Translations under genes and position numbers: made by a program
The notes under the pieces: model-generated
Told to the model about the DNA's origin: nothing
Database searches by the model: none
The model's input: the letters and a program-made list of their open reading frames with translations, nothing else
In this document: positions 1 through 32,000 of the stretch, piece by piece
How the letters are laid out: each line of letters begins with the position of its first letter
Numbering within the stretch: the first letter of the stretch is position 1
From: an uncultured archaeon
GTDB lineage: Archaea > Asgardarchaeota > Thorarchaeia > Thorarchaeales > Thorarchaeaceae
Assembly: GCA_964354495.1 (NCBI GenBank)
Contig: CAYHAA010000010.1
Coordinates: forward strand, 60,001-92,000
Reading direction: 5' to 3'
Length of the DNA stretch: 32,000 nucleotides

Positions 1-846
1 TCCAGGCTTGAGAAACTCAGGTGGGTTCCTTGCGAAACCTACTCCTGAGGGAGTACCCGTAGCTATTACGTCTCCGGGTTCGAGAGTGAATGATCTGGAG
101 AGATGAGAGACAATCTGAGGAACGTTGAACATCATACTAGAAGTTGACGAATCCTGTTTTGTCACACCGTTTACCTTTGTCATCAGCTTGAGCCCGGATC
201 CATCCCCTAGGGCATCTCTTGTAACGATACAGGGCCCCATGGGGCAGAAATCGTCTAGTGATTTCGAACGAACAAACTGACCATCACTGTGCTGAAGGTC
301 TCGAGCGCTCACGTCGTTGATGATTGTGTAACCTGCAATGTGGTCCAAGGATTGCTTCTCATTGACATCCTTACATGCTCGGCCAATAACGACTGCGAGT
401 TCGACCTCCCAGTCGATTTCTTTTGATATCCTTGGGATGTGTATTGGGTCGTTGGGTCCAATCACACATGAGGGAAACTTGGCAAAGATCAGTGGGAACT
501 TTGGAATCTCAGAGCCAGTCTCCTTGATGTGTTCAAGATAGTTCCGTCCAAGCGCCACAATCTTCCCGGGCCTCTGGATTGGTGCTTCTAAGGTCACAGA
601 ACTAAGATCGCGGGTGAGGGGTCGCTCGCCGCGAGGTGCCTGTTCATAACGCTCCACAATCTGACGAACAACCTCAATGCCTGACTCCCAATTCAGAAGG
701 TCCAGCATGGTTGTTGGAAAACTCTGACCACGCACGTGATACTTTCTACCGAAGTGTGAGGCAGCGTCCGGTATGTCAAGTATGTCAGACTCTAGGTGCA
801 CACCAATAGATGGCACTCCCATTCGAGAATATGTGACCAATCGCAT
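1..846 (-). CDS. Fumarylacetoacetate hydrolase (FAH) family protein, 3' end outside window
   Basis: Not in the ORF track; translated by hand. ATG at 846 gives MRLVTYSRMGVPSIGV...PGKIVALGRNYLEHIKETGSEIPKFPLIFAKFPSCVIGP...FTLEPGDVIATGTPSGVGFARNPPEFLKPG, reaching base 1 in frame. GxNY, PxxFxK and PGDVIxTGTPxGVG are FAH-superfamily motifs. Confidence 0.92.
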   Translation of the reverse strand, partial: MRLVTYSRMGVPSIGVHLESDILDIPDAASHFGRKYHVRGQSFPTTMLDLLNWESGIEVVRQIVERYEQAPRGERPLTRDLSSVTLEAPIQRPGKIVALGRNYLEHIKETGSEIPKFPLIFAKFPSCVIGPNDPIHIPRISKEIDWEVELAVVIGRACKDVNEKQSLDHIAGYTIINDVSARDLQHSDGQFVRSKSLDDFCPMGPCIVTRDALGDGSGLKLMTKVNGVTKQDSSTSSMMFNVPQIVSHLSRSFTLEPGDVIATGTPSGVGFARNPPEFLKPG

Positions 847-910
847 GGCTTCATAGGTCAAACCAACTCATTTATTCGTAATGGTAGTAGACTCTGATTG
901 GTGTTAGCAC

Positions 911-1240
911 ATGACTGATGAGCCAACCCTAGCAGACCTGCCAGATGAAGTGTTTGTTCCCCTTGGTCAAAGAGGCATGGAGGGCATACCTCTAAAGGAC
1001 TGCATGTATGAGTGCGATGGAAAGGAACTGCGCCTACTCAGTTTCAGCAAGGACAGAAACACTCTGAGTGGCAAGGGAGTAGAAAAAGTCATTGAAGACT
1101 GGCTTGTGGAGTGTACTACGTGTGGCAAGTCTTTCACAATCAGATGTCATGTGAGGTATGCAGAGGGAGAAAAGATAGATACAAGAGTAGACATCGTAGA
1201 TGATACTGGTAAGAATCTCGGCTGGTTGGGAAGCTATTAG
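911..1240 (+). CDS. Small hypothetical protein, putative Zn-binding (CxxxC ... CxxC)
   Basis: 109-aa ORF with protein-like composition, Cys pairs CMYEC and CTTC, ending 10 nt before the leuB-like start. Confidence 0.7.
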   Translation: MTDEPTLADLPDEVFVPLGQRGMEGIPLKDCMYECDGKELRLLSFSKDRNTLSGKGVEKVIEDWLVECTTCGKSFTIRCHVRYAEGEKIDTRVDIVDDTGKNLGWLGSY

Positions 1241-1250
1241 GTGAGCTACA

Positions 1251-2411
1251 TTGACTCGAACCTACAAGATATCCGTTCTTCCGGGTGATGGCATCGGTCG
1301 CGAAGTAATCCCCCAAGCAGTTCGCGTACTTCGCGCTGTTGAGGAGGTTGTGGGAGGCTTTCAGATCAACCTTCATGAATTCGAATGCGGCGGAGAATAC
1401 TATCTCAGAGAGAAACGAGAATGGTCACAAGAAGCAGAGGATTTCACGAAGAAGGATGCGGATGCAGTTCTATTCGGTGCGATTGGTGCAGTCAATTCAG
1501 ATGGAAGTAGTGTGCAACTTCCAGATGGAAACCTGGCAGGATATAGTATAGCGATAGGTCTTCGAACGGAGCTCGATTTGTATGCCAATGTCAGACCGGT
1601 CAAACTCTATGAAGGCGTATGGACTCCTCTCAGTCAAAAGAGACCTCAAGACATTGACATGACTATAGTCCGTGAGAACACAGAGGGGCTCTACTCGCCA
1701 ACCCGAGGTACTCTCAGAAGAGGGGGAATATCCGAGCTGGCAATTGATACAAGAGTGATAACGAGGAAGGGTTCCGAGAGAGTGATACGATATGCCTATC
1801 AGCTTGCTGCTGAAAGTCATGGCGCTCCCGAAGATGGTCTCAAGAGAGTCACCTGTGTCGACAAGAGCAATCTGCTTGCAGGTTGCCAACTCTTCAGAAG
1901 CGTATTCGATGAGATTGGCGTCGAGTATCCAGGAATTGAAAAGGACTATGCGTATGTTGACGCTTGGACTCAGTGGTGCCTCAGGAAACCTGAGCATTAC
2001 AATGTAGTTGTCGCGCCAAATGAATTCGGAGATATTATTACAGACCTTGGAGCAGCAGTTCAAGGAGGTCTCGGAATGGCTCCTGCAGGGAATATCGGGA
2101 GCAAGCACGGTGTCTTTGAACCAGTGCATGGCTCAGCGCCAAAGTACTACGGACAGAATAGTGCGAATCCAATGGCTGTCATTCTTGCTCTGAGTATGAT
2201 GCTTGAATGGTTGGCAGCTGAACGCCGTGACAAGCGAGTGCAAAGAGCTGGAGAAGTGGTCAAGGCATCCGTTGCAGGGACGCTCAGAGATGGAAAGGTG
2301 CGAACGAAGGATCTCTGTGTGGGCCAATGGAGCACGGTGAACCCTAGTTCCACAGAGGATGTGACATCGGCAGTCATTGAAATGGCCAAGAGTATTGAAG
2401 GTGCGAGGTGA
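1251..2411 (+). CDS. leuB: Isocitrate/isopropylmalate dehydrogenase family beta-decarboxylating dehydrogenase (LeuB/HICDH-like)
   Basis: Motifs VLPGDGIGREV, LRTELDLYANVRP, IVRENTEGLY, VDKSN, NEFGDIITDL, FEPVHGSAP. TTG start after AGGTGAG. Substrate specificity is not determinable, so the symbol marks the family. Confidence 0.85.
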   Translation: MTRTYKISVLPGDGIGREVIPQAVRVLRAVEEVVGGFQINLHEFECGGEYYLREKREWSQEAEDFTKKDADAVLFGAIGAVNSDGSSVQLPDGNLAGYSIAIGLRTELDLYANVRPVKLYEGVWTPLSQKRPQDIDMTIVRENTEGLYSPTRGTLRRGGISELAIDTRVITRKGSERVIRYAYQLAAESHGAPEDGLKRVTCVDKSNLLAGCQLFRSVFDEIGVEYPGIEKDYAYVDAWTQWCLRKPEHYNVVVAPNEFGDIITDLGAAVQGGLGMAPAGNIGSKHGVFEPVHGSAPKYYGQNSANPMAVILALSMMLEWLAAERRDKRVQRAGEVVKASVAGTLRDGKVRTKDLCVGQWSTVNPSSTEDVTSAVIEMAKSIEGAR

Positions 2412-2416
2412 AATCC

Positions 2417-3682
2417 ATGGGCAGAACTCTGGCTGAGAAACTGCTAGCAAGCCATACAGATGATGGAAAGGCCATAGCTGGAGACATCGTTGAAGCGCAC
2501 GTGGACCTCCTGATGGTGCACGAGGTTCTGGGCTCCAGAATCATTCCAATCCTAAAAGAGATGGACTTCAAGAGAGTCTGGGACCCTCAGAAGATCATTG
2601 TGGTCAATGACCACTGGGCACCCGCATCTGACATCAATAGTGCTGAGATTCATCGCAGAAACCGCAACTTTGTTCACGAACAGGATATCACTAATTTCTG
2701 TGATGTCGATTGTGGAATATCTCACCAAGTTCTCCCCGAGAAGGGGCTTGTCGCACCCGGAGACCTGATAATCGGGAGCGACTCTCATTCAACGACCTAC
2801 GGTGCATTCAACGCATTCTCTACAGGTCTCGCGGCTACTGACTGTGCGCTCATTTTGGCAACAGGTATGTCATGGTTCATGGTTCCCGACTCGATTCGCA
2901 TTGAAGTGAGAGGGCAACTACCCAAGATGGTCATGAGCAAGGACCTCATCTTGAGAGTTCTCAGAGATCTTGGTCCCGATGGTGCGAACTACAGATCGAT
3001 TGAATTCCATGGTCCAACAGTAGATACAATGGACGTAGGACCCCGAATGACAATGTGCAACATGGTTGTTGAGGCAGGGGCAAAGTGCTCGCCGATGATG
3101 GTGAACCGTTTCGTGGATTCATGGATGAGGAATGTCGCGCCCGGACGAAGATGGACTGCCACTAGACCAGATGACAGCGCAGAATACGTCGAGAATCTTG
3201 TCTACGATATTGAAAAGGAGCCACTTGGTCCAATGGTCGCGATACCTCATAGCCCTACGAATGGTCAATCCGTTGCTGAGGTCACCGGTGTGCCAATTGA
3301 TCAAGCTTTCATCGGATCCTGCACAAATGGGAGAATAGAGGACTTGGAGATAGCGGCAAGGATATTGAAAGGCAAGAAGATCAGAAACGGGGTACGTCTT
3401 ATCATCACACCTGCCAGCAAAGAAACCTACATGCATGCTCTGCACGAGGGACTTATCGACATCTTCATCGATGCAGGAGGTATTGTCACCAACTCCACCT
3501 GCGGAGCATGCGTTGGAGGACATCTTGGAGTGCTCGGTGCAGGTGAAGTATGCATCTCAAGTACTAATCGGAACTTCCGTGGGAGGATGGGACACAAGGA
3601 CGCATCAATCTACCTTGCATCGCCGGCCACAGTCGCTGCGAGTGCACTCGAGGGAGCAATAATAGATCCGAGGAAGGTGTGA
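2417..3682 (+). CDS. leuC: 3-isopropylmalate dehydratase/homoaconitase large subunit (archaeal LeuC/HacA type)
   Basis: DHWAP, GISHQV, GSDSHSTTYGA, FIGSCTNGR, CGACVGG (Fe-S Cys ligands), STNRNFRGRMG, YLASPATVAASA. The ORF track starts at 2408; ATG at 2417 after GAGGTG is the likelier start. Confidence 0.93.
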   Translation: MGRTLAEKLLASHTDDGKAIAGDIVEAHVDLLMVHEVLGSRIIPILKEMDFKRVWDPQKIIVVNDHWAPASDINSAEIHRRNRNFVHEQDITNFCDVDCGISHQVLPEKGLVAPGDLIIGSDSHSTTYGAFNAFSTGLAATDCALILATGMSWFMVPDSIRIEVRGQLPKMVMSKDLILRVLRDLGPDGANYRSIEFHGPTVDTMDVGPRMTMCNMVVEAGAKCSPMMVNRFVDSWMRNVAPGRRWTATRPDDSAEYVENLVYDIEKEPLGPMVAIPHSPTNGQSVAEVTGVPIDQAFIGSCTNGRIEDLEIAARILKGKKIRNGVRLIITPASKETYMHALHEGLIDIFIDAGGIVTNSTCGACVGGHLGVLGAGEVCISSTNRNFRGRMGHKDASIYLASPATVAASALEGAIIDPRKV

Positions 3683-3685
3683 CAC

Positions 3686-4198
3686 TTGACAAGAGACCTT
3701 GCGAACATCACGGGGAGAGCATGGGTATTTGGAAAGGACATTGACACAGACCAGATTATACAGGGCCAATATCTCACCATTCTGGACTATGCTGAGATGG
3801 CCAAGCACACATTCGAGATCCCTCGCCCGCTGTTTGTCTCGAAGGTGAAGAAGAACGATATAGTGATAGCTGGACGCAATTTCGGAGGGGGCTCATCTCG
3901 AGAAGAGGCTCCAAGGGTCCTCCTTGAGTCGGGGATTGGTTGTGTGATTGCAGAGTCTTTTGCACGCATCTTCTACCGCAATGGCTTCAATGTCGGTCTT
4001 CCCCTCCTCATCATCCAAAACGCGGCCAAGTTAGTAAGTGATGGAGAATCCGTGATAGTGAATCTGATCGAGGGCACAGTCACCATCCGTCGGAGCGGTG
4101 ACGTGATTCACGGCAAACCTCTGACAGAGAGAATCCTGAACCTCTTGAGTGCAGGCGGTGCAGTCCAGTGGTATAGAAAGACAGCTGGAAAACGCTAA
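3686..4198 (+). CDS. leuD: 3-isopropylmalate dehydratase/homoaconitase small subunit
   Basis: FGKDIDTDQII, AGRNFGGGSSREEAP, AESFARIFYRNGFNVGLP; starts 3 nt after the leuC stop. Confidence 0.93.
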   Translation: MTRDLANITGRAWVFGKDIDTDQIIQGQYLTILDYAEMAKHTFEIPRPLFVSKVKKNDIVIAGRNFGGGSSREEAPRVLLESGIGCVIAESFARIFYRNGFNVGLPLLIIQNAAKLVSDGESVIVNLIEGTVTIRRSGDVIHGKPLTERILNLLSAGGAVQWYRKTAGKR

Positions 4199-4249
4199 AA
4201 GGCTCTACTTATTAGCTTCAGGCAATATTGTCAGCTAAGAGGTCATTCG

Positions 4250-6034
4250 ATGAATGCGCTACTATTCCTTCTGATTTCTCTCATTGCACATGCAATCCCA
4301 ATGCCGTTTTCAAGGCAATACAGGAAACCAAGCAGTATGATCAAATGGTTGCCCATGCGTTTCATATGGGGAACAGTCGCTTGGGTCATCATCTGCCTGA
4401 TTTTTGGTTCAGTACTTCCTTGGGCAATCCTTGGACTGATCATGAGCCTAGCAGCTCTTATGATGATCACGAGCGGATTTCGCCCCGGTGGTCGCTTTGA
4501 GGATATGCTAGAGGGCATCCGAGTTCCCTATGCGTGCATTGGTCTAATTATTCTGATAACAGTACCAACGTTCGGAGGGATAATTGGATGGACCTCAGGA
4601 CTTGCAAATGCACAATATTTCGACTCCATGATCACAGAAACCGACGCTCCGCTCTTCACGAACCCCATCCCGGATAGAATGGTCAGGCTCGTCACAGAAG
4701 AATATGCGACGTATGTTGCAAGCCAGCACCTGTCACCCTTTGGATCCAACAACATAGTGGCAGCGGCACACATCACAATTAAGAACGGGACACTTGTGTG
4801 GGTGTGTACGATAGTATCAACGAATGTTCTTGCTGAGAACTATGTCAAGGGCTTCATTGTTATCGATGCAAACGACCCGCAAACAGTCGAGCCATATCCA
4901 ATCACTTCAACAACCATCCCAGTGGGAGAGGGTCTCTTCTGGGACAGAAACATCCAGTTCGGGAACTACTTGAATGACATTACTTCGTTGTATGAATATG
5001 CATATCCTACATGGGACCCCTCTGGTAATCTTGTCTATGTTCAGACACGAACGCCTCTTGGCTTCGATTTCGTAGAGGCTGCAACTGGTCCAATTATCTA
5101 TGCGGAGAATGGCTCCGTCTTTGCGTATGATACAATCGCAGATACACCAAGCTGGGTCACTCAGGCATACTCTGAGGAATGGCTTGAACGGCAGATAACA
5201 AGATGGGGTAGCTTCAGAAGAGGAAGCGGATTCGACCTCTTTGCTGGTGGACTCTTGTGGTTTATCGCACCATCGAACGATAGGCTCGAGATGACAGAGG
5301 ATACGAGATACATACTGAATCCAGACACGGAACGAATCGAGGCTTTCTTAGCTGTGAATCCAGTGAATGCACCCAATACTCTCGCAGGAGTGCTAAGAGC
5401 AACACAGAATGAGGTGTTTTATCACGACCTTAGCGGAGAAGGGTACGTCAGCGGTTCAACTGCAGTAGCTAATGTAATTGCCGCGATAGGGCCACCTGCG
5501 AGCGGCAACTATTATGGGGCAATGCCGCTTCTCTACCCTGTCGTCATCAATTCAACAGTCACAAAATGGACATGGTACACACCCATCTATTGGACTGATG
5601 CGTACTACTCCGAGGATCTTGGAGACTACGTTGCCTCCAACATGAGACTTCATGCTCTTGGTATGGTCGATGCATCGAACATAGATCGATACGTCTGGCT
5701 TCCGCTAGGTGGAGCATTATCAGGTGAGAATCTCGTACATCAGGTCAGAACCGATTACGTCGCTCTTCTTGGTGGCGAAATCGAAGAGGAGCCCTCAGAC
5801 ACCTTCATCATCACTGCAAATGTGACAGGTACGACCTCTTTTGTACAAAATAGTCAGCAGCATGTACTGTTGCGGACAGACAACGTCACCTATGAGTTCT
5901 TGGAGGGTGCACAGGCTTGGATGAATACGACGGACTGGTACACTCTTCTGTTCCTCGATGTGGGCGATAACTTCACAGCAACAGTCCTCCAAGTCGGAGA
6001 TGTCTACAGAATCATCGCAATCGTCAAGAACTAG
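4250..6034 (+). CDS. Uncharacterised membrane protein: N-terminal TM helices plus a large extracytoplasmic beta-rich domain
   Basis: 594-aa ORF; 3-4 hydrophobic segments in the first ~115 aa, then a soluble region with several NxS/T sequons (NGT, NGS, NST, NVT, NTT, NFT). Confidence 0.8.
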   Translation: MNALLFLLISLIAHAIPMPFSRQYRKPSSMIKWLPMRFIWGTVAWVIICLIFGSVLPWAILGLIMSLAALMMITSGFRPGGRFEDMLEGIRVPYACIGLIILITVPTFGGIIGWTSGLANAQYFDSMITETDAPLFTNPIPDRMVRLVTEEYATYVASQHLSPFGSNNIVAAAHITIKNGTLVWVCTIVSTNVLAENYVKGFIVIDANDPQTVEPYPITSTTIPVGEGLFWDRNIQFGNYLNDITSLYEYAYPTWDPSGNLVYVQTRTPLGFDFVEAATGPIIYAENGSVFAYDTIADTPSWVTQAYSEEWLERQITRWGSFRRGSGFDLFAGGLLWFIAPSNDRLEMTEDTRYILNPDTERIEAFLAVNPVNAPNTLAGVLRATQNEVFYHDLSGEGYVSGSTAVANVIAAIGPPASGNYYGAMPLLYPVVINSTVTKWTWYTPIYWTDAYYSEDLGDYVASNMRLHALGMVDASNIDRYVWLPLGGALSGENLVHQVRTDYVALLGGEIEEEPSDTFIITANVTGTTSFVQNSQQHVLLRTDNVTYEFLEGAQAWMNTTDWYTLLFLDVGDNFTATVLQVGDVYRIIAIVKN

Positions 6035-6035
6035 T

Positions 6036-6070
6036 GGAAGGAGGGAATCCCCTCCCTCCCTTGGTATTTT
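6036..6070. terminator. Hairpin plus T-run between convergent genes
   Basis: GGAGGG (6040-6045) pairs with CCCTCC (6050-6055), extendable with a bulge, followed by GGTATTTTT. Lies between the stops at 6034 and 6082. Confidence 0.45.
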
Positions 6071-6081
6071 TCAGCGAATCG

Positions 6082-7251
6082 CTACTTTGGGAAGAACTCC
6101 TTGAACACTTCACGCTGAATGAGGAATCGAAGAATCTCGGCTGTTCCACCGCCGATCGTCATCAGACGCGCGTCTCTCATGAAGCGTTCAACAGGATAGT
6201 CAGTCGTGTAGCCCATACCACCTAGAATTTGGAGCGCATCATTAGTGACTTGAACAGCAGCCTCGGTTGTATAGAGCTTTGCAATTGAGGCAGCCTTAGT
6301 AATCTTCTGACCCCGGTCGTACATCCTTGCAGCTGTGAGCGTGAGAGCACGGCCTGCCTCCAGTTTCATTGCCATGTCTGCGATCTTGAAACTTACTCCC
6401 TCAAACTCATTGATAGGCCGGCCAAATTGGTGGCGCTCAGTTGAGTACTTGACAGCAATCTCATAGGGTGTTCTGCCATAGCCAATAGCCTCTCCGGCAA
6501 TCGCAGTCCTCTCAGAGTCCAGCTCGTCCATCAGAATATGGAATCCCTGACCAGGTTCCCCGAGTATCATATTACCTGGAACTCGAACATCCTCTAGTTT
6601 CAACCACGAAACCCGAGCAGACTTCATTCCGAGCAAGTCATGGTCTTTGACAACGGTGAATCCCTCACTCTTGGTGTCGACGATGAAAGCAGACATGCCA
6701 TCCTTAGCCTTCACAGCGGGGTCAGTGATAGCAAACGCACACATGTAGTCGGCTTGGCTTCCATTTGTGATGAAGCGCTTTTCGCCATTGAGGATCCAGC
6801 CATCACCGTCCCTCTTCGCTCGGGTCTTCATTCCTGCAGTATCAGACCCCACATCAGGTTCAGTGATACCAATGCATCCAATCTTATCTCCTGCAACAAC
6901 AGGCCTGAGATACTTCCTCTTCTGTTCAGGCGTTCCAAACCTTTCCACAGGCATGCCATAGAGAGTTGTAGAGGCCATGCGTGCCATGTCCAGGCCGGCA
7001 TTTGTGGCTGAGATCTCTTCAGCAACGATAATCTCATACGACAGGCCACGTTTTGTCCCACCTACTGATTTGTCATGGTGTACTCCCATGTAACCCGCCT
7101 TGCCAATTTTCCTCAGCAGTTCCCTTGGATAGGGGCCCTTGTCAATCTCATCCGCAATAGGAGCAATCTCCCTATCACAGAAAGCGCGGACTTCTCTCCG
7201 AAACTCGACCTCATCATCGGTCCAAAGTGCATTCGATAGGTGCTCAACCAT
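6082..7251 (-). CDS. Acyl-CoA dehydrogenase, IVD/LCAD-type catalytic Glu placement
   Basis: IGITEPDVGSD, WILNGEKRFITNG, ERHQFGRPI, ALQILGGMGY, RDARLMTIGGGTAEI. The ORF track starts at GTG 7284; ATG at 7251 is the likelier start. Confidence 0.93.
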   Translation of the reverse strand: MVEHLSNALWTDDEVEFRREVRAFCDREIAPIADEIDKGPYPRELLRKIGKAGYMGVHHDKSVGGTKRGLSYEIIVAEEISATNAGLDMARMASTTLYGMPVERFGTPEQKRKYLRPVVAGDKIGCIGITEPDVGSDTAGMKTRAKRDGDGWILNGEKRFITNGSQADYMCAFAITDPAVKAKDGMSAFIVDTKSEGFTVVKDHDLLGMKSARVSWLKLEDVRVPGNMILGEPGQGFHILMDELDSERTAIAGEAIGYGRTPYEIAVKYSTERHQFGRPINEFEGVSFKIADMAMKLEAGRALTLTAARMYDRGQKITKAASIAKLYTTEAAVQVTNDALQILGGMGYTTDYPVERFMRDARLMTIGGGTAEILRFLIQREVFKEFFPK

Positions 7252-7321
7252 TCCTGAAACCCGTGCCTTCTGCCGAGAACTCACTTAAATCACTAACTGG
7301 AAGCGCCGATCAGCATGTCAA

Positions 7322-7645
7322 TCATGAGAGTAGCCTGAAACGAAGTAGATTCGATCTGTCAGGAGCGACTTCGACAGGATCTCCAATCTCAGGCTTTGAA
7401 TCATCTTTGCTGCCAGCTAAGCATAATACGACTGCGCCTTGGTCCAGCTCCACCAGAGCCATCGTCAACGGGGGAGTGAATCCTTCGGGAGGCATCTCTA
7501 GAGTTGTGTGGCTGAGAATGGTGCCCTCGCCGTTGATCTTCTGTTTGACCATCTCTCCTGCGGCCTTTCCGCAATATGGACAGATGTCACGTGGCGGAAC
7601 GATTGTTCGAGAACAGCGCTTGCAATGAGAGGCTTGAATCTTCAT
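7322..7645 (-). CDS. DUF35 family Zn-ribbon/OB-fold protein (thiolase partner)
   Basis: CKRC...PPRDICPYC Zn ribbon followed by GTILSHT...ALVELDQG OB-fold pattern; 107 aa. Confidence 0.88.
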   Translation of the reverse strand: MKIQASHCKRCSRTIVPPRDICPYCGKAAGEMVKQKINGEGTILSHTTLEMPPEGFTPPLTMALVELDQGAVVLCLAGSKDDSKPEIGDPVEVAPDRSNLLRFRLLS

Positions 7646-7681
7646 GATCTGTATCGACGAGATAGGAGACCTGAGTCTGTG

Positions 7682-7716
7682 AAAAGACTTCCGACAGGGC
7701 AGTCGGAAGCCCTGTC
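7682..7716 (-). promoter_or_regulatory. Two overlapping, mutually exclusive 8-bp hairpins followed by a T-run (terminator-like)
   Basis: Stem A: CTTCCGAC 7688-7695 / GTCGGAAG 7702-7709. Stem B: GACAGGGC 7693-7700 / GCCCTGTC 7709-7716. The minus-strand transcript continues UCUUUU. Confidence 0.4.
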
Positions 7717-7723
7717 ACATGAA

Positions 7724-10700
7724 TCATTCAGGTTCCATAAATGATTCTAGGAGGCTAATCAGTTCCTTCTTCGAGAGACGTTTCAGTTCGTCAGGGCTGA
7801 CAGTAGCTTTGAAATCTGAAGGAAGAAGCTCGACTAGTGTCTTCTTGTCCAGTTTTGATAGCTCCTTAATGCCGAGTGGAACATCTGAAACGCCAGCTTC
7901 CGCAGAGCGGGTTATTGGTTCAGGAAGCAGCTCCTTGGAAGGAGTATATGAGTCAAGAAGTGACTGAGCCTCCTTTCGAGACATCTTTTCGAGATCCTCT
8001 TTGGCTATAGCATCTCGAATCTCAGGAGGTAGTCTATCCAGGATTTCCTGCTTAGTCAGTGGTTTCTCCACTTCTATCGCAGGCATTGATTCAGGTAATG
8101 TCGTAGTCGCGGGAGCTGTTAATGCCTCAATGGTCTCCATCTCAACGTCTTCTGCCAACAGAGGTTCTTTCCTGACAGGTTCGGTCGGTTGGACCTCCTC
8201 AGCAACATGCAGCTCATCAGCAGACGTGCTAGTTGTCTCTATTTCCTCGATAGTCGGGGCCTCAGCCGCCCGGGGTACTTCAAGAGGTTCATGCACCTCT
8301 GAAACAGGGAGTTCGGCAGGCGGATAAGTGTCTGGCTCAGGTTCAGCTGGTTCAGTGCTAGTTTCTTCAATATGTGAATCAGCAGGAGCAGTGGCCGTTT
8401 CATCATATATTCCGAAGTCGGAGGGCTCAATATCGGTGATTCCTGCGCTGACTGCACCGTGTCTTCTGCGGGAAGCAATGAGTGCAACACCAATCAAACC
8501 GACACCCACACCGCCGCCAATCAGTAGGAGGGTCATCGTATCTGGGGCAAATCCCGGAACAGCAACCCATTCAATCTCTACGCTCAAATTGGCTGAATCG
8601 AGAGCGGAGATTCCATACAGGCTGTCTGATATGCTCTCAACAGAGAAAGTGTAGTTGCCTGCAGTGTTCCTAGTGACGCTAACGCTCCAATAGGCACCTG
8701 CTGAGTTGTATGTCATTGCATTGGTTGCACCAGTCAGAGATACCGAGCCACTAGTAAACGGACTCTCATCAAACTCGTATACGAGAGTGACTCGTATCTC
8801 TGTTGCAACTCCGACATCTTGGGAGAATGACGTCGCAGTGATTGAGGTCACCTGAACTCTGTCCCAGATGATCACCAGATCAGCAGCTGATTGTACGTAA
8901 CTGCTGATTTCACCAAGTGATGCAGAGATGATGCTGAATGAATAACTTCCTACGGTACTCTGAGTGACTGATGCCACATAGACACCACTGGATGGGATAC
9001 AAGTGATGTCGCCTGTCATCACGGCCACAACACCATTTGGTACGGTTACACCTGCGTTCTCAAGTCTTGCACTCCATTGGACCAAAGCCGTATCACCCAT
9101 ACCCAATCTGCTATGGTCAACAGATACTGAGTAGAATTCAATTCGGTCCCAATAGACAGTGACTTCATTCGAATCCATATTGAATTCAGTTATACCGTAG
9201 AGTGCGGCATTGCAGAGAGTAAGAAGGTCAAACGATACAGCTTGGTAGGTAGCCTCGGTGACATAGGTTTCCCATAGGCCGGACCCGACATGAGTCAGTG
9301 CATGACCTTCAATCGCAAATGTGCCGGAAGTGACAGACAACGCATCGTACTCATACTGTAGACCGACTATGACTCTCACATTGTCGCCGGGGTCATGGTA
9401 CAGCTCGTCAGCTGTGATTGAAGTGACTAGTACTCGGTCCCAAATGCAGTAGACAACATCATTGGAGAGGATGGCGGTGATTCCGAATGAATCATCCGCT
9501 GCAGAGAGGACAGTGTAGCCTTGTATCTGCGGCGTAGCGTACGAGAAGTAAGTGTTGTTCAGCGCGAGAGCTCCATCAAATGTAGCACCATCATATGCAT
9601 AGATGGCGCTCACGTAGATCCCCGTTGCGTTGGCTCCAACGTTGACTCGCATATCAGTCGGATTGGTCATGGTGATGATCAGAGCATCCCAGATTGCCTG
9701 CACATCAGTTGTAGAATCAGACCATTCTGTCAGCCCATGTATTGACTCTACAACTGAAACAACAGTGAATCCTGCAGATATCGGAACAGATGAGGTCTCC
9801 TGCCATCGCCAGTACGAGCCACCGGCGTTCCAGATCAAGGTCCTTGATCCATTGAGCTGGATCAGCAATCCACTCTGAATCTCAGTTCCGTTGTATTCGT
9901 ATCGTGCTCTCCACCATACTTCACAGTAGGAATTGATGTTGATTCGCAAGTCGACGACTCCAGCCAGATAGATCTCAATCCTGTCAGTGATGAAGGTGTC
10001 AGTGGGGCTGGTCGAGAAGTACAAGTCAGTACTCCCTGAGCCAGCACCCTCAGCCACAGTCTTGATGGTGTAGGTGTTCAACCTGATGGAGGCAGAGGAT
10101 CCAATGCTGGAGATACTGAAACTGCCAGCAGCCAGGTCACCATTCCAACTGCCTGCAACATCATGGATAATCCAGACATCAGTCTCATTTGCGAGAGGGC
10201 TAAGACTGGAGCCATAGTATGTGATGGACCCGGACACGACAAGGTCGGTGGTATTCACATCACCATGGTCGTCAGACAATGATGGTGTAACTGAATAATC
10301 AAGACGTGTTTCCACATCCCAGTTCGTCTCGTAGGAGTCTGAATCTGAATCAGTGCCATCGAAGACAGACTGCTCCACATCAGAATCAGCAGTGTGTTCA
10401 TGATCCCAACCTATTTTCAGATACCAGGTGATACTCAGCGTATTCCCAGCTCCGACTGCATCGGACATGCTGCCGATGACTACAACTGCGCCACCCACTT
10501 CGACAGAGAATGTATCGGTCGAATATGTGTATCGCACTCTCCAATATAGAGTAACTCGATCGTCAGAGTAGAGCGATAACTCGACATAGCTAATGTCTGC
10601 AAAGCCATCCGGGTCACTGACAGATGTAATGATGATGTAGTATCGATACCGAGCATATAGGCGGTCCGTATCATCTCCGTTAGTGAGTGTTGGAGCAGAA

Positions 10701-13700
10701 TCATTCATTGGAGGATTGTTGGGTTCAGAGGACCAGGTAACCAGCCAAGCGTTCGTAGAGAATGCTGTTATACTATAGTTCGATTCGAATGAGATACTAC
10801 GCGTTGTGTAGCTGTAGGAGATGTTGTACCCAACATCAACGAAGAGACTGACATTAGCACCAATGAATGAGTGCCACCATGTTGAGTTTCTCTGTACGAC
10901 TATCTGATATGATGTACAGGCGGCGTCATCATAATCAAAGATGACTGTAAGCGAGAAATTAGCTTGGACACCGTTCAAGGGAGTGGAATCATCAACTCCA
11001 ATCGTAATGACAAGCTGATCCCATATGCAATATGTCGCATCATTGGCTGAGATCGCTCTGATTCCATGAGTTCCACCACTTGCTGAGTCCACAGTGTACC
11101 ACTGAATCTGAGCTGTGCCGTAAGTGAACTGAGTGTTGTTAAGAATCAAAACACCGTCGAAAACAGAGCCATCATAGTCATGCACAGCACTAGTAACGAT
11201 ACCTGACGCATTAGTGTTGACATTGATACGTTGATCTGTGGAGTCACTGATGGTTATCGTAAGCGAGTCCCAGATACAATATGTTGCATCATTGGCTGAG
11301 ATCGCTGTGATACCATGAGTTCCACCACTCGCTGATAGGACTGTATACCACTGAATCTGTGCTGTTGAATACGTGAATTGTGTATTATTGAGAGTGAGAG
11401 ATCCATCAAAAGCCGACCCATCATAGTTGTAGACGGCGGCCACTATAATTCCAGAGGCATTTGTATTGATGTCAATGTGCTGGTCAAGTGGTTCTGTGAT
11501 GACTATCCTCAACGAGTCCCAGATACAGTAGGTCACATCGTTGTTGGAGATTGCAGTGATTCCAAAGGCACCACCACTCGCAGAACCCAGTGTGTACCAC
11601 TGGATCTGAGCTGTGCCATATGAGAACTGACTGTTGTTTAAGGTCAGAACACCATCGAAAACAGAGCCATCATAGTCGTAGATGGCGCTCACGATGATTC
11701 CTGTTGCATTCGCATTGATGTTTATTCGTTGGTCCGAAGGGTCTGTCAGTGATACAGTGAGTGAATCCCAGATGCAATAGGTCACATCATTCGCAGATAC
11801 TGCTGTAATCCCGTAGGTTCCTTCACTAACGCCCTGCACAGTGTACCACTGAATCTGAGCTGTGCTATAAGCAAACAGTGTGTTGTTCAGCGTAAGGATT
11901 CCATCGAATTCAGCGCCATCGTAGTCATAGACCGCTGTGATGACAATTCCAGATGCGTTTGTATTGATGTTTATTCGCTGGTCCAAGGGATCTGTAATCG
12001 AAATTGTCAGCGAGTCCCAGATGCAGTAGGTCACATCATTTGTCGAGATTGCTGTAATCCCATGAGTTCCACCTGAGACTGACTGTACTGTGTAAGCCTG
12101 CCTCTGTGAAATGCTGTAGGTAAATTGCGTGTTGTTGAGGGTTAGAGTGCCATCGAACGCAGCTCCATCATAATCGTAGGTTGCAGTCAAAATGATTCCC
12201 GTTGCATTCGCATTGACATTGATTCGCTGATCCAAGGGGGCGGTGAGGACAATAGTCAGTGAGTCCCAGATGCAGTAGGTCACATCATTTGTCGAGATTG
12301 CCGTAATCCCATGAGTCCCACCTGAAACTGATTGCACGGTGTAGCCCTGTTTCTGGGCTATGGCATATGCGAATTGAGTATTATTGAGGGTGAATGTGCC
12401 GTCGAATGCAGCACCATCATAGTCGTATATTACTGTTACCACGACGGCGGATGCATTGCTGCTTATATTGATTCGTTGATCAGTAGGGTCTGTAATGGCG
12501 ATAGTAAGTGAGTCCCAAATACAGTAGGTAACATCATTTGCTGAGATTGCTGTGATTCCATAAGTTCCCCCACTCACACCCTGAACAGTGTACCACTGAA
12601 TCTGAGCAGTAGCATAGACGAATTGCGTGTTGTTGAGTATGAGCATTCCGTCAAACGGTGCAGAGTCATAGTCATGGACTGCAGAAACAACTATTCCTGA
12701 AGCATTCGTATTGATGTTGATGCGCCGGTCCAGAGGGTCAGTAATCGTGATTGTAAGCGAGTCCCAGATGCAATAAGACACATCGTTACTTGAGATAGTA
12801 GTGATGCCATAGACCCCGCCGCTCGCACTCTGGACACTATACCACTGAATTTGAACACTGCTGTAGATGAATAGAGTGTTGTTCAGTGTCAATATACCAT
12901 CGAAAGTAGAGTCGTCATACTCATAGACAGCAGAAACGATTATTCCGGATGCGTTCGTATTGATATTGATACGTTGGTCGATGGGGTCAGTCATTATGAT
13001 TCTCAAAGAGTCCCAGATGCACCAAGTCATGTCGTTGGCCGATATTGCTGTGATTCCATAGGCCCCGCCACTCACGCTCTGAACAGTGTACCACTGGATT
13101 TGAGCAAGGGCATAGCTGAATTGAGTGTTATTGAGGCCGACTGTACCATCGAAGGCAGAACCATCATAGTCGTAGAATGCAGTCACGACTATCCCGGACG
13201 CATTCGTATTGACGTTGATACGCTGGTCAGAAGGATCAGTGACTACAACCGTGAGTGAGTCCCAAATACAATATGCTGCTTCATCAATGGAGACTGCTGT
13301 TATACCGAAGGCGCCACCACTCACTGAGCTCACCCGGTACCATTGAATCTGAGCCGTGGCGTAGCTGAATTGCGTGTTGTTCAGAGAGAGGACTCCATCA
13401 AATGCTGAGCCATCGTAATCATAGATGGCACTGATGACAATGCCAGAGGCGTTGGTGTTGATGTTAATTCGCTGATCTGACGGATCAGTGATTGTGATTG
13501 TGAGCGAGTCCCATATGCAATATGTGACGTCGTTGCTGGAAATCAGTGTAATTCCATAGGTATCACCTGAAGCCGACTGCACAGTGTAACCTTGCCTCTG
13601 AGCTACAGCGTACACGAATTGGGTGCTGTTAATGGTCAACGCACCATCGTACGTGGTGCCATCATAGTCGTATACCGCAGTAACTACAATACCTGACGCA

Positions 13701-16700
13701 TTGGTGTTGATGTTGATTCTTTGGTCAGCAGGATCTGTAATGATTATGGTCAGTGAGTCCCAGATGCAGTAGGTCGCGTCATTCACTGATATTGCAGTGA
13801 TTCCATATGCTCCGCCACTGACACCCTGAACAGTGTACCATTGAATCTGGGCTGCAGCATATGCGAATTGAGTGTTGTTTAGAGCTAGGACACCATCGAA
13901 GGCAGAACCATCATAATCATAAACTGCGGAAACTACGATTCCTGATGCGTTTGCATTGATATTGATTCGCTGATCGCCTGGATCGGTTATGGTTATTGAA
14001 ACAGCGTCCCAGATGCACCATGTCACATCGTTTGCTGAGATTGCAGTAATACCATATGTTCCACCACTTGCAGAGAGAGCAGTATACCACTGAATCTGAG
14101 CGGTGGAGTAGGCAAACTGCGTGTTATTCAAGCCGAGCGTGCCGTCAAACGGTGTGGAATCATAGTCGTAGGTAGCGCCGACTACTATCCCTGATGCATT
14201 CGCACCAATATTGATTCTCTGGTCCAACGGATTAGTGATTGTTACAGTCAGCGAGTCCCAGATACAGAAGGTCATGTCATTTGTCGATATGGCCGATATA
14301 CCGTATGATCCACTGCTTATCGAAGGAATTGTGTAGTACTGTATTTGCGCGGCCATGTAGGTGAATTGAGTATTGTTCAGAGTCAGGATACCGTCGAAGG
14401 CGGAGCCATCATAGTCGTAGATAGCAGAAACGATAATCCCGGATGCATTTGTATTGACATTGATGCGCTGGTCGAATGGGTCAGTGATTGTAATCGTGAC
14501 AGAGTCCCAGATACACCAAGTGACATCGTTTGCCGAGATGGCAGTGATGCCATAGGTTCCGCCACTGGCAGACATGACTGTATACCACTGAATCTGGGCC
14601 GTGGCGTAAGAGAACAGCGTGTTGTTCAGTGTCAGGGTACCGTCAAACGGCGAGGAGTCATAGTTGTAGACTGCAGTAACCACAACTCCTGATGCGTTCG
14701 CGTTGATGTTGATACGCTGATCTGATGGCTCGGTGACTGCTATTGTTAGCGAGTCCCAGATACAATATGTCATGTCATTGGTAGAGATTGCAGTGATGCC
14801 GAACGCTCCGCCACTCACTGAGCCGACTCGATACCATTGAATCTGGGCTGTTCCGTAGCTGAACTGCGTGTTGTTCAATGTGAGAATTCCGTCGAATAAC
14901 GAGCCATCATAGTCATAGACCACGCTCACAACAATGCCTGATGCATTGGCATTGATGTTGATTCGCTGATCCAACGGGTCGGAAACTGATATTGTAAGCG
15001 AGTCCCAGATGCAATACGTAACGTCATTGCTGGAGATCACGGTGATGCCGTATGTACCACCACTAGCAGATAGAACAGTGTACCACTGGATCTGAGCGGC
15101 AGGATAGGAGAACTGCGTGTTGTTGAGTGCGAGCGTTCCATCAAAAGGCGCGGAGTCATAGTTGTAGACTGCTGTGACTACTATTCCCGATGCATTCGTA
15201 TTGATGTTGATGCGTTGGTCGAATGGGTCAGTGATTGTAATTGTCAACGAGTCCCAGATGCAGTATGTTTCGTCGTTGACTCCAATGAGCGACACTCCAT
15301 GGACTCCTCCAGAGGCAGTCGATACTTCATATCCTCTTATTCCAACCGTGCCATAGTTGAAGACCGTATCATTAAGATTCAGAGTTCCATCGAAGCTCGT
15401 GTCGTCGTAGTCATAGATTGCTGATGCAACAATGCCTGTTGCGTTGGCACCTGTGTCAATCCTCTGATCGATCGGATCGGTGAGCGTTATGATTAATCGA
15501 TCGGCAATATAGGTGTCAGTTGCACTGCTCGTATAGAATAAATCAGTGCCTCCTGCACCAGCTCCCTCCTCAACCACCTTGACCGTGTATGTGTCTAGAC
15601 CTACTAGATTGTCAGCGTAGCAAGTGACATTAAAAGCCCCTGAGGTGGGAGTGAGATCGCTCCAAGGCCCAACGTTAGTCCCATATTCTGAGGCAGAAAC
15701 CCAAATATCGACAGCTGTTGAAGAGGGCGCAACATTCACAGAACCGTAGTAGATGACAGTTCCTGTCAGTGAGAATGATCCATCTACATTGCCTCTATCT
15801 GGAGTCCCAGAGCTGTCGCTGACATGTGGCAAAACAGAGTATTCCAGCCTTGTTTCAATGTCCCAGTCAACTTCATACCATGTCGTTGTTGATTCGTTCT
15901 GAGCGTCTTCGACATAGCATCTTGCATCTATGTCAGTAGAATCAGGGAAGTCCCAATCAATTGTGAAGAAGAAGGTGGCATCAATATCATTGCCGCTCTT
16001 GGTTGCCGATGAACTTCCTGTATTCAATGTGACAAAGTTGCCACCATCGAATTGCTCTGAGAACACGCTTGTGTCCTCATCATATCTGAATCTACAGAAC
16101 TCTGTTGCCCGGGTATCGTCCCAAAGCCCAATTTCCAGAAAGTCGATGTCTGCGAATCCGTTCTGGTCGGATACGTAAACACTGACCTGATACTCTGCGT
16201 ATTGAGCGTACATGTTATCAGTATCGGTAGGGTTGTTCAGATAGGGTATCTGATCAATCAGGGGAGTATAGCTTGGGGTCCACGTATGCAATAGGACAGC
16301 ATCAATCTCCCATGTGTCCTGTGTTGTATCTCCTGTTTCAGTTCCGCCAAGAAATCTGACTTCGAACGCCGAACTGGTCAGGTACGAAGAAACACTGACA
16401 TTGTTCCACTGGTCCGGAGTGAGGTCCGCGAGGGCATTGATCCAAGTCCCGCTCCAGACATCAATCTTGATGTCTTCAGTCGGCCAGCCACCCCCTGTGA
16501 CAGGGTAGATGCATAAGTATTCGTAGGTTTCATCGTAGTCTGCAGCAGTCCATCCAACCTCCAAGTCAAGTCCATAGCTCCATGATGAAGGAGTCCAACA
16601 ATGAAGTAAGATACCCTCTATCTGCCAAGAACCCTGATAGGCATCATCGGTCTGCATGCTGTCTACGAATCTGATTTCGAAGGATGACGTAGTGAGATAG

Positions 16701-17773
16701 CTAGTAACCGATACATTATTCCAGCCTGCCTGGACACCGGTGATGACAGTGACCCATGCTGCACCATCCCAGACATCGACATTGAGAGTTTCAGAATTCT
16801 GTATGCCGCCATAGATACATAGCGCTTCATTCGATTCTGAATATTGGGCACTGGTCCAGCCAACCTCGAGGTCCAGCTCGTGGTTCAGATTATTGATATT
16901 CGCATAGAGCCTGCGCCAAGTATATGTGCCGTTAGTTGCATCAGTCGGGTCCGTTGGCGATGCATAGCTATTCGTCGTATCGGACTTACTACTTGCGCCA
17001 GTAGTAGACGTATAGTACAGTCTCATCGAGTTTGAAGCTGGGATTATCAGTATCCAGTATGTATTCCCACTAACTACTATCGGACGTGAGCCAGCTGCAA
17101 AGGTCAATGTCTTATCGCCGGCTGTCGCAGATACGCCGACTGCAGAGCTAACTCCGTTTGGCAAGATGTACCCAGACGAGTTTGTGATGATCCCCTTCGT
17201 GTTTATTGTACCCGTTGAGGACCTTCCGTAAAACACGACGCTGGCAACTTCCCCCGTGCTACTTGCAGTGTAGACACCACCATACATATAGTTCGCGCTT
17301 ACTGAAACATAGCTGGCACCACTGGCGGAACTTCTGCCAAATGTGCTGGTTCCAGTATTTGTATCAGCCTCGGTTAGAGTGTCATAAGAGCCATCGAAGT
17401 CCTGCATTTCAGCAAAAGAAGAGTGTGCACCTATGTCCGTGGGCGCATGAAGGTTGGATGCTTGATCCACGAAGTCTTCATAATTAGTGCCAGCATAGCT
17501 TATGTTTCCCTCGGTCATCTGATCGTAATTAGCACCATAGTCTTGAAGATACGAAAAGACACTATGCGAACCCCTATCACTAGGAGGATGAAGATTTGAG
17601 CTCTGATCAACAATGTCCTCAGCATTATCGCCTATTCCTGATACAGTATAGGAATTTGGCTCAGGAATCCCTCTCAATCCTCTAGGGGGTGATTCAATAT
17701 CCACAATTGGACTAGCCAATATAATACCAAGGAATGTTAGAAATAGGGCAAGTGTGAGGACACGTCTTCCCAT
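7724..17773 (-). CDS. Giant (3349 aa) repeat-rich cell-surface type I membrane protein, putative adhesin/receptor
   Basis: Uninterrupted 10,050-bp ORF. N-terminal basic plus hydrophobic signal (MGRRVLTLALFLTFLGIILAS), S/T/D/N-rich repeated beta modules, a single TM (TLLLIGGGVGVGLIGVALIA, ~8474-8536) followed by SRRRH, and an acidic Pro-rich tail. Confidence 0.93.
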   Translation of the reverse strand: MGRRVLTLALFLTFLGIILASPIVDIESPPRGLRGIPEPNSYTVSGIGDNAEDIVDQSSNLHPPSDRGSHSVFSYLQDYGANYDQMTEGNISYAGTNYEDFVDQASNLHAPTDIGAHSSFAEMQDFDGSYDTLTEADTNTGTSTFGRSSASGASYVSVSANYMYGGVYTASSTGEVASVVFYGRSSTGTINTKGIITNSSGYILPNGVSSAVGVSATAGDKTLTFAAGSRPIVVSGNTYWILIIPASNSMRLYYTSTTGASSKSDTTNSYASPTDPTDATNGTYTWRRLYANINNLNHELDLEVGWTSAQYSESNEALCIYGGIQNSETLNVDVWDGAAWVTVITGVQAGWNNVSVTSYLTTSSFEIRFVDSMQTDDAYQGSWQIEGILLHCWTPSSWSYGLDLEVGWTAADYDETYEYLCIYPVTGGGWPTEDIKIDVWSGTWINALADLTPDQWNNVSVSSYLTSSAFEVRFLGGTETGDTTQDTWEIDAVLLHTWTPSYTPLIDQIPYLNNPTDTDNMYAQYAEYQVSVYVSDQNGFADIDFLEIGLWDDTRATEFCRFRYDEDTSVFSEQFDGGNFVTLNTGSSSATKSGNDIDATFFFTIDWDFPDSTDIDARCYVEDAQNESTTTWYEVDWDIETRLEYSVLPHVSDSSGTPDRGNVDGSFSLTGTVIYYGSVNVAPSSTAVDIWVSASEYGTNVGPWSDLTPTSGAFNVTCYADNLVGLDTYTVKVVEEGAGAGGTDLFYTSSATDTYIADRLIITLTDPIDQRIDTGANATGIVASAIYDYDDTSFDGTLNLNDTVFNYGTVGIRGYEVSTASGGVHGVSLIGVNDETYCIWDSLTITITDPFDQRININTNASGIVVTAVYNYDSAPFDGTLALNNTQFSYPAAQIQWYTVLSASGGTYGITVISSNDVTYCIWDSLTISVSDPLDQRININANASGIVVSVVYDYDGSLFDGILTLNNTQFSYGTAQIQWYRVGSVSGGAFGITAISTNDMTYCIWDSLTIAVTEPSDQRININANASGVVVTAVYNYDSSPFDGTLTLNNTLFSYATAQIQWYTVMSASGGTYGITAISANDVTWCIWDSVTITITDPFDQRINVNTNASGIIVSAIYDYDGSAFDGILTLNNTQFTYMAAQIQYYTIPSISSGSYGISAISTNDMTFCIWDSLTVTITNPLDQRINIGANASGIVVGATYDYDSTPFDGTLGLNNTQFAYSTAQIQWYTALSASGGTYGITAISANDVTWCIWDAVSITITDPGDQRININANASGIVVSAVYDYDGSAFDGVLALNNTQFAYAAAQIQWYTVQGVSGGAYGITAISVNDATYCIWDSLTIIITDPADQRININTNASGIVVTAVYDYDGTTYDGALTINSTQFVYAVAQRQGYTVQSASGDTYGITLISSNDVTYCIWDSLTITITDPSDQRININTNASGIVISAIYDYDGSAFDGVLSLNNTQFSYATAQIQWYRVSSVSGGAFGITAVSIDEAAYCIWDSLTVVVTDPSDQRINVNTNASGIVVTAFYDYDGSAFDGTVGLNNTQFSYALAQIQWYTVQSVSGGAYGITAISANDMTWCIWDSLRIIMTDPIDQRININTNASGIIVSAVYEYDDSTFDGILTLNNTLFIYSSVQIQWYSVQSASGGVYGITTISSNDVSYCIWDSLTITITDPLDRRININTNASGIVVSAVHDYDSAPFDGMLILNNTQFVYATAQIQWYTVQGVSGGTYGITAISANDVTYCIWDSLTIAITDPTDQRINISSNASAVVVTVIYDYDGAAFDGTFTLNNTQFAYAIAQKQGYTVQSVSGGTHGITAISTNDVTYCIWDSLTIVLTAPLDQRINVNANATGIILTATYDYDGAAFDGTLTLNNTQFTYSISQRQAYTVQSVSGGTHGITAISTNDVTYCIWDSLTISITDPLDQRININTNASGIVITAVYDYDGAEFDGILTLNNTLFAYSTAQIQWYTVQGVSEGTYGITAVSANDVTYCIWDSLTVSLTDPSDQRININANATGIIVSAIYDYDGSVFDGVLTLNNSQFSYGTAQIQWYTLGSASGGAFGITAISNNDVTYCIWDSLRIVITEPLDQHIDINTNASGIIVAAVYNYDGSAFDGSLTLNNTQFTYSTAQIQWYTVLSASGGTHGITAISANDATYCIWDSLTITISDSTDQRINVNTNASGIVTSAVHDYDGSVFDGVLILNNTQFTYGTAQIQWYTVDSASGGTHGIRAISANDATYCIWDQLVITIGVDDSTPLNGVQANFSLTVIFDYDDAACTSYQIVVQRNSTWWHSFIGANVSLFVDVGYNISYSYTTRSISFESNYSITAFSTNAWLVTWSSEPNNPPMNDSAPTLTNGDDTDRLYARYRYYIIITSVSDPDGFADISYVELSLYSDDRVTLYWRVRYTYSTDTFSVEVGGAVVVIGSMSDAVGAGNTLSITWYLKIGWDHEHTADSDVEQSVFDGTDSDSDSYETNWDVETRLDYSVTPSLSDDHGDVNTTDLVVSGSITYYGSSLSPLANETDVWIIHDVAGSWNGDLAAGSFSISSIGSSASIRLNTYTIKTVAEGAGSGSTDLYFSTSPTDTFITDRIEIYLAGVVDLRININSYCEVWWRARYEYNGTEIQSGLLIQLNGSRTLIWNAGGSYWRWQETSSVPISAGFTVVSVVESIHGLTEWSDSTTDVQAIWDALIITMTNPTDMRVNVGANATGIYVSAIYAYDGATFDGALALNNTYFSYATPQIQGYTVLSAADDSFGITAILSNDVVYCIWDRVLVTSITADELYHDPGDNVRVIVGLQYEYDALSVTSGTFAIEGHALTHVGSGLWETYVTEATYQAVSFDLLTLCNAALYGITEFNMDSNEVTVYWDRIEFYSVSVDHSRLGMGDTALVQWSARLENAGVTVPNGVVAVMTGDITCIPSSGVYVASVTQSTVGSYSFSIISASLGEISSYVQSAADLVIIWDRVQVTSITATSFSQDVGVATEIRVTLVYEFDESPFTSGSVSLTGATNAMTYNSAGAYWSVSVTRNTAGNYTFSVESISDSLYGISALDSANLSVEIEWVAVPGFAPDTMTLLLIGGGVGVGLIGVALIASRRRHGAVSAGITDIEPSDFGIYDETATAPADSHIEETSTEPAEPEPDTYPPAELPVSEVHEPLEVPRAAEAPTIEEIETTSTSADELHVAEEVQPTEPVRKEPLLAEDVEMETIEALTAPATTTLPESMPAIEVEKPLTKQEILDRLPPEIRDAIAKEDLEKMSRKEAQSLLDSYTPSKELLPEPITRSAEAGVSDVPLGIKELSKLDKKTLVELLPSDFKATVSPDELKRLSKKELISLLESFMEPE
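7739..8062 (-). repeat. Two copies of a ~38-aa helical motif at the cytoplasmic C-terminus of the giant protein
   Basis: LTKQEILDRLPPEIRDAIAKEDLEKMSRKEAQSLLDSY (7946-8059) versus LDKKTLVELLPSDFKATVSPDELKRLSKKELISLLESF (7739-7852). Confidence 0.75.
9446..9694 (-). repeat. Solitary 19th copy of the 83-aa repeat
   Basis: IWDALIITMTNPTDMRVNVGANATG...LSNDVVYC; its IWD and the next IWD are exactly 249 bp apart. Confidence 0.85.
11027..15508 (-). repeat. 18 tandem copies of a 249-bp / 83-aa unit
   Basis: The IWD codons (plus strand GAGTCCCAGAT-like) recur at 15249, 15000, 14751 ... 11265, 11016, always 249 bp apart, and 4482 bp = 18 x 249. Consensus is approximately IWDSLTITITDPxDQRININTNASGIVVSAxYDYDGSAFDGxLTLNNTQFxYATAQIQWYTVxSASGGTYGITAISxNDVTYC. 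Confidence 0.97.
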
Positions 17774-17981
17774 TGTTCTGGCACCTTCTTGCTCATGCTA
17801 GTGCGCTTGGACTACCAGGAGGAGACGAGTAGAAGCAAATTCAACTCATACTCGGCGTCCATGGCGGACCATCATGTCTTCTTCCTGTTCTGTCTGTGTG
17901 TGTAGCTGAGCCTGACTTTTGGATAGTAGATGGTAGGTTCATCTAAATCTCAAATAAGCCAATCTTGGATGAATTAATAGG

Positions 17982-17987
17982 AAAAAA
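17982..17987 (-). terminator. Oligo-T tract after the thiolase-like gene (archaeal-type terminator candidate)
   Basis: Minus strand reads CTCGCTCTTTTTTCC about 20 nt after the TAG at 18009. Confidence 0.45.
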
Positions 17988-18008
17988 GAGCGAGATTCAT
18001 TCTAGAGC

Positions 18009-19181
18009 CTAAGGTCGCTGAAGAATAGTCACGACGATATTGTTACCAAACCCACCAATGTTGTGAGTAAGACCAATACCCGGGTTATCTACTTGGAGCC
18101 CTTTGGGAGCCTCTCCTCTCAATTGCGTGACAATGTCGCGTATCTGAGCTACTCCAGTGGCGCCAGTGGGATGACCTCTTGCCTTGATACCACCTGTAGT
18201 GTTGACAGGCATCTCTCCCCAGACCTCCGTTAGACCCTCCTTTACCGCATGAATTGCGCTCCCACGTTCGACTAGACCAATATCCTCCATATTCACAAGT
18301 TCGAGGATGGAGAAAGCATCATGAAGCTCGCACACATCAATCTCTTGAGGACTGATACTAGCCATCTTGAAGGCTTTCTCTGCAGCTACTACTGAAGCAT
18401 CAAAAGAGGTCAGAGCAGATCGATGTTGAACAGCAAGATAGTCGGTTCCATGACCAATACCTAGGACCCGTATTGCTCTATCTGCAAGACCATGTTCTTC
18501 CATCGTGCTTTCGGACGCAACAACAATAGCTGCTGCACCATCGCTCGTAGGGCAACAATCGTACAGGGTAAGAGGGTCTGCAACAACTCTTGCTGTGTTC
18601 ACCTGTTCAATGGTGATCTCCTTTTGAAAGTGAGCCAGGGGGTTCTTCGCTCCATTTCGGTGGGCCTTCACAGGAATGAGAGAGAGTTCGTCCCGCGTCA
18701 GACCATAGTCATGCATGTACCTACGGGCAATCATAGCCGCGAGTGCAATAGGCGTGGCACCGTATCGAGTTTCGTTTTCGTAGGACATCATTTTGGCCAG
18801 AATCCCCGATGCTACCCCTCTGTCGACCTCGGACATCTTCTCCACGCCAACCACAAGAACAAGATTCGCCATGCCTGCGGCGACCAATGCGAAGGCGGAC
18901 TCGAAGGCACTCGACCCTGAGGATGGACCAGTCTCAACTCGAATAGCGCCTGCTGGAACCAATCCAAGGCGGTCCGCCAGTACAGATGAGAGATGTCCCT
19001 GGCCTACGAACTCATCGGGATTCTGGGCACCCACGACAAGACGATCGAATCGTGCCTCGACCGTTGAGGAGTCTTCCATCGCCTCAAAGGCAGCACTCTG
19101 TGCGAGATCTAGTATAGAATCATCGAGCACACCGAACCTTGTCATTCCCGCTCCAACGATATAGACAGGATCCACGATCAT
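18009..19181 (-). CDS. Thiolase-fold protein (archaeal/SCP2-like type) lacking the canonical nucleophilic Cys
   Basis: VYIVGAGMTRFG, AHRNGAKNPLAHFQ, DCCPTSDGAAA, ELHDAF, GGIKARGHPTGATG, THNIGG. The usual VExACASG motif reads VETGPSSG. Confidence 0.9.
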   Translation of the reverse strand: MIVDPVYIVGAGMTRFGVLDDSILDLAQSAAFEAMEDSSTVEARFDRLVVGAQNPDEFVGQGHLSSVLADRLGLVPAGAIRVETGPSSGSSAFESAFALVAAGMANLVLVVGVEKMSEVDRGVASGILAKMMSYENETRYGATPIALAAMIARRYMHDYGLTRDELSLIPVKAHRNGAKNPLAHFQKEITIEQVNTARVVADPLTLYDCCPTSDGAAAIVVASESTMEEHGLADRAIRVLGIGHGTDYLAVQHRSALTSFDASVVAAEKAFKMASISPQEIDVCELHDAFSILELVNMEDIGLVERGSAIHAVKEGLTEVWGEMPVNTTGGIKARGHPTGATGVAQIRDIVTQLRGEAPKGLQVDNPGIGLTHNIGGFGNNIVVTILQRP

Positions 19182-19187
19182 GCTCCC

Positions 19188-19712
19188 TCACACAATGAGA
19201 ACCAGGAGTTCCGTCGGTGTCACCATGGTCCCCACCTTGACATTCACTTCCTTCACGGTGCCGGAGGTATCTGCCTTCAGTTCATTGAACATCTTCATCG
19301 CTTCAAGTATGCAGACTGTCTGACCGCTCTTGACAGTGTCACCCACTTTCACACGGACTTCAGTAATCTTGCCAGGCATGGGGGGATAGATGCCACCAGC
19401 CACTCTTGGGCCTGCCTGGGAGGTGCCAGGAGCCTTTTTCTCAGCTTCTTGCTTTCTGACACGTTCCCACTCAATCTCTCGTTCCTGGCCATTTATCTCA
19501 AGACTCATGGTCTTCCCTGTTCGTTTCACGATTCTCACGGGATAGTCAGTGGTGGTATCATTTACAATCCATGAACCATCATCAGCAAGAGTCGGTTTCA
19601 TTGTGAAACTCTGGTCAGCAACCTTCACAACAAGCAAGCCGCCCTCATCGAGCATCTTAACTTCAACAACGAAAGGCTTCTCATTGAGAGTGACCCTGTA
19701 TTCCGGACTCAT
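19188..19712 (-). CDS. Biotin carboxyl carrier protein with N-terminal extension
   Basis: PPMPGKI...ILEAMKMFNEL biotinylation motif in the C-terminal domain. The start overlaps the pycB stop (TAATG). Confidence 0.92.
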   Translation of the reverse strand: MSPEYRVTLNEKPFVVEVKMLDEGGLLVVKVADQSFTMKPTLADDGSWIVNDTTTDYPVRIVKRTGKTMSLEINGQEREIEWERVRKQEAEKKAPGTSQAGPRVAGGIYPPMPGKITEVRVKVGDTVKSGQTVCILEAMKMFNELKADTSGTVKEVNVKVGTMVTPTELLVLIV

Positions 19713-21298
19713 TATACGCCCTCCTGGCTGCGTCCTCTCATCATATCCTTCCTACCAGCAGAGCCCCATGGTGTCGTGGACTGCTCCCACTTTCCAGCTC
19801 CATATTGCACTGTTCGTGCAGTAACGAGACCACTTCGACCCATGTCTGTCCATGCATCGCCTCGAGTGACTGCTGTTTCCGGCCCGCTTGGAGTAATCCC
19901 ATTCATATGAAGAATGGCCGCAGTGATTGCTACCTCCAATTCAGGTGTCATTTGACCTGCGACTTTTTTCCGAGCACGACGTTTCAAGAAGTCCAGAGCA
20001 TACTGCGGGAATAGGGCATAGGATATTTCATCACGTGGCAGATGTGGTACGTCTTTGAGGGCTTCCCGTGCTGCTGGAAGTTCTGGCTCAAGAAGATCAG
20101 CAGGCCTGCAATCAAGAGGCTTTTCATTGCCAATCGCCATCTCCCTGACTGCAGCATCAATCTCAGCTGGGGGTCTTCCGTAATAACCGCGGATGTACTG
20201 TTTTACCTCAGTTGGAATCGTGCTGTATCTCTTTCCGGTCACAACATTGAGTGTTGCCTGAGTTCCGACAATCTGACTTGATGGTGTCACAAGGGGGGGA
20301 TAACCAAGTTCTGCTCGCACACGCGGGACCTCTGCAAGCACCTCATCGTACTTATCCAATGCACCCTGTTCACGGAGCTGATTGTCAAGGTTAGATAGCA
20401 TCCCTCCAGGAATCTGAAACTCGAGGACCTGTGGATTGACTCCCTGAAGACTGCCCTCGAACTGTGCGTACTTCCTGCGAATTCTACGGAAGTAGTTGGC
20501 AATCTCAGAGAGTTGGGTGATATTGAGACCTGTATCACGAGGAGTACCTTTGAGTGCCTCGACAATAGATTCAGTGGCAGGTTGTGATGTTGCCATTGAC
20601 AGCGCAGATATCGCGCAGTCTACTACGTCCACCCCTGCTTCTGCTGCCTTGACATATGCCATTGCAGCCATCCCACTGGTGTAGTGAGAGTGGAGCTGGA
20701 CAGGAAGGTCTACCTCGTCTTTGATTCCTGCTACTAGGTCATACGCAGCCGTGGGAGAAATGAGTCCTGCCATGTCCTTGATACAGATTGAGTCAGCCTC
20801 CTTTTCATAGAGCTCCTTTGCCATCTGGACAAACTTCTCATTTGTGTGAAAGGGGCTCAGGGTGTAACTGATGGCTGCTTGAACATGACCACCCTCACGC
20901 TTCACGAATCTCATTGCAGCCTCCATATTCCGAACATCATTCAGTGCATCAAAAATCCTGAAGATATCGATTCCAACTCGGACTGCCTCCACAACGAAGG
21001 CTTCCAGAACATCGTCCGCATACATATGATACCCAACGATATTACTTCCCCTCAACAACATCTGAAATGGCGTCTTGGGCATTGTTTCTTTGAGTAGTTC
21101 GACACGCTCCCAAGGGTCCTCGTCAAGAAAACGCATCATAGAGTCGAAGGTAGCCCCACCCCACATCTCAAGCGAATGGTACCCGACTTTATCAATCTTC
21201 TCACATATGGGAAGCATGTCCTCTGTTCGCATTCGCGTAGCAATAAGTGATTGATGTGCGTCTCTCAGTGTCGTATCAGTTATCAGAAGCTTCATCAT
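19712..21298 (-). CDS. pycB: Pyruvate/oxaloacetate carboxyltransferase (PycB / OadA / transcarboxylase 5S-like), with no fused biotinyl domain
   Basis: [60 protein letters not shown]. The symbol indicates the family. Confidence 0.9.
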   Translation of the reverse strand: MMKLLITDTTLRDAHQSLIATRMRTEDMLPICEKIDKVGYHSLEMWGGATFDSMMRFLDEDPWERVELLKETMPKTPFQMLLRGSNIVGYHMYADDVLEAFVVEAVRVGIDIFRIFDALNDVRNMEAAMRFVKREGGHVQAAISYTLSPFHTNEKFVQMAKELYEKEADSICIKDMAGLISPTAAYDLVAGIKDEVDLPVQLHSHYTSGMAAMAYVKAAEAGVDVVDCAISALSMATSQPATESIVEALKGTPRDTGLNITQLSEIANYFRRIRRKYAQFEGSLQGVNPQVLEFQIPGGMLSNLDNQLREQGALDKYDEVLAEVPRVRAELGYPPLVTPSSQIVGTQATLNVVTGKRYSTIPTEVKQYIRGYYGRPPAEIDAAVREMAIGNEKPLDCRPADLLEPELPAAREALKDVPHLPRDEISYALFPQYALDFLKRRARKKVAGQMTPELEVAITAAILHMNGITPSGPETAVTRGDAWTDMGRSGLVTARTVQYGAGKWEQSTTPWGSAGRKDMMRGRSQEGV

Positions 21299-21326
21299 CT
21301 CTAACCAGCATAGCGCATGTTAGATA

Positions 21327-21346
21327 GGTATTTAGTCGTTCTGTTA
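21327..21346 (-). promoter_or_regulatory. Putative BRE/TATA promoter of pycB
   Basis: Minus strand TAACAGAACGACTAAATACC, ending 29 nt upstream of the ATG; 19/20 identical to the motif at 24510-24529, which has the same spacing to its ATG. Confidence 0.7.
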
Positions 21347-21550
21347 GTACTCTCTCTTATTCTTTTGATACACATCTGATTGCCAGCGGCGAACGAGAAA
21401 CTCGAAATTCCCTCCAGATTCGCGGTTTCATACTCGACTGACTCATCGAAGTTCTCTATGCTATCCAGCAAGAGAGGATTATGCCTTATTCTAGTAGGGT
21501 GGATTTACGACGAGTCGGATATTATTCCACGCTTCTGTCAGGTGCAAGTC

Positions 21551-21727
21551 ATGCTTCCAACATGGACCTCTCGGACCTGCCATGTATGTGGTGAGAGAGG
21601 GGTGTGGGCGGAGGGCGTGACCTCAACTGATGAGCGGCGTGGGAGTGATTACTTCCATTGTTCAATGTGCGGTGAGCACTTCCGTGCTGATACGAATGCC
21701 ACACGGAGTGTTATGCATGTTCAATAG
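21551..21727 (+). CDS. Small Zn-ribbon protein (58 aa)
   Basis: MLPTWTSRTCHVCGERG...YFHCSMCGEHF, with CxxC x2. ATG at 21551 follows AGGTG; the 21380 start in the ORF track is probably too long. Confidence 0.65.
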   Translation: MLPTWTSRTCHVCGERGVWAEGVTSTDERRGSDYFHCSMCGEHFRADTNATRSVMHVQ

Positions 21728-21800
21728 TCTGAGCAAGTTGCGGCCCCTAGGCGTACAGCAGGACGTCCGAGTTTTGCAGCTGAAAATGGACTGTTCGCAA

Positions 21801-22388
21801 TTAGGCTCTTCGGCGGTATATTATATAAAGTACTGGTAGAATCACAGCCACAATGGTCACCGAGATTATGATTGAGATTTGAAGCGGAATGTCGGCTGTG
21901 GTGTTTGTTGAGCCCTGCCTGCAGAATGATATTCGATGCAAGCTGGATGTATTCCAGTTGTTGAGGCTATCATTTGCATAGAACATGATATCCCAGATAA
22001 CTAAAGAGTTTGCTCCAATAATCGTGAAATTCAGAGGCCAAGCTACAAAGTCGTCTGGATCACTTGTAAAAGCATCTCGACTCATAGAAACATTGTTCCA
22101 GTTGCTACTCGAATTGTTATTGTAACTTCCAATAACATTACTCACTCCATCGGGGTCTGTTACTCCAACTCTGAGTTCAAGGGTCAAGGTCACAGGTTCG
22201 GTGCTAGGAACAAGATCCATGAACACCCATGGAGTGAGTTTGAACGAAGGACCTGAAGACTGACATACCTGAAACGAGGATGACAGAGATGACTGATTGC
22301 TCACAGCTGCCCCTCCTGCATTTGGCATCAGTGATGTCAGTGCAACTAGAATCAAAACAGCGTATCTAAAAGTCATTATCATCTTCAT
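21801..22388 (-). CDS. Small type I membrane protein with one Ig-like extracellular domain
   Basis: Signal peptide, VTDPDGVSNV...FYANDSLNNWN beta-sandwich-like segment with many sequons, and C-terminal TM IIISVTIVAVILPVLYII followed by YRRRA. Confidence 0.8.
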   Translation of the reverse strand: MKMIMTFRYAVLILVALTSLMPNAGGAAVSNQSSLSSSFQVCQSSGPSFKLTPWVFMDLVPSTEPVTLTLELRVGVTDPDGVSNVIGSYNNNSSSNWNNVSMSRDAFTSDPDDFVAWPLNFTIIGANSLVIWDIMFYANDSLNNWNTSSLHRISFCRQGSTNTTADIPLQISIIISVTIVAVILPVLYIIYRRRA

Positions 22389-22476
22389 GTTTCTCCCTTA
22401 ATGTACGTCCTAAGCTATCTCTACACCTTTCATTATCATTTCTATATACGAGTTCTTTTTTCTTGCCTCCAATTTG

Positions 22477-24117
22477 TCACCAATAGCTCCGAGCATATGC
22501 CAAATACTGGTCCCAACTGCTACAATGATAATAATGATATGAGAGGTCACGCTCCGATCCATATATATCAGGTACGCCACCTGAACTTTCGGCCATTCCT
22601 TCAACATGACCATACTCATGCATTAAAATCCATTGTCTATAATTCTGAAGATAATACGAGGCTTCATCGCCTATTGCAAATCCAAAGCCCCATATTCCAA
22701 ATCCCCAAATGTTGCTAGGATCTATGTAATGAGCAAATAAACCATATACCCATCTGGTCTGTCCGATATGATTGAAATACATATCGCGATAGTTGGATTC
22801 GTACTCGTCCCCGTTAATGTCATATTCAAAAGGAACGCTCGAACTCTGAACAAATGTCACTCTTCTGTAGTCATGGACTATCCAATATGCTTGGAGATAA
22901 TCAAAGATAGAAACAGGTTGCTGATGATTATAGCTGGTTCCTCCATGAACTCCAACCATCCAATCAACTTCGACGTTCCTATAATAGTAATTGATCCACC
23001 AGTGCGTCAAAGCCTTTGGATTCGTCCCGTAATTGCCATAGTACAGAACAAACTTGATTTCATGCATACCAGGTGTTGAATAACTTGGCAATTGAATATG
23101 ATAGGTACCAGGAGCAGTAAGTGTGCTGTGAAGCTGACCGTCTACATAGACGTATAAGTATCTGTAAAACGGATCATGAACATTGACGCATTGTATGTCT
23201 AGGTATGTGCTAGGACCCATCGGTGTGCGGTATCTGAGTTCCGAATAGAGCGCGTTTTGAAAGTTCTCTTCTGTCGTATCATAAGGTTGACCCGAAGAAT
23301 CAAAGAGGTGGTAATATCTGAGCTGCCATCCTTTATCGGATATACCTCCATTGTAGATTTCAAGTGTTATTGTCAACCATCCAGTGTAGATTAATGATAT
23401 ATCACCTTCCCAGTAGGGTTGTGTGCTATAGATTACTGTATTTAGTATCTGAACATATCCCACATACACCCGAAAGTATCTAGAGTAGGTATCTAGATCT
23501 CTCTCCACTCTTATGTGTGCCTTCATCCCGGACTGAATATATGCTTGATATGAGATCCTTGCATATGTGGACTTTGGAAACCAGTGCCCCTCCATTGCAG
23601 GAGTCACAGGTACTGCGCGCGTATTTCTATCATGAGGACCGAATTCCGAGCCCCAAGTATGTCCAGTGAAGTAACCACTGACAAGTGGAGTTGACTCTTT
23701 TTCTGATTCTATTATTATTTCTTGAGATACATTCATTGCTTCAGGTATACAATCAGCGGAAACAAATGGAGGCATTTGATTAATTCTCTCAATCTCTGGA
23801 GAGATTGAAGCATTCATCATTTGAACTTCCTCAAGTGTTGGGATTTTTGTTCCGAAATCCGTTTCTAGATAATTCAGGGTCGTAGGATCTCTCTCAGAGG
23901 TAGTTACCATATTGTTCCAAGGGATATCTGCATTCTGCGTAGTCATGGGACTTTCGGAAAACGCAGCTATTGCCAAAGCTCCCGGAATCTGATTGATAGT
24001 GCATACTAGCACCACAATCACAACAATCCTGATTGCAGAAAGAAAACGATCCTTTTTGAAACTCCATTTACCAGTCTTGAAATTCATACCACATACTTCC
24101 TCAATCAATCGTTCCAT
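22477..24117 (-). CDS. Membrane-anchored/secreted putative zinc metallopeptidase (HExxH)
   Basis: N-terminal hydrophobic helix, two Tyr-rich beta domains, and C-terminal ILMHEYGHVEGM. The start may be ATG 24087 after GAGGAAG. Confidence 0.7.
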   Translation of the reverse strand: MERLIEEVCGMNFKTGKWSFKKDRFLSAIRIVVIVVLVCTINQIPGALAIAAFSESPMTTQNADIPWNNMVTTSERDPTTLNYLETDFGTKIPTLEEVQMMNASISPEIERINQMPPFVSADCIPEAMNVSQEIIIESEKESTPLVSGYFTGHTWGSEFGPHDRNTRAVPVTPAMEGHWFPKSTYARISYQAYIQSGMKAHIRVERDLDTYSRYFRVYVGYVQILNTVIYSTQPYWEGDISLIYTGWLTITLEIYNGGISDKGWQLRYYHLFDSSGQPYDTTEENFQNALYSELRYRTPMGPSTYLDIQCVNVHDPFYRYLYVYVDGQLHSTLTAPGTYHIQLPSYSTPGMHEIKFVLYYGNYGTNPKALTHWWINYYYRNVEVDWMVGVHGGTSYNHQQPVSIFDYLQAYWIVHDYRRVTFVQSSSVPFEYDINGDEYESNYRDMYFNHIGQTRWVYGLFAHYIDPSNIWGFGIWGFGFAIGDEASYYLQNYRQWILMHEYGHVEGMAESSGGVPDIYGSERDLSYHYYHCSSWDQYLAYARSYW

Positions 24118-24217
24118 ACGCGGTAATCAGTTATTAGCCTTCGGTTTGTTGAAATGATCCGAAAATCATATCACCGGACTCACGTGATTGAGGACTCTTT
24201 CCAGTCCCATTTGATGC

Positions 24218-24481
24218 AACGATATTAGACCCTCTCAGGAGCATCTAGAACTTGGTCCTTGGCATTGCATCCTTGAGCAGCTCCACGCGCTCCCAAGGGT
24301 CTTCATCCAAGAAACGCATCATACTGTCAAAGGTCGCACCGCCCCACATCTCAAGGGAATGGTACCCAACATTGTCAATCTTCTCGCATATGGGTAGCAT
24401 GTCTTCAGTTCGCATTCGTGTGGCAATGAGAGACTGATGTGCGTCTCGCAATGTTGTATCGGTAATCAGAAGCTTTGCCAT
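24218..24481 (-). pseudogene. pycB: Truncated 5' fragment of pycB with an internal TAG
   Basis: 72/78 residues identical to the intact PycB N-terminus. Codon 79 is TAG where the intact gene has CAG. Homology continues in frame (MLLRGSNIV) to codon 88 at 24218 and then stops. Confidence 0.9.
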
Positions 24482-24509
24482 TGCTGACCAAATCAGTAGG
24501 TAGTTGATG

Positions 24510-24529
24510 GGTATTTAGTCATTCTGTTA
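24510..24529 (-). promoter_or_regulatory. Second copy of the pycB promoter motif
   Basis: Minus strand TAACAGAATGACTAAATACC, ending 29 nt upstream of the ATG at 24481. Confidence 0.7.
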
Positions 24530-24678
24530 TTGCGCTGCACATTCCATTCGTCCTCAGTCAGCGCCTCGATGTCTCATCCATTGACCGCGAAGGCAGATTA
24601 TAGCCAGAGAATAAGACTTGGAGGCAGCCACCAGACTCTCCTCTCAGGACTGGTGAAGCGTAGCCCAGATGTGGTGAG

Positions 24679-25221
24679 TCACTTACTTTGTTTCTTGACC
24701 CACCTCTCAATGATATCTGCGGCTACATCGTCAACAGCGGTCATTCTTACCACAACTCCGGTGACACTGTCAGTGACAAAGATGTTGTAGTAGTGTCTGC
24801 GACTGCTCTTTTGAGCCCATACGGTCTTCAAATACTGCTCAGGCGCCAACCGCTTCAGATTCGACCTAAGTATCTCTTTCTTTATGGACTTGCCCTGTAC
24901 TTCAATCAGTCGCTCCGAGGTGAGATAGTACATGGTCCGTTTCATCTGGACAAACAAGTAGATCACATAGAGAAGAAGTACAAAGAATGCAATCACCGCG
25001 ATTATGTCGAAGATAACAACGATGAGTAGAAGGCCGGCAGGTGAACCTTGAGCAAGATTGCCCAATACTGCTGCAACCACGACTAGAAGCAACATCGGGA
25101 AACAGCCATTGCGCATGAGAATCATGATGCCAATTCCTGCTCTCTGACTCCACTCGATGGTCTCGCCATCATTCAGCCCTTGAACTGGTGAGTCGGGTGT
25201 TGCGACATCGTTACGCGGCAT
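24679..25221 (-). CDS. Membrane protein with two TM helices and a bacterial PH-like C-terminal domain
   Basis: ETIEWSQR, two hydrophobic helices, then YYLTSERLIEVQG, a pattern typical of bPH-domain proteins. Confidence 0.7.
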   Translation of the reverse strand: MPRNDVATPDSPVQGLNDGETIEWSQRAGIGIMILMRNGCFPMLLLVVVAAVLGNLAQGSPAGLLLIVVIFDIIAVIAFFVLLLYVIYLFVQMKRTMYYLTSERLIEVQGKSIKKEILRSNLKRLAPEQYLKTVWAQKSSRRHYYNIFVTDSVTGVVVRMTAVDDVAADIIERWVKKQSK

Positions 25222-25433
25222 ACTACGATTCCCATGTCACAGCATCTAGGCGGGTATTTGAAGATTATCACGGAGAATAGCATGTGAGAGGTGGTGATCA
25301 TGGCACAGGCATGAGTCTTAAGATGATCTCCGGAACGAGCTATCAGAGAAACCAACAAAGCATTTAACGGACCAAGTCAAGGAGGCAGGAATAGGACAAC
25401 TCCGCAGAGAATGACGGACGAAAGGCGAGGATC

Positions 25434-26105
25434 ATGAGAAGAAGGTCGATGTGCCTGCTATTTGTGCTTCTACTGGTCACTGCTTCGATTATCGGTGGCC
25501 TCTACGTGTTACTCACCCAAACAGAGCTAGTTGAGTATGATGAAACGGTGGTCATTTACGAGGACACCTATCCTGCTGCGGAGAATATCTCGATCTATTA
25601 CGATGTTTGCTTCCACAACGTCACATTCAACGTGGTTGACGACCCTGGATTCATGATTAGAGTCAACTGGAAGCTCACTGTCCTAGTCGAAGGAGCAAAG
25701 GGAAAGAATACAGGTCTTCAAGTGACTAATACCTCATCGGATGAGTTTGTGTACATTCAGATACTGAAAGAGAACCCCAGTGATGTATGTGCACTGAATG
25801 CAGGAGATGCGCGAGCGTTCGTGAATGTCACGATCAACAGGGCATATACGATTGATATTGAGGCGTCGGCAGGACATGGCAATATCAATATGACTGCAAG
25901 TAATGCAACGTTCCAGAACGTGTACTTCCATCATGGAATCAACTGCCCAGGCAACAATGGAATCAACATGACGGATTCAACGGTATATGGCGACCTTACC
26001 TGTCAGGTCTCGACAGGATACTACTGGGTGAGGCTTGAGAATGTTGATATCGGAGGCACATTGTCATGTGCGCCAGTGGAACGTGGAACACTGATTGTAC
26101 TCTGA
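25434..26105 (+). CDS. N-terminally anchored beta-rich extracellular protein (weak DUF4097/adhesin-like resemblance)
   Basis: MRRR followed by a hydrophobic anchor, many sequons, and G-x-I-x-(M/L) strand repeats (GHGNINMTAS, GINMTDS, GDLTCQVSTG). Confidence 0.7.
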   Translation: MRRRSMCLLFVLLLVTASIIGGLYVLLTQTELVEYDETVVIYEDTYPAAENISIYYDVCFHNVTFNVVDDPGFMIRVNWKLTVLVEGAKGKNTGLQVTNTSSDEFVYIQILKENPSDVCALNAGDARAFVNVTINRAYTIDIEASAGHGNINMTASNATFQNVYFHHGINCPGNNGINMTDSTVYGDLTCQVSTGYYWVRLENVDIGGTLSCAPVERGTLIVL

Positions 26106-26188
26106 GATGAGCTTCACGAACCTGAATTTTCCTCCTGGCCAGTCTCCCGACGTACTCCGCAAGTCTTTTCACATCGTTAGACACAGGA

Positions 26189-27652
26189 ATGTCGTGTGAC
26201 AGCCTCATGACGGATTCCAGCATGTCGACCTATCCAGATGTCGGAGAGATTTACAGAAGACTCGACGCCCTGATGCAATTGCCCGTTCACGGGATCAGAC
26301 CGGACGCGATGACAAAATACCTGAAATACTTCGACACTCATTGTACGAAGTCGAAGGAGATTGTCACAAAGGCCCGGGAGTTCATACCCGGCGGCGTCCA
26401 GCACAACCTGGCATTCAATCACCCATTTCCCATCGTGATAGAGAAGGCAGATGGGGCGTATCTGTGGGATATCGACGGCAACAGATACATCGACTTCCTT
26501 CAGGCTGGCGGTCCCACCATGCTGGGCAGTAACTACAAACCCGTGCGTGACAAGATTATCGAGCTCATCAATGAGCAGGCACCGGTGACCGGTCTGTTCT
26601 CAGAGTACGAGCTCCTGCTTGCAGAGGAAATCAACAGGCACGTGCCCTCAGTCGAGTTGTTCCGTATGCTGGGAAGTGGAACTGAGGCAGTGATGGCTGC
26701 GGCCCGCGTTGCTCGTCTGGCAAGCAAACGAAAGAAAGTGATCAAGCTCGGAGGTGCATACCATGGTTGGAGTGACCAGATGGTCTACGGACTCCATATT
26801 CCTGGCACACGCGGGTTCGAGGCTCACGGCATTCCCAAGAGCTACAGGAAGCACACTCAGGAGGTCTATCCAAACAGCATTAGCGCTCTGAAGAAGAATC
26901 TCTCTGTGAACAAGCTGAAAGGAGGAACAGCTGCAGTCATCATCGAGCCGATGGGGCCAGAATCCGGTACTCGTCCGGTAGACCGTGAGTACAACAAGCA
27001 GGTCCGAGAACTATGCGACCAGCATGATGTCTTTCTCATATTCGACGAGGTAGTGACATTCGGAAGGATTGGACTATCTGGTGCCCAGGGCTACTTCGGT
27101 ATCAAACCCGACTTGACCGTCTTTGGAAAGGTGGTGGCAGGCGGATATCCCGGTGCAGGTGGGCTGGGAGGAAGGAGAGATATCATGGAACACCTCGCAG
27201 CCGGAATAGAGAGCGGAAAGAAGAGGGCCTATGTTGGAGGCACACTGGCAGCAAGTCCAATCAGTTCAGCGGCTGGATACTACGCCATTCAGGAGATTGA
27301 GAGGACGAATGCCTGCCAGAAGGCAGGACGTGCAGGCGACCGTATGACTGTTGGTCTTGAGAAGCTCATCGAAGAGCGGAACCTGCCCTATGTGGCGTAC
27401 AATCAGGGTGCGATATGTCACCTTGAAACTGTTGGAGCGATGTTTGTGAAATTGAATTATCTGAAAATCCGCTCTGTGCTCAAGGAGATTAAAGAGAGGA
27501 AGTTCGCAATGGAGGAGATGGGCGCGGCCTACATGGCGGAGGGTGTCATAACGCTCGGAGGCTCAAGAATGTACACCAGCATGGCTGACACTGACGAGGT
27601 CGTGGACGATGCTTTGACTCGGTTCGCACGAGTCTTCGACACTGCGAAATAA
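26189..27652 (+). CDS. Class III PLP aminotransferase, glutamate-1-semialdehyde aminomutase (HemL)-like
   Basis: IPGGVQHN, GAYLWDIDGNRYIDF, GSGTEAVMAA, YHGWSD, LIFDEVVTFGR, DLTVFGKVVAGGYP (PLP Lys). The start may be ATG 26222. Confidence 0.88.
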   Translation: MSCDSLMTDSSMSTYPDVGEIYRRLDALMQLPVHGIRPDAMTKYLKYFDTHCTKSKEIVTKAREFIPGGVQHNLAFNHPFPIVIEKADGAYLWDIDGNRYIDFLQAGGPTMLGSNYKPVRDKIIELINEQAPVTGLFSEYELLLAEEINRHVPSVELFRMLGSGTEAVMAAARVARLASKRKKVIKLGGAYHGWSDQMVYGLHIPGTRGFEAHGIPKSYRKHTQEVYPNSISALKKNLSVNKLKGGTAAVIIEPMGPESGTRPVDREYNKQVRELCDQHDVFLIFDEVVTFGRIGLSGAQGYFGIKPDLTVFGKVVAGGYPGAGGLGGRRDIMEHLAAGIESGKKRAYVGGTLAASPISSAAGYYAIQEIERTNACQKAGRAGDRMTVGLEKLIEERNLPYVAYNQGAICHLETVGAMFVKLNYLKIRSVLKEIKERKFAMEEMGAAYMAEGVITLGGSRMYTSMADTDEVVDDALTRFARVFDTAK

Positions 27653-27781
27653 CGTGAGGGAATCAGTGCAGTAGATGTAGACCAAGCAGGGCGACTGGTC
27701 TGCGATGAGGGAAAAGATTCAGCCCAAGTATCAGGTAGAATATGCCAAGATACTATCACAAAACAAGAGTGGACGGTTTCT

Positions 27782-28249
27782 CTATCTCATTGTTCCAGCA
27801 TTCACTGATTTCGACCAGATAATCTCAGGATGAGAATCATCTGTGAATGATTGAAACTTATCATATGTCACAAGATGCATCCTGAGGCTGTCAATGCATG
27901 CTTTCAGTTTGGATTCGCTGTCAGGATGACCTAGACTGAATGAGTTGGGTTCTAGAGGGCGACCATGCTTGAATGCAGTGTAGAAACACGCTTCAATTCC
28001 TTTTGCCCCGAGGCTGTGGGCCCGTTGACCGACAGTCATAATGAGATCGAGATCTTCCTGAGTTTCAATCGCCATATAGTATGCAGGGCGAAGTGGATGC
28101 GATCTGTCGGTGAACTTGACGATGCGAGAACCCTCAGGAAATTCAGCCCCTAAGCAGCTGTTGCATCTCCACTTGCCGCCCTCACTGGACAGGTCATAGA
28201 CATACTGCAGGTTTTCAGTGGATCCACATACACCACATTGATTGGTCAT
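27782..28249 (-). CDS. Hypothetical protein with an N-terminal Zn finger
   Basis: CGVC...WRCNSC in the first 35 aa of a 155-aa ORF. Confidence 0.65.
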   Translation of the reverse strand: MTNQCGVCGSTENLQYVYDLSSEGGKWRCNSCLGAEFPEGSRIVKFTDRSHPLRPAYYMAIETQEDLDLIMTVGQRAHSLGAKGIEACFYTAFKHGRPLEPNSFSLGHPDSESKLKACIDSLRMHLVTYDKFQSFTDDSHPEIIWSKSVNAGTMR

Positions 28250-28485
28250 ATCATCGTCCCACTGTCTTCTTTAACAGGAGAAAGGAAAGAAACCAAAGAA
28301 CAAGAGTTGTTATGTTCTCTGCGTGTTACAGACAAAACTGGGTGTTTGAGCTTCTTAGCCCAAATAGTTGGTGCAGAGATACAGACTGCCAAACGACTAT
28401 GGACCATTGCCACTGTAGAACCGCACTCAGAATTCGTCTGTGATGATACATACCTACTGAGAATCAAGACCGAGTATGATTTGTC

Positions 28486-29316
28486 TTACTTTGGACTACT
28501 GAGTCCCAATATCCTCCGCGTATCGTCTGGCTTGGCCACTTCGCGACCCAGTGTTTCAGCCAAGCGCCGAATCCTGGCTACAAAATCCTGATTGGGAGCA
28601 AGCAGGCCCTTCGACAAGTAGATGTTGTCTTCAAGCCCGACTCGGACATGCCCACCAATACTGACAGACAGACTTGTCATGTTGAGCTGGCATTTGCCAA
28701 CTCCGGCCACTGTGAATATAGATTGTTCTGGCAGTTGTCTGGTCATATGAATGAGATTCTCGGTCGTCCCTGGAATACCACCATCAACACCCATGACCAA
28801 TTGGAATGCGGAGGGTTTCTCAATCAGCCCCTGCTGTAGCAGCTTGGTGCCCTGATGAATGAAACCAACGTCAAAAGCCTCCAGCTCTGGCTTGATCTTC
28901 AGCTGCTGCATCTTCGTGGCAAGGAATGTCACGGTTTCCCAGCTGTTGATGTACACACGCGAGGGTTTTCGTCCGGCGAAGTTCAACGAATTGGTGGTTA
29001 GACTCGCCATTTCGGGTTTTGCCCTGAGAGGCCAGGCGCGTTCCTCATCAGACTTCCCAGCTACACCGCTGGTCGAAACCATCACAACGAGACCTGTCCG
29101 TTTACGTATCTTGTCCACGGTCTCCTTGAAGAGATGAGAGTCGGACGTAGGTGCTTCACTCTCGTCACGACAGTGCACATGGACGATGGAGGCGCCTTCC
29201 TGCTCACAGAGATACGCTGCCTCCGCAATCTCATCCGGTGTAGTGGGGAGATATGGTGTGTCCTTCTTTGTAGGAACGGATCCTGTAGGCGCCACAGTGA
29301 TTATCAGCTTCTCCAA
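28486..29316 (-). CDS. Beta-keto acid cleavage enzyme (BKACE / DUF849, Kce-like)
   Basis: LIITVAPTG, HVHCRD (metal His pair), KPEMASL, PELEAFDVG, GGHVRVGLEDNIY. TTG start after GAGGAGG. Confidence 0.92.
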   Translation of the reverse strand: MEKLIITVAPTGSVPTKKDTPYLPTTPDEIAEAAYLCEQEGASIVHVHCRDESEAPTSDSHLFKETVDKIRKRTGLVVMVSTSGVAGKSDEERAWPLRAKPEMASLTTNSLNFAGRKPSRVYINSWETVTFLATKMQQLKIKPELEAFDVGFIHQGTKLLQQGLIEKPSAFQLVMGVDGGIPGTTENLIHMTRQLPEQSIFTVAGVGKCQLNMTSLSVSIGGHVRVGLEDNIYLSKGLLAPNQDFVARIRRLAETLGREVAKPDDTRRILGLSSPK

Positions 29317-29487
29317 CGATGAGCCTCCTCAGATACAAGGCAATACTAGAGGGCGGTATGAGGAATACTTGTATCTTAACTTACTGATTCTACACAGTGA
29401 CTAAATGCCATGAGAAAGTTTCTATGGGACTCGTATCTTGATTATGGGGTAACATGCGTGAAACCCGGAGAGTGAGAAGGTGGTAGT

Positions 29488-30777
29488 ATGCTCCTAGCAA
29501 CGGTCAGCAAGAAGACGAAGCACTCAGCAACGTTAGCCATGAACGAAATGGTGACGCAACTTCGAAAGAGCGGAAAAGAAGTGTACCACCTGGGTTTTGG
29601 CGAATCACCGTTTCCAATTCATCCCATCATCCAGAAGGCGTTGCGTGACAACGCAGACCAGAGGAGCTATCTCCCCACTCAGGGTATCCTACCCCTTCGC
29701 GAGCAGATCTGTAAGTTCTATGAGAAGATGTTTGGATTGTATATTGCACCAGAACAGATCATTGTAGGACCGGGGAGCAAGATACTACTCTATAATGCAA
29801 TGATGGCACTTCAAGGACCACTCTTCGTCCCTACTCCCTCGTGGGTGAGTTATGATGAGCAAGCCCGGCTCTTGGGCAAGGAGGTATACTATGTCAGCAC
29901 GAGCTCAGACACGTCGTATTTGATGACTGCGGAGGTCTTCGAAAATGCGCTTCGAAAGCACAGCTCTGGTTCCGAGAAGCAGCGACTGCTGGTCATAAAC
30001 TATCCATGCAATCCAACTGGACAGAGTTACTCCGCAGCACAACTGAAAGAGTTGGCTGATGTGGCACGACAAAATGACATCGTTGTCTTATCAGATGAGA
30101 TCTATGCACTTCTGACATTTCAGAGCCATGAGCATCATAGCATTGCCGAGTATTATCCTGAGGGCACCTTGGTAACGGGAGGTCTCTCCAAGGACCGGTC
30201 AGCAGGAGGATTCCGGGTTGGTGTAATCATACTTCCACCACAGGAACATGAACTACGAAACGCCATGCTCACAATGGCAAGCAACATCTGGTCTTGTGTG
30301 GCTGCGCCCATACAGTATGCTGCTGTCGAGGCATACAGACCGAACCAAGAGATTTCAGACTATATCAGAGACTGTACCGCAGTCCATGAGATTGTGACAA
30401 CACATCTTCATCAAAAGCTCAAGAGTTTCGACGTCAGGTGCCCTGCTCCTCAGGGAGCATTCTATCTATTTCCAGACTGGAATAAAGACCGCAAGATCTT
30501 AGCCGCCAAAGGGATCAAGACATCGATGAATCTCTCGAAATCACTTCTCCAGGATTGGGGTATCGCTACACTGCCAGGATCAGATTTTGGCATGTCCCCA
30601 TCGGAACTCTGTATTCGAATCGCCACAGTCGACTATGACGGAGAGTTCGCTTTGAAACAGTACGTAGGAAACAGACAGAAGGCGAGGAGCAGTCCCGACT
30701 TGTTTGTCAACAAAGTGGCACCGCGTCTAATCACAGCTATGGGCCGTCTTCAGAAATTCACAGAGTCATTCAGGTAA
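29488..30777 (+). CDS. Class I/II PLP aminotransferase (aspartate aminotransferase-like)
   Basis: LGFGESPF, YLPTQGILPLREQI, NYPCNPTG, LSDEIY, GGLSKDRSAGGFRVG (PLP Lys), GAFYLF. Confidence 0.92.
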   Translation: MLLATVSKKTKHSATLAMNEMVTQLRKSGKEVYHLGFGESPFPIHPIIQKALRDNADQRSYLPTQGILPLREQICKFYEKMFGLYIAPEQIIVGPGSKILLYNAMMALQGPLFVPTPSWVSYDEQARLLGKEVYYVSTSSDTSYLMTAEVFENALRKHSSGSEKQRLLVINYPCNPTGQSYSAAQLKELADVARQNDIVVLSDEIYALLTFQSHEHHSIAEYYPEGTLVTGGLSKDRSAGGFRVGVIILPPQEHELRNAMLTMASNIWSCVAAPIQYAAVEAYRPNQEISDYIRDCTAVHEIVTTHLHQKLKSFDVRCPAPQGAFYLFPDWNKDRKILAAKGIKTSMNLSKSLLQDWGIATLPGSDFGMSPSELCIRIATVDYDGEFALKQYVGNRQKARSSPDLFVNKVAPRLITAMGRLQKFTESFR

Positions 30778-30901
30778 GATCACTACGTAAAGTGAAACTT
30801 TCTCCAAGGCTATTTTCGAATGCATGTGAAGGCCGAAGCATATGACTCAGCGAACAATTGACTTGGCGGCAACAACAAATGAAACTGAGTAGCGAGTAAT
30901 C

Positions 30902-31018
30902 CTATCTCTTCTTACCTGTTCTTGCTTTCCTCTTTATGGGCGGTATCGGCCCGGCCATAGATCCTATGTTTCCGGGCTGATATGAATCATCAACTTGTTT
31001 CTTGCCACTCTTACTCAT
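30902..31018 (-). CDS. Candidate 38-aa basic small protein
   Basis: MSKSGKKQVDDSYQPGNIGSMAGPIPPIKRKARTGKKR*, with AGGAGG 7 nt upstream of the ATG. It is below the ORF-track cutoff. Confidence 0.4.
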   Translation of the reverse strand: MSKSGKKQVDDSYQPGNIGSMAGPIPPIKRKARTGKKR

Positions 31019-31079
31019 TAATCAGCCTCCTAGTTCTTCGTCGTCCTTCCCTTTTGTTGATACTCCTCGGCATCCTCAT

Positions 31080-31105
31080 AGGGAACAATAATAGGATTGT
31101 TCCCT
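31080..31105. terminator. Perfect 10-bp hairpin followed by a T-rich run on the plus strand
   Basis: AGGGAACAAT-AATAGG-ATTGTTCCCT, then TTGCTTTTT. Confidence 0.45.
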
Positions 31106-31154
31106 TTGCTTTTTAGTTCATCTATTCTATCATCGCTTGCTCAAAATCCAAGTC

Positions 31155-31161
31155 AAAAAAA
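31155..31161 (-). terminator. T7 tract immediately after the radical-SAM-like stop codon
   Basis: Minus strand TAG TTTTTTT GAC. Confidence 0.5.
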
Positions 31162-32000
31162 CTAGATGAATCGGTCCATCAGGCTGTCAACAACAAGGTC
31201 GATGTTCTGAGCGGTTATACCTTGGTCTAGCGCAATCTGACGAGTCCTCTCAAGCCTTCTTTCGTCATTCATATCGCCCAGTCCGTCGAAGAACCCGAGC
31301 CTTCTTCCAAGCCGGAATAGTAGCTGCTGCTCAGGAGTCATAGCCAGAAATTCACGAAGTATGGAGAGCATTCGCTCCTTGTCGTCAGGAAGTCTTCCCT
31401 CTAGGTCAGCAAAGAGGTTGAGAATGTGGTCACTCAGAATCATACTCGTGATTCCCTCAAGTCCTTCAATGAAGAGGAGCAGCTCTCTGGCAATCTCGAT
31501 ATCATTGCATTTTGTGAAATTCCCCTCTTCCTGTTTCACGTATAGAGGAGCTCTCGAAGTAACAGCAAGAGGTCTGAGTCTAATGAAGTCCGCATTGATC
31601 TGATTCAGAGCGTCTGCAGTCTCGTTTGCGTGCACGGAAGAGAGTCCTCTTCCGCCCAGACCAGGCATGACATACTCAGAGAGCTCAAATCCGACTCTCT
31701 TCGTCATGACACCAGCACGTACATGCATGTCCTTCGTCGCTCCTTTCTTGACAAGACGGAGAACAGCATCCGATCCTGACTCGAGTCCCACATGGATTCT
31801 ATCCAGTCCAGCATCCTTGATTGTCCTTAGTCCATCCTCACCAACCTTCAAGATGGTGCTTGAGCGGGAATACGATGTCACGCGGTCAATCCAGGGGAAC
31901 CTATCATGAAGATGCTTGAGGATGGTAGCAAGATTCTCAGCACCGATAACAAGTGAGTCTGAGTCCTGTAAGAAGACAGACTGCATCCCATCACTATACC
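31162..32000 (-). CDS. Radical SAM family protein, 5' end outside window
   Basis: SVFLQDSDS, RVTSYSR, AGLDRIHVGLESGSD, YVMPGLGG fit a radical-SAM TIM-barrel core. The frame stays open from 31986 to the window end, so the CxxxCxxC motif would lie outside the window and is not seen. Confidence 0.75.
   Translation of the reverse strand, partial: YSDGMQSVFLQDSDSLVIGAENLATILKHLHDRFPWIDRVTSYSRSSTILKVGEDGLRTIKDAGLDRIHVGLESGSDAVLRLVKKGATKDMHVRAGVMTKRVGFELSEYVMPGLGGRGLSSVHANETADALNQINADFIRLRPLAVTSRAPLYVKQEEGNFTKCNDIEIARELLLFIEGLEGITSMILSDHILNLFADLEGRLPDDKERMLSILREFLAMTPEQQLLFRLGRRLGFFDGLGDMNDERRLERTRQIALDQGITAQNIDLVVDSLMDRFI

Follow-up and report, generated by a model that had tools for sequence, protein, structure and literature searches.

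The window, i.e. the whole stretch of 32,000 nucleotides that was analysed, contains on its minus strand (7724..17773) a single uninterrupted 3349-aa open reading frame (ORF) with an ATG start and no internal stops, according to the ORF list and its translation. ORF, hydropathy, repeat and self-BLAST scans bear out the description given in the earlier note, namely one ORF encoding a signal-type segment, head modules, a repeat stalk, a transmembrane (TM) helix and a tail. In 10 genomes the giant gene lies in synteny with those for DUF35 and acyl-CoA dehydrogenase, which indicates that the giant is a stable chromosomal gene. One metatranscriptome contig (n = 1, 240 nt) matches positions 8952-9190 at 95-99% identity; since such libraries may contain DNA, this match was not counted as transcription. 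The features of the gene are the following:

7724..17773 (-): coding sequence of the giant, 3349 aa, stop codon at 7724-7726 included
17708..17773 (-): MGRR and hydrophobic core, putative signal peptide or signal anchor, residues 1-22 (hydropathy 2.39 over residues 1-28)
16889..17707 (-): unique N-terminal head region, residues 23-295 (matches only itself in self-BLAST; no Pfam family)
16271..16888 (-): two duplicated head modules of ~100 aa, residues 296-501 (self-BLAST, 49% identical)
15464..16270 (-): ~260-aa module, copy 1, residues 502-770 (36-38% identity to copy 2 in self-BLAST, E 2e-45)
10982..15463 (-): stalk built of 18 in-register repeats of 83 aa (Pfam DUF7738), residues 771-2264 (Pfam, TRF, CIWD spacing)
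9938..10723 (-): ~260-aa module, copy 2, residues 2351-2612 (self-BLAST)
9422..9802 (-): extra stalk-type repeat unit, residues 2658-2784 (50-58% identical to stalk units)
8537..9406 (-): membrane-proximal, strongly diverged repeat-like modules, residues 2790-3079 (25-32% identity to stalk units)
8474..8536 (-): single TM helix, residues 3080-3100 (hydropathy 2.44)
8459..8470 (-): RRRH basic cluster on the predicted cytoplasmic side, residues 3102-3105 (translation; charge shift across the helix)
8066..8458 (-): polyacidic Pro-rich leash, residues 3106-3236 (net charge -30; variable length, 19-37% identity)
7940..8065 (-): first copy of the tail module, with four short helices in ~42 aa, residues 3237-3278 (profile match G000:C10:67940-68065, E 2.9e-16)
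7859..7939 (-): inter-module spacer, residues 3279-3305 (low model confidence, weak conservation)
7733..7858 (-): tail module copy 2, residues 3306-3347 (profile match G000:C10:67733-67858, E 7.8e-16)

The ectodomain is long, as had been claimed, and covers residues 23-3079, which corrects its length from ~3,080 to 3057 aa. Its stalk belongs to Pfam DUF7738 (4 stretches, E 1.2e-31; score 109.6 bits, cut-off 24.6). The landmark CIWD occurs 18 times at an exact spacing of 83 aa (from residue 838 to 2249) and then once more at 2776, and TRF detects a period of 249 nt over the stalk DNA (17.1 copies, 68% matches). Each translated repeat carries one Cys, that of CIWD, and most have two N-x-S/T sequons; the units are probably β-rich. 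The duplicated head modules align over residues 297-396 and 399-501, and the two copies of the ~260-aa module over residues 500-770 and 2351-2608. The membrane-proximal modules called "WDR-type" in the earlier note are weakly related, diverged copies of the stalk unit; the label corresponds to the W-D-R with which these units start and does not hold in the sense of WD40 repeats. When compared with PDB sequences by phmmer, neither the head (residues 23-840) nor the C-terminal third matched anything below E 0.2. Feature searches of the head modules in the ESM Atlas yielded weak leads, either Ig-like or unnamed (scores 0.81-0.89), and Pfam showed no cadherin or integrin family, be it at E ≤ 1 for the complete protein or at E ≤ 10 for its parts. 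Judging by its architecture, the ectodomain may have a role in adhesion, recognition or contact sensing.

A Kyte-Doolittle scan of the giant finds two hydrophobic segments only, at residues 1-28 and 3078-3102. The core of the latter (3080-3100) maps exactly to 8474-8536, where the TM helix had been placed, and is followed by S-RRRH, the proposed stop-transfer, and by the 249-aa tail. The net charge changes from -3 before the helix to +2 after it. The ectodomain contains 58 N-glycosylation sequons and 29 Cys and the tail contains none of either, and the module found at the end of the tail has further copies in a HEAT-repeat protein that is soluble and has no hydrophobic segment. The positive-inside rule, the distribution of sequons and Cys and the sharing with a soluble protein, all of them indirect indicators, thus favour an N-out/C-in orientation with a cytoplasmic tail, as the earlier note had proposed, over a C-terminus outside the cell. 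The suspicion that the host might be an Asgard archaeon is also supported, since the relatives of its HEAT protein come from metagenome-assembled genomes (MAGs) of Candidatus Thorarchaeota or from related MAGs that bear the label Promethearchaeota, Hermodarchaeota or uncultured archaeon; the top match shows 90% identity. The sequence is best explained as that of a Thorarchaeote glycoprotein with type-I membrane topology, its glycosylation being predicted from the sequons.

The tail is made up of a ~131-aa polyacidic Pro-rich leash followed by two helical mini-modules of ~42 aa that close the protein, the second of which ends 2 residues short of the C-terminus. In the AlphaFold2 (AF2) model of the tail, which spans only the last ~12 residues of the 131-aa leash, both modules are compact and helical with a pLDDT of ~88 and the spacer between them falls below 50. 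Across syntenic orthologues no other part of the C-terminal region is as well conserved as the modules (57-76% identity), whereas the leash is 19-37% identical and has indels of tens of residues. The tail is thus neither wholly disordered nor devoid of conservation. The sizeable folded intracellular part envisaged in the earlier note is reduced to the two small modules, the remainder being mostly leash with no large folded signalling domain. Architecture and topology indicators fit a receptor that would couple the outside to the inside, but in place of a signalling domain it has a leash and two mini-modules. Each module has a net charge of -1 and the leash of -30; all the tails examined are polyacidic (net charge -33 to -109, length 166-338 aa). 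The consensus of the module is roughly K-x-E-L-L-x3-P-x-E-x-R-E-x6-L-x-R-L-x-K-x-E-L-x2-L. It has no significant match to Pfam families or solved structures, so that its biochemical activity is not readable by homology; Foldseek with the tail model gave nothing in the PDB at E ≤ 0.001, and the feature search of the tail in the ESM Atlas was uninformative (best score 0.79). The "DFKA" of copy 2 recalls the villin headpiece, a likeness that was rejected as it is absent from the family consensus and no villin headpiece (VHP) model matches. Sub-threshold S_100 matches in 15 of 38 module copies were read as a shared helix of the "LSKKEL..LL" type, which is known from S100 sequences, and not as an EF-hand.

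An exhaustive search with the module profile retrieved only 71 proteins at E < 1e-3 among 1.84 billion (1.84e9) representatives. Among 400 Asgard genomes, the module is found in 82 of the 85 genomes of the host family, in the only genome of the sister family (1/1) and in none of the 313 genomes of other Asgard families. It is a portable module specific to the order Thorarchaeales. It is carried by at least two families of giant ectodomain proteins, by a handful of small membrane proteins and by a cytosolic HEAT-repeat protein, and one to three carriers were seen per genome. In the genome studied here, the module is confined to the giant (2 copies) and to a HEAT protein of 384 aa (C1:334071-335225, 3 copies); a tblastn comparison of both proteins gives E 4e-7. 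The two giant families (family A, of the DUF7738 type, and family B, of the CarboxypepD_reg/Ig type) are alignable over their last ~150-190 residues only. In every membrane carrier among the clear single-module matches, the module lies ~70-320 residues past a TM helix, the giants having one C-terminal helix, and ends 0-10 (mostly 0-8) residues from the C-terminus. Giant genes have been mentioned in Thorarchaeota MAGs, their tails not being described (Wu et al. 2022, PMC8813620). No account of the tail was found in the literature searched on Asgard surface proteins with cytoplasmic tails, DUF7738, giant or Ig-like proteins, and integrin or adhesion.

The HEAT proteins begin with a HEAT-repeat domain and further contain a polybasic patch (10-18 K/R in 25 residues) and 3-4 modules. 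Membership in the HEAT families is significant (HEAT_2 E 1.4e-11, 45 bits against 27.7; HEAT E 5e-10), the AF2 model shows paired helices over residues 1-183, in agreement with a predicted α-solenoid, and its Foldseek neighbours are HEAT-repeat proteins. The domain is present in single copy in 80 of the 85 host-family genomes and in the sister-family genome (1/1). The protein is also present where tail-bearing giants were not detected, for instance in the sister family, in whose single genome the module was found only in the HEAT protein; the primary function of the module is therefore independent of the giants. The neighbourhood of the gene (NfeD, Rce1-like, HEAT, vWA, amidohydrolase) is kept in 37-42 of 46 loci, and a divergently transcribed gene for an Rce1-like CPBP membrane protease adjoins it in 42 of 46. 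As all five genes of the block are syntenic throughout the family, this neighbourhood does not name any specific partner. A complex prediction for the HEAT domain (residues 1-200) with one tail module scored 0.07, which is evidence neither way.

The putative signal peptide, head, tandem-repeat stalk, heavy glycosylation potential and C-terminal anchor of the giant are all features of giant repeat-rich adhesins and other surface proteins of prokaryotes. Most often the chain of these proteins stops at the anchor or shortly past it, whereas this one continues into a predicted cytoplasmic tail of 249 aa bearing a portable module in common with a cytosolic protein. Eukaryotic type-I adhesion receptors pair with soluble adaptors, classical cadherin with catenins and integrin with talin. 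The outline of the giant is analogous to that of these receptors: tandem extracellular repeats, type-I topology indicators, a single pass and a mostly disordered acidic tail with a conserved segment that would dock to a soluble α-solenoid adaptor of the ARM/HEAT type. Nevertheless, there is no sequence relationship (no catenin or talin family was detected by Pfam in the HEAT protein or the giant), the soluble HEAT protein bears the same module as the tail of the giant, and docking and adaptor contact are hypothetical in the archaeal case.

Since the module is common to unrelated surface proteins and to the cytosolic HEAT protein, it is probably a plug tying surface proteins to the cell interior. 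The giant may reasonably be viewed as a type-I protein with a leash-borne, portable docking module that links it to a cytoplasmic partner or hub, a reading to which we give a fair measure of confidence and in which the docking nature of the module is itself inferred. Modules on their long flexible leashes would dock the giants to a cytoplasmic hub which the HEAT protein engages. Alternatively, they could dock onto the HEAT protein itself, via contacts between modules or of complementary charge, the polyacidic leashes facing the polybasic patch of the HEAT proteins. The HEAT protein, being multivalent, would then serve to bring the giants together, to position them or to retain them, and mechanical or organisational coupling appears more likely than enzymatic signalling. 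It is possible, if rather doubtful, that these components make up a cortical adaptor specific to Thorarchaeales, in which long acidic leashes would physically connect giant variable adhesins with a multivalent cytoplasmic scaffold, an Asgard archaeal counterpart in function of the outside-in linkage by cadherin-catenin or integrin-talin. In a rarer variant, the scaffold would be the nucleoid and the system the counterpart of the HeH/LEM tethers between membrane and chromatin.

Other explanations have to be weighed against docking. The position of the module, 0-8 residues from the C-terminus in the clear single-module membrane carriers, would fit a sorting or quality-control tag equally well. 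It is unlikely, however, that the module is read by a targeting, localisation or turnover machinery instead of being a permanent anchor, and just as unlikely that it delivers its carriers to a membrane region or protrusion, confines them there or marks them for a membrane protease, with the HEAT protein as soluble receptor or competitor. Its presence on sequence-unrelated ectodomains and on small membrane proteins resembles proteome-wide tags, yet one to three carriers per genome is far below the number known for these, a folded ~42-aa unit that is often duplicated contrasts with short degrons, and no recognition machinery is known. The Rce1-like protease gene beside the HEAT gene would suit such a tag, a weak point because the whole five-gene block is syntenic. 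Another view, that the tail is a passive acidic entropic bristle with a stop-transfer and terminal helices devoid of a specific partner, accounts for the fast-evolving, length-variable, low-complexity E/P-rich sequence that makes up over half of the tail. It is very improbable: the terminal modules are islands of conservation, they are common to giants with unrelated ectodomains and to a cytosolic protein, and they are kept across the whole order, which would be unexpected if they had no specific function. C-terminal sorting signals (PGF-CTERM/archaeosortase, LPXTG/sortase) are also common elements at the C-terminus of unrelated surface proteins, and the giant has, as in PGF-CTERM, a PGF before its helix: VPGF stands six residues ahead of it, an Arg cluster lies behind it, and the closest orthologue also has PGF. 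If V-P-G-F, helix and RRR formed such a signal, cleavage would leave the ectodomain on a lipid anchor and set the tail free. Nevertheless, the third orthologue lacks PGF, ~245 residues lie beyond the basic cluster where these signals end, and the conserved element of the giant is a predicted folded module ~135-245 residues past the helix on the predicted cytoplasmic side. No NCBIfam PGF-CTERM model matched at E ≤ 1 (only PVV_CTERM appeared, with 17.4 bits against a cut-off of 27), and PF09721 (exosortase/archaeosortase) had 0 matches in this 97.7%-complete genome, the control, M. jannaschii, being detected. This explanation is largely refuted and its probability is negligible.

A link between envelope and DNA deserves separate consideration, since the top structural neighbours of the predicted module are SAP, HeH, LEM and Rho-N motifs. 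These helix-extended-loop-helix folds of ~35-45 residues, in which a loop connects short helices, are often terminal and act as small docking units for DNA or proteins. The module, along with the polybasic patch of the HEAT protein and the helix-hairpin-helix (HHH) domain present in some family-B tails, would then tether the surface to the nucleoid, as HeH/LEM proteins do at the inner nuclear membrane in eukaryotes. Closest in structure comes the HeH domain at the N-terminus of Rho (Z 5.5, rmsd 2.0 Å over 44 residues), followed by SLX4, Ku70, PIAS1, other SAP domains and the LEM domains of emerin and LAP2 (Z 3-4.7); yet Z-scores under 8 may reflect a common arrangement only, and all of these (Z 3-5.5) lie within that range for small helical units. 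Likewise, 38 module copies gave a few Pfam matches (YqbF_HeH 3, Rho_N 2, FANC_SAP 2, SAP 1), but all of them are below the cut-off (best E values 0.008-0.09) and none was obtained with the whole tail. The tail of the family-B giant P0035 matches HHH_5 (E 1.9e-10), whereas Pfam finds no HHH domain in the tail of the giant studied here. The conserved polybasic patch of the HEAT protein would suit such a tether, but module and leash are acidic, the opposite of the basic surface expected of DNA-binding SAP/HeH/LEM domains, and the loop Gly typical of the SAP consensus is replaced by Pro in the module. Such a tether is therefore quite improbable.

Among the prokaryotes known, Asgard archaea are those most closely related to eukaryotes, and the connections between the surface and the interior of their cells matter for the possible origins of cell-cell contact, protrusions and engulfment-like behaviour. 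The vague "receptor-like" impression left by the giant has become a testable one, i.e. a ~42-aa, order-specific, portable and predicted cytoplasmic module whose carriers are listed. Even if there were no adaptor system, it would still be a previously undescribed protein module that marks the Thorarchaeales.

The 7724-17773 (-) region of the window is a single uninterrupted open reading frame of 3349 aa, as seen in the ORF listing and the translation. Together with a hydropathy scan of the whole protein, which detects only two hydrophobic segments, these analyses bear out all the coordinates that the earlier note gave for this giant, as well as its recognition of a giant surface protein as a whole. 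The features of the protein and its neighbours are the following:

Residues 1-28: N-terminal hydrophobic segment, with MGRR as n-region and then a hydrophobic core (hydropathy)
Residues 23-295: unique head region
Head, two duplicated modules of ~100 aa: 49% identical to each other (self-comparison)
Head, module of ~260 aa: second copy at residues 2351-2612 (self-comparison)
Residues 2790-3079: membrane-proximal stretch, related to the stalk unit but strongly diverged
Residues 3078-3102: second hydrophobic segment, core 3080-3100 = nt 8474-8536 (hydropathy)
Residues 3106-3236: leash, E/P-rich, net charge -30
Residues 3237-3278: first copy of the tail module, ~42 aa
Residues 3306-3347: second copy of the tail module, ~42 aa; the C-terminus lies 2 residues further on
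Window 7322-7645 (-) and 6082-7284 (-): neighbouring DUF35 and acyl-CoA dehydrogenase pair
Window 18009-19181 (-): neighbouring thiolase-like gene

The stalk carries 18 occurrences of a CIWD landmark spaced by exactly 83 residues, with one more at residue 2776, and its repeats match Pfam DUF7738 (E 1.2e-31). In the DNA the period is 249 nt, and since the units share only 68% matches, the repeats are old. The body of the giant groups with the giant repeat-rich surface proteins of prokaryotes. Giant genes in Thorarchaeota have been noted, their tails without description (Wu et al. 2022, PMC8813620), and literature searches turned up no account of either this tail or DUF7738. The gene lies directly upstream of the DUF35 and acyl-CoA dehydrogenase genes and this synteny is kept in ten related genomes; the giant is therefore a stable chromosomal gene, and the arrangement is old instead of a recent insertion. 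The length of the gene varies among relatives, the longest open frame reaching 4048 aa. Elsewhere in the window, the ORFs 4250-6034 (+) (594 aa) and 22477-24117 (-) (546 aa) have no match in Pfam at E<=0.001, and the latter lies within a lower-GC stretch (0.41-0.44).

All indicators point to a body outside the cell and a tail in the cytoplasm, as the earlier note had proposed. The ectodomain contains 29 cysteines and 58 N-x-S/T sequons, where shuffles give 40.5 +/- 6 sequons; neither cysteines nor sequons occur in the tail. The net charge is -3 in the 15 residues before the transmembrane helix and +2 in the 15 after it; the second hydrophobic segment is directly followed by S-RRRH, with 249 residues beyond the segment. 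Moreover, the HEAT-repeat protein that shares the tail module is soluble and lacks any hydrophobic segment. A PGF tripeptide before the helix, together with the helix and the basic cluster, recalls an archaeosortase-type signal that would lead to processing of the giant. Yet the PGF-CTERM models give no match, the tripeptide is absent from one orthologue, the basic cluster is followed by another 245 residues, and no exosortase or archaeosortase was found in the host genome (97.7% complete). We therefore reject this processing, which has very little probability.

An alignment of 17 tails was used to model the tail with AlphaFold2. Each module is predicted as four to five short helices (pLDDT ~88), separated by a spacer with pLDDT below 50. 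The modules are 57-76% identical to those of the two closest syntenic orthologues; in the same proteins identity falls to 19-37% over the leash, where indels span tens of residues. Given these predicted folds and their conservation, the tail is neither wholly disordered nor unconserved. The receptor interpretation of the earlier note is partly supported: it keeps its cytoplasmic, partly folded and conserved tail and its Asgard host, but a sizeable folded intracellular domain gives way to two small modules on what is mostly leash. A paralogous giant in the same genome (C8:25257-39257 (+); open frame of 4666 aa, stop to stop), also with DUF7738-type repeats, has a single C-terminal transmembrane helix followed by a different helical tail of ~125 aa without the module.

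The nearest predicted shapes to the module are the Rho N-terminal domain (Z 5.5) and the SAP and LEM domains (Z 3-4.7), scores in the chance range for small helical units. None of the SAP/HeH/LEM-type family models reaches its cut-off on the module which, contrary to those motifs, is acidic. Membership was consequently not assigned.

Within the host genome, the sole other carrier is a 384-aa protein (C1:334071-335225 (-), L031:9071-10225 in its locus) with three module copies behind an N-terminal HEAT-repeat domain (Pfam HEAT_2, E 1.4e-11). Its AlphaFold2 model shows the HEAT domain at 1-183, then three helical units on low-confidence linkers. These HEAT proteins have a conserved polybasic patch (10-18 K/R per 25 residues) in which K/R and Val alternate. 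The convergent neighbouring gene encodes a 366-aa vWA-domain protein (L031:7963-9063 (+)), unusually conserved across genera; the HEAT protein has diverged faster than the genes around it (43-90% identity versus 76-98%, mostly 84-98%, for the vWA protein). Of 46 Thorarchaeota loci, 37-42 keep the syntenic block NfeD, Rce1-like CPBP protease, HEAT, vWA and amidohydrolase. In one relative, the HEAT gene match (G334:C3:781027-781593) spans two TAG stops, which may reflect a pseudogene, an assembly error or recoding.

Searching 1.84 billion representative proteins with a 42-position profile built from 38 module copies retrieved only 71 matches at E<1e-3. The carriers fall into four groups:

HEAT-type proteins: 390-530 aa, 3-4 module copies
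Family-A giants (DUF7738 type): e.g. P0018, P0025, P0026, P0028
Family-B giants (CarboxypepD_reg/Ig-like domains): P0033-35, P0037, P0054, P0057, P0060
Others: fragments and a few small membrane proteins

The two giant families are alignable only in their last ~150-190 residues, corresponding to the acidic leash and the module. Wherever a membrane protein gives a clear match to a single module, this module stops within 0-10 residues (mostly 0-8) of the C-terminus and lies ~70-320 residues beyond a transmembrane helix, single and C-terminal in the giants; these tails are all polyacidic (net charge -33 to -109). In the family-B protein P0035, the helix-hairpin-helix family Pfam HHH_5 matches the cytoplasmic tail between helix and module (E 1.9e-10); P0034 has a similar-looking stretch in the equivalent position. 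No family-B homologue was matched in the host genome (tblastn, 1e-5). In another relative, an ORF (2219-4114 (-) of L082, G368:C1:1034500-1040000) joins a family-A membrane-proximal ectodomain to a mosaic tail, made up of a juxtamembrane helix resembling that of family B, a leash of acidic repeats and two divergent modules, and ending differently at the C-terminus. Such a mosaic suggests that tails are shuffled between giants.

The profile detects the module in 82 of 85 genomes of the host family, in the single genome of its sister family from the same order, where only a HEAT-type protein carries it, and in none of 313 genomes from other Asgard families. The HEAT domain is single-copy in 80/85 and 1/1 of these genomes, and outside both families it retrieves a lone weak hit of generic HEAT type. 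The named genomes that encode a relative of the HEAT protein are Candidatus Thorarchaeota MAGs, or related ones that carry the labels Promethearchaeota, Hermodarchaeota or uncultured archaeon; the top hit (isolate OWC2) has 90% identity, which confirms an Asgard host. In the simplest history, the module would have originated in, or with, the universal Thorarchaeales HEAT protein and would only later have been added at the C-terminal ends of surface proteins in the host family.

From a small conserved fold within fast-evolving linkers that is portable from one unrelated ectodomain to another, always C-terminal, and multiplied in a soluble protein, we infer a docking module. A complex prediction of the HEAT domain with one tail module gave no verdict and counts neither for nor against docking. 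The tail could instead be a sorting or turnover tag, which we consider unlikely; that it tethers nucleic acids is clearly less probable, and that it is a passive spacer marginally less so again. Under the docking hypothesis, the long flexible polyacidic leash would offer a cytoplasmic partner one or two plugs, and the multivalent HEAT protein would bind the same partner or would itself be the hub, in which case contacts could be established between modules or between the polybasic patch and the acidic leashes. In outline, the giant recalls cadherins and integrins (tandem repeats, a single membrane pass, a disordered acidic tail and an alpha-solenoid protein), without sequence relationship to them. 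The tail module is a real, conserved and undescribed cytoplasmic unit, probably of docking type, on a giant Asgard surface protein, and the HEAT protein may serve to gather, position or retain such giants.

Follow-up and report, generated by a model that had tools for sequence, protein, structure and literature searches.

A duplicated small unit, with a predicted fold that appears closest to helix-extension-helix domains, at the ends of membrane-protein tails in Thorarchaeales and in a soluble HEAT-repeat protein

What might the cytoplasmic tail of a giant archaeal surface protein hold on to inside the cell? The question is raised by a 32,000-nucleotide stretch of DNA (the window) from an uncultured archaeon of the Thorarchaeaceae, which encodes a 3349-residue type-I surface protein. 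This giant has a signal-like hydrophobic segment at its N-terminus, and its ectodomain is made of many DUF7738-like repeats (Pfam DUF7738, 1.2e-31, in 4 stretches). The part of interest (positions 7739-8473, coding for residues 3101-3345) and its surroundings are laid out as follows:

7724..17773, minus strand: gene of the giant type-I surface protein, 3349 aa, from the ORF list (stop codon at 7724-7726)
8471..8539, minus strand: single transmembrane helix, residues 3079-3101, found by script as an unbroken 23-residue hydrophobic run
8456..8470, minus strand: RRRHG, positive-inside stop-transfer cluster directly after the transmembrane helix, residues 3102-3106, from the sequence
8072..8455, minus strand: the leash, a low-complexity linker rich in acidic residues and proline that joins RRRHG to unit 1, from composition
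7940..8071, minus strand: unit 1, predicted four-helix domain of ~42 aa, envelope of the profile match (profile A1, E 2.8e-16)
7946-8059, minus strand: copy 1 as initially annotated, residues 3239-3276, full-pattern match
7865..7939, minus strand: inter-unit linker, predicted to be disordered (AlphaFold2 pLDDT <50 at tail residues 44-63)
7730..7864, minus strand: unit 2, terminal (A1 match, E 8.9e-15; the envelope stops one residue short of the C-terminus)
7739-7852, minus strand: copy 2 as initially annotated, residues 3308-3345, full-pattern match

Three plus-strand ORFs under the tail (7719-7967, 8001-8327 and 8328-8654) were treated as coding-strand shadows. The neighbours of the giant gene encode a thiolase, a ChsH2-like OB-fold protein and an acyl-CoA dehydrogenase, and these three give no functional link.

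The membrane-proximal part of this layout is a shared one: orthologues of the giant also show a transmembrane helix followed by RRR, and RRRR, RRRK or KRR clusters follow the helix in most of 33 related tails. The initial annotation had described ~135 residues of E/P/A/T-rich low-complexity sequence, and the leash that separates RRRHG from copy 1 indeed has this character, with 77 of its 131 residues being E, A, P or T (E 27, A 17, P 17, T 16). Among orthologues the leash varies in length from 132 to 210 aa and is 30-44% identical, compared with 58-65% for the units and 49-63% for the folded end of the ectodomain.

The same annotation had proposed two ~38-residue copies of one pattern, and the corresponding regular expression has exactly two matches in the protein, with none in any of 20000 shuffled versions of the tail (249 aa). 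Twelve of the 38 residues are identical between the copies, whose BLOSUM62 local alignment score is 72; shuffled versions of copy 2 score 22.5 ± 4.5, and none of 5000 reaches the observed value (z = 11). The further claim that an [LM]-x-K-x-[ET]-[LIA] element occurs twice within each copy holds for copy 2 but not for copy 1, where the second site has R in place of K, leaving three strict sites at residues 3239, 3308 and 3333. No direct repeat was found at the DNA level within 7700-8500, and the duplication of the units is therefore old. A segment with the pattern S-Y-x-P-x-x-E-x-LPE opens the inter-unit linker right after unit 1 and is conserved in 5/5 two-unit tails.

Each copy is a real domain of ~42 aa, with the signature L-[ST]-K-x-E-L ... 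L-P-x-[DE]-[IV]-[KR] ... [DE]-L-[KR]-R-L-[ST]-K-x-E-L. The structure prediction that had been suggested as a check was carried out with AlphaFold2 on an alignment of 42 units and gave, with pLDDT 88.8 and pTM 0.61, four short helices (7-12, 16-21, 24-29 and 32-43). A model of both units placed the helices of unit 1 at tail residues 5-11, 14-19, 22-27 and 30-39, with a pLDDT of about 85-88 within the units, below 50 in the inter-unit linker, and a pTM of 0.35. The conserved hydrophobic positions (5, 10, 11, 14, 18, 22, 27, 30, 35, 38, 39 and 42) and Pro15, which is invariant in 42/42 units, fit a small helical core. The unit is thus confidently predicted to fold autonomously.

To which known class would such a fold belong? 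The initial annotation had likened it to helix-extension-helix (HeH) domains of the Rho-N/SAP/LEM type, and this likeness is partly supported at the level of the predicted fold, which appears closest to the HeH class, but does not extend to sequence-level membership in any HeH family. Among the best 50 structural-neighbour rows, 7-8 are titled Rho-N, SAP or LEM, making HeH the most frequent recognisable class there, and further entries among the same 50 are ones that we take to be HeH-class as well. Several HeH-type neighbours are protein-docking ones: the MANF SAP domain with BiP (6h9u_B), the CDNF C-terminal domain with BiP (9i5y_B), SLX4 with MUS81 (7bu5_B) and LEM with BAF (7ndy_G). A Foldseek search of both models against the PDB returned nothing at E ≤ 0.001, and in the ESM Atlas the best scores for unit 2 were 0.79 (XylA2_C) and 0.75 (SAP), values that shuffled sequences often reach.

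At the sequence level, SAP (PF02037), LEM (PF03020), Rho_N (PF07498) and HeH (PF12949) were absent at E ≤ 1 from a Pfam scan of the 278-aa tail. When the 42 units were scanned singly, Rho_N matched 4 (best E 0.0042), SAP 1 (0.011) and FANC_SAP 2 (0.04), all of them too weak to convince when 42 scans of 24,736 models have been run. The Rho_N model, which found matches in 9/14 control genomes, gave 0 matches at E ≤ 0.01 in six frames of the window's genome and of 18 congeneric genomes, and hhalign of A1 gave 5.4% probability over 18 columns against residues 1-48 of E. coli Rho and 4.4% over 19 columns against 73 distinct gammaproteobacterial Rho N-termini, a set of low diversity (Neff 2.7). In addition, S_100 matched 16/42 units (best E 6.1e-4), a compositional match that aligns only the L-S-K-K-E-L-type helical stretch and does not include the calcium loop; since it outnumbers every HeH family, such sub-threshold matches are unspecific. 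DUF3993 (Pfam; tail E 0.015, unit E 0.22) stays under its cut-off, and the designed protein HeliScrew4 (9zem_A, E 6e-5) reflects repeat composition, since the alignment consists of six very short pieces of a helical repeat 8 residues long.

The known HeH domains also differ from the unit in placement and charge. Rho_N (the Rho N-terminal helical subdomain; PDB 1a62) sits at the N-terminus of an RNA helicase, whereas the unit closes the C-terminal tails of membrane proteins and its connecting segment is predicted to form two extra short helices around the invariant proline. HeH domains such as SAP, LEM and Rho_N bind DNA, RNA or BAF through a basic face. SAP and LEM, to which the unit has no significant sequence match, are basic, whereas the unit is neutral or acidic: the mean net charge is −1.2 for tail units (n = 27, range −9 to +3) and −3.8 for the units of the HEAT-repeat protein introduced below (n = 15), which argues against a basic DNA-binding face. 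A further neighbour, the helical segment 994-1035 of human TAF1 (6mzm_A / 7ena_DA), scores below the reliable range and, unlike the unit, lies inside a large eukaryotic transcription factor.

The profile A1, which is not curated, comprises 42 units and 42 positions. Both window units match it, carry the L-P and [DE]-L-[KR]-R-L-[ST] signature and are themselves among its rows; since it was built from the matches of our own earlier HMM, the family counts are not independent of how the unit was defined. The proposal to search archaeal genomes with an HMM of the copies was followed and yielded homologues in 72/76 genomes of the same family and 1/1 of a sister family (73/77 of the order), and in 0/223 genomes from other families of the phylum. 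At E ≤ 1e-3 the profile matches 63 of 1.84e9 representatives. Five candidates (P0025, P0039, P0052, P0055 and P0059) were set aside as other short-helix repeat proteins. The unit family is absent from curated libraries, and a full-text literature search turned up no description of the tail or the domain in the abstract openings by which its hits were judged. As judged by these profile matches, the unit is an undescribed family restricted to Thorarchaeales.

Two kinds of protein carry it. The membrane proteins are diverse, including single-pass giants of ~1300-4200 aa, polytopic proteins of ~2300-2500 aa and small proteins of 199-428 aa, with one or two units per tail; in every one examined, the last unit lies behind a transmembrane segment and ends 0-24 residues from the C-terminus. 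The linkers of 33 distinct tails average 30% D/E and 5% K/R. The second kind is cytosolic: HEAT-type proteins with 2-4 units each, found in every genus looked at. In the window's genome it is represented by a 384-aa HEAT-repeat protein (C1:334074-335255), which besides the giant is the only carrier there. This ORF matches HEAT_2 (PF13646) with 45 bits against a cut-off of 27.7 and HEAT (PF02985) with 39.1 against 23.5, and in the PDB it matches alphaRep designed HEAT-like repeat proteins (E 1.2e-30). All 26 of its orthologues have a polybasic stretch (10-15 K/R in 20 aa), and 7 of the 26 have RadA-N-like HhH inserts, at three different positions; these features hint at an involvement of nucleic acid somewhere in the system. 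In the single sister-family genome the units occur only in a 415-aa HEAT-type ORF, suggesting that the soluble protein is the older carrier. The unit tree (44 columns, 18/39 inner branches open) is poorly resolved and cannot order these events; the only groups to emerge clearly are unit 1 of the HEAT protein (100/100) and a set of 14 terminal units from tails (91/99).

We infer a protein-protein docking function. The cytoplasmic module has three parts, namely a positive-inside membrane anchor, a long polyanionic, proline-rich disordered leash and two ~42-aa domains predicted to fold autonomously, and in Thorarchaeales the unit forms a plug at the very C-terminal end of the tails of membrane proteins of many kinds. 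With the leash as a spacer, the plug would extend into the cytoplasm and tie the surface protein to a soluble scaffold, for which the candidates are the HEAT-repeat protein itself or a partner recognised by both it and the tail. That the units are such a lineage-specific, HeH-like protein-docking plug is a tentative reading with somewhat less than an even chance; it is favoured because the unit is conserved, predicted to be folded, modular, terminal, limited to this lineage and shared with a soluble HEAT protein, because its net charge speaks against a basic DNA-binding face, and because HeH-type domains that dock proteins are among its structural neighbours. Counted against it are the polybasic stretch and HhH inserts of the HEAT carrier and the conserved basic positions of the unit itself (7, 19, 28, 29 and 32, which are 64-93% K/R). 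A complex prediction of the HEAT-repeat protein (384 aa, alignment A3) with one tail unit (A1) scored 0.00/0.00 in a run without controls and is neither support nor counter-evidence.

A different explanation, raised by the initial annotation, is that the units are HeH domains that bind DNA or RNA and that the giant anchors nucleoid DNA or RNA to the membrane, which would parallel the HeH/LEM proteins of the eukaryotic inner nuclear membrane. The prominence of HeH among the structural neighbours, the weak single-unit matches to Rho_N, SAP and FANC_SAP, and the polybasic stretch and HhH inserts of the HEAT carrier all speak for such a tether. However, the neutral-to-acidic units and the leash with its ~30% D/E should repel nucleic acid, the units belong to no HeH family at the sequence level, and the weak S_100 matches are more numerous than those to any of these families, so that we consider this explanation unlikely. 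The eukaryotic parallel also differs in that the unit sits at the C-terminus of archaeal plasma-membrane proteins, and we know of no BAF or lamina counterpart for it. It is also rather unlikely, if a little less so, that the units simply associate among themselves, either between tails or between a tail and the HEAT protein, clustering or cross-linking surface proteins with no third partner. One or two units on tails and 2-4 on the soluble protein is the pattern expected of multivalent homotypic binding, and the acidic leashes are opposite in charge to the polybasic linkers of the HEAT protein; however, the two-unit model, with its low pTM and disordered linker, gives no sign of unit-unit packing.

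Another explanation dispenses with a structural link. The unit may be a C-terminal recognition tag for a sorting, quality-control or turnover machine, as its strictly C-terminal position on very different membrane proteins would suggest. One candidate reader is the Cdc48N-vWA and hydrolase gene set adjoining the HEAT-repeat gene, the vWA and amidohydrolase genes being next to it in 6-7 of 8 compared genomes. However, the HEAT gene faces towards or away from its neighbours and is therefore not co-transcribed with them, all eight genomes come from one family, so that the synteny may be simple inheritance, and a duplicated 42-aa folded domain is bulky for a sorting signal or degron; we regard a tag as improbable. 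A last explanation takes the unit as a degenerate sigma-70 region-4-like helix-turn-helix, or as a helical repeat of low complexity that arose by chance and serves no particular purpose. Sigma-E (2h27_A) is matched in the PDB with E 0.013 over 27 columns, NCBIfam SigE, RpoE and SigM with E 0.066-0.094, and Sigma70_r4_2 in 2/42 units (best E 0.054). However, the match is confined to helices one and two of region 4, and the third, the recognition helix, is absent, since just 4 residues remain beyond the last helix of unit 2; there is no significant HMM match to region 4 (PF08281 / PF04545), and no sigma factor is among the best 50 structural-neighbour rows. A chance repeat is excluded by the conservation across the order together with the shuffle tests. 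The missing third helix and the family-wide conservation thus effectively refute this explanation, to which we give almost no weight.

For the docking reading, the nearest functional analogy is the cadherin tail with ARM-repeat β-catenin, which likewise combines an adhesin-like repeat ectodomain, a single transmembrane helix and a cytoplasmic tail with a soluble alpha-solenoid protein, here a HEAT-repeat one that shares a module with the tail. There is no homology, and here both proteins bear a folded mini-domain, rather than a disordered tail lying in a solenoid groove. A more far-reaching version would be an order-specific receptor-adaptor system, in which Ig-like-repeat giants and other membrane proteins connect, by polyacidic leashes that end in HeH-like plugs, to the HEAT protein and, through it, to the nucleoid or a cytoplasmic scaffold. 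The adaptor would be multivalent, with the same plugs and the polybasic stretch, joined in some genera by HhH inserts for DNA binding; we put this forward as a long shot.

Next to nothing is known about the ways in which Asgard archaea link large surface proteins to the cell interior, and the unit, which recurs on the tails of dozens of membrane proteins and in one conserved soluble protein of the HEAT-repeat type, offers a testable handle on this question. If it docks the tails to the HEAT protein or to a common partner, it would mark an outside-in coupling system particular to this lineage; if DNA is what it binds, it would tether the membrane to the nucleoid by means of a fold class found in eukaryotes at the nuclear envelope. 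Should the receptor-adaptor reading be true, the archaeal phylum closest to eukaryotes would have a prokaryotic membrane-to-chromatin, or membrane-to-scaffold, tether of the LEM/HeH fold class.

The ~42-aa four-helix unit that occurs twice at the end of a giant surface protein is an order-specific, C-terminal tail domain of Asgard archaea, with a predicted fold resembling the helix-extension-helix (HeH) class. The tail under study comprises the final 249 residues of a 3349-aa ORF (minus strand, 7724-17773), which begins with a signal-like hydrophobic segment and continues into an ectodomain of many repeats matching Pfam DUF7738 (1.2e-31). The tail is placed in the cytoplasm because RRRHG follows the transmembrane (TM) helix, in line with the well-established positive-inside rule.

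Features of the giant protein tail (window positions)
8471-8539, minus: hydrophobic helix of 23 residues (3079-3101), followed by RRRHG
7946-8059, minus: copy 1 of the 38-position pattern (residues 3239-3276), located as a regular expression
7739-7852, minus: copy 2 of the same pattern (residues 3308-3345), located likewise

From RRRHG to the first copy run 131 aa (27 E, 17 A, 17 P, 16 T), which agrees with the E/P/A/T-rich linker of the initial annotation. Its two 38-aa copies were also recovered: the pattern matches exactly twice in the protein and in 0 of 20,000 shuffled tails, and the copies, identical at 12 of 38 residues, align with a score of 72, where shuffled sequences reach 22.5 ± 4.5 (z = 11, 0/5000). 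The sub-element said to occur twice per copy has three strict occurrences; the fourth site carries R instead of K. No DNA repeat was detectable within window 7700-8500, and the unit duplication is therefore ancient. Inside the ectodomain repeats (window 7727-17773), Pfam MerB (alkylmercury lyase) scored E 1.1e-08 for the protein as a whole while no individual stretch passed, most likely an artefact of summation across about 20 similar repeats.

The 10-kb giant gene looks as if it were inserted into a fatty-acid metabolism cluster. Five ORFs in the window, ranging from 180 to 594 aa, lack a Pfam match at E <= 0.001; several hydrophobic segments open the 594-aa ORF.

Genes around the giant gene
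18009-19181, minus: thiolase, on one flank
7322-7645, minus: ChsH2-like OB-fold/zinc-ribbon protein, on the other flank
6082-7284, minus: acyl-CoA dehydrogenase, same flank as the ChsH2-like gene
4250-6034, plus: ORF without Pfam match
21801-22388, minus: ORF without Pfam match
22477-24117, minus: ORF without Pfam match
24679-25221, minus: ORF without Pfam match
25434-26105, plus: ORF without Pfam match

The 113-aa end of the giant protein (P0002), which holds both units, found 2 proteins among 678 candidates in a word-indexed search, one named 'Candidatus Thorarchaeota archaeon' at NCBI. With the same query, 33 of 61 related genomes searched in six frames gave matches, the window's own genome counted (32/36 in its family, 0/24 in other families), at the C-terminal ends of ORFs of ~1300-4200 aa and in ORFs of ~390-540 aa. 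A first HMM was built from 18 units of fetched loci, which were then re-scanned; the resulting profile, A1, holds 42 distinct units (domain E <= 1e-3), with Pro15 invariant and Leu38 nearly so, and leaves out weaker ones, e.g., the terminal element of HEAT-type proteins and two units of locus L017. Over 301 genomes of the phylum, A1 matched 74, the window's genome included: 72/76 of its family, 1/1 of a sister family in the same order and 0/223 of the remaining 28 families, where a missing match in an incomplete genome does not equal absence. Among 1.84 billion cluster representatives, HMMER returned 63 proteins at E <= 1e-3 (31 at E <= 1e-10); since A1 was grown from its own hits, the counts describe the unit family as defined here. 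Some of the weaker matches are unrelated short-helix repeat proteins and were rejected. A literature search, judged on entries and abstract openings, found no account of the unit or tail.

AlphaFold2 predicted that the unit folds. For the 113-aa end (24 aligned rows; mean pLDDT 74.8, pTM 0.35), the model has four short helices per unit (block pLDDT 83-88) and an inter-unit linker, residues 44-63, with pLDDT < 50. A single unit with the 42-row alignment reached pLDDT 88.8 and pTM 0.61, with helices at 7-12, 16-21, 24-29 and 32-43, and this model accommodates both the hydrophobic positions that are conserved and the S/T-x-x-E caps with which helices begin. Foldseek against the PDB gave no match at E <= 0.001 for either model. 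VIA-align compared both with 48,161 representative chains, and titles naming Rho-N, SAP or LEM account for 7-8 of the best 50 rows of each list; PIAS1, Ku70, FAN1, SLX4 and CDNF we take to be further SAP-type neighbours.

VIA-align scores of structural neighbours
1a62_A, Rho N-terminal subdomain: 5.1 and 4.7 (rmsd 2.0 and 1.9 Å over 44 and 40 residues)
6mzm_A, TAF1 segment: 5.0 and 4.9
9i5y_B, CDNF C-terminal domain: 3.5 and 4.2
1e7d_A, T4 endonuclease VII C-terminus: 4.8 and 3.9
7bu5_B, SLX4: 4.7 and 3.6
1zrj, 2do1, 2do5, 2kw9, SAP domains: 3.1-4.4
2odc_I, 7ndy_G, emerin LEM: 3.2-3.6
6h9u_B, MANF SAP: 3.2-3.5

The top neighbours of the models suggest that the fold may be HeH-like, but the proposed likeness to Rho-N, SAP and LEM fails at the sequence level. 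Pfam SAP, LEM, HeH and Rho_N did not match the tail at E <= 1; the Rho_N model found nothing in the window's genome or in 18 others from its genus (9/14 control genomes were positive); and hhalign of A1 gave 5.4% against E. coli Rho residues 1-48 and 4.4% against 73 distinct gammaproteobacterial Rho N-termini. The 42 units scanned singly gave weak, scattered matches (S_100 16, KIP1 9, CAAP1 7, Rho_N 4, FANC_SAP 2, Sigma70_r4_2 2, SAP 1). Because every such test was negative, the unit is not filed as SAP, LEM or Rho_N. Likeness to sigma-70 region 4 covers the first two helices only (2h27_A, E 0.013; NCBIfam, E 0.066-0.094), and a helix-turn-helix identity is ruled out, since the giant protein stops 4 residues past the last helix.

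Every membrane carrier examined has a TM segment and, beyond it, a last unit that stops 0-24 residues short of the C-terminus. These carriers comprise three classes:

giants with a single TM pass, bearing one or two units
a group of ~2300-2500 aa with a polytopic C-terminal part
small membrane proteins of 199-428 aa

Across 33 distinct tails, 115-317 aa (mean 30% D/E, 5% K/R) separate the last detected TM helix from the first unit; in the polytopic group (6/33) this 'linker' contains further TM helices. Against four orthologous tails, the unit region is 58-65% and the ectodomain end 49-63% identical, whereas the linker (132-210 aa) is 30-44% identical at aligned positions, as a folded domain carried by a disordered leash would behave. 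Among tails of related giants (loci L004-L011), single-unit ones conserve [DE]-Y-x-x-[IV]-P-E-E-F-I-E-P ... V-D-L just ahead of the unit, and two-unit tails carry S-Y-x-P-x-x-E-x-L-P-E directly after unit 1 (window 7865-7939 in the giant protein); the single-unit tail may descend from the two-unit form by loss of unit 1. At L027 (G014:C25:18126-22120), an ORF match of 2365 aa is interrupted by one TGA and one TAA, and a separate 79-aa ORF ~3.7 kb downstream holds a complete unit; this may be a giant gene that was broken or split, or else a pair of genes. The 4195-aa giant of L017 (G002:C78:55000-57500) has divergent units of the P-I-T-K-E-D-W-I-E-R-I-P type, with proteins P0064 and P0046 listed alongside. 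P0064, a related representative, also has a K-[FY]-G-x-E-K-A ... I-P-E-[DE]-Q-I-K-E-M-D terminal element otherwise known from the HEAT-repeat protein, which points to domain shuffling between soluble and membrane carriers.

That soluble protein is the only other unit-bearing ORF in the window's genome:

C1:334074-335255 (locus L013:8075-9226), minus: HEAT-repeat carrier, 384 aa

Its N-terminal repeats score above cut-off (HEAT_2 45 bits, HEAT 39.1 bits) and match designed alphaRep proteins (E 1.2e-30); two clear units and a conserved terminal unit-like element follow. Orthologues (L014, L025, L127, L128, L132, L134) have 384-540 aa and 2-4 units. A polybasic stretch between units (10-15 K/R per 20 aa, pattern K/R-V-K/R-K/R-V) occurs in 26/26 orthologues, and HhH-like (RadA-N-like) inserts in 7/26 at three different positions, which suggests repeated independent insertion; the insert of P0005 matches RadA N-terminal and L32e-fused HhH models (E 4e-8 to 8e-9). 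The HEAT gene adjoins vWA, amidohydrolase, Rce1-like and NfeD/SPFH genes, to which it is convergent or divergent, in 5-7 of 8 genomes, all eight from one family. The HEAT-repeat protein is probably the older carrier, with membrane tails gaining the unit within the family, because units in the one sister-family genome are confined to a 415-aa ORF of HEAT type.

By analogy, the modelled unit would work like HeH modules. Direct nucleic-acid binding is unlikely, because the units range from neutral to acidic, with a mean net charge of -1.2 over 27 units from tails and -3.8 over 15 from HEAT proteins, and hang on a polyanionic leash. For the system as a whole, a link to nucleic acid is still conceivable through the soluble carrier, given its polybasic stretch and HhH inserts, and this lends support to a bold but improbable reading, a membrane-to-nucleoid tether. 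We tentatively favour, at somewhat under even confidence, a putative protein-docking module coupling tails to a cytosolic scaffold, because the folded plug invariably caps the free end of an acidic tether, long and flexible, on membrane proteins of widely differing kinds, recurs in a single soluble protein that is conserved and multivalent, and has its nearest fold class represented, by title, in protein complexes (MANF and CDNF with BiP, SLX4 with MUS81, LEM with BAF). For such docking, the candidate partner could be the HEAT-repeat protein (by way of the HEAT domain, its own units or its polybasic stretch), a third protein that it and the tails both recognise, or the units themselves. The interest of the unit is moderate now and would become high should a partner, or a link to DNA, be demonstrated.

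Follow-up and report, generated by a model that had tools for sequence, protein, structure and literature searches.

A thiolase-fold protein with proline at the nucleophile position, encoded beside transcarboxylase genes in a Thorarchaeales genome

Thiolase-fold relatives with and without a catalytic cysteine

Classical and SCP2-type thiolases (EC 2.3.1.9/2.3.1.16) work with two cysteines, a nucleophile in the ExxCxSG motif at the N-terminus of helix N-alpha-3 and an acid/base residue that sits in HDCF, the usual motif of SCP2-type and archaeal thiolases, or in the CxG of type I/II enzymes. The main-chain NH of the nucleophilic Cys also contributes to oxyanion hole 2. In the stretch of 32,000 nucleotides analysed here (the window), from an uncultured Thorarchaeales archaeon, a gene on the minus strand (18009..19181) encodes a 390-aa protein of the SCP2-type/archaeal thiolase fold, hereafter Thl*, that has neither of these cysteines. 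Its best matches are the archaeal acetoacetyl-CoA thiolase of M. thermolithotrophicus (6ESQ/6ET9) and Pyrococcus furiosus PFC_04095 (7YVY), with E-values between 1e-80 and 1e-88, a TM score of 0.96 and an rmsd of 1.4 A. The latter shares the HDAF motif of Thl*, but both retain the nucleophilic Cys (EAACASG) that Thl* lacks, and while the 6ESQ/6ET9 thiolase has a DUF35 partner and is found in complex with HMG-CoA synthase, the Thl* gene has no HMG-CoA synthase gene as its neighbour.

Two described proteins share with Thl* a clade devoid of Cys at the nucleophile position. Haloferax BktB-alpha (pHM500 4139-5290; a 2013 study cited in PMC7137286 and PMC9049629), a member of this clade (support 0.988) with 38% identity to Thl*, has, like Thl*, HD[AM]F and GHP motifs, an N-x-G-G-F-G-N loop, a small OB-fold/DUF35 subunit (encoded adjacently) and a link to propionyl-CoA metabolism. 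The two differ at position 86, where BktB-alpha carries Ser (reported triad Ser-His-His) and Thl* a Pro that cannot be acylated, and in their genomic partners, i.e., PHA genes for BktB and a transcarboxylase for Thl*. ST0096 of Sulfolobus tokodaii, of which a structure is solved (PDB 4YZO), is also devoid of the nucleophilic Cys (NTSGSG, HDMA), and its motif type (P0215) groups in the Cys-free clade too, as a Ser type whereas Thl* is a Pro type. A literature search found no functional paper on ST0096 or PDB 7YVY.

The steroid side-chain aldolases Ltp2-ChsH2(DUF35) and Sal-Shy(DUF35) likewise combine a Cys-less thiolase fold with a DUF35 domain, and retro-aldol chemistry needs no nucleophile. 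An earlier note, made from the sequence alone, proposed that Thl* is a candidate Ltp2-like aldolase cleaving a 3-hydroxyacyl-CoA, potentially standing in for HMG-CoA lyase, a reading that the comparison renders very improbable. The defining features of Ltp2 and Sal are the catalytic Tyr of a YDHF/YDCY motif and, in addition, Tyr344 (Ltp2) or Cys304 (Sal) (PMC12329534). The Tyr of this YD[HC][FY] motif is absent from Thl*, which has H287-D-A-F with His287 in its place; the third motif residue (the Cys304/His296 position) is Ala289, the GHP His337 is kept, and the counterpart of Tyr344 could be mapped only roughly. Ltp2 (6ok1) is moreover distant from Thl* in both sequence (E 6.9e-31, 13th row) and structure (Foldseek rank 42, TM 0.83); the archaeal acetoacetyl-CoA thiolases are closer on both counts. 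In Ltp2/Sal the DUF35 domain is fused to a hydratase within a steroid catabolism context, whereas the DUF35 protein of Thl* is free-standing and its gene block holds no MaoC or hydratase gene. Proteins of more than 684 aa, sought as possible fused forms, were all eukaryotic SCP2 proteins and were uninformative. The role in place of HMG-CoA lyase finds no footing either, the context being biotin transcarboxylase and methylmalonyl-CoA genes and not hydratase or isoprenoid genes.

Nucleophile loss with retention of the oxyanion-hole residues is also seen in KSQ/CLF and in Trypanosoma TbSLP, where it accompanies decarboxylation of malonyl thioesters. KSQ/CLF proteins carry Gln at this position and work inside polyketide synthases on ACP-bound substrates, TbSLP lacks DUF35 and has YDCF, and all of these are homologous to Thl* at the superfamily or SCP2-family level only. 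As to the neighbouring genes, the described counterpart is the propionibacterial methylmalonyl-CoA:pyruvate transcarboxylase (12S/5S/1.3S), which catalyzes methylmalonyl-CoA + pyruvate <-> propionyl-CoA + oxaloacetate; equivalents of its 5S and 1.3S subunits are encoded by the two genes upstream of Thl*. To our knowledge, the published descriptions of this enzyme include no thiolase-fold or DUF35 subunit. Asgard homologues of it were noted by Imachi et al. 2020 (PMC7015854).

Active site, partner and ancestry of Thl*

Thl* is covered by the Pfam domains Thiolase_N and Thiolase_C_1 and scores 431 bits against NCBIfam PRK06064 (cut-off 420); its AF2 model (pLDDT 97.7) has 6et9_C as its best structural match in Foldseek. 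Around residue 86 the translation reads ...AIRVETGP86SSGSSA..., and Pro86 (codon CCA, 18924..18926, minus strand) lies exactly opposite the Cys of EAACASG when Thl* is aligned with the archaeal thiolase structures 7yvy and 6esq, i.e., the proline pointed out by the earlier note is real and neither Cys nor a Ser, as in BktB/PhaA, is available for acylation at this position. The thiolase fold comes with both oxyanion-hole histidines of classical and SCP2-type thiolases (HDxF and GHP), His287 being encoded within codons 287-289 (His-Asp-Ala of HDAF; 18315..18323, minus strand) and the second one, His337, by codon 337 (18171..18173, minus strand). The retention of the HDAF and GHP motifs claimed earlier therefore holds for the histidines but not for the acid/base Cys of HDCF, which is replaced by Ala289, a substitution also present in 23 of 82 Cys-type relatives (about a quarter). 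No Cys occurs in the C-terminal loop (HNIGGFG) either, the site of the type I/II CxG. Thl* thus keeps the whole active-site frame of a thiolase (His287, His337, Asn374, Gly376-Gly377) except its two cysteines. As Pro86 removes the nucleophile together with the NH that forms half of an oxyanion hole, and Ala289 the usual base, a ping-pong mechanism via acyl-Cys is impossible and Thl* cannot carry out classical thiolysis, a loss that the earlier note had anticipated from the nucleophile position.

These replacements are old and maintained. The motif G-P-S-[SA] is present in 120 out of 120 closest database homologues (70-95% identity) and Pro occupies the nucleophile position in all 17 orthologues and sister copies from Asgard genomes, sister families included; the open reading frame is intact in all genomes examined, and comparison with the nearest species representative gives a dN/dS of 0.059. 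With Pro so widespread, the possibility that orthologues have Cys here and that the residue stems from a private mutation, a sequencing error or pseudogene decay can be dismissed with near certainty; Thl* is a functional protein under strong constraint. Across a set of 20 divergent Pro variants, conservation reaches 95% or more at 48 positions, nearly all of them with the same residues that are conserved in Cys thiolases, and His287, Ala289 and the GHP His337 each reach 100%. Ser87 is replaced by Ala in most sister Pro variants.

The presumed beta subunit is a free-standing DUF35 protein of 107 aa (7322..7645, minus strand; Pfam zf-ChsH2 and OB_ChsH2_C, i.e., a zinc ribbon and an OB fold) in which the four Zn-binding cysteines are conserved. 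Its gene lies downstream of Thl*, as the earlier note had stated, but at a distance of 10.4 kb and with a giant surface-protein gene (7724..17773, minus strand; 3349 aa) in between. This large gene is not part of the Thl* system; it is missing at the Thl*-DUF35 junction in two relatives (G087 and G236), and other inserts occupy the same junction at further loci (L006, L007, L076, L077). The DUF35 gene adjoins Thl* in G087, is near it in G236 and overlaps or is adjacent to it in sister clades. The predicted Thl*-DUF35 complex scored 0.91 against 0.00 for the best control, which speaks for likeness only, similar complexes having already been solved. Of 80 solved complexes 58 reached the mark used, as did 2 of 110 mismatched pairs. 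Contact agreement between runs was at least 98% and the partner had a pLDDT of at least 90. The co-encoded Zn-ribbon/OB protein is thus predicted to bind Thl*, in agreement with the association suggested beforehand.

A FastTree phylogeny of 161-165 members of the archaeal DUF35-dependent ketothiolase family places Thl* inside the two-subunit enzymes (BktB/PhaA, Saci_1121/1120, the thiolase/HMGCS complex). All 46 Pro sequences fall within one clade of 61 leaves (support 0.988) that has no Cys at position 86, inside which Haloferax BktB-alpha nests. We take Thl* to be the alpha (large) subunit of an archaeal DUF35-dependent complex of the thiolase family, from an old Cys-free (Pro/Ser) branch that includes BktB. 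Judged from this tree, the loss of Cys in the Thl* lineage arose inside the archaeal family and independently of the loss in Ltp2, a further point against an Ltp2/Sal-like retro-aldolase.

A transcarboxylase gene block and its variants

The gene directly upstream of Thl* encodes a stand-alone biotin carboxyl carrier protein (BCCP) of the 1.3S type (19188..19712, minus strand; Pfam Biotin_lipoyl, EAMKM biotinylation motif), whose stop lies 6 nt before the Thl* start. It is preceded by a 5S-type (PycB/OadA-like) carboxyltransferase without a biotinyl domain (19712..21298, minus strand; Pfam HMGL-like and PYC_OADA), which scores 739.6 bits against NCBIfam PRK09282 and is the sole PYC_OADA gene in the genome. 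A terminator-like oligo-T tract (T6; 17982..17987, minus strand) lies 22 nt after the Thl* stop, and the transcription unit in this genome probably ends there. An acyl-CoA dehydrogenase (ACAD; 6082..7284, minus strand; Pfam ACAD domains) is the last gene of the ancestral five-gene block; its best NCBIfam match is the acryloyl-CoA reductase AcrC, under the cut-off of that model, and it is syntenic with DUF35 in relatives. The block is contiguous as 5S-BCCP-Thl*-DUF35-ACAD in G087, a genome of the same genus, and a contiguous 12S-5S-BCCP-Thl* arrangement occurs in a relative (G046, genus g5). The order 5S-BCCP-Thl* is found in 24 of 28 Thorarchaeota species representatives, gene neighbourhoods of related genomes being non-independent observations.

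A 12S carboxyltransferase is encoded in 53 of 58 family genomes, in this one on another contig (C4:5123-6688), and biotin ligase is present in this genome. Biotin carboxylase was found in none of the 58 family genomes and OadB was not found in this genome, and on these grounds a role of the 5S and BCCP genes in a pyruvate carboxylase or a Na+-pumping oxaloacetate decarboxylase is rejected. By gene content this genome holds a transcarboxylase set (5S, a biotinylatable 1.3S and 12S, with no ATP-dependent biotin carboxylase), from which the activity is predicted. The idea that Thl* replaces the 12S subunit is weakened by the wide occurrence of 12S and by its contiguity with 5S-BCCP-Thl* in genus g5. 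Similarly, methylmalonyl-CoA mutase (MCM) and a canonical methylmalonyl-CoA epimerase (MCEE; 168 bits, above cut-off) are encoded side by side on contig 4, which weakens the case for Thl* replacing the epimerase at the step between mutase and transcarboxylase.

Sister Pro-type copies occur in thiolase-Thl*-DUF35-MCM operons, and others near a DUF35::MCM fusion or beside 12S and biotin ligase. Several distant Pro-type loci have no carboxylase or mutase neighbours, and six (P0123, P0126, P0132, P0306, P0138 and P0269) lie on short contigs or have uninformative neighbours. Altogether, we consider it very likely that Thl* is a functional member of the Cys-free clade linked to the propionate/methylmalonyl-CoA pathway.

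This variety of partners bears on the alternative that Thl* is a non-catalytic pseudoenzyme that binds CoA esters, the Thl* dimer and DUF35 forming a scaffold or channel that tethers mutase, transcarboxylase and ACAD. The earlier note had also allowed for a non-catalytic subunit, and we keep this among the candidates as an unlikely one. Both catalytic cysteines of Thl* are lost, its operon partners include several enzymes that differ from lineage to lineage, the DUF35::MCM fusion implies physical recruitment of a thiolase-fold partner to the mutase, and DUF35 proteins are known scaffolds, with precedents in the thiolase/HMG-CoA synthase and archaeal fatty-acid synthase complexes. However, His287, Asp288, His337, Asn374 and Gly376-Gly377 are conserved as in active thiolases across ca. 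40% identity, which is unexpected for a pure scaffold, and the low dN/dS (0.06) extends over the entire protein.

Candidate reactions and what they would mean

We tentatively favour Thl* as a DUF35-bound enzyme at the methylmalonyl-/propionyl-CoA node that could, for example, decarboxylate 2-carboxyacyl-CoAs by means of its His-His hole. The DUF35-bound dimer would bind a 2-carboxyacyl-CoA, i.e., (methyl)malonyl-CoA, with the thioester oxygen of the substrate placed in the retained His-His oxyanion hole, and decarboxylation would then produce an enolate without any covalent intermediate, as in the Cys-less KSQ/CLF ketosynthases. The outcome would be propionyl-/acetyl-CoA or decarboxylative C-C bond formation at this node. 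KSQ/CLF and Cys-to-Gln ketosynthases decarboxylate via His-His, and the sbm operon of E. coli pairs MCM with a biotin-independent methylmalonyl-CoA decarboxylase. TbSLP, Cys-less and SCP2-thiolase-like, decarboxylates malonyl-CoA weakly (PMC12329534). Against the decarboxylase reading, the sole characterised member of the clade (BktB/PhaA, a Ser type) is reported as a condensing ketothiolase (PMC7137286, PMC9049629). A plain decarboxylase would also waste the carboxyl group that the transcarboxylase conserves, a genome already equipped with 12S and a canonical epimerase has no obvious gap for another methylmalonyl-CoA enzyme, and the Gln of KSQ enzymes at the nucleophile position is matched by Pro in Thl*.

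The report on BktB leads to a rival that we regard as rather unlikely but not far-fetched, namely that Thl* is itself a BktB-type beta-ketothiolase working by a non-canonical route. It would catalyze propionyl-CoA + acetyl-CoA <-> 3-ketovaleryl-CoA or cleave 2-methylacetoacetyl-CoA, either by an enolate that directly attacks a second acyl-CoA held by DUF35, with no acyl-enzyme, or with a relocated nucleophile such as Cys209/Cys210, and would deliver propionyl-CoA to the transcarboxylase, taking part with ACAD in odd-/branched-chain acyl-CoA breakdown. Not only does BktB-alpha share the Cys-free clade, it is reported to form 3-ketovaleryl-CoA and to require its OB-fold subunit (PMC7137286, PMC9049629). 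At least five Pro/Ser interchanges at position 86 within the clade suggest that this side chain is not essential for clade function, and the combination of ACAD, thiolase and transcarboxylase, with MCM elsewhere, fits the formation of propionyl-CoA from odd-/branched-chain substrates. Yet at Pro86 there is no nucleophile, and no main-chain NH to hold the tetrahedral intermediate, and the adjacent Ser87 is Ala in most of the sister Pro variants. A Cys at 209 or 210 is kept in 45 of the 46 Pro variants but is no less frequent in Cys-type thiolases (85%) and by alignment corresponds to the pantetheine-contacting Ser247 of Z. ramigera thiolase, so that it is not a clade-specific gain. For ordinary thiolase work, three Cys-bearing DUF35-type and two classical thiolases are available elsewhere in the genome. 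Furthermore, we know of no Claisen enzyme that uses two thioesters and does without a covalent intermediate.

A broader and more speculative version of the nucleophile-free reading, to which we assign a low likelihood, is that the whole Cys-free (Pro/Ser) branch, BktB/PhaA included, works without an acyl-enzyme. In the His-His hole (methyl)malonyl-CoA would be decarboxylated to an enolate, or CO2 would be taken up or given off through the co-encoded biotin carrier, while DUF35 would hold or channel the second CoA ester and couple the enzyme physically to MCM and the transcarboxylase. If so, the thiolase superfamily would gain a new, nucleophile-free type of reaction and the archaeal propionate pathway, in Thl*, a subunit that had so far gone unrecognised. 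The repeated Ser/Pro interchange within the clade already calls into question the "Ser-His-His" triad of the haloarchaeal relatives.

In databases this protein goes under the label acetyl-CoA C-acetyltransferase in thousands of entries, which is almost certainly wrong given a Pro at the place of the nucleophile and an Ala at that of the base. Asgard metabolic reconstructions of butyrate, fatty-acid or mevalonate capacity that count Thl* as a thiolase would consequently overcount. As a strongly selected thiolase frame that retains only the enolate-stabilising half of the active site, Thl* is a natural experiment on what this fold does without covalent catalysis, and its neighbours, i.e., transcarboxylase, MCM, the DUF35::mutase fusion and 12S with biotin ligase, suggest that propionate/methylmalonyl-CoA metabolism in the archaeal lineage closest to eukaryotes has a component not yet described.

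Loss of both catalytic cysteines in Thl*

The thiolase-fold protein Thl* (390 aa, 18009-19181, minus strand; Pfam Thiolase_N and Thiolase_C_1) matches the NCBIfam model PRK06064 (thiolase domain-containing protein) at 431 bits, with a cut-off of 420. Its translation contains the stretch RVETGP86SSG (codon 86, CCA, at 18924-18926, minus strand), and in HMMER alignments with two solved archaeal thiolases, 7yvy (E 1.7e-88) and 6esq (E 1.3e-80), the Cys of EAACASG lies opposite Pro86, bearing out the earlier note that proline replaces the catalytic cysteine. The HDAF and GHP motifs had also been described as retained, which holds for both histidines (that of HDAF and His337 of GHP) but not for the acid/base Cys of SCP2-type thiolases in the HDxF motif, replaced here by Ala289. 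As Pro86 and Ala289 occupy their positions, Thl* is devoid of both catalytic cysteines. The AF2 model (pLDDT 97.7) superimposes on the acetoacetyl-CoA thiolase of M. thermolithotrophicus with a TM of 0.96 and an rmsd of 1.4 Å. Ltp2 (6ok1), a DUF35-linked aldolase of the same fold, ranks 42nd among the structural matches (TM 0.83), and the Tyr that defines Ltp2 and Sal is missing from Thl*; the initial proposal of an Ltp2-like aldolase was thus not upheld, and we regard it as very improbable.

The 120 closest homologues in the database, which come mostly from Thorarchaeota MAGs and are 70-95% identical, all carry the motif G-P-S-[SA]. A survey of 301 genomes from the phylum placed orthologues with ≥62% identity across the whole of the window's family; none of their ORFs is broken, and every one examined has Pro at position 86, so the GP motif, whose conservation the earlier note had asked to be checked, is conserved. 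Given this and a dN/dS of 0.059 relative to the nearest species representative, a sequencing error or artefact as the source of Pro86 can be dismissed with near certainty. In four other Asgard families, copies with 42-52% identity have ENGPASGG or ESGPSSG at this site, along with HDAF and GHP. Across 20 divergent Pro variants, conservation reaches at least 95% at 48 positions, almost all of which are also conserved in Cys thiolases (E114, N180, P203, D214-G215, E285, H287-D288, F290, N327, G330-G331-L332, G336-H337-P338, and G376-G377), while clade-specific residues lie in active-site loops (G85, P86, A289, L293, R335, F378, N380, and N381), with H184 besides. A Cys at 209 or 210 is present in 45/46 Pro variants and equally common among Cys-type members; it aligns with the pantetheine-contacting Ser247 of Z. 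ramigera thiolase, and a nucleophile relocated to this residue appears unlikely from the alignments.

A Cys-free clade that includes BktB

An exhaustive profile-free search (E<1e-30) returned >1000 relatives, many with P, S, D, G, N, E or A instead of Cys at the nucleophile position. FastTree phylogenies (161-165 members) place every one of the 46 Pro sequences in a single clade lacking any Cys at position 86, whose sister groups are Cys thiolases. BktB-alpha, the large subunit of the Haloferax mediterranei ketothiolase (pHM500 4139-5290, adjoined by a 120-aa gene for the OB-fold subunit), nests within this clade, bringing it to 61 leaves (46 P, 13 S, 1 T, 1 G; support 0.988) with HD[AM]F throughout, and parsimony requires at least five interchanges between Pro and Ser (or Thr). 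BktB-alpha reads RIDQTSSSG, HDMF, and NVGGFGN, and is 38% identical to Thl*. As cited in PMC7137286 and PMC9049629, Hou et al. 2013 report BktB and PhaA to be two-subunit ketothiolases that use a "Ser-His-His" triad and cannot do without their OB-fold subunit. Thl* could likewise be a BktB-like ketothiolase of non-canonical mechanism, a reading that we find rather doubtful. The solved Ser-type member ST0096 (PDB 4yzo) has NTSGSG and HDMA motifs of its own, whereas Thl* has Pro.

Seven Ser-type proteins (P0131, P0142, P0145, P0149, P0151, P0152, and P0168; ETASSSGAA, HDAF) reach 464-539 aa, about 100-150 residues beyond the usual length, and are possible fusions of thiolase with DUF35. A second thiolase-fold paralogue that lacks the nucleophilic Cys (RIENGGNTGG, HDAF) is encoded in the window's own genome on the minus strand at G000:C10:33038-34114, some 27 kb ahead of the window; it shares only 34% identity with Thl* and is adjoined by its own DUF35 gene (C10:32367-32564).

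Presumed DUF35 partner and transcarboxylase operon

A DUF35 gene (7322-7645, minus strand; zf-ChsH2 and OB_ChsH2_C, all four Zn-binding Cys kept) does lie downstream of Thl*, as the earlier note had it, but 10.4 kb off, behind a gene for a 3349-aa surface protein (7724-17773); a T6 tract follows the Thl* stop codon. The Thl*-DUF35 complex prediction reached 0.91 (best control 0.00; mark reached by 58/80 solved complexes and 2/110 mismatched pairs), with ≥98% contact agreement between runs and partner pLDDT ≥90, but since similar complexes are already solved it indicates likeness, not proof. An uninterrupted 5S-BCCP-Thl*-DUF35-ACAD order (transcarboxylase 5S subunit, biotin carboxyl carrier, acyl-CoA dehydrogenase last) occurs in the same-genus genome G087, and in G236 DUF35 sits about 0.5 kb downstream. 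Other genomes carry 3-10 kb of unrelated genes at the Thl*/DUF35 or BCCP/Thl* junction (coding either for giant surface proteins or for an HTH protein and an Arf-like GTPase), so we consider that the giant gene entered the ancestral block of five genes as an insertion specific to this lineage. Inserts in different Thorarchaeota (window 7724-17773; L007:11400-21167; L076:5881-11229; L077:100-6216) suggest that both junctions in the ancestral operon are hot spots for repeated insertion.

Directly upstream of Thl* lie a 5S/PycB-type carboxyltransferase gene and a stand-alone BCCP (EAMKM motif, stop 6 nt before the Thl* start). This adjacency is found in 24/28 species representatives of the family with enough flank and in all longer loci examined, down to 62% identity. 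Neither biotin carboxylase nor OadB was found in the window's own genome (97.7% complete), which encodes a full 12S carboxyltransferase (mmdA-like), biotin ligase, and two large subunits of methylmalonyl-CoA mutase (MCM), one adjoined by a canonical methylmalonyl-CoA epimerase. Across the family, 12S is present in 53/58 genomes and biotin carboxylase in 0/58, and genus g5 has contiguous 12S-5S-BCCP-Thl* (12S-5S gap 22 nt in G046). With 12S present or contiguous, no biotin carboxylase found in the family, and no OadB found in this genome, we take the upstream genes for the 5S and 1.3S subunits of methylmalonyl-CoA:pyruvate transcarboxylase, a pathway previously inferred in Asgard archaea by Imachi et al. 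2020 (PMC7015854).

Several partial 12S ORFs (349, 203, 130, and 86 aa; G000:C10:102394-110013 and C4:6-539), separate from the full-length 12S at C4:5123-6688, follow one another on the strand of Thl* at a distance of 23-31 kb from it. They may represent paralogues broken into fragments or copies in decay, and comparable series occur in G103, G200, G266, and G301. Just upstream of the 5S start, a 115-aa ORF (21380-21727, plus strand) has a Cas12f1-like/TnpB TNB zinc-ribbon domain and adjoins low-GC ORFs (21801-24117) without family match. Genes for two aminotransferases (class III and class I/II) and a beta-keto acid cleavage enzyme (BKACE) cluster at 26189-30777, close to the acyl-CoA genes, and may constitute a module for fermenting amino acids or beta-keto acids.

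Methylmalonyl-CoA and the proposed chemistry

Relatives of Thl* in other Asgard families neighbor MCM repeatedly. An operon of family f7 comprises a classical thiolase, Thl* (GPAS), DUF35, and the MCM large subunit; in f18, MCM lies ≤1.4 kb and a classical thiolase ≤4.5 kb from Thl*; and in f16, Ser-type copies have adjoining DUF35 with MCM 4-5 kb away. In f19, a 697-aa DUF35::MCM fusion (L056:465-2558 in G038:C1, minus strand; zf-ChsH2 21-45, OB_ChsH2_C 53-107, MCM large subunit 177-690) is encoded 5.4 kb from Thl*, suggesting that a thiolase-fold partner is physically recruited to the mutase. Because enzyme-fused DUF35 recruits the thiolase-fold partner in the Ltp2 and Sal systems (PMC12329534), Thl* is, by analogy, probably docked to the mutase in f19. 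The distant Pro-type P0320 lies beside a 12S carboxyltransferase and biotin protein ligase (L082:3392-8361, GCA_964396185.1), and the neighbors of several other distant Pro-type loci are uninformative. An overlapping 78-aa ORF after the P0320 gene may be a shortened DUF35.

In thiolases, the main-chain NH of the nucleophilic Cys is half of the oxyanion hole stabilizing the acyl-enzyme, and Pro has no main-chain NH. The acyl-enzyme half of the site would thus be dismantled and the enolate half (His-His) kept: acyl-CoA would bind in the normal tunnel, acyl-enzyme formation would be impossible, and His287 and His337 could still stabilize a thioester enolate. That Thl* merely binds CoA esters as a non-catalytic scaffold seems unlikely to us. 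Decarboxylation of a 2-carboxyacyl thioester would be the chemistry needing exactly this residue set, with precedents in the Cys-less ketosynthases KSQ/CLF and Cys-to-Gln ketosynthases. A further precedent, the Trypanosoma SCP2-thiolase-like protein (TbSLP), has weak malonyl-CoA decarboxylase activity (PMC12329534). Methylmalonyl-CoA is the metabolite common to all the neighbors. On the strength of residue set, precedents, and shared metabolite, we tentatively propose that Thl* may be a (methyl)malonyl-CoA-directed, nucleophile-free enolate enzyme, i.e., a decarboxylase or decarboxylative condensing enzyme.

Our literature search for Pro-type members found no describing paper, and databases label them acetyl-CoA C-acetyltransferase. 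New here are the phylogeny joining Pro and Ser types with BktB in one Cys-free clade, the lack of biotin carboxylase across the family, two contiguous gene orders (12S-5S-BCCP-Thl* and 5S-BCCP-Thl*-DUF35-ACAD), and the repeated association with MCM, DUF35::MCM fusion included. Thl* belongs to the archaeal DUF35-dependent ketothiolase family, is conserved and under selection, and has no nucleophile; it is co-encoded with transcarboxylase, DUF35, and an acyl-CoA dehydrogenase, its relatives being co-encoded with MCM.

Follow-up and report, generated by a model that had tools for sequence, protein, structure and literature searches.

In the 32,000-nt stretch of archaeal DNA analyzed here (the window), which comes from a Thorarchaeota (Asgard) archaeon, the pycB locus is present as a filled allele: in this lineage 3,202 nt have taken the place of 19 nt of pycB (codons 89-95). 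The ancestral order was upstream genes, then the promoter, then pycB. What is native at the site is a stub made up of the original promoter and codons 1-88, and what is foreign is a 2,862-nt cargo, a second promoter and a second set of codons 1-95 with ~79% identity to its native counterpart. We think, with modest confidence, that the allele probably arose by a site-specific cut that was repaired on one side from a foreign, cut-resistant allele and on the other by a non-homologous join, and that it was afterwards spread between strains by recombination.

Results

Two copies of the pycB 5' end

All genes of the pycB region lie on the minus strand. As the original prediction had it, there are two direct pycB copies 3,183 bp apart: BLAST recovered a repeat of 274 nt (21034-21307 versus 24217-24490, 79% identical, E = 2e-68) and a second segment (21323-21353 versus 24506-24536) with a copy spacing of 3183. 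Over codons 1-88 the stub and the working copy share 42 identical codons, while 39 differ by synonymous changes only and seven by non-synonymous changes including the stop, which is close to the 34 synonymous and six non-synonymous differences counted earlier over 78 codons. The resulting dN/dS of 0.04 and dS of ~1.9 indicate that the two copies evolved apart, each as a functional gene in its own lineage, and so uphold the earlier view that both had been under purifying selection and are not a decayed self-duplication. That the genome is metagenome-assembled is the sole point in favor of an artefact or local origin, i.e., an assembly chimera or an in-place duplication followed by divergence, and we give this next to no credence: two independent per-run Logan contigs (13.8 and 12.5 kb, 99.9% identity) cover the whole structure, contigs from two more runs bridge each of the junctions, the divergence figures place the copies in separate lineages, and empty-site alleles (below) identify the native one.

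The stub (24217..24481, minus strand) is a pseudogene that retains native pycB codons 1-88. Its identity with P0004 and with the empty-site alleles L068 and L105 (for these two over nt 1-266) is 90-96%, whereas the working copy matches it at 79%. As predicted, it breaks off after codon 88 and carries a CAG-to-TAG change at codon 79 (24245-24247); this stop is recent, since contigs of three other runs (X1, X2 and X7) have CAG there. The stub promoter region (24506..24536, minus strand) carries, ~30 nt ahead of the ATG, the conserved core of the pycB promoter (24511-24526), and the same 16-mer recurs at 21328-21343 ahead of the working gene, these being its only two occurrences in the window (0 in 100 shuffles). 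With a single mismatch in 20 nt and an equal distance from the ATG, the two promoter copies confirm the described 19/20 identity and equal spacing; since almost all pycB genes examined in the class have the motif conserved upstream, its near identity reflects function and not recency. Taken together with the 5'UTR, the stub promoter is of a type that differs from that of the empty-site alleles. Upstream of the stub, ORF180 (24679..25221, minus strand) belongs to an earlier extra block that is absent from empty allele L105 and from L070, a variant filled allele, and present in run X2.

The working gene begins with a foreign promoter and 5'UTR (21299..21353, minus strand; core at 21328-21343), and its upstream type is common to L070, not to the empty alleles. 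Foreign codons 1-95 (21014..21298, minus strand), which cover the inferred cut site, are fused in frame to the native body of pycB, codons 96-528 (19712..21013, minus strand), a carboxyltransferase with HMGL-like and PYC_OADA domains that has the homologous crossover at its 5' edge. The foreign codons are 70-83% identical to the empty alleles, a protein comparison agreeing, and along the working copy identity to these alleles is 47% over nt 267-285 and then 92-95% from nt 286.

Empty sites at this position, whose existence the original prediction had raised, were found in other samples. In Logan contigs from two runs, X2 and X7, 21013 and 24216 are separated by just 19 other letters, which vary at third codon positions only; the same layout is seen in protein P0004 and in JGI contigs L068 and L105. 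Each such allele consists of a stub-type start, the 19 nt absent from this genome and the same gene body, and because the start is of the stub type, the stub represents the native promoter and codons 1-88. The empty-site alleles therefore bear out the proposal that the gene was restored by DNA of a related lineage, which supplied a pycB promoter and 5' end of its own, with the native start left behind as a stub. Of the proposed comparison of donor, recipient and crossover point, the native copy and the switch (nt 285/286) were resolved; a search for the donor lineage did not find it, the best-matching 5' ends being 76-85% identical at the DNA level.

The points of exchange

At the left junction (24214..24216) native sequence ends at CDS nt 266-268 by DNA-level alignment, and the joint is non-homologous. 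Any microhomology there may be as short as 0-2 nt, this being the overlap obtained with one or another empty allele as the parent. The stub is thus native to nt 266-268 and the working gene foreign to nt 285, which puts the exchange points 17-19 nt apart, a distance that fits one break with little resection and not a single crossover. The single-crossover integration originally proposed is not borne out, as 19 native bases are absent, and one reciprocal crossover with a circle cannot replace 19 nt by 3,202 nt. The right topology (stub, cargo, intact gene) would also result if a circle bearing the promoter and 5' end had integrated by a Campbell-type single crossover and the stub had later been shortened by a deletion; pop-in by one homology arm is familiar from archaeal genetics, and deletions in a dead stub are neutral. 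However, this route needs a second event, whose deletion end must have fallen by chance within 19 nt of the crossover and must also have hit the same 5-7 nt window in other genera, and no intermediate in which native codons 89-95 stand in the stub and are followed by donor sequence was present among the alleles recovered. We regard it as very improbable.

A shared break position and linked LAGLIDADG genes in relatives

A survey of 87 Thorarchaeia genomes turned up pycB stubs in five genera, at least six of them independent, whose ends fall at nt 264-270 (codons 88-90): at nt 266-268 in G000, nt 268 in G050, G063A and G066, nt 269 in G092, nt 270 in G011 and nt 264-268 in G063C. A staggered cut of 4 nt would give this range of ends, and the sequence beyond the break is unrelated from stub to stub. 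Other stubs end elsewhere (G003 at codon 39, G060 at ~codon 70, G063B at codon 31), and G063 has three stubs in a row. In four genera (G050, G011, G092 and G068) a LAGLIDADG gene lies directly upstream of the pycB ATG on the same strand, with 34 to ~200 nt between the two ORFs. These pycB-linked genes are 48-54% identical to each other, whereas all other matches in the class are ≤39% identical and located elsewhere. A hot-spot stub occurs in three of the four genomes with the linked gene and in three of the 83 without it, an association (~7e-4, hypergeometric) that is indicative only, as related genomes are not independent. The individual cases differ: the entire insert between stub and pycB is the LAGLIDADG gene alone in G092; G068 has the gene and no stub; and in G011 the stub comes from one pycB clade, with the working gene being of the other clade to ~nt 400-540 and of the stub's clade from there on.

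The linked protein of these relatives has two LAGLIDADG motifs in which both catalytic aspartates (D153 and D269) are invariant. A paralogue passes the threshold of Pfam PF14528 (3.8e-9), and the pycB-linked genes fall below it (E = 0.005-0.03). A structural model of the protein (pLDDT 84) gave LAGLIDADG proteins for all of its top 50 Foldseek hits, e.g., I-SceI, PI-SceI and I-DmoI (TM 0.65). WhiA was among the fold hits, and LAGLIDADG folds can, as in WhiA, also be non-cutting regulators. Neither the insert in the window nor L070 contains a LAGLIDADG gene or a relic of one, so for the window allele the nuclease link, and with it the candidate endonuclease, is inferred by analogy with the other genera. 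This genome does hold three LAGLIDADG paralogues (29-35% identical) on other contigs, and a diversified family of free-standing LAGLIDADG endonucleases with HTH arrays occurs in 32 of the 87 Thorarchaeia genomes, often in several copies per genome.

The 5-7-nt hot spot in five genera and the linked LAGLIDADG gene in four together point to a nuclease-triggered, homing-like process and not to a passive landing site; the housekeeping 5' end had first been described as a landing site. We also weighed homology-facilitated illegitimate recombination, in which linear foreign DNA anchored in pycB is closed by a chance illegitimate joint with no dedicated nuclease, as has been put forward for bacterial orphan arrays of effector and Rhs genes (PMC5361080). 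It would suit an allele that has no endonuclease gene, has one homologous end and one non-homologous joint, and has lost 19 nt of recipient DNA; here the right switch (nt 285/286) indeed falls within homologous pycB and the left joint leads into unrelated sequence. Since it leaves unexplained why at least six joints in five genera fall at nt 264-270 of a 1.6-kb gene, and why a LAGLIDADG gene stands beside half of them, we hold it to be an unlikely, if the least unlikely, alternative to the nuclease-triggered process.

Cargo genes and the search for a recombinase

The foreign block (block X, 21354..24215, 2,862 nt) has a GC content of 40-43% against 48-50% in the flanks and is skipped by the empty form. 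Cargo gene 1 (22477..24117, minus strand) encodes 546 aa with an N-terminal membrane anchor, tandem beta-sandwich domains and a C-terminal HExGH motif, whose residues H500, E501, G503 and H504 are nearly invariant in 15 homologs. It had no Pfam or NCBIfam match, and Foldseek found CBM-like sandwiches only for its model (pLDDT 66); an Atlas features search returned zincins at 0.81, a lead toward a putative secreted zincin. Cargo gene 2 (21801..22388, minus strand) encodes 195 aa with a signal peptide, an ectodomain rich in N-x-S/T and a C-terminal membrane helix. The two cargo genes travel together: relatives L051, L063 and L064 also have them side by side, at other loci. A third feature is a TnpB relic on the plus strand (21503..21727; Pfam PF07282, E = 2.6e-7) comprising the C-terminal zinc-ribbon end only, in that just residues ~42-115 of the ORF match this genome's full TnpB genes. 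Counted upstream from the pycB ATG, it occupies nt 205-430, the position of the LAGLIDADG gene in relatives. We rejected an IS200/IS605 or IS607 transposon, as no complete TnpB or TnpA is present and the ~75 aa TnpB C-terminus sits inside the insert, not at its borders.

There is no recombinase domain in the insert, and the genome, which is 97.7% complete, gave no match to a tyrosine recombinase (PF00589), a Y1 transposase or Cas1. The earlier statement that no integrase is encoded consequently stands, and extends to tyrosine recombinases genome-wide, with the correction that the insert does hold the TnpB relic. As a separate observation, swapped gene blocks are abundant in this genome despite its having no detectable tyrosine integrase.

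An integrase-borne element was likewise rejected, given an insert without a recombinase and exchange points offset by 19 nt. Broader than this would be site-specific integration by an unknown recombinase with its core at codons 88-90, the recombinase having been lost or acting in trans and the element carrying the replacement promoter and 5' end. A precise, shared stub boundary with variable adjoining sequence is what such an enzyme might leave, an 11-nt stretch immediately ahead of the break is identical in both copies (in G092 the last 69 nt are), and two small serine recombinases are encoded on other contigs of the genome. Yet these look like IS607 partners of TnpB, PF00589 matches are missing here but present in all 14 control genomes, and no insert examined has a recombinase gene. 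Moreover, the foreign tract runs 19 nt past the supposed core in the window and ~130-270 nt past it in G011, and because the empty site has 19 nt that the filled allele is missing, excision could not restore it. We consider this explanation improbable.

Spread of the filled allele

The window differs from L070 by 17% in the 5' part of the stub, by 4.7% close to the joint and by 2.3% within the cargo; at the opposite side, divergence steps from ~25% to ~5% at nt 285-300. Block X is 99.2-100% identical among runs, while the flanks of the same runs differ by 2-9%. Spread of the filled allele by recombination is visible both in the divergence gradients and in the identity of the cargo across diverged flanks. 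L070 has the left joint found in the window but native-type coding sequence from about the ATG, from which it follows that the history of the locus was multi-step; the order of the steps is only partly recoverable.

Discussion

In the cut-and-repair scheme we favor, a double-strand break would have been made at codons 89-90, most likely by a free-standing homing endonuclease of the LAGLIDADG type with specificity for pycB, similar to those of four other genera. The right-hand end would then have been repaired by homologous copying from a foreign allele without the cut site, which would carry the foreign tract ~19 nt beyond the break; the donor flank is indeed co-converted across the inferred cut site, with foreign sequence reaching nt 285, ~17-19 nt past the break. 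The left-hand end, to which the hypervariable upstream region would have offered no homology, would have been joined non-homologously, trapping the cargo and leaving the stub. The finished allele could then spread between strains by ordinary homologous recombination with the stub and gene body as arms; the endonuclease gene itself is absent from the allele seen in the window.

The pycB locus suggests, by analogy, a homing-type event that mirrors two known systems. The first is that of the fungal mitochondrial mORFs in atp6 of Allomyces macrogynus and in atp6, atp9, cox2 and nad3 of Glomus, where a LAGLIDADG gene travels with a foreign replacement gene end and the displaced native end is kept as a duplicate; this duplicate is 91-98% identical to close relatives and the inserted end 64-81%, with changes mostly synonymous (PMC3630166). 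The figures for the native stub (90-96% to relatives' alleles) and the foreign end (79%) are alike. However, our case concerns an archaeal chromosome, with the 5' end and promoter replaced in place of the 3' end; the relatives' endonuclease gene is separate and upstream, where that of the mORFs is fused in frame; and the insert carries unrelated cargo genes, the window allele having lost, or never had, the endonuclease gene. The second system is the intronless homing of T4-like phages by free-standing seg and mob genes, in which an intergenic endonuclease gene cuts a nearby conserved gene in genomes without the endonuclease gene, and repair copies that gene and the donor flank, removing the cut site (PMC2988022, PMC2790892). 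Both flanks are homologous there, which gives clean conversion and no stub; at pycB a hypervariable upstream flank goes with a non-homologous join on the left, and exchange would be between cells of different species and not by co-infection.

Two further comparisons are less close. Orphan arrays of T6SS effector-immunity and Rhs genes, together with homology-facilitated illegitimate recombination (PMC5361080, PMC3240628), resemble the pycB locus in having one homologous anchor, one illegitimate joint and displaced gene parts that are kept, with repeated events building arrays, as in the three stubs of G063. They differ in being bacterial and not from an Asgard archaeon, and in that their joints are not reported at a fixed position or with a locus-linked nuclease.

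Integrative elements that rebuild the gene they enter include phage 21 and e14 at icd and SXT at prfC, which supply a diverged replacement end (for SXT also a promoter) so that the target gene stays functional, and which have an integrase, an identical att core and precise excision. The pycB insert similarly supplies a diverged replacement end and promoter and keeps the gene intact, but it does so without an integrase, with exchange points offset by 19 nt and with no excision that could restore the empty site.

To our knowledge, very little is known about gene exchange in Asgard archaea, the closest known relatives of eukaryotes. The pycB locus is an unusually complete record of such exchange: empty and filled alleles occur within one species group, the break points are exact, the stop codon of the stub is dated, mosaic intermediates are present, one site has been used independently in five genera, and there is a candidate nuclease. 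The shared break spot, with a gene for a putative DNA-cutting enzyme at the locus in several relatives, suggests how these archaea capture genes without integrases. More tentatively, it is possible that each LAGLIDADG/HTH-array endonuclease is aimed at a different conserved gene end and that, through repair from foreign DNA with one homologous and one non-homologous end, these enzymes jointly provide an integrase-free route of gene capture that builds flexible islands. If the nuclease link is true, homing endonucleases would be more than selfish passengers of introns, inteins and phages, and would count as a main driver by which a cellular chromosome captures accessory genes.

A duplicated pycB start flanking two cargo genes

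The genes of this region are read from the minus strand. In that direction, a promoter-like motif (24511-24526) was followed by a 78-codon ORF matching the start of pycB (24481-24245), a 546-aa ORF (cargo gene 1, 24117-22477), a 195-aa ORF (cargo gene 2, 22388-21801), the second copy of the promoter motif (21328-21343), and the full gene for a 528-aa pycB/oadA-type carboxyltransferase (21298-19712), after which came a separate biotin carrier and then a thiolase, both also on the minus strand. A short ORF with a TnpB zinc-ribbon end (21380-21727) lay on the plus strand. As originally predicted, the promoter and 5' end of pycB were present as two direct copies (79% identical over 274 nt, 3183 nt apart), and the 16-nt promoter core had exactly two occurrences in the window, compared to none in shuffled sequences. 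We refer to the upstream promoter and codons 1-88 as the stub, and to the full-length gene as the working gene. The divergence between the two copies was also mostly synonymous, as had been predicted: the 88 codons comprised 42 identical, 39 synonymous, and 7 residue-changing positions (one being a TAG at codon 79), with a dN/dS of 0.04 and a dS of ~1.9. The GC content of the insert was 40-43%, relative to 48-50% in its surroundings. Judging by the names attached to pycB homologs, the organism is a Thorarchaeota (Asgard) archaeon.

An assembly chimera had been raised as a possible source of this arrangement. Per-run assemblies in Logan yielded two contigs (13.8 and 12.5 kb) that matched the structure at 99.9% identity, from the upstream gene through the stub, cargo, pycB, carrier, and thiolase to the next gene, and each junction was bridged by contigs from sequencing runs X1 and X2; the assembly of the locus is sound.

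The product of cargo gene 1 was membrane-anchored, with tandem beta-sandwich domains; an HExGH motif close to its C-terminus was nearly invariant, which we regard only as a lead toward a peptidase. An assignment as a zincin was rejected: there was no match in Pfam or NCBIfam, a fold search returned only CBM-like beta-sandwiches with low TM-scores, and the zincin score in Atlas (0.81) was below the level that counts. The cargo gene 2 product carried a signal peptide and a C-terminal helix and was rich in N-x-S/T sites. The closest homologs to cargo gene 1 (77% and 72%) were at other loci, not adjoining pycB. Since the two genes were also found together elsewhere in relatives, e.g., after ftsZ in contig L063 (77% DNA identity), the pair constitutes a movable two-gene module.

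The stub is the native start of pycB

The empty sites that the original prediction had proposed to look for were found. In one contig from run X2 and two from run X7, positions 21013 and 24216 were separated by just 19 letters of different sequence, which existed in three versions differing at third codon positions only. The empty-site allele thus ran from a stub-type start through seven codons absent from the window genome (AYRQYSD) into the body of the working gene. Its protein form, P0004, differed from the stub at 2 of 88 residues, Q79 apart, and from the working copy at 4 of the 7 residues 89-95 and at a single position in residues 96-200. In its DNA form (JGI contigs L068 and L105), nt 1-266 were 90-96% identical to the stub versus 70-83% to the working copy, while the working copy was matched at 47% in nt 267-285 and, from nt 286 onward, at 92-95%. 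As the empty-site alleles combine a stub-type start with the working-gene body, the stub is the native pycB start, and the cargo, the second promoter, and working-gene codons 1-95 are incoming. Codon 79 was CAG in runs X1, X2, and X7, and therefore the TAG arose recently in a dead fragment and is private to the window genome.

We found no donor of the foreign 5' end, the nearest sampled pycB 5' ends being 76-85% identical in DNA. Protein P0008 carried the amino-acid signature of the foreign 5' end (ETMPKTPF...GYH.Y), and the upstream genes on its contig were different. Separately, the differences between P0004 and the window protein were mostly in residues 401-528, and the 3' half of pycB (19552-20555) showed ~9% divergence between strains (runs X1 and X2), compared to 2-5% for the upstream flank, and pycB may contain a second recombination tract here.

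Geometry of the event

Relative to the empty site, 19 native nt were swapped for 3,202 nt (24215-21014). When a circle integrates into a chromosome by one reciprocal exchange, the result is a pair of hybrid copies with the same switch point and no loss of sequence. The single-crossover integration originally proposed did not hold up, because the native sequence of the stub extends to nt 266-268, the foreign part of the working gene extends to nt 285, and 19 nt are lost. A single crossover followed by a deletion is an unlikely alternative. The data fit a homologous exchange on the right (nt 285/286) combined with a non-homologous joint on the left, 17-19 nt apart, and a break with little resection would leave such a pair of exchange points. 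Repeat elements shared by the junctions were considered and rejected: the 99 nt past the left joint had no second copy in the genome, and in a genome search the right end of the insert matched TnpB 3' ends only.

A further, also unlikely, alternative is that a site-specific recombinase of an unknown kind made the window allele. The window's own genome (97.7% complete) had no match to the tyrosine recombinase family PF00589, not even of Xer type, while all 14 of 14 control genomes did, and it had no match to a Y1 transposase or Cas1. Two small serine recombinases were present in it, and a full-length TnpB gene adjoined at least one of them in an IS607-like arrangement.

Recurrent stubs and a hot spot in pycB

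With residues 1-130 of the native protein as the query against 87 Thorarchaeia genomes, extra N-terminal pycB fragments were identified in the window's own genome (G000) and in G003, G011, G050, G060, G066, and G092, as well as three times on a single contig of G063. In DNA comparisons, homology broke off at nt 266-268 of the coding sequence in the G000 stub, at nt 268 in those of G050, G066 (a decayed copy), and G063A, at nt 269 in G092, at nt 270 in G011, and at nt 264-268 in G063C (G063A and G063C being two of the three G063 stubs), with unrelated sequence past the break in every case. Codons 88-90, out of 528, thus hold at least six independent joints from five genera; the remaining stubs ended elsewhere, at codons 31, 39, and ~70. 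Plain illegitimate recombination is another, less likely alternative for the origin of the window allele, and it would supply a non-homologous joint such as the left one; chance joints do not explain the clustering at nt 264-270.

G011 repeats the whole pattern of the window: its stub belonged to one pycB clade, and its working gene to the other clade up to ~nt 400-540 and then to that of the stub. In G063, contig L115 (G063:C30) carried pycB 5' stubs in a row at 267-467, 6583-6675, and 11220-11492, two of the three ending at the hot spot, with unrelated genes between them including one for a TPR/STAND-like protein; this is an array from repeated events. An older scar of the same kind was present in JGI contig L062, where a decayed pycB fragment (9005-9088, codons ~51-82) lay 1 kb upstream of an intact pycB, flanked by a metallophosphatase gene and a PNP_UDP_1 gene. 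In G050 (contig L114), the stub (1873-2073) and working copy (7213-7413) were 100% identical from -97 to +101 and ~80% identical thereafter, and in G092 the two copies were identical over the 69 nt that precede the break; in these genomes the two copies seem to have undergone gene conversion with each other after insertion.

For the G003 event the crossover could not be placed, and G013 was rejected as its donor, with 98% identity only from -49 to +100. Contig L111, a more distant contig with a truncated copy and a Shine-Dalgarno-like leader, was set aside as another organism. An otherwise intact pycB in G018 (contig L008, G018:C47) had one in-frame TAG where its clade relatives have Trp; this TAG may mark a pseudogene, be recoded, or stem from a sequencing error.

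A candidate LAGLIDADG endonuclease

A Pfam scan of the inserts of other genomes gave weak LAGLIDADG_3 matches to two insert proteins, both encoded directly upstream of the working pycB (G050 and G011) and 48% identical to each other over 342 residues. Class-wide, the four best matches were in G050, G068, G011, and G092 (49-54% identity, G050 itself aside), and all four genes were on the same strand as pycB and directly upstream of its ATG, with 34 to ~200 nt between ORFs; other matches in the class were at most 39% identical and all at other places. The insert between stub and pycB in G092 consisted of nothing but this gene. The pycB-linked proteins had two LAGLIDADG motifs, with both Asp residues invariant, and a paralog cleared the Pfam threshold (E = 3.8e-9). 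A PDB sequence search gave nothing useful; a fold search with an AlphaFold model (pLDDT 84) did give matches, the top 50 all being LAGLIDADG proteins, including I-SceI, PI-SceI, and I-DmoI (TM 0.65). LAGLIDADG-related folds can sometimes be non-cutting regulators.

Hot-spot stubs were present in three of the four genomes with a pycB-linked LAGLIDADG gene, G068 having the gene and no stub, versus 3 of 83 genomes without one. LAGLIDADG enzymes cut to leave 4-nt 3' overhangs, and variable trimming of such an end would spread joints over nt 266-270, matching the observed range. Only recombinants whose copied tract removes the recognition site would survive, which would explain the 19 foreign nt past the break in the window and the longer tract in G011.

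The window's pycB allele contained neither a LAGLIDADG gene nor a relic of one, and the LAGLIDADG genes of its genome were distant paralogs only (C4:6999-7958, C33:9243-10217, and C3:123760-124758), 29-35% identical to the pycB-linked type and away from pycB. By analogy with the other genera, we lean slightly toward a nuclease step at the window locus too. The TnpB relic of the window occupies the place of the endonuclease gene in relatives, and it is possible that this gene was lost from the window allele through IS insertion and deletion. TnpB-guided homing was rejected, the relic being inside the insert and neither placed nor oriented at either junction.

The LAGLIDADG family was found in 32 of the 87 Thorarchaeia genomes, often in several copies per genome. 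The three paralogs of the window genome were within long ORFs (605-899 aa), at least one with N-terminal HTH-like matches, and no intein domains were detected in these ORFs.

A mosaic locus and the spread of the cargo

The region upstream of pycB was different in nearly every species of the genus. The empty allele L105 had an aminotransferase gene and a 223-aa gene, then 210 nt, and then the promoter; the spacing of the 223-aa gene from the promoter (~210 nt) was shared by L070, a variant filled allele, and ORF180 and the stub's own promoter/5'UTR type (24537-25433) were missing from both. Given the L105 layout, 24537-25433 therefore looks like a further, older inserted block in the window lineage, with its right edge near the stub ATG.

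L070 had the same stub-to-cargo joint as the window, and the first 342 nt of its cargo were 96-98% identical. Its cargo gene 1 was shortened to 82 codons, its cargo gene 2 allele was divergent (58% aa), the TnpB relic was absent, and its upstream region was donor-type, with native-type coding sequence from about the ATG. The P0005 contig had a layout as in L070, equated from gene sizes only. Divergence between L070 and the window fell from 33% in the stub promoter through 17% (stub nt 1-117) and 4.7% (nt 118-266) to 2.3% in the cargo, and on the right side it stepped from ~25% to ~5% at nt 285-300. The order of steps between L070 and the window allele can be reconstructed only in part.

The cargo of runs X1, X2, and X5 was 99.2-100% identical to that of the window, while the flanks differed by 2-9%, and the cargo is therefore younger than the strains carrying it. 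Its spread needs no more than ordinary homologous recombination in the stub and in the gene body. Another strain-variable insertion point lies at 27664-27709, the gap between the aminotransferase gene and a conserved 155-aa gene, where 44 nt were swapped for 1,395 other letters in one X2 contig and contigs from X1 and X5 also ended at 27664.

Relation to known systems

The closest match to the pycB locus is the mORF of fungal mitochondria, where the incoming LAGLIDADG gene brings along a foreign end that replaces that of the host gene, whose native end stays behind (PMC3630166). Also close are the intronless homing of T4-like phages (PMC2988022, PMC2790892) and homology-facilitated illegitimate recombination, which has been proposed for T6SS and Rhs orphan arrays (PMC5361080). 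New here are the host, which is the chromosome of an Asgard archaeon, the part replaced, which is the promoter and 5' end, the trapping of unrelated cargo, and a population-level record with empty, filled, and mosaic alleles.
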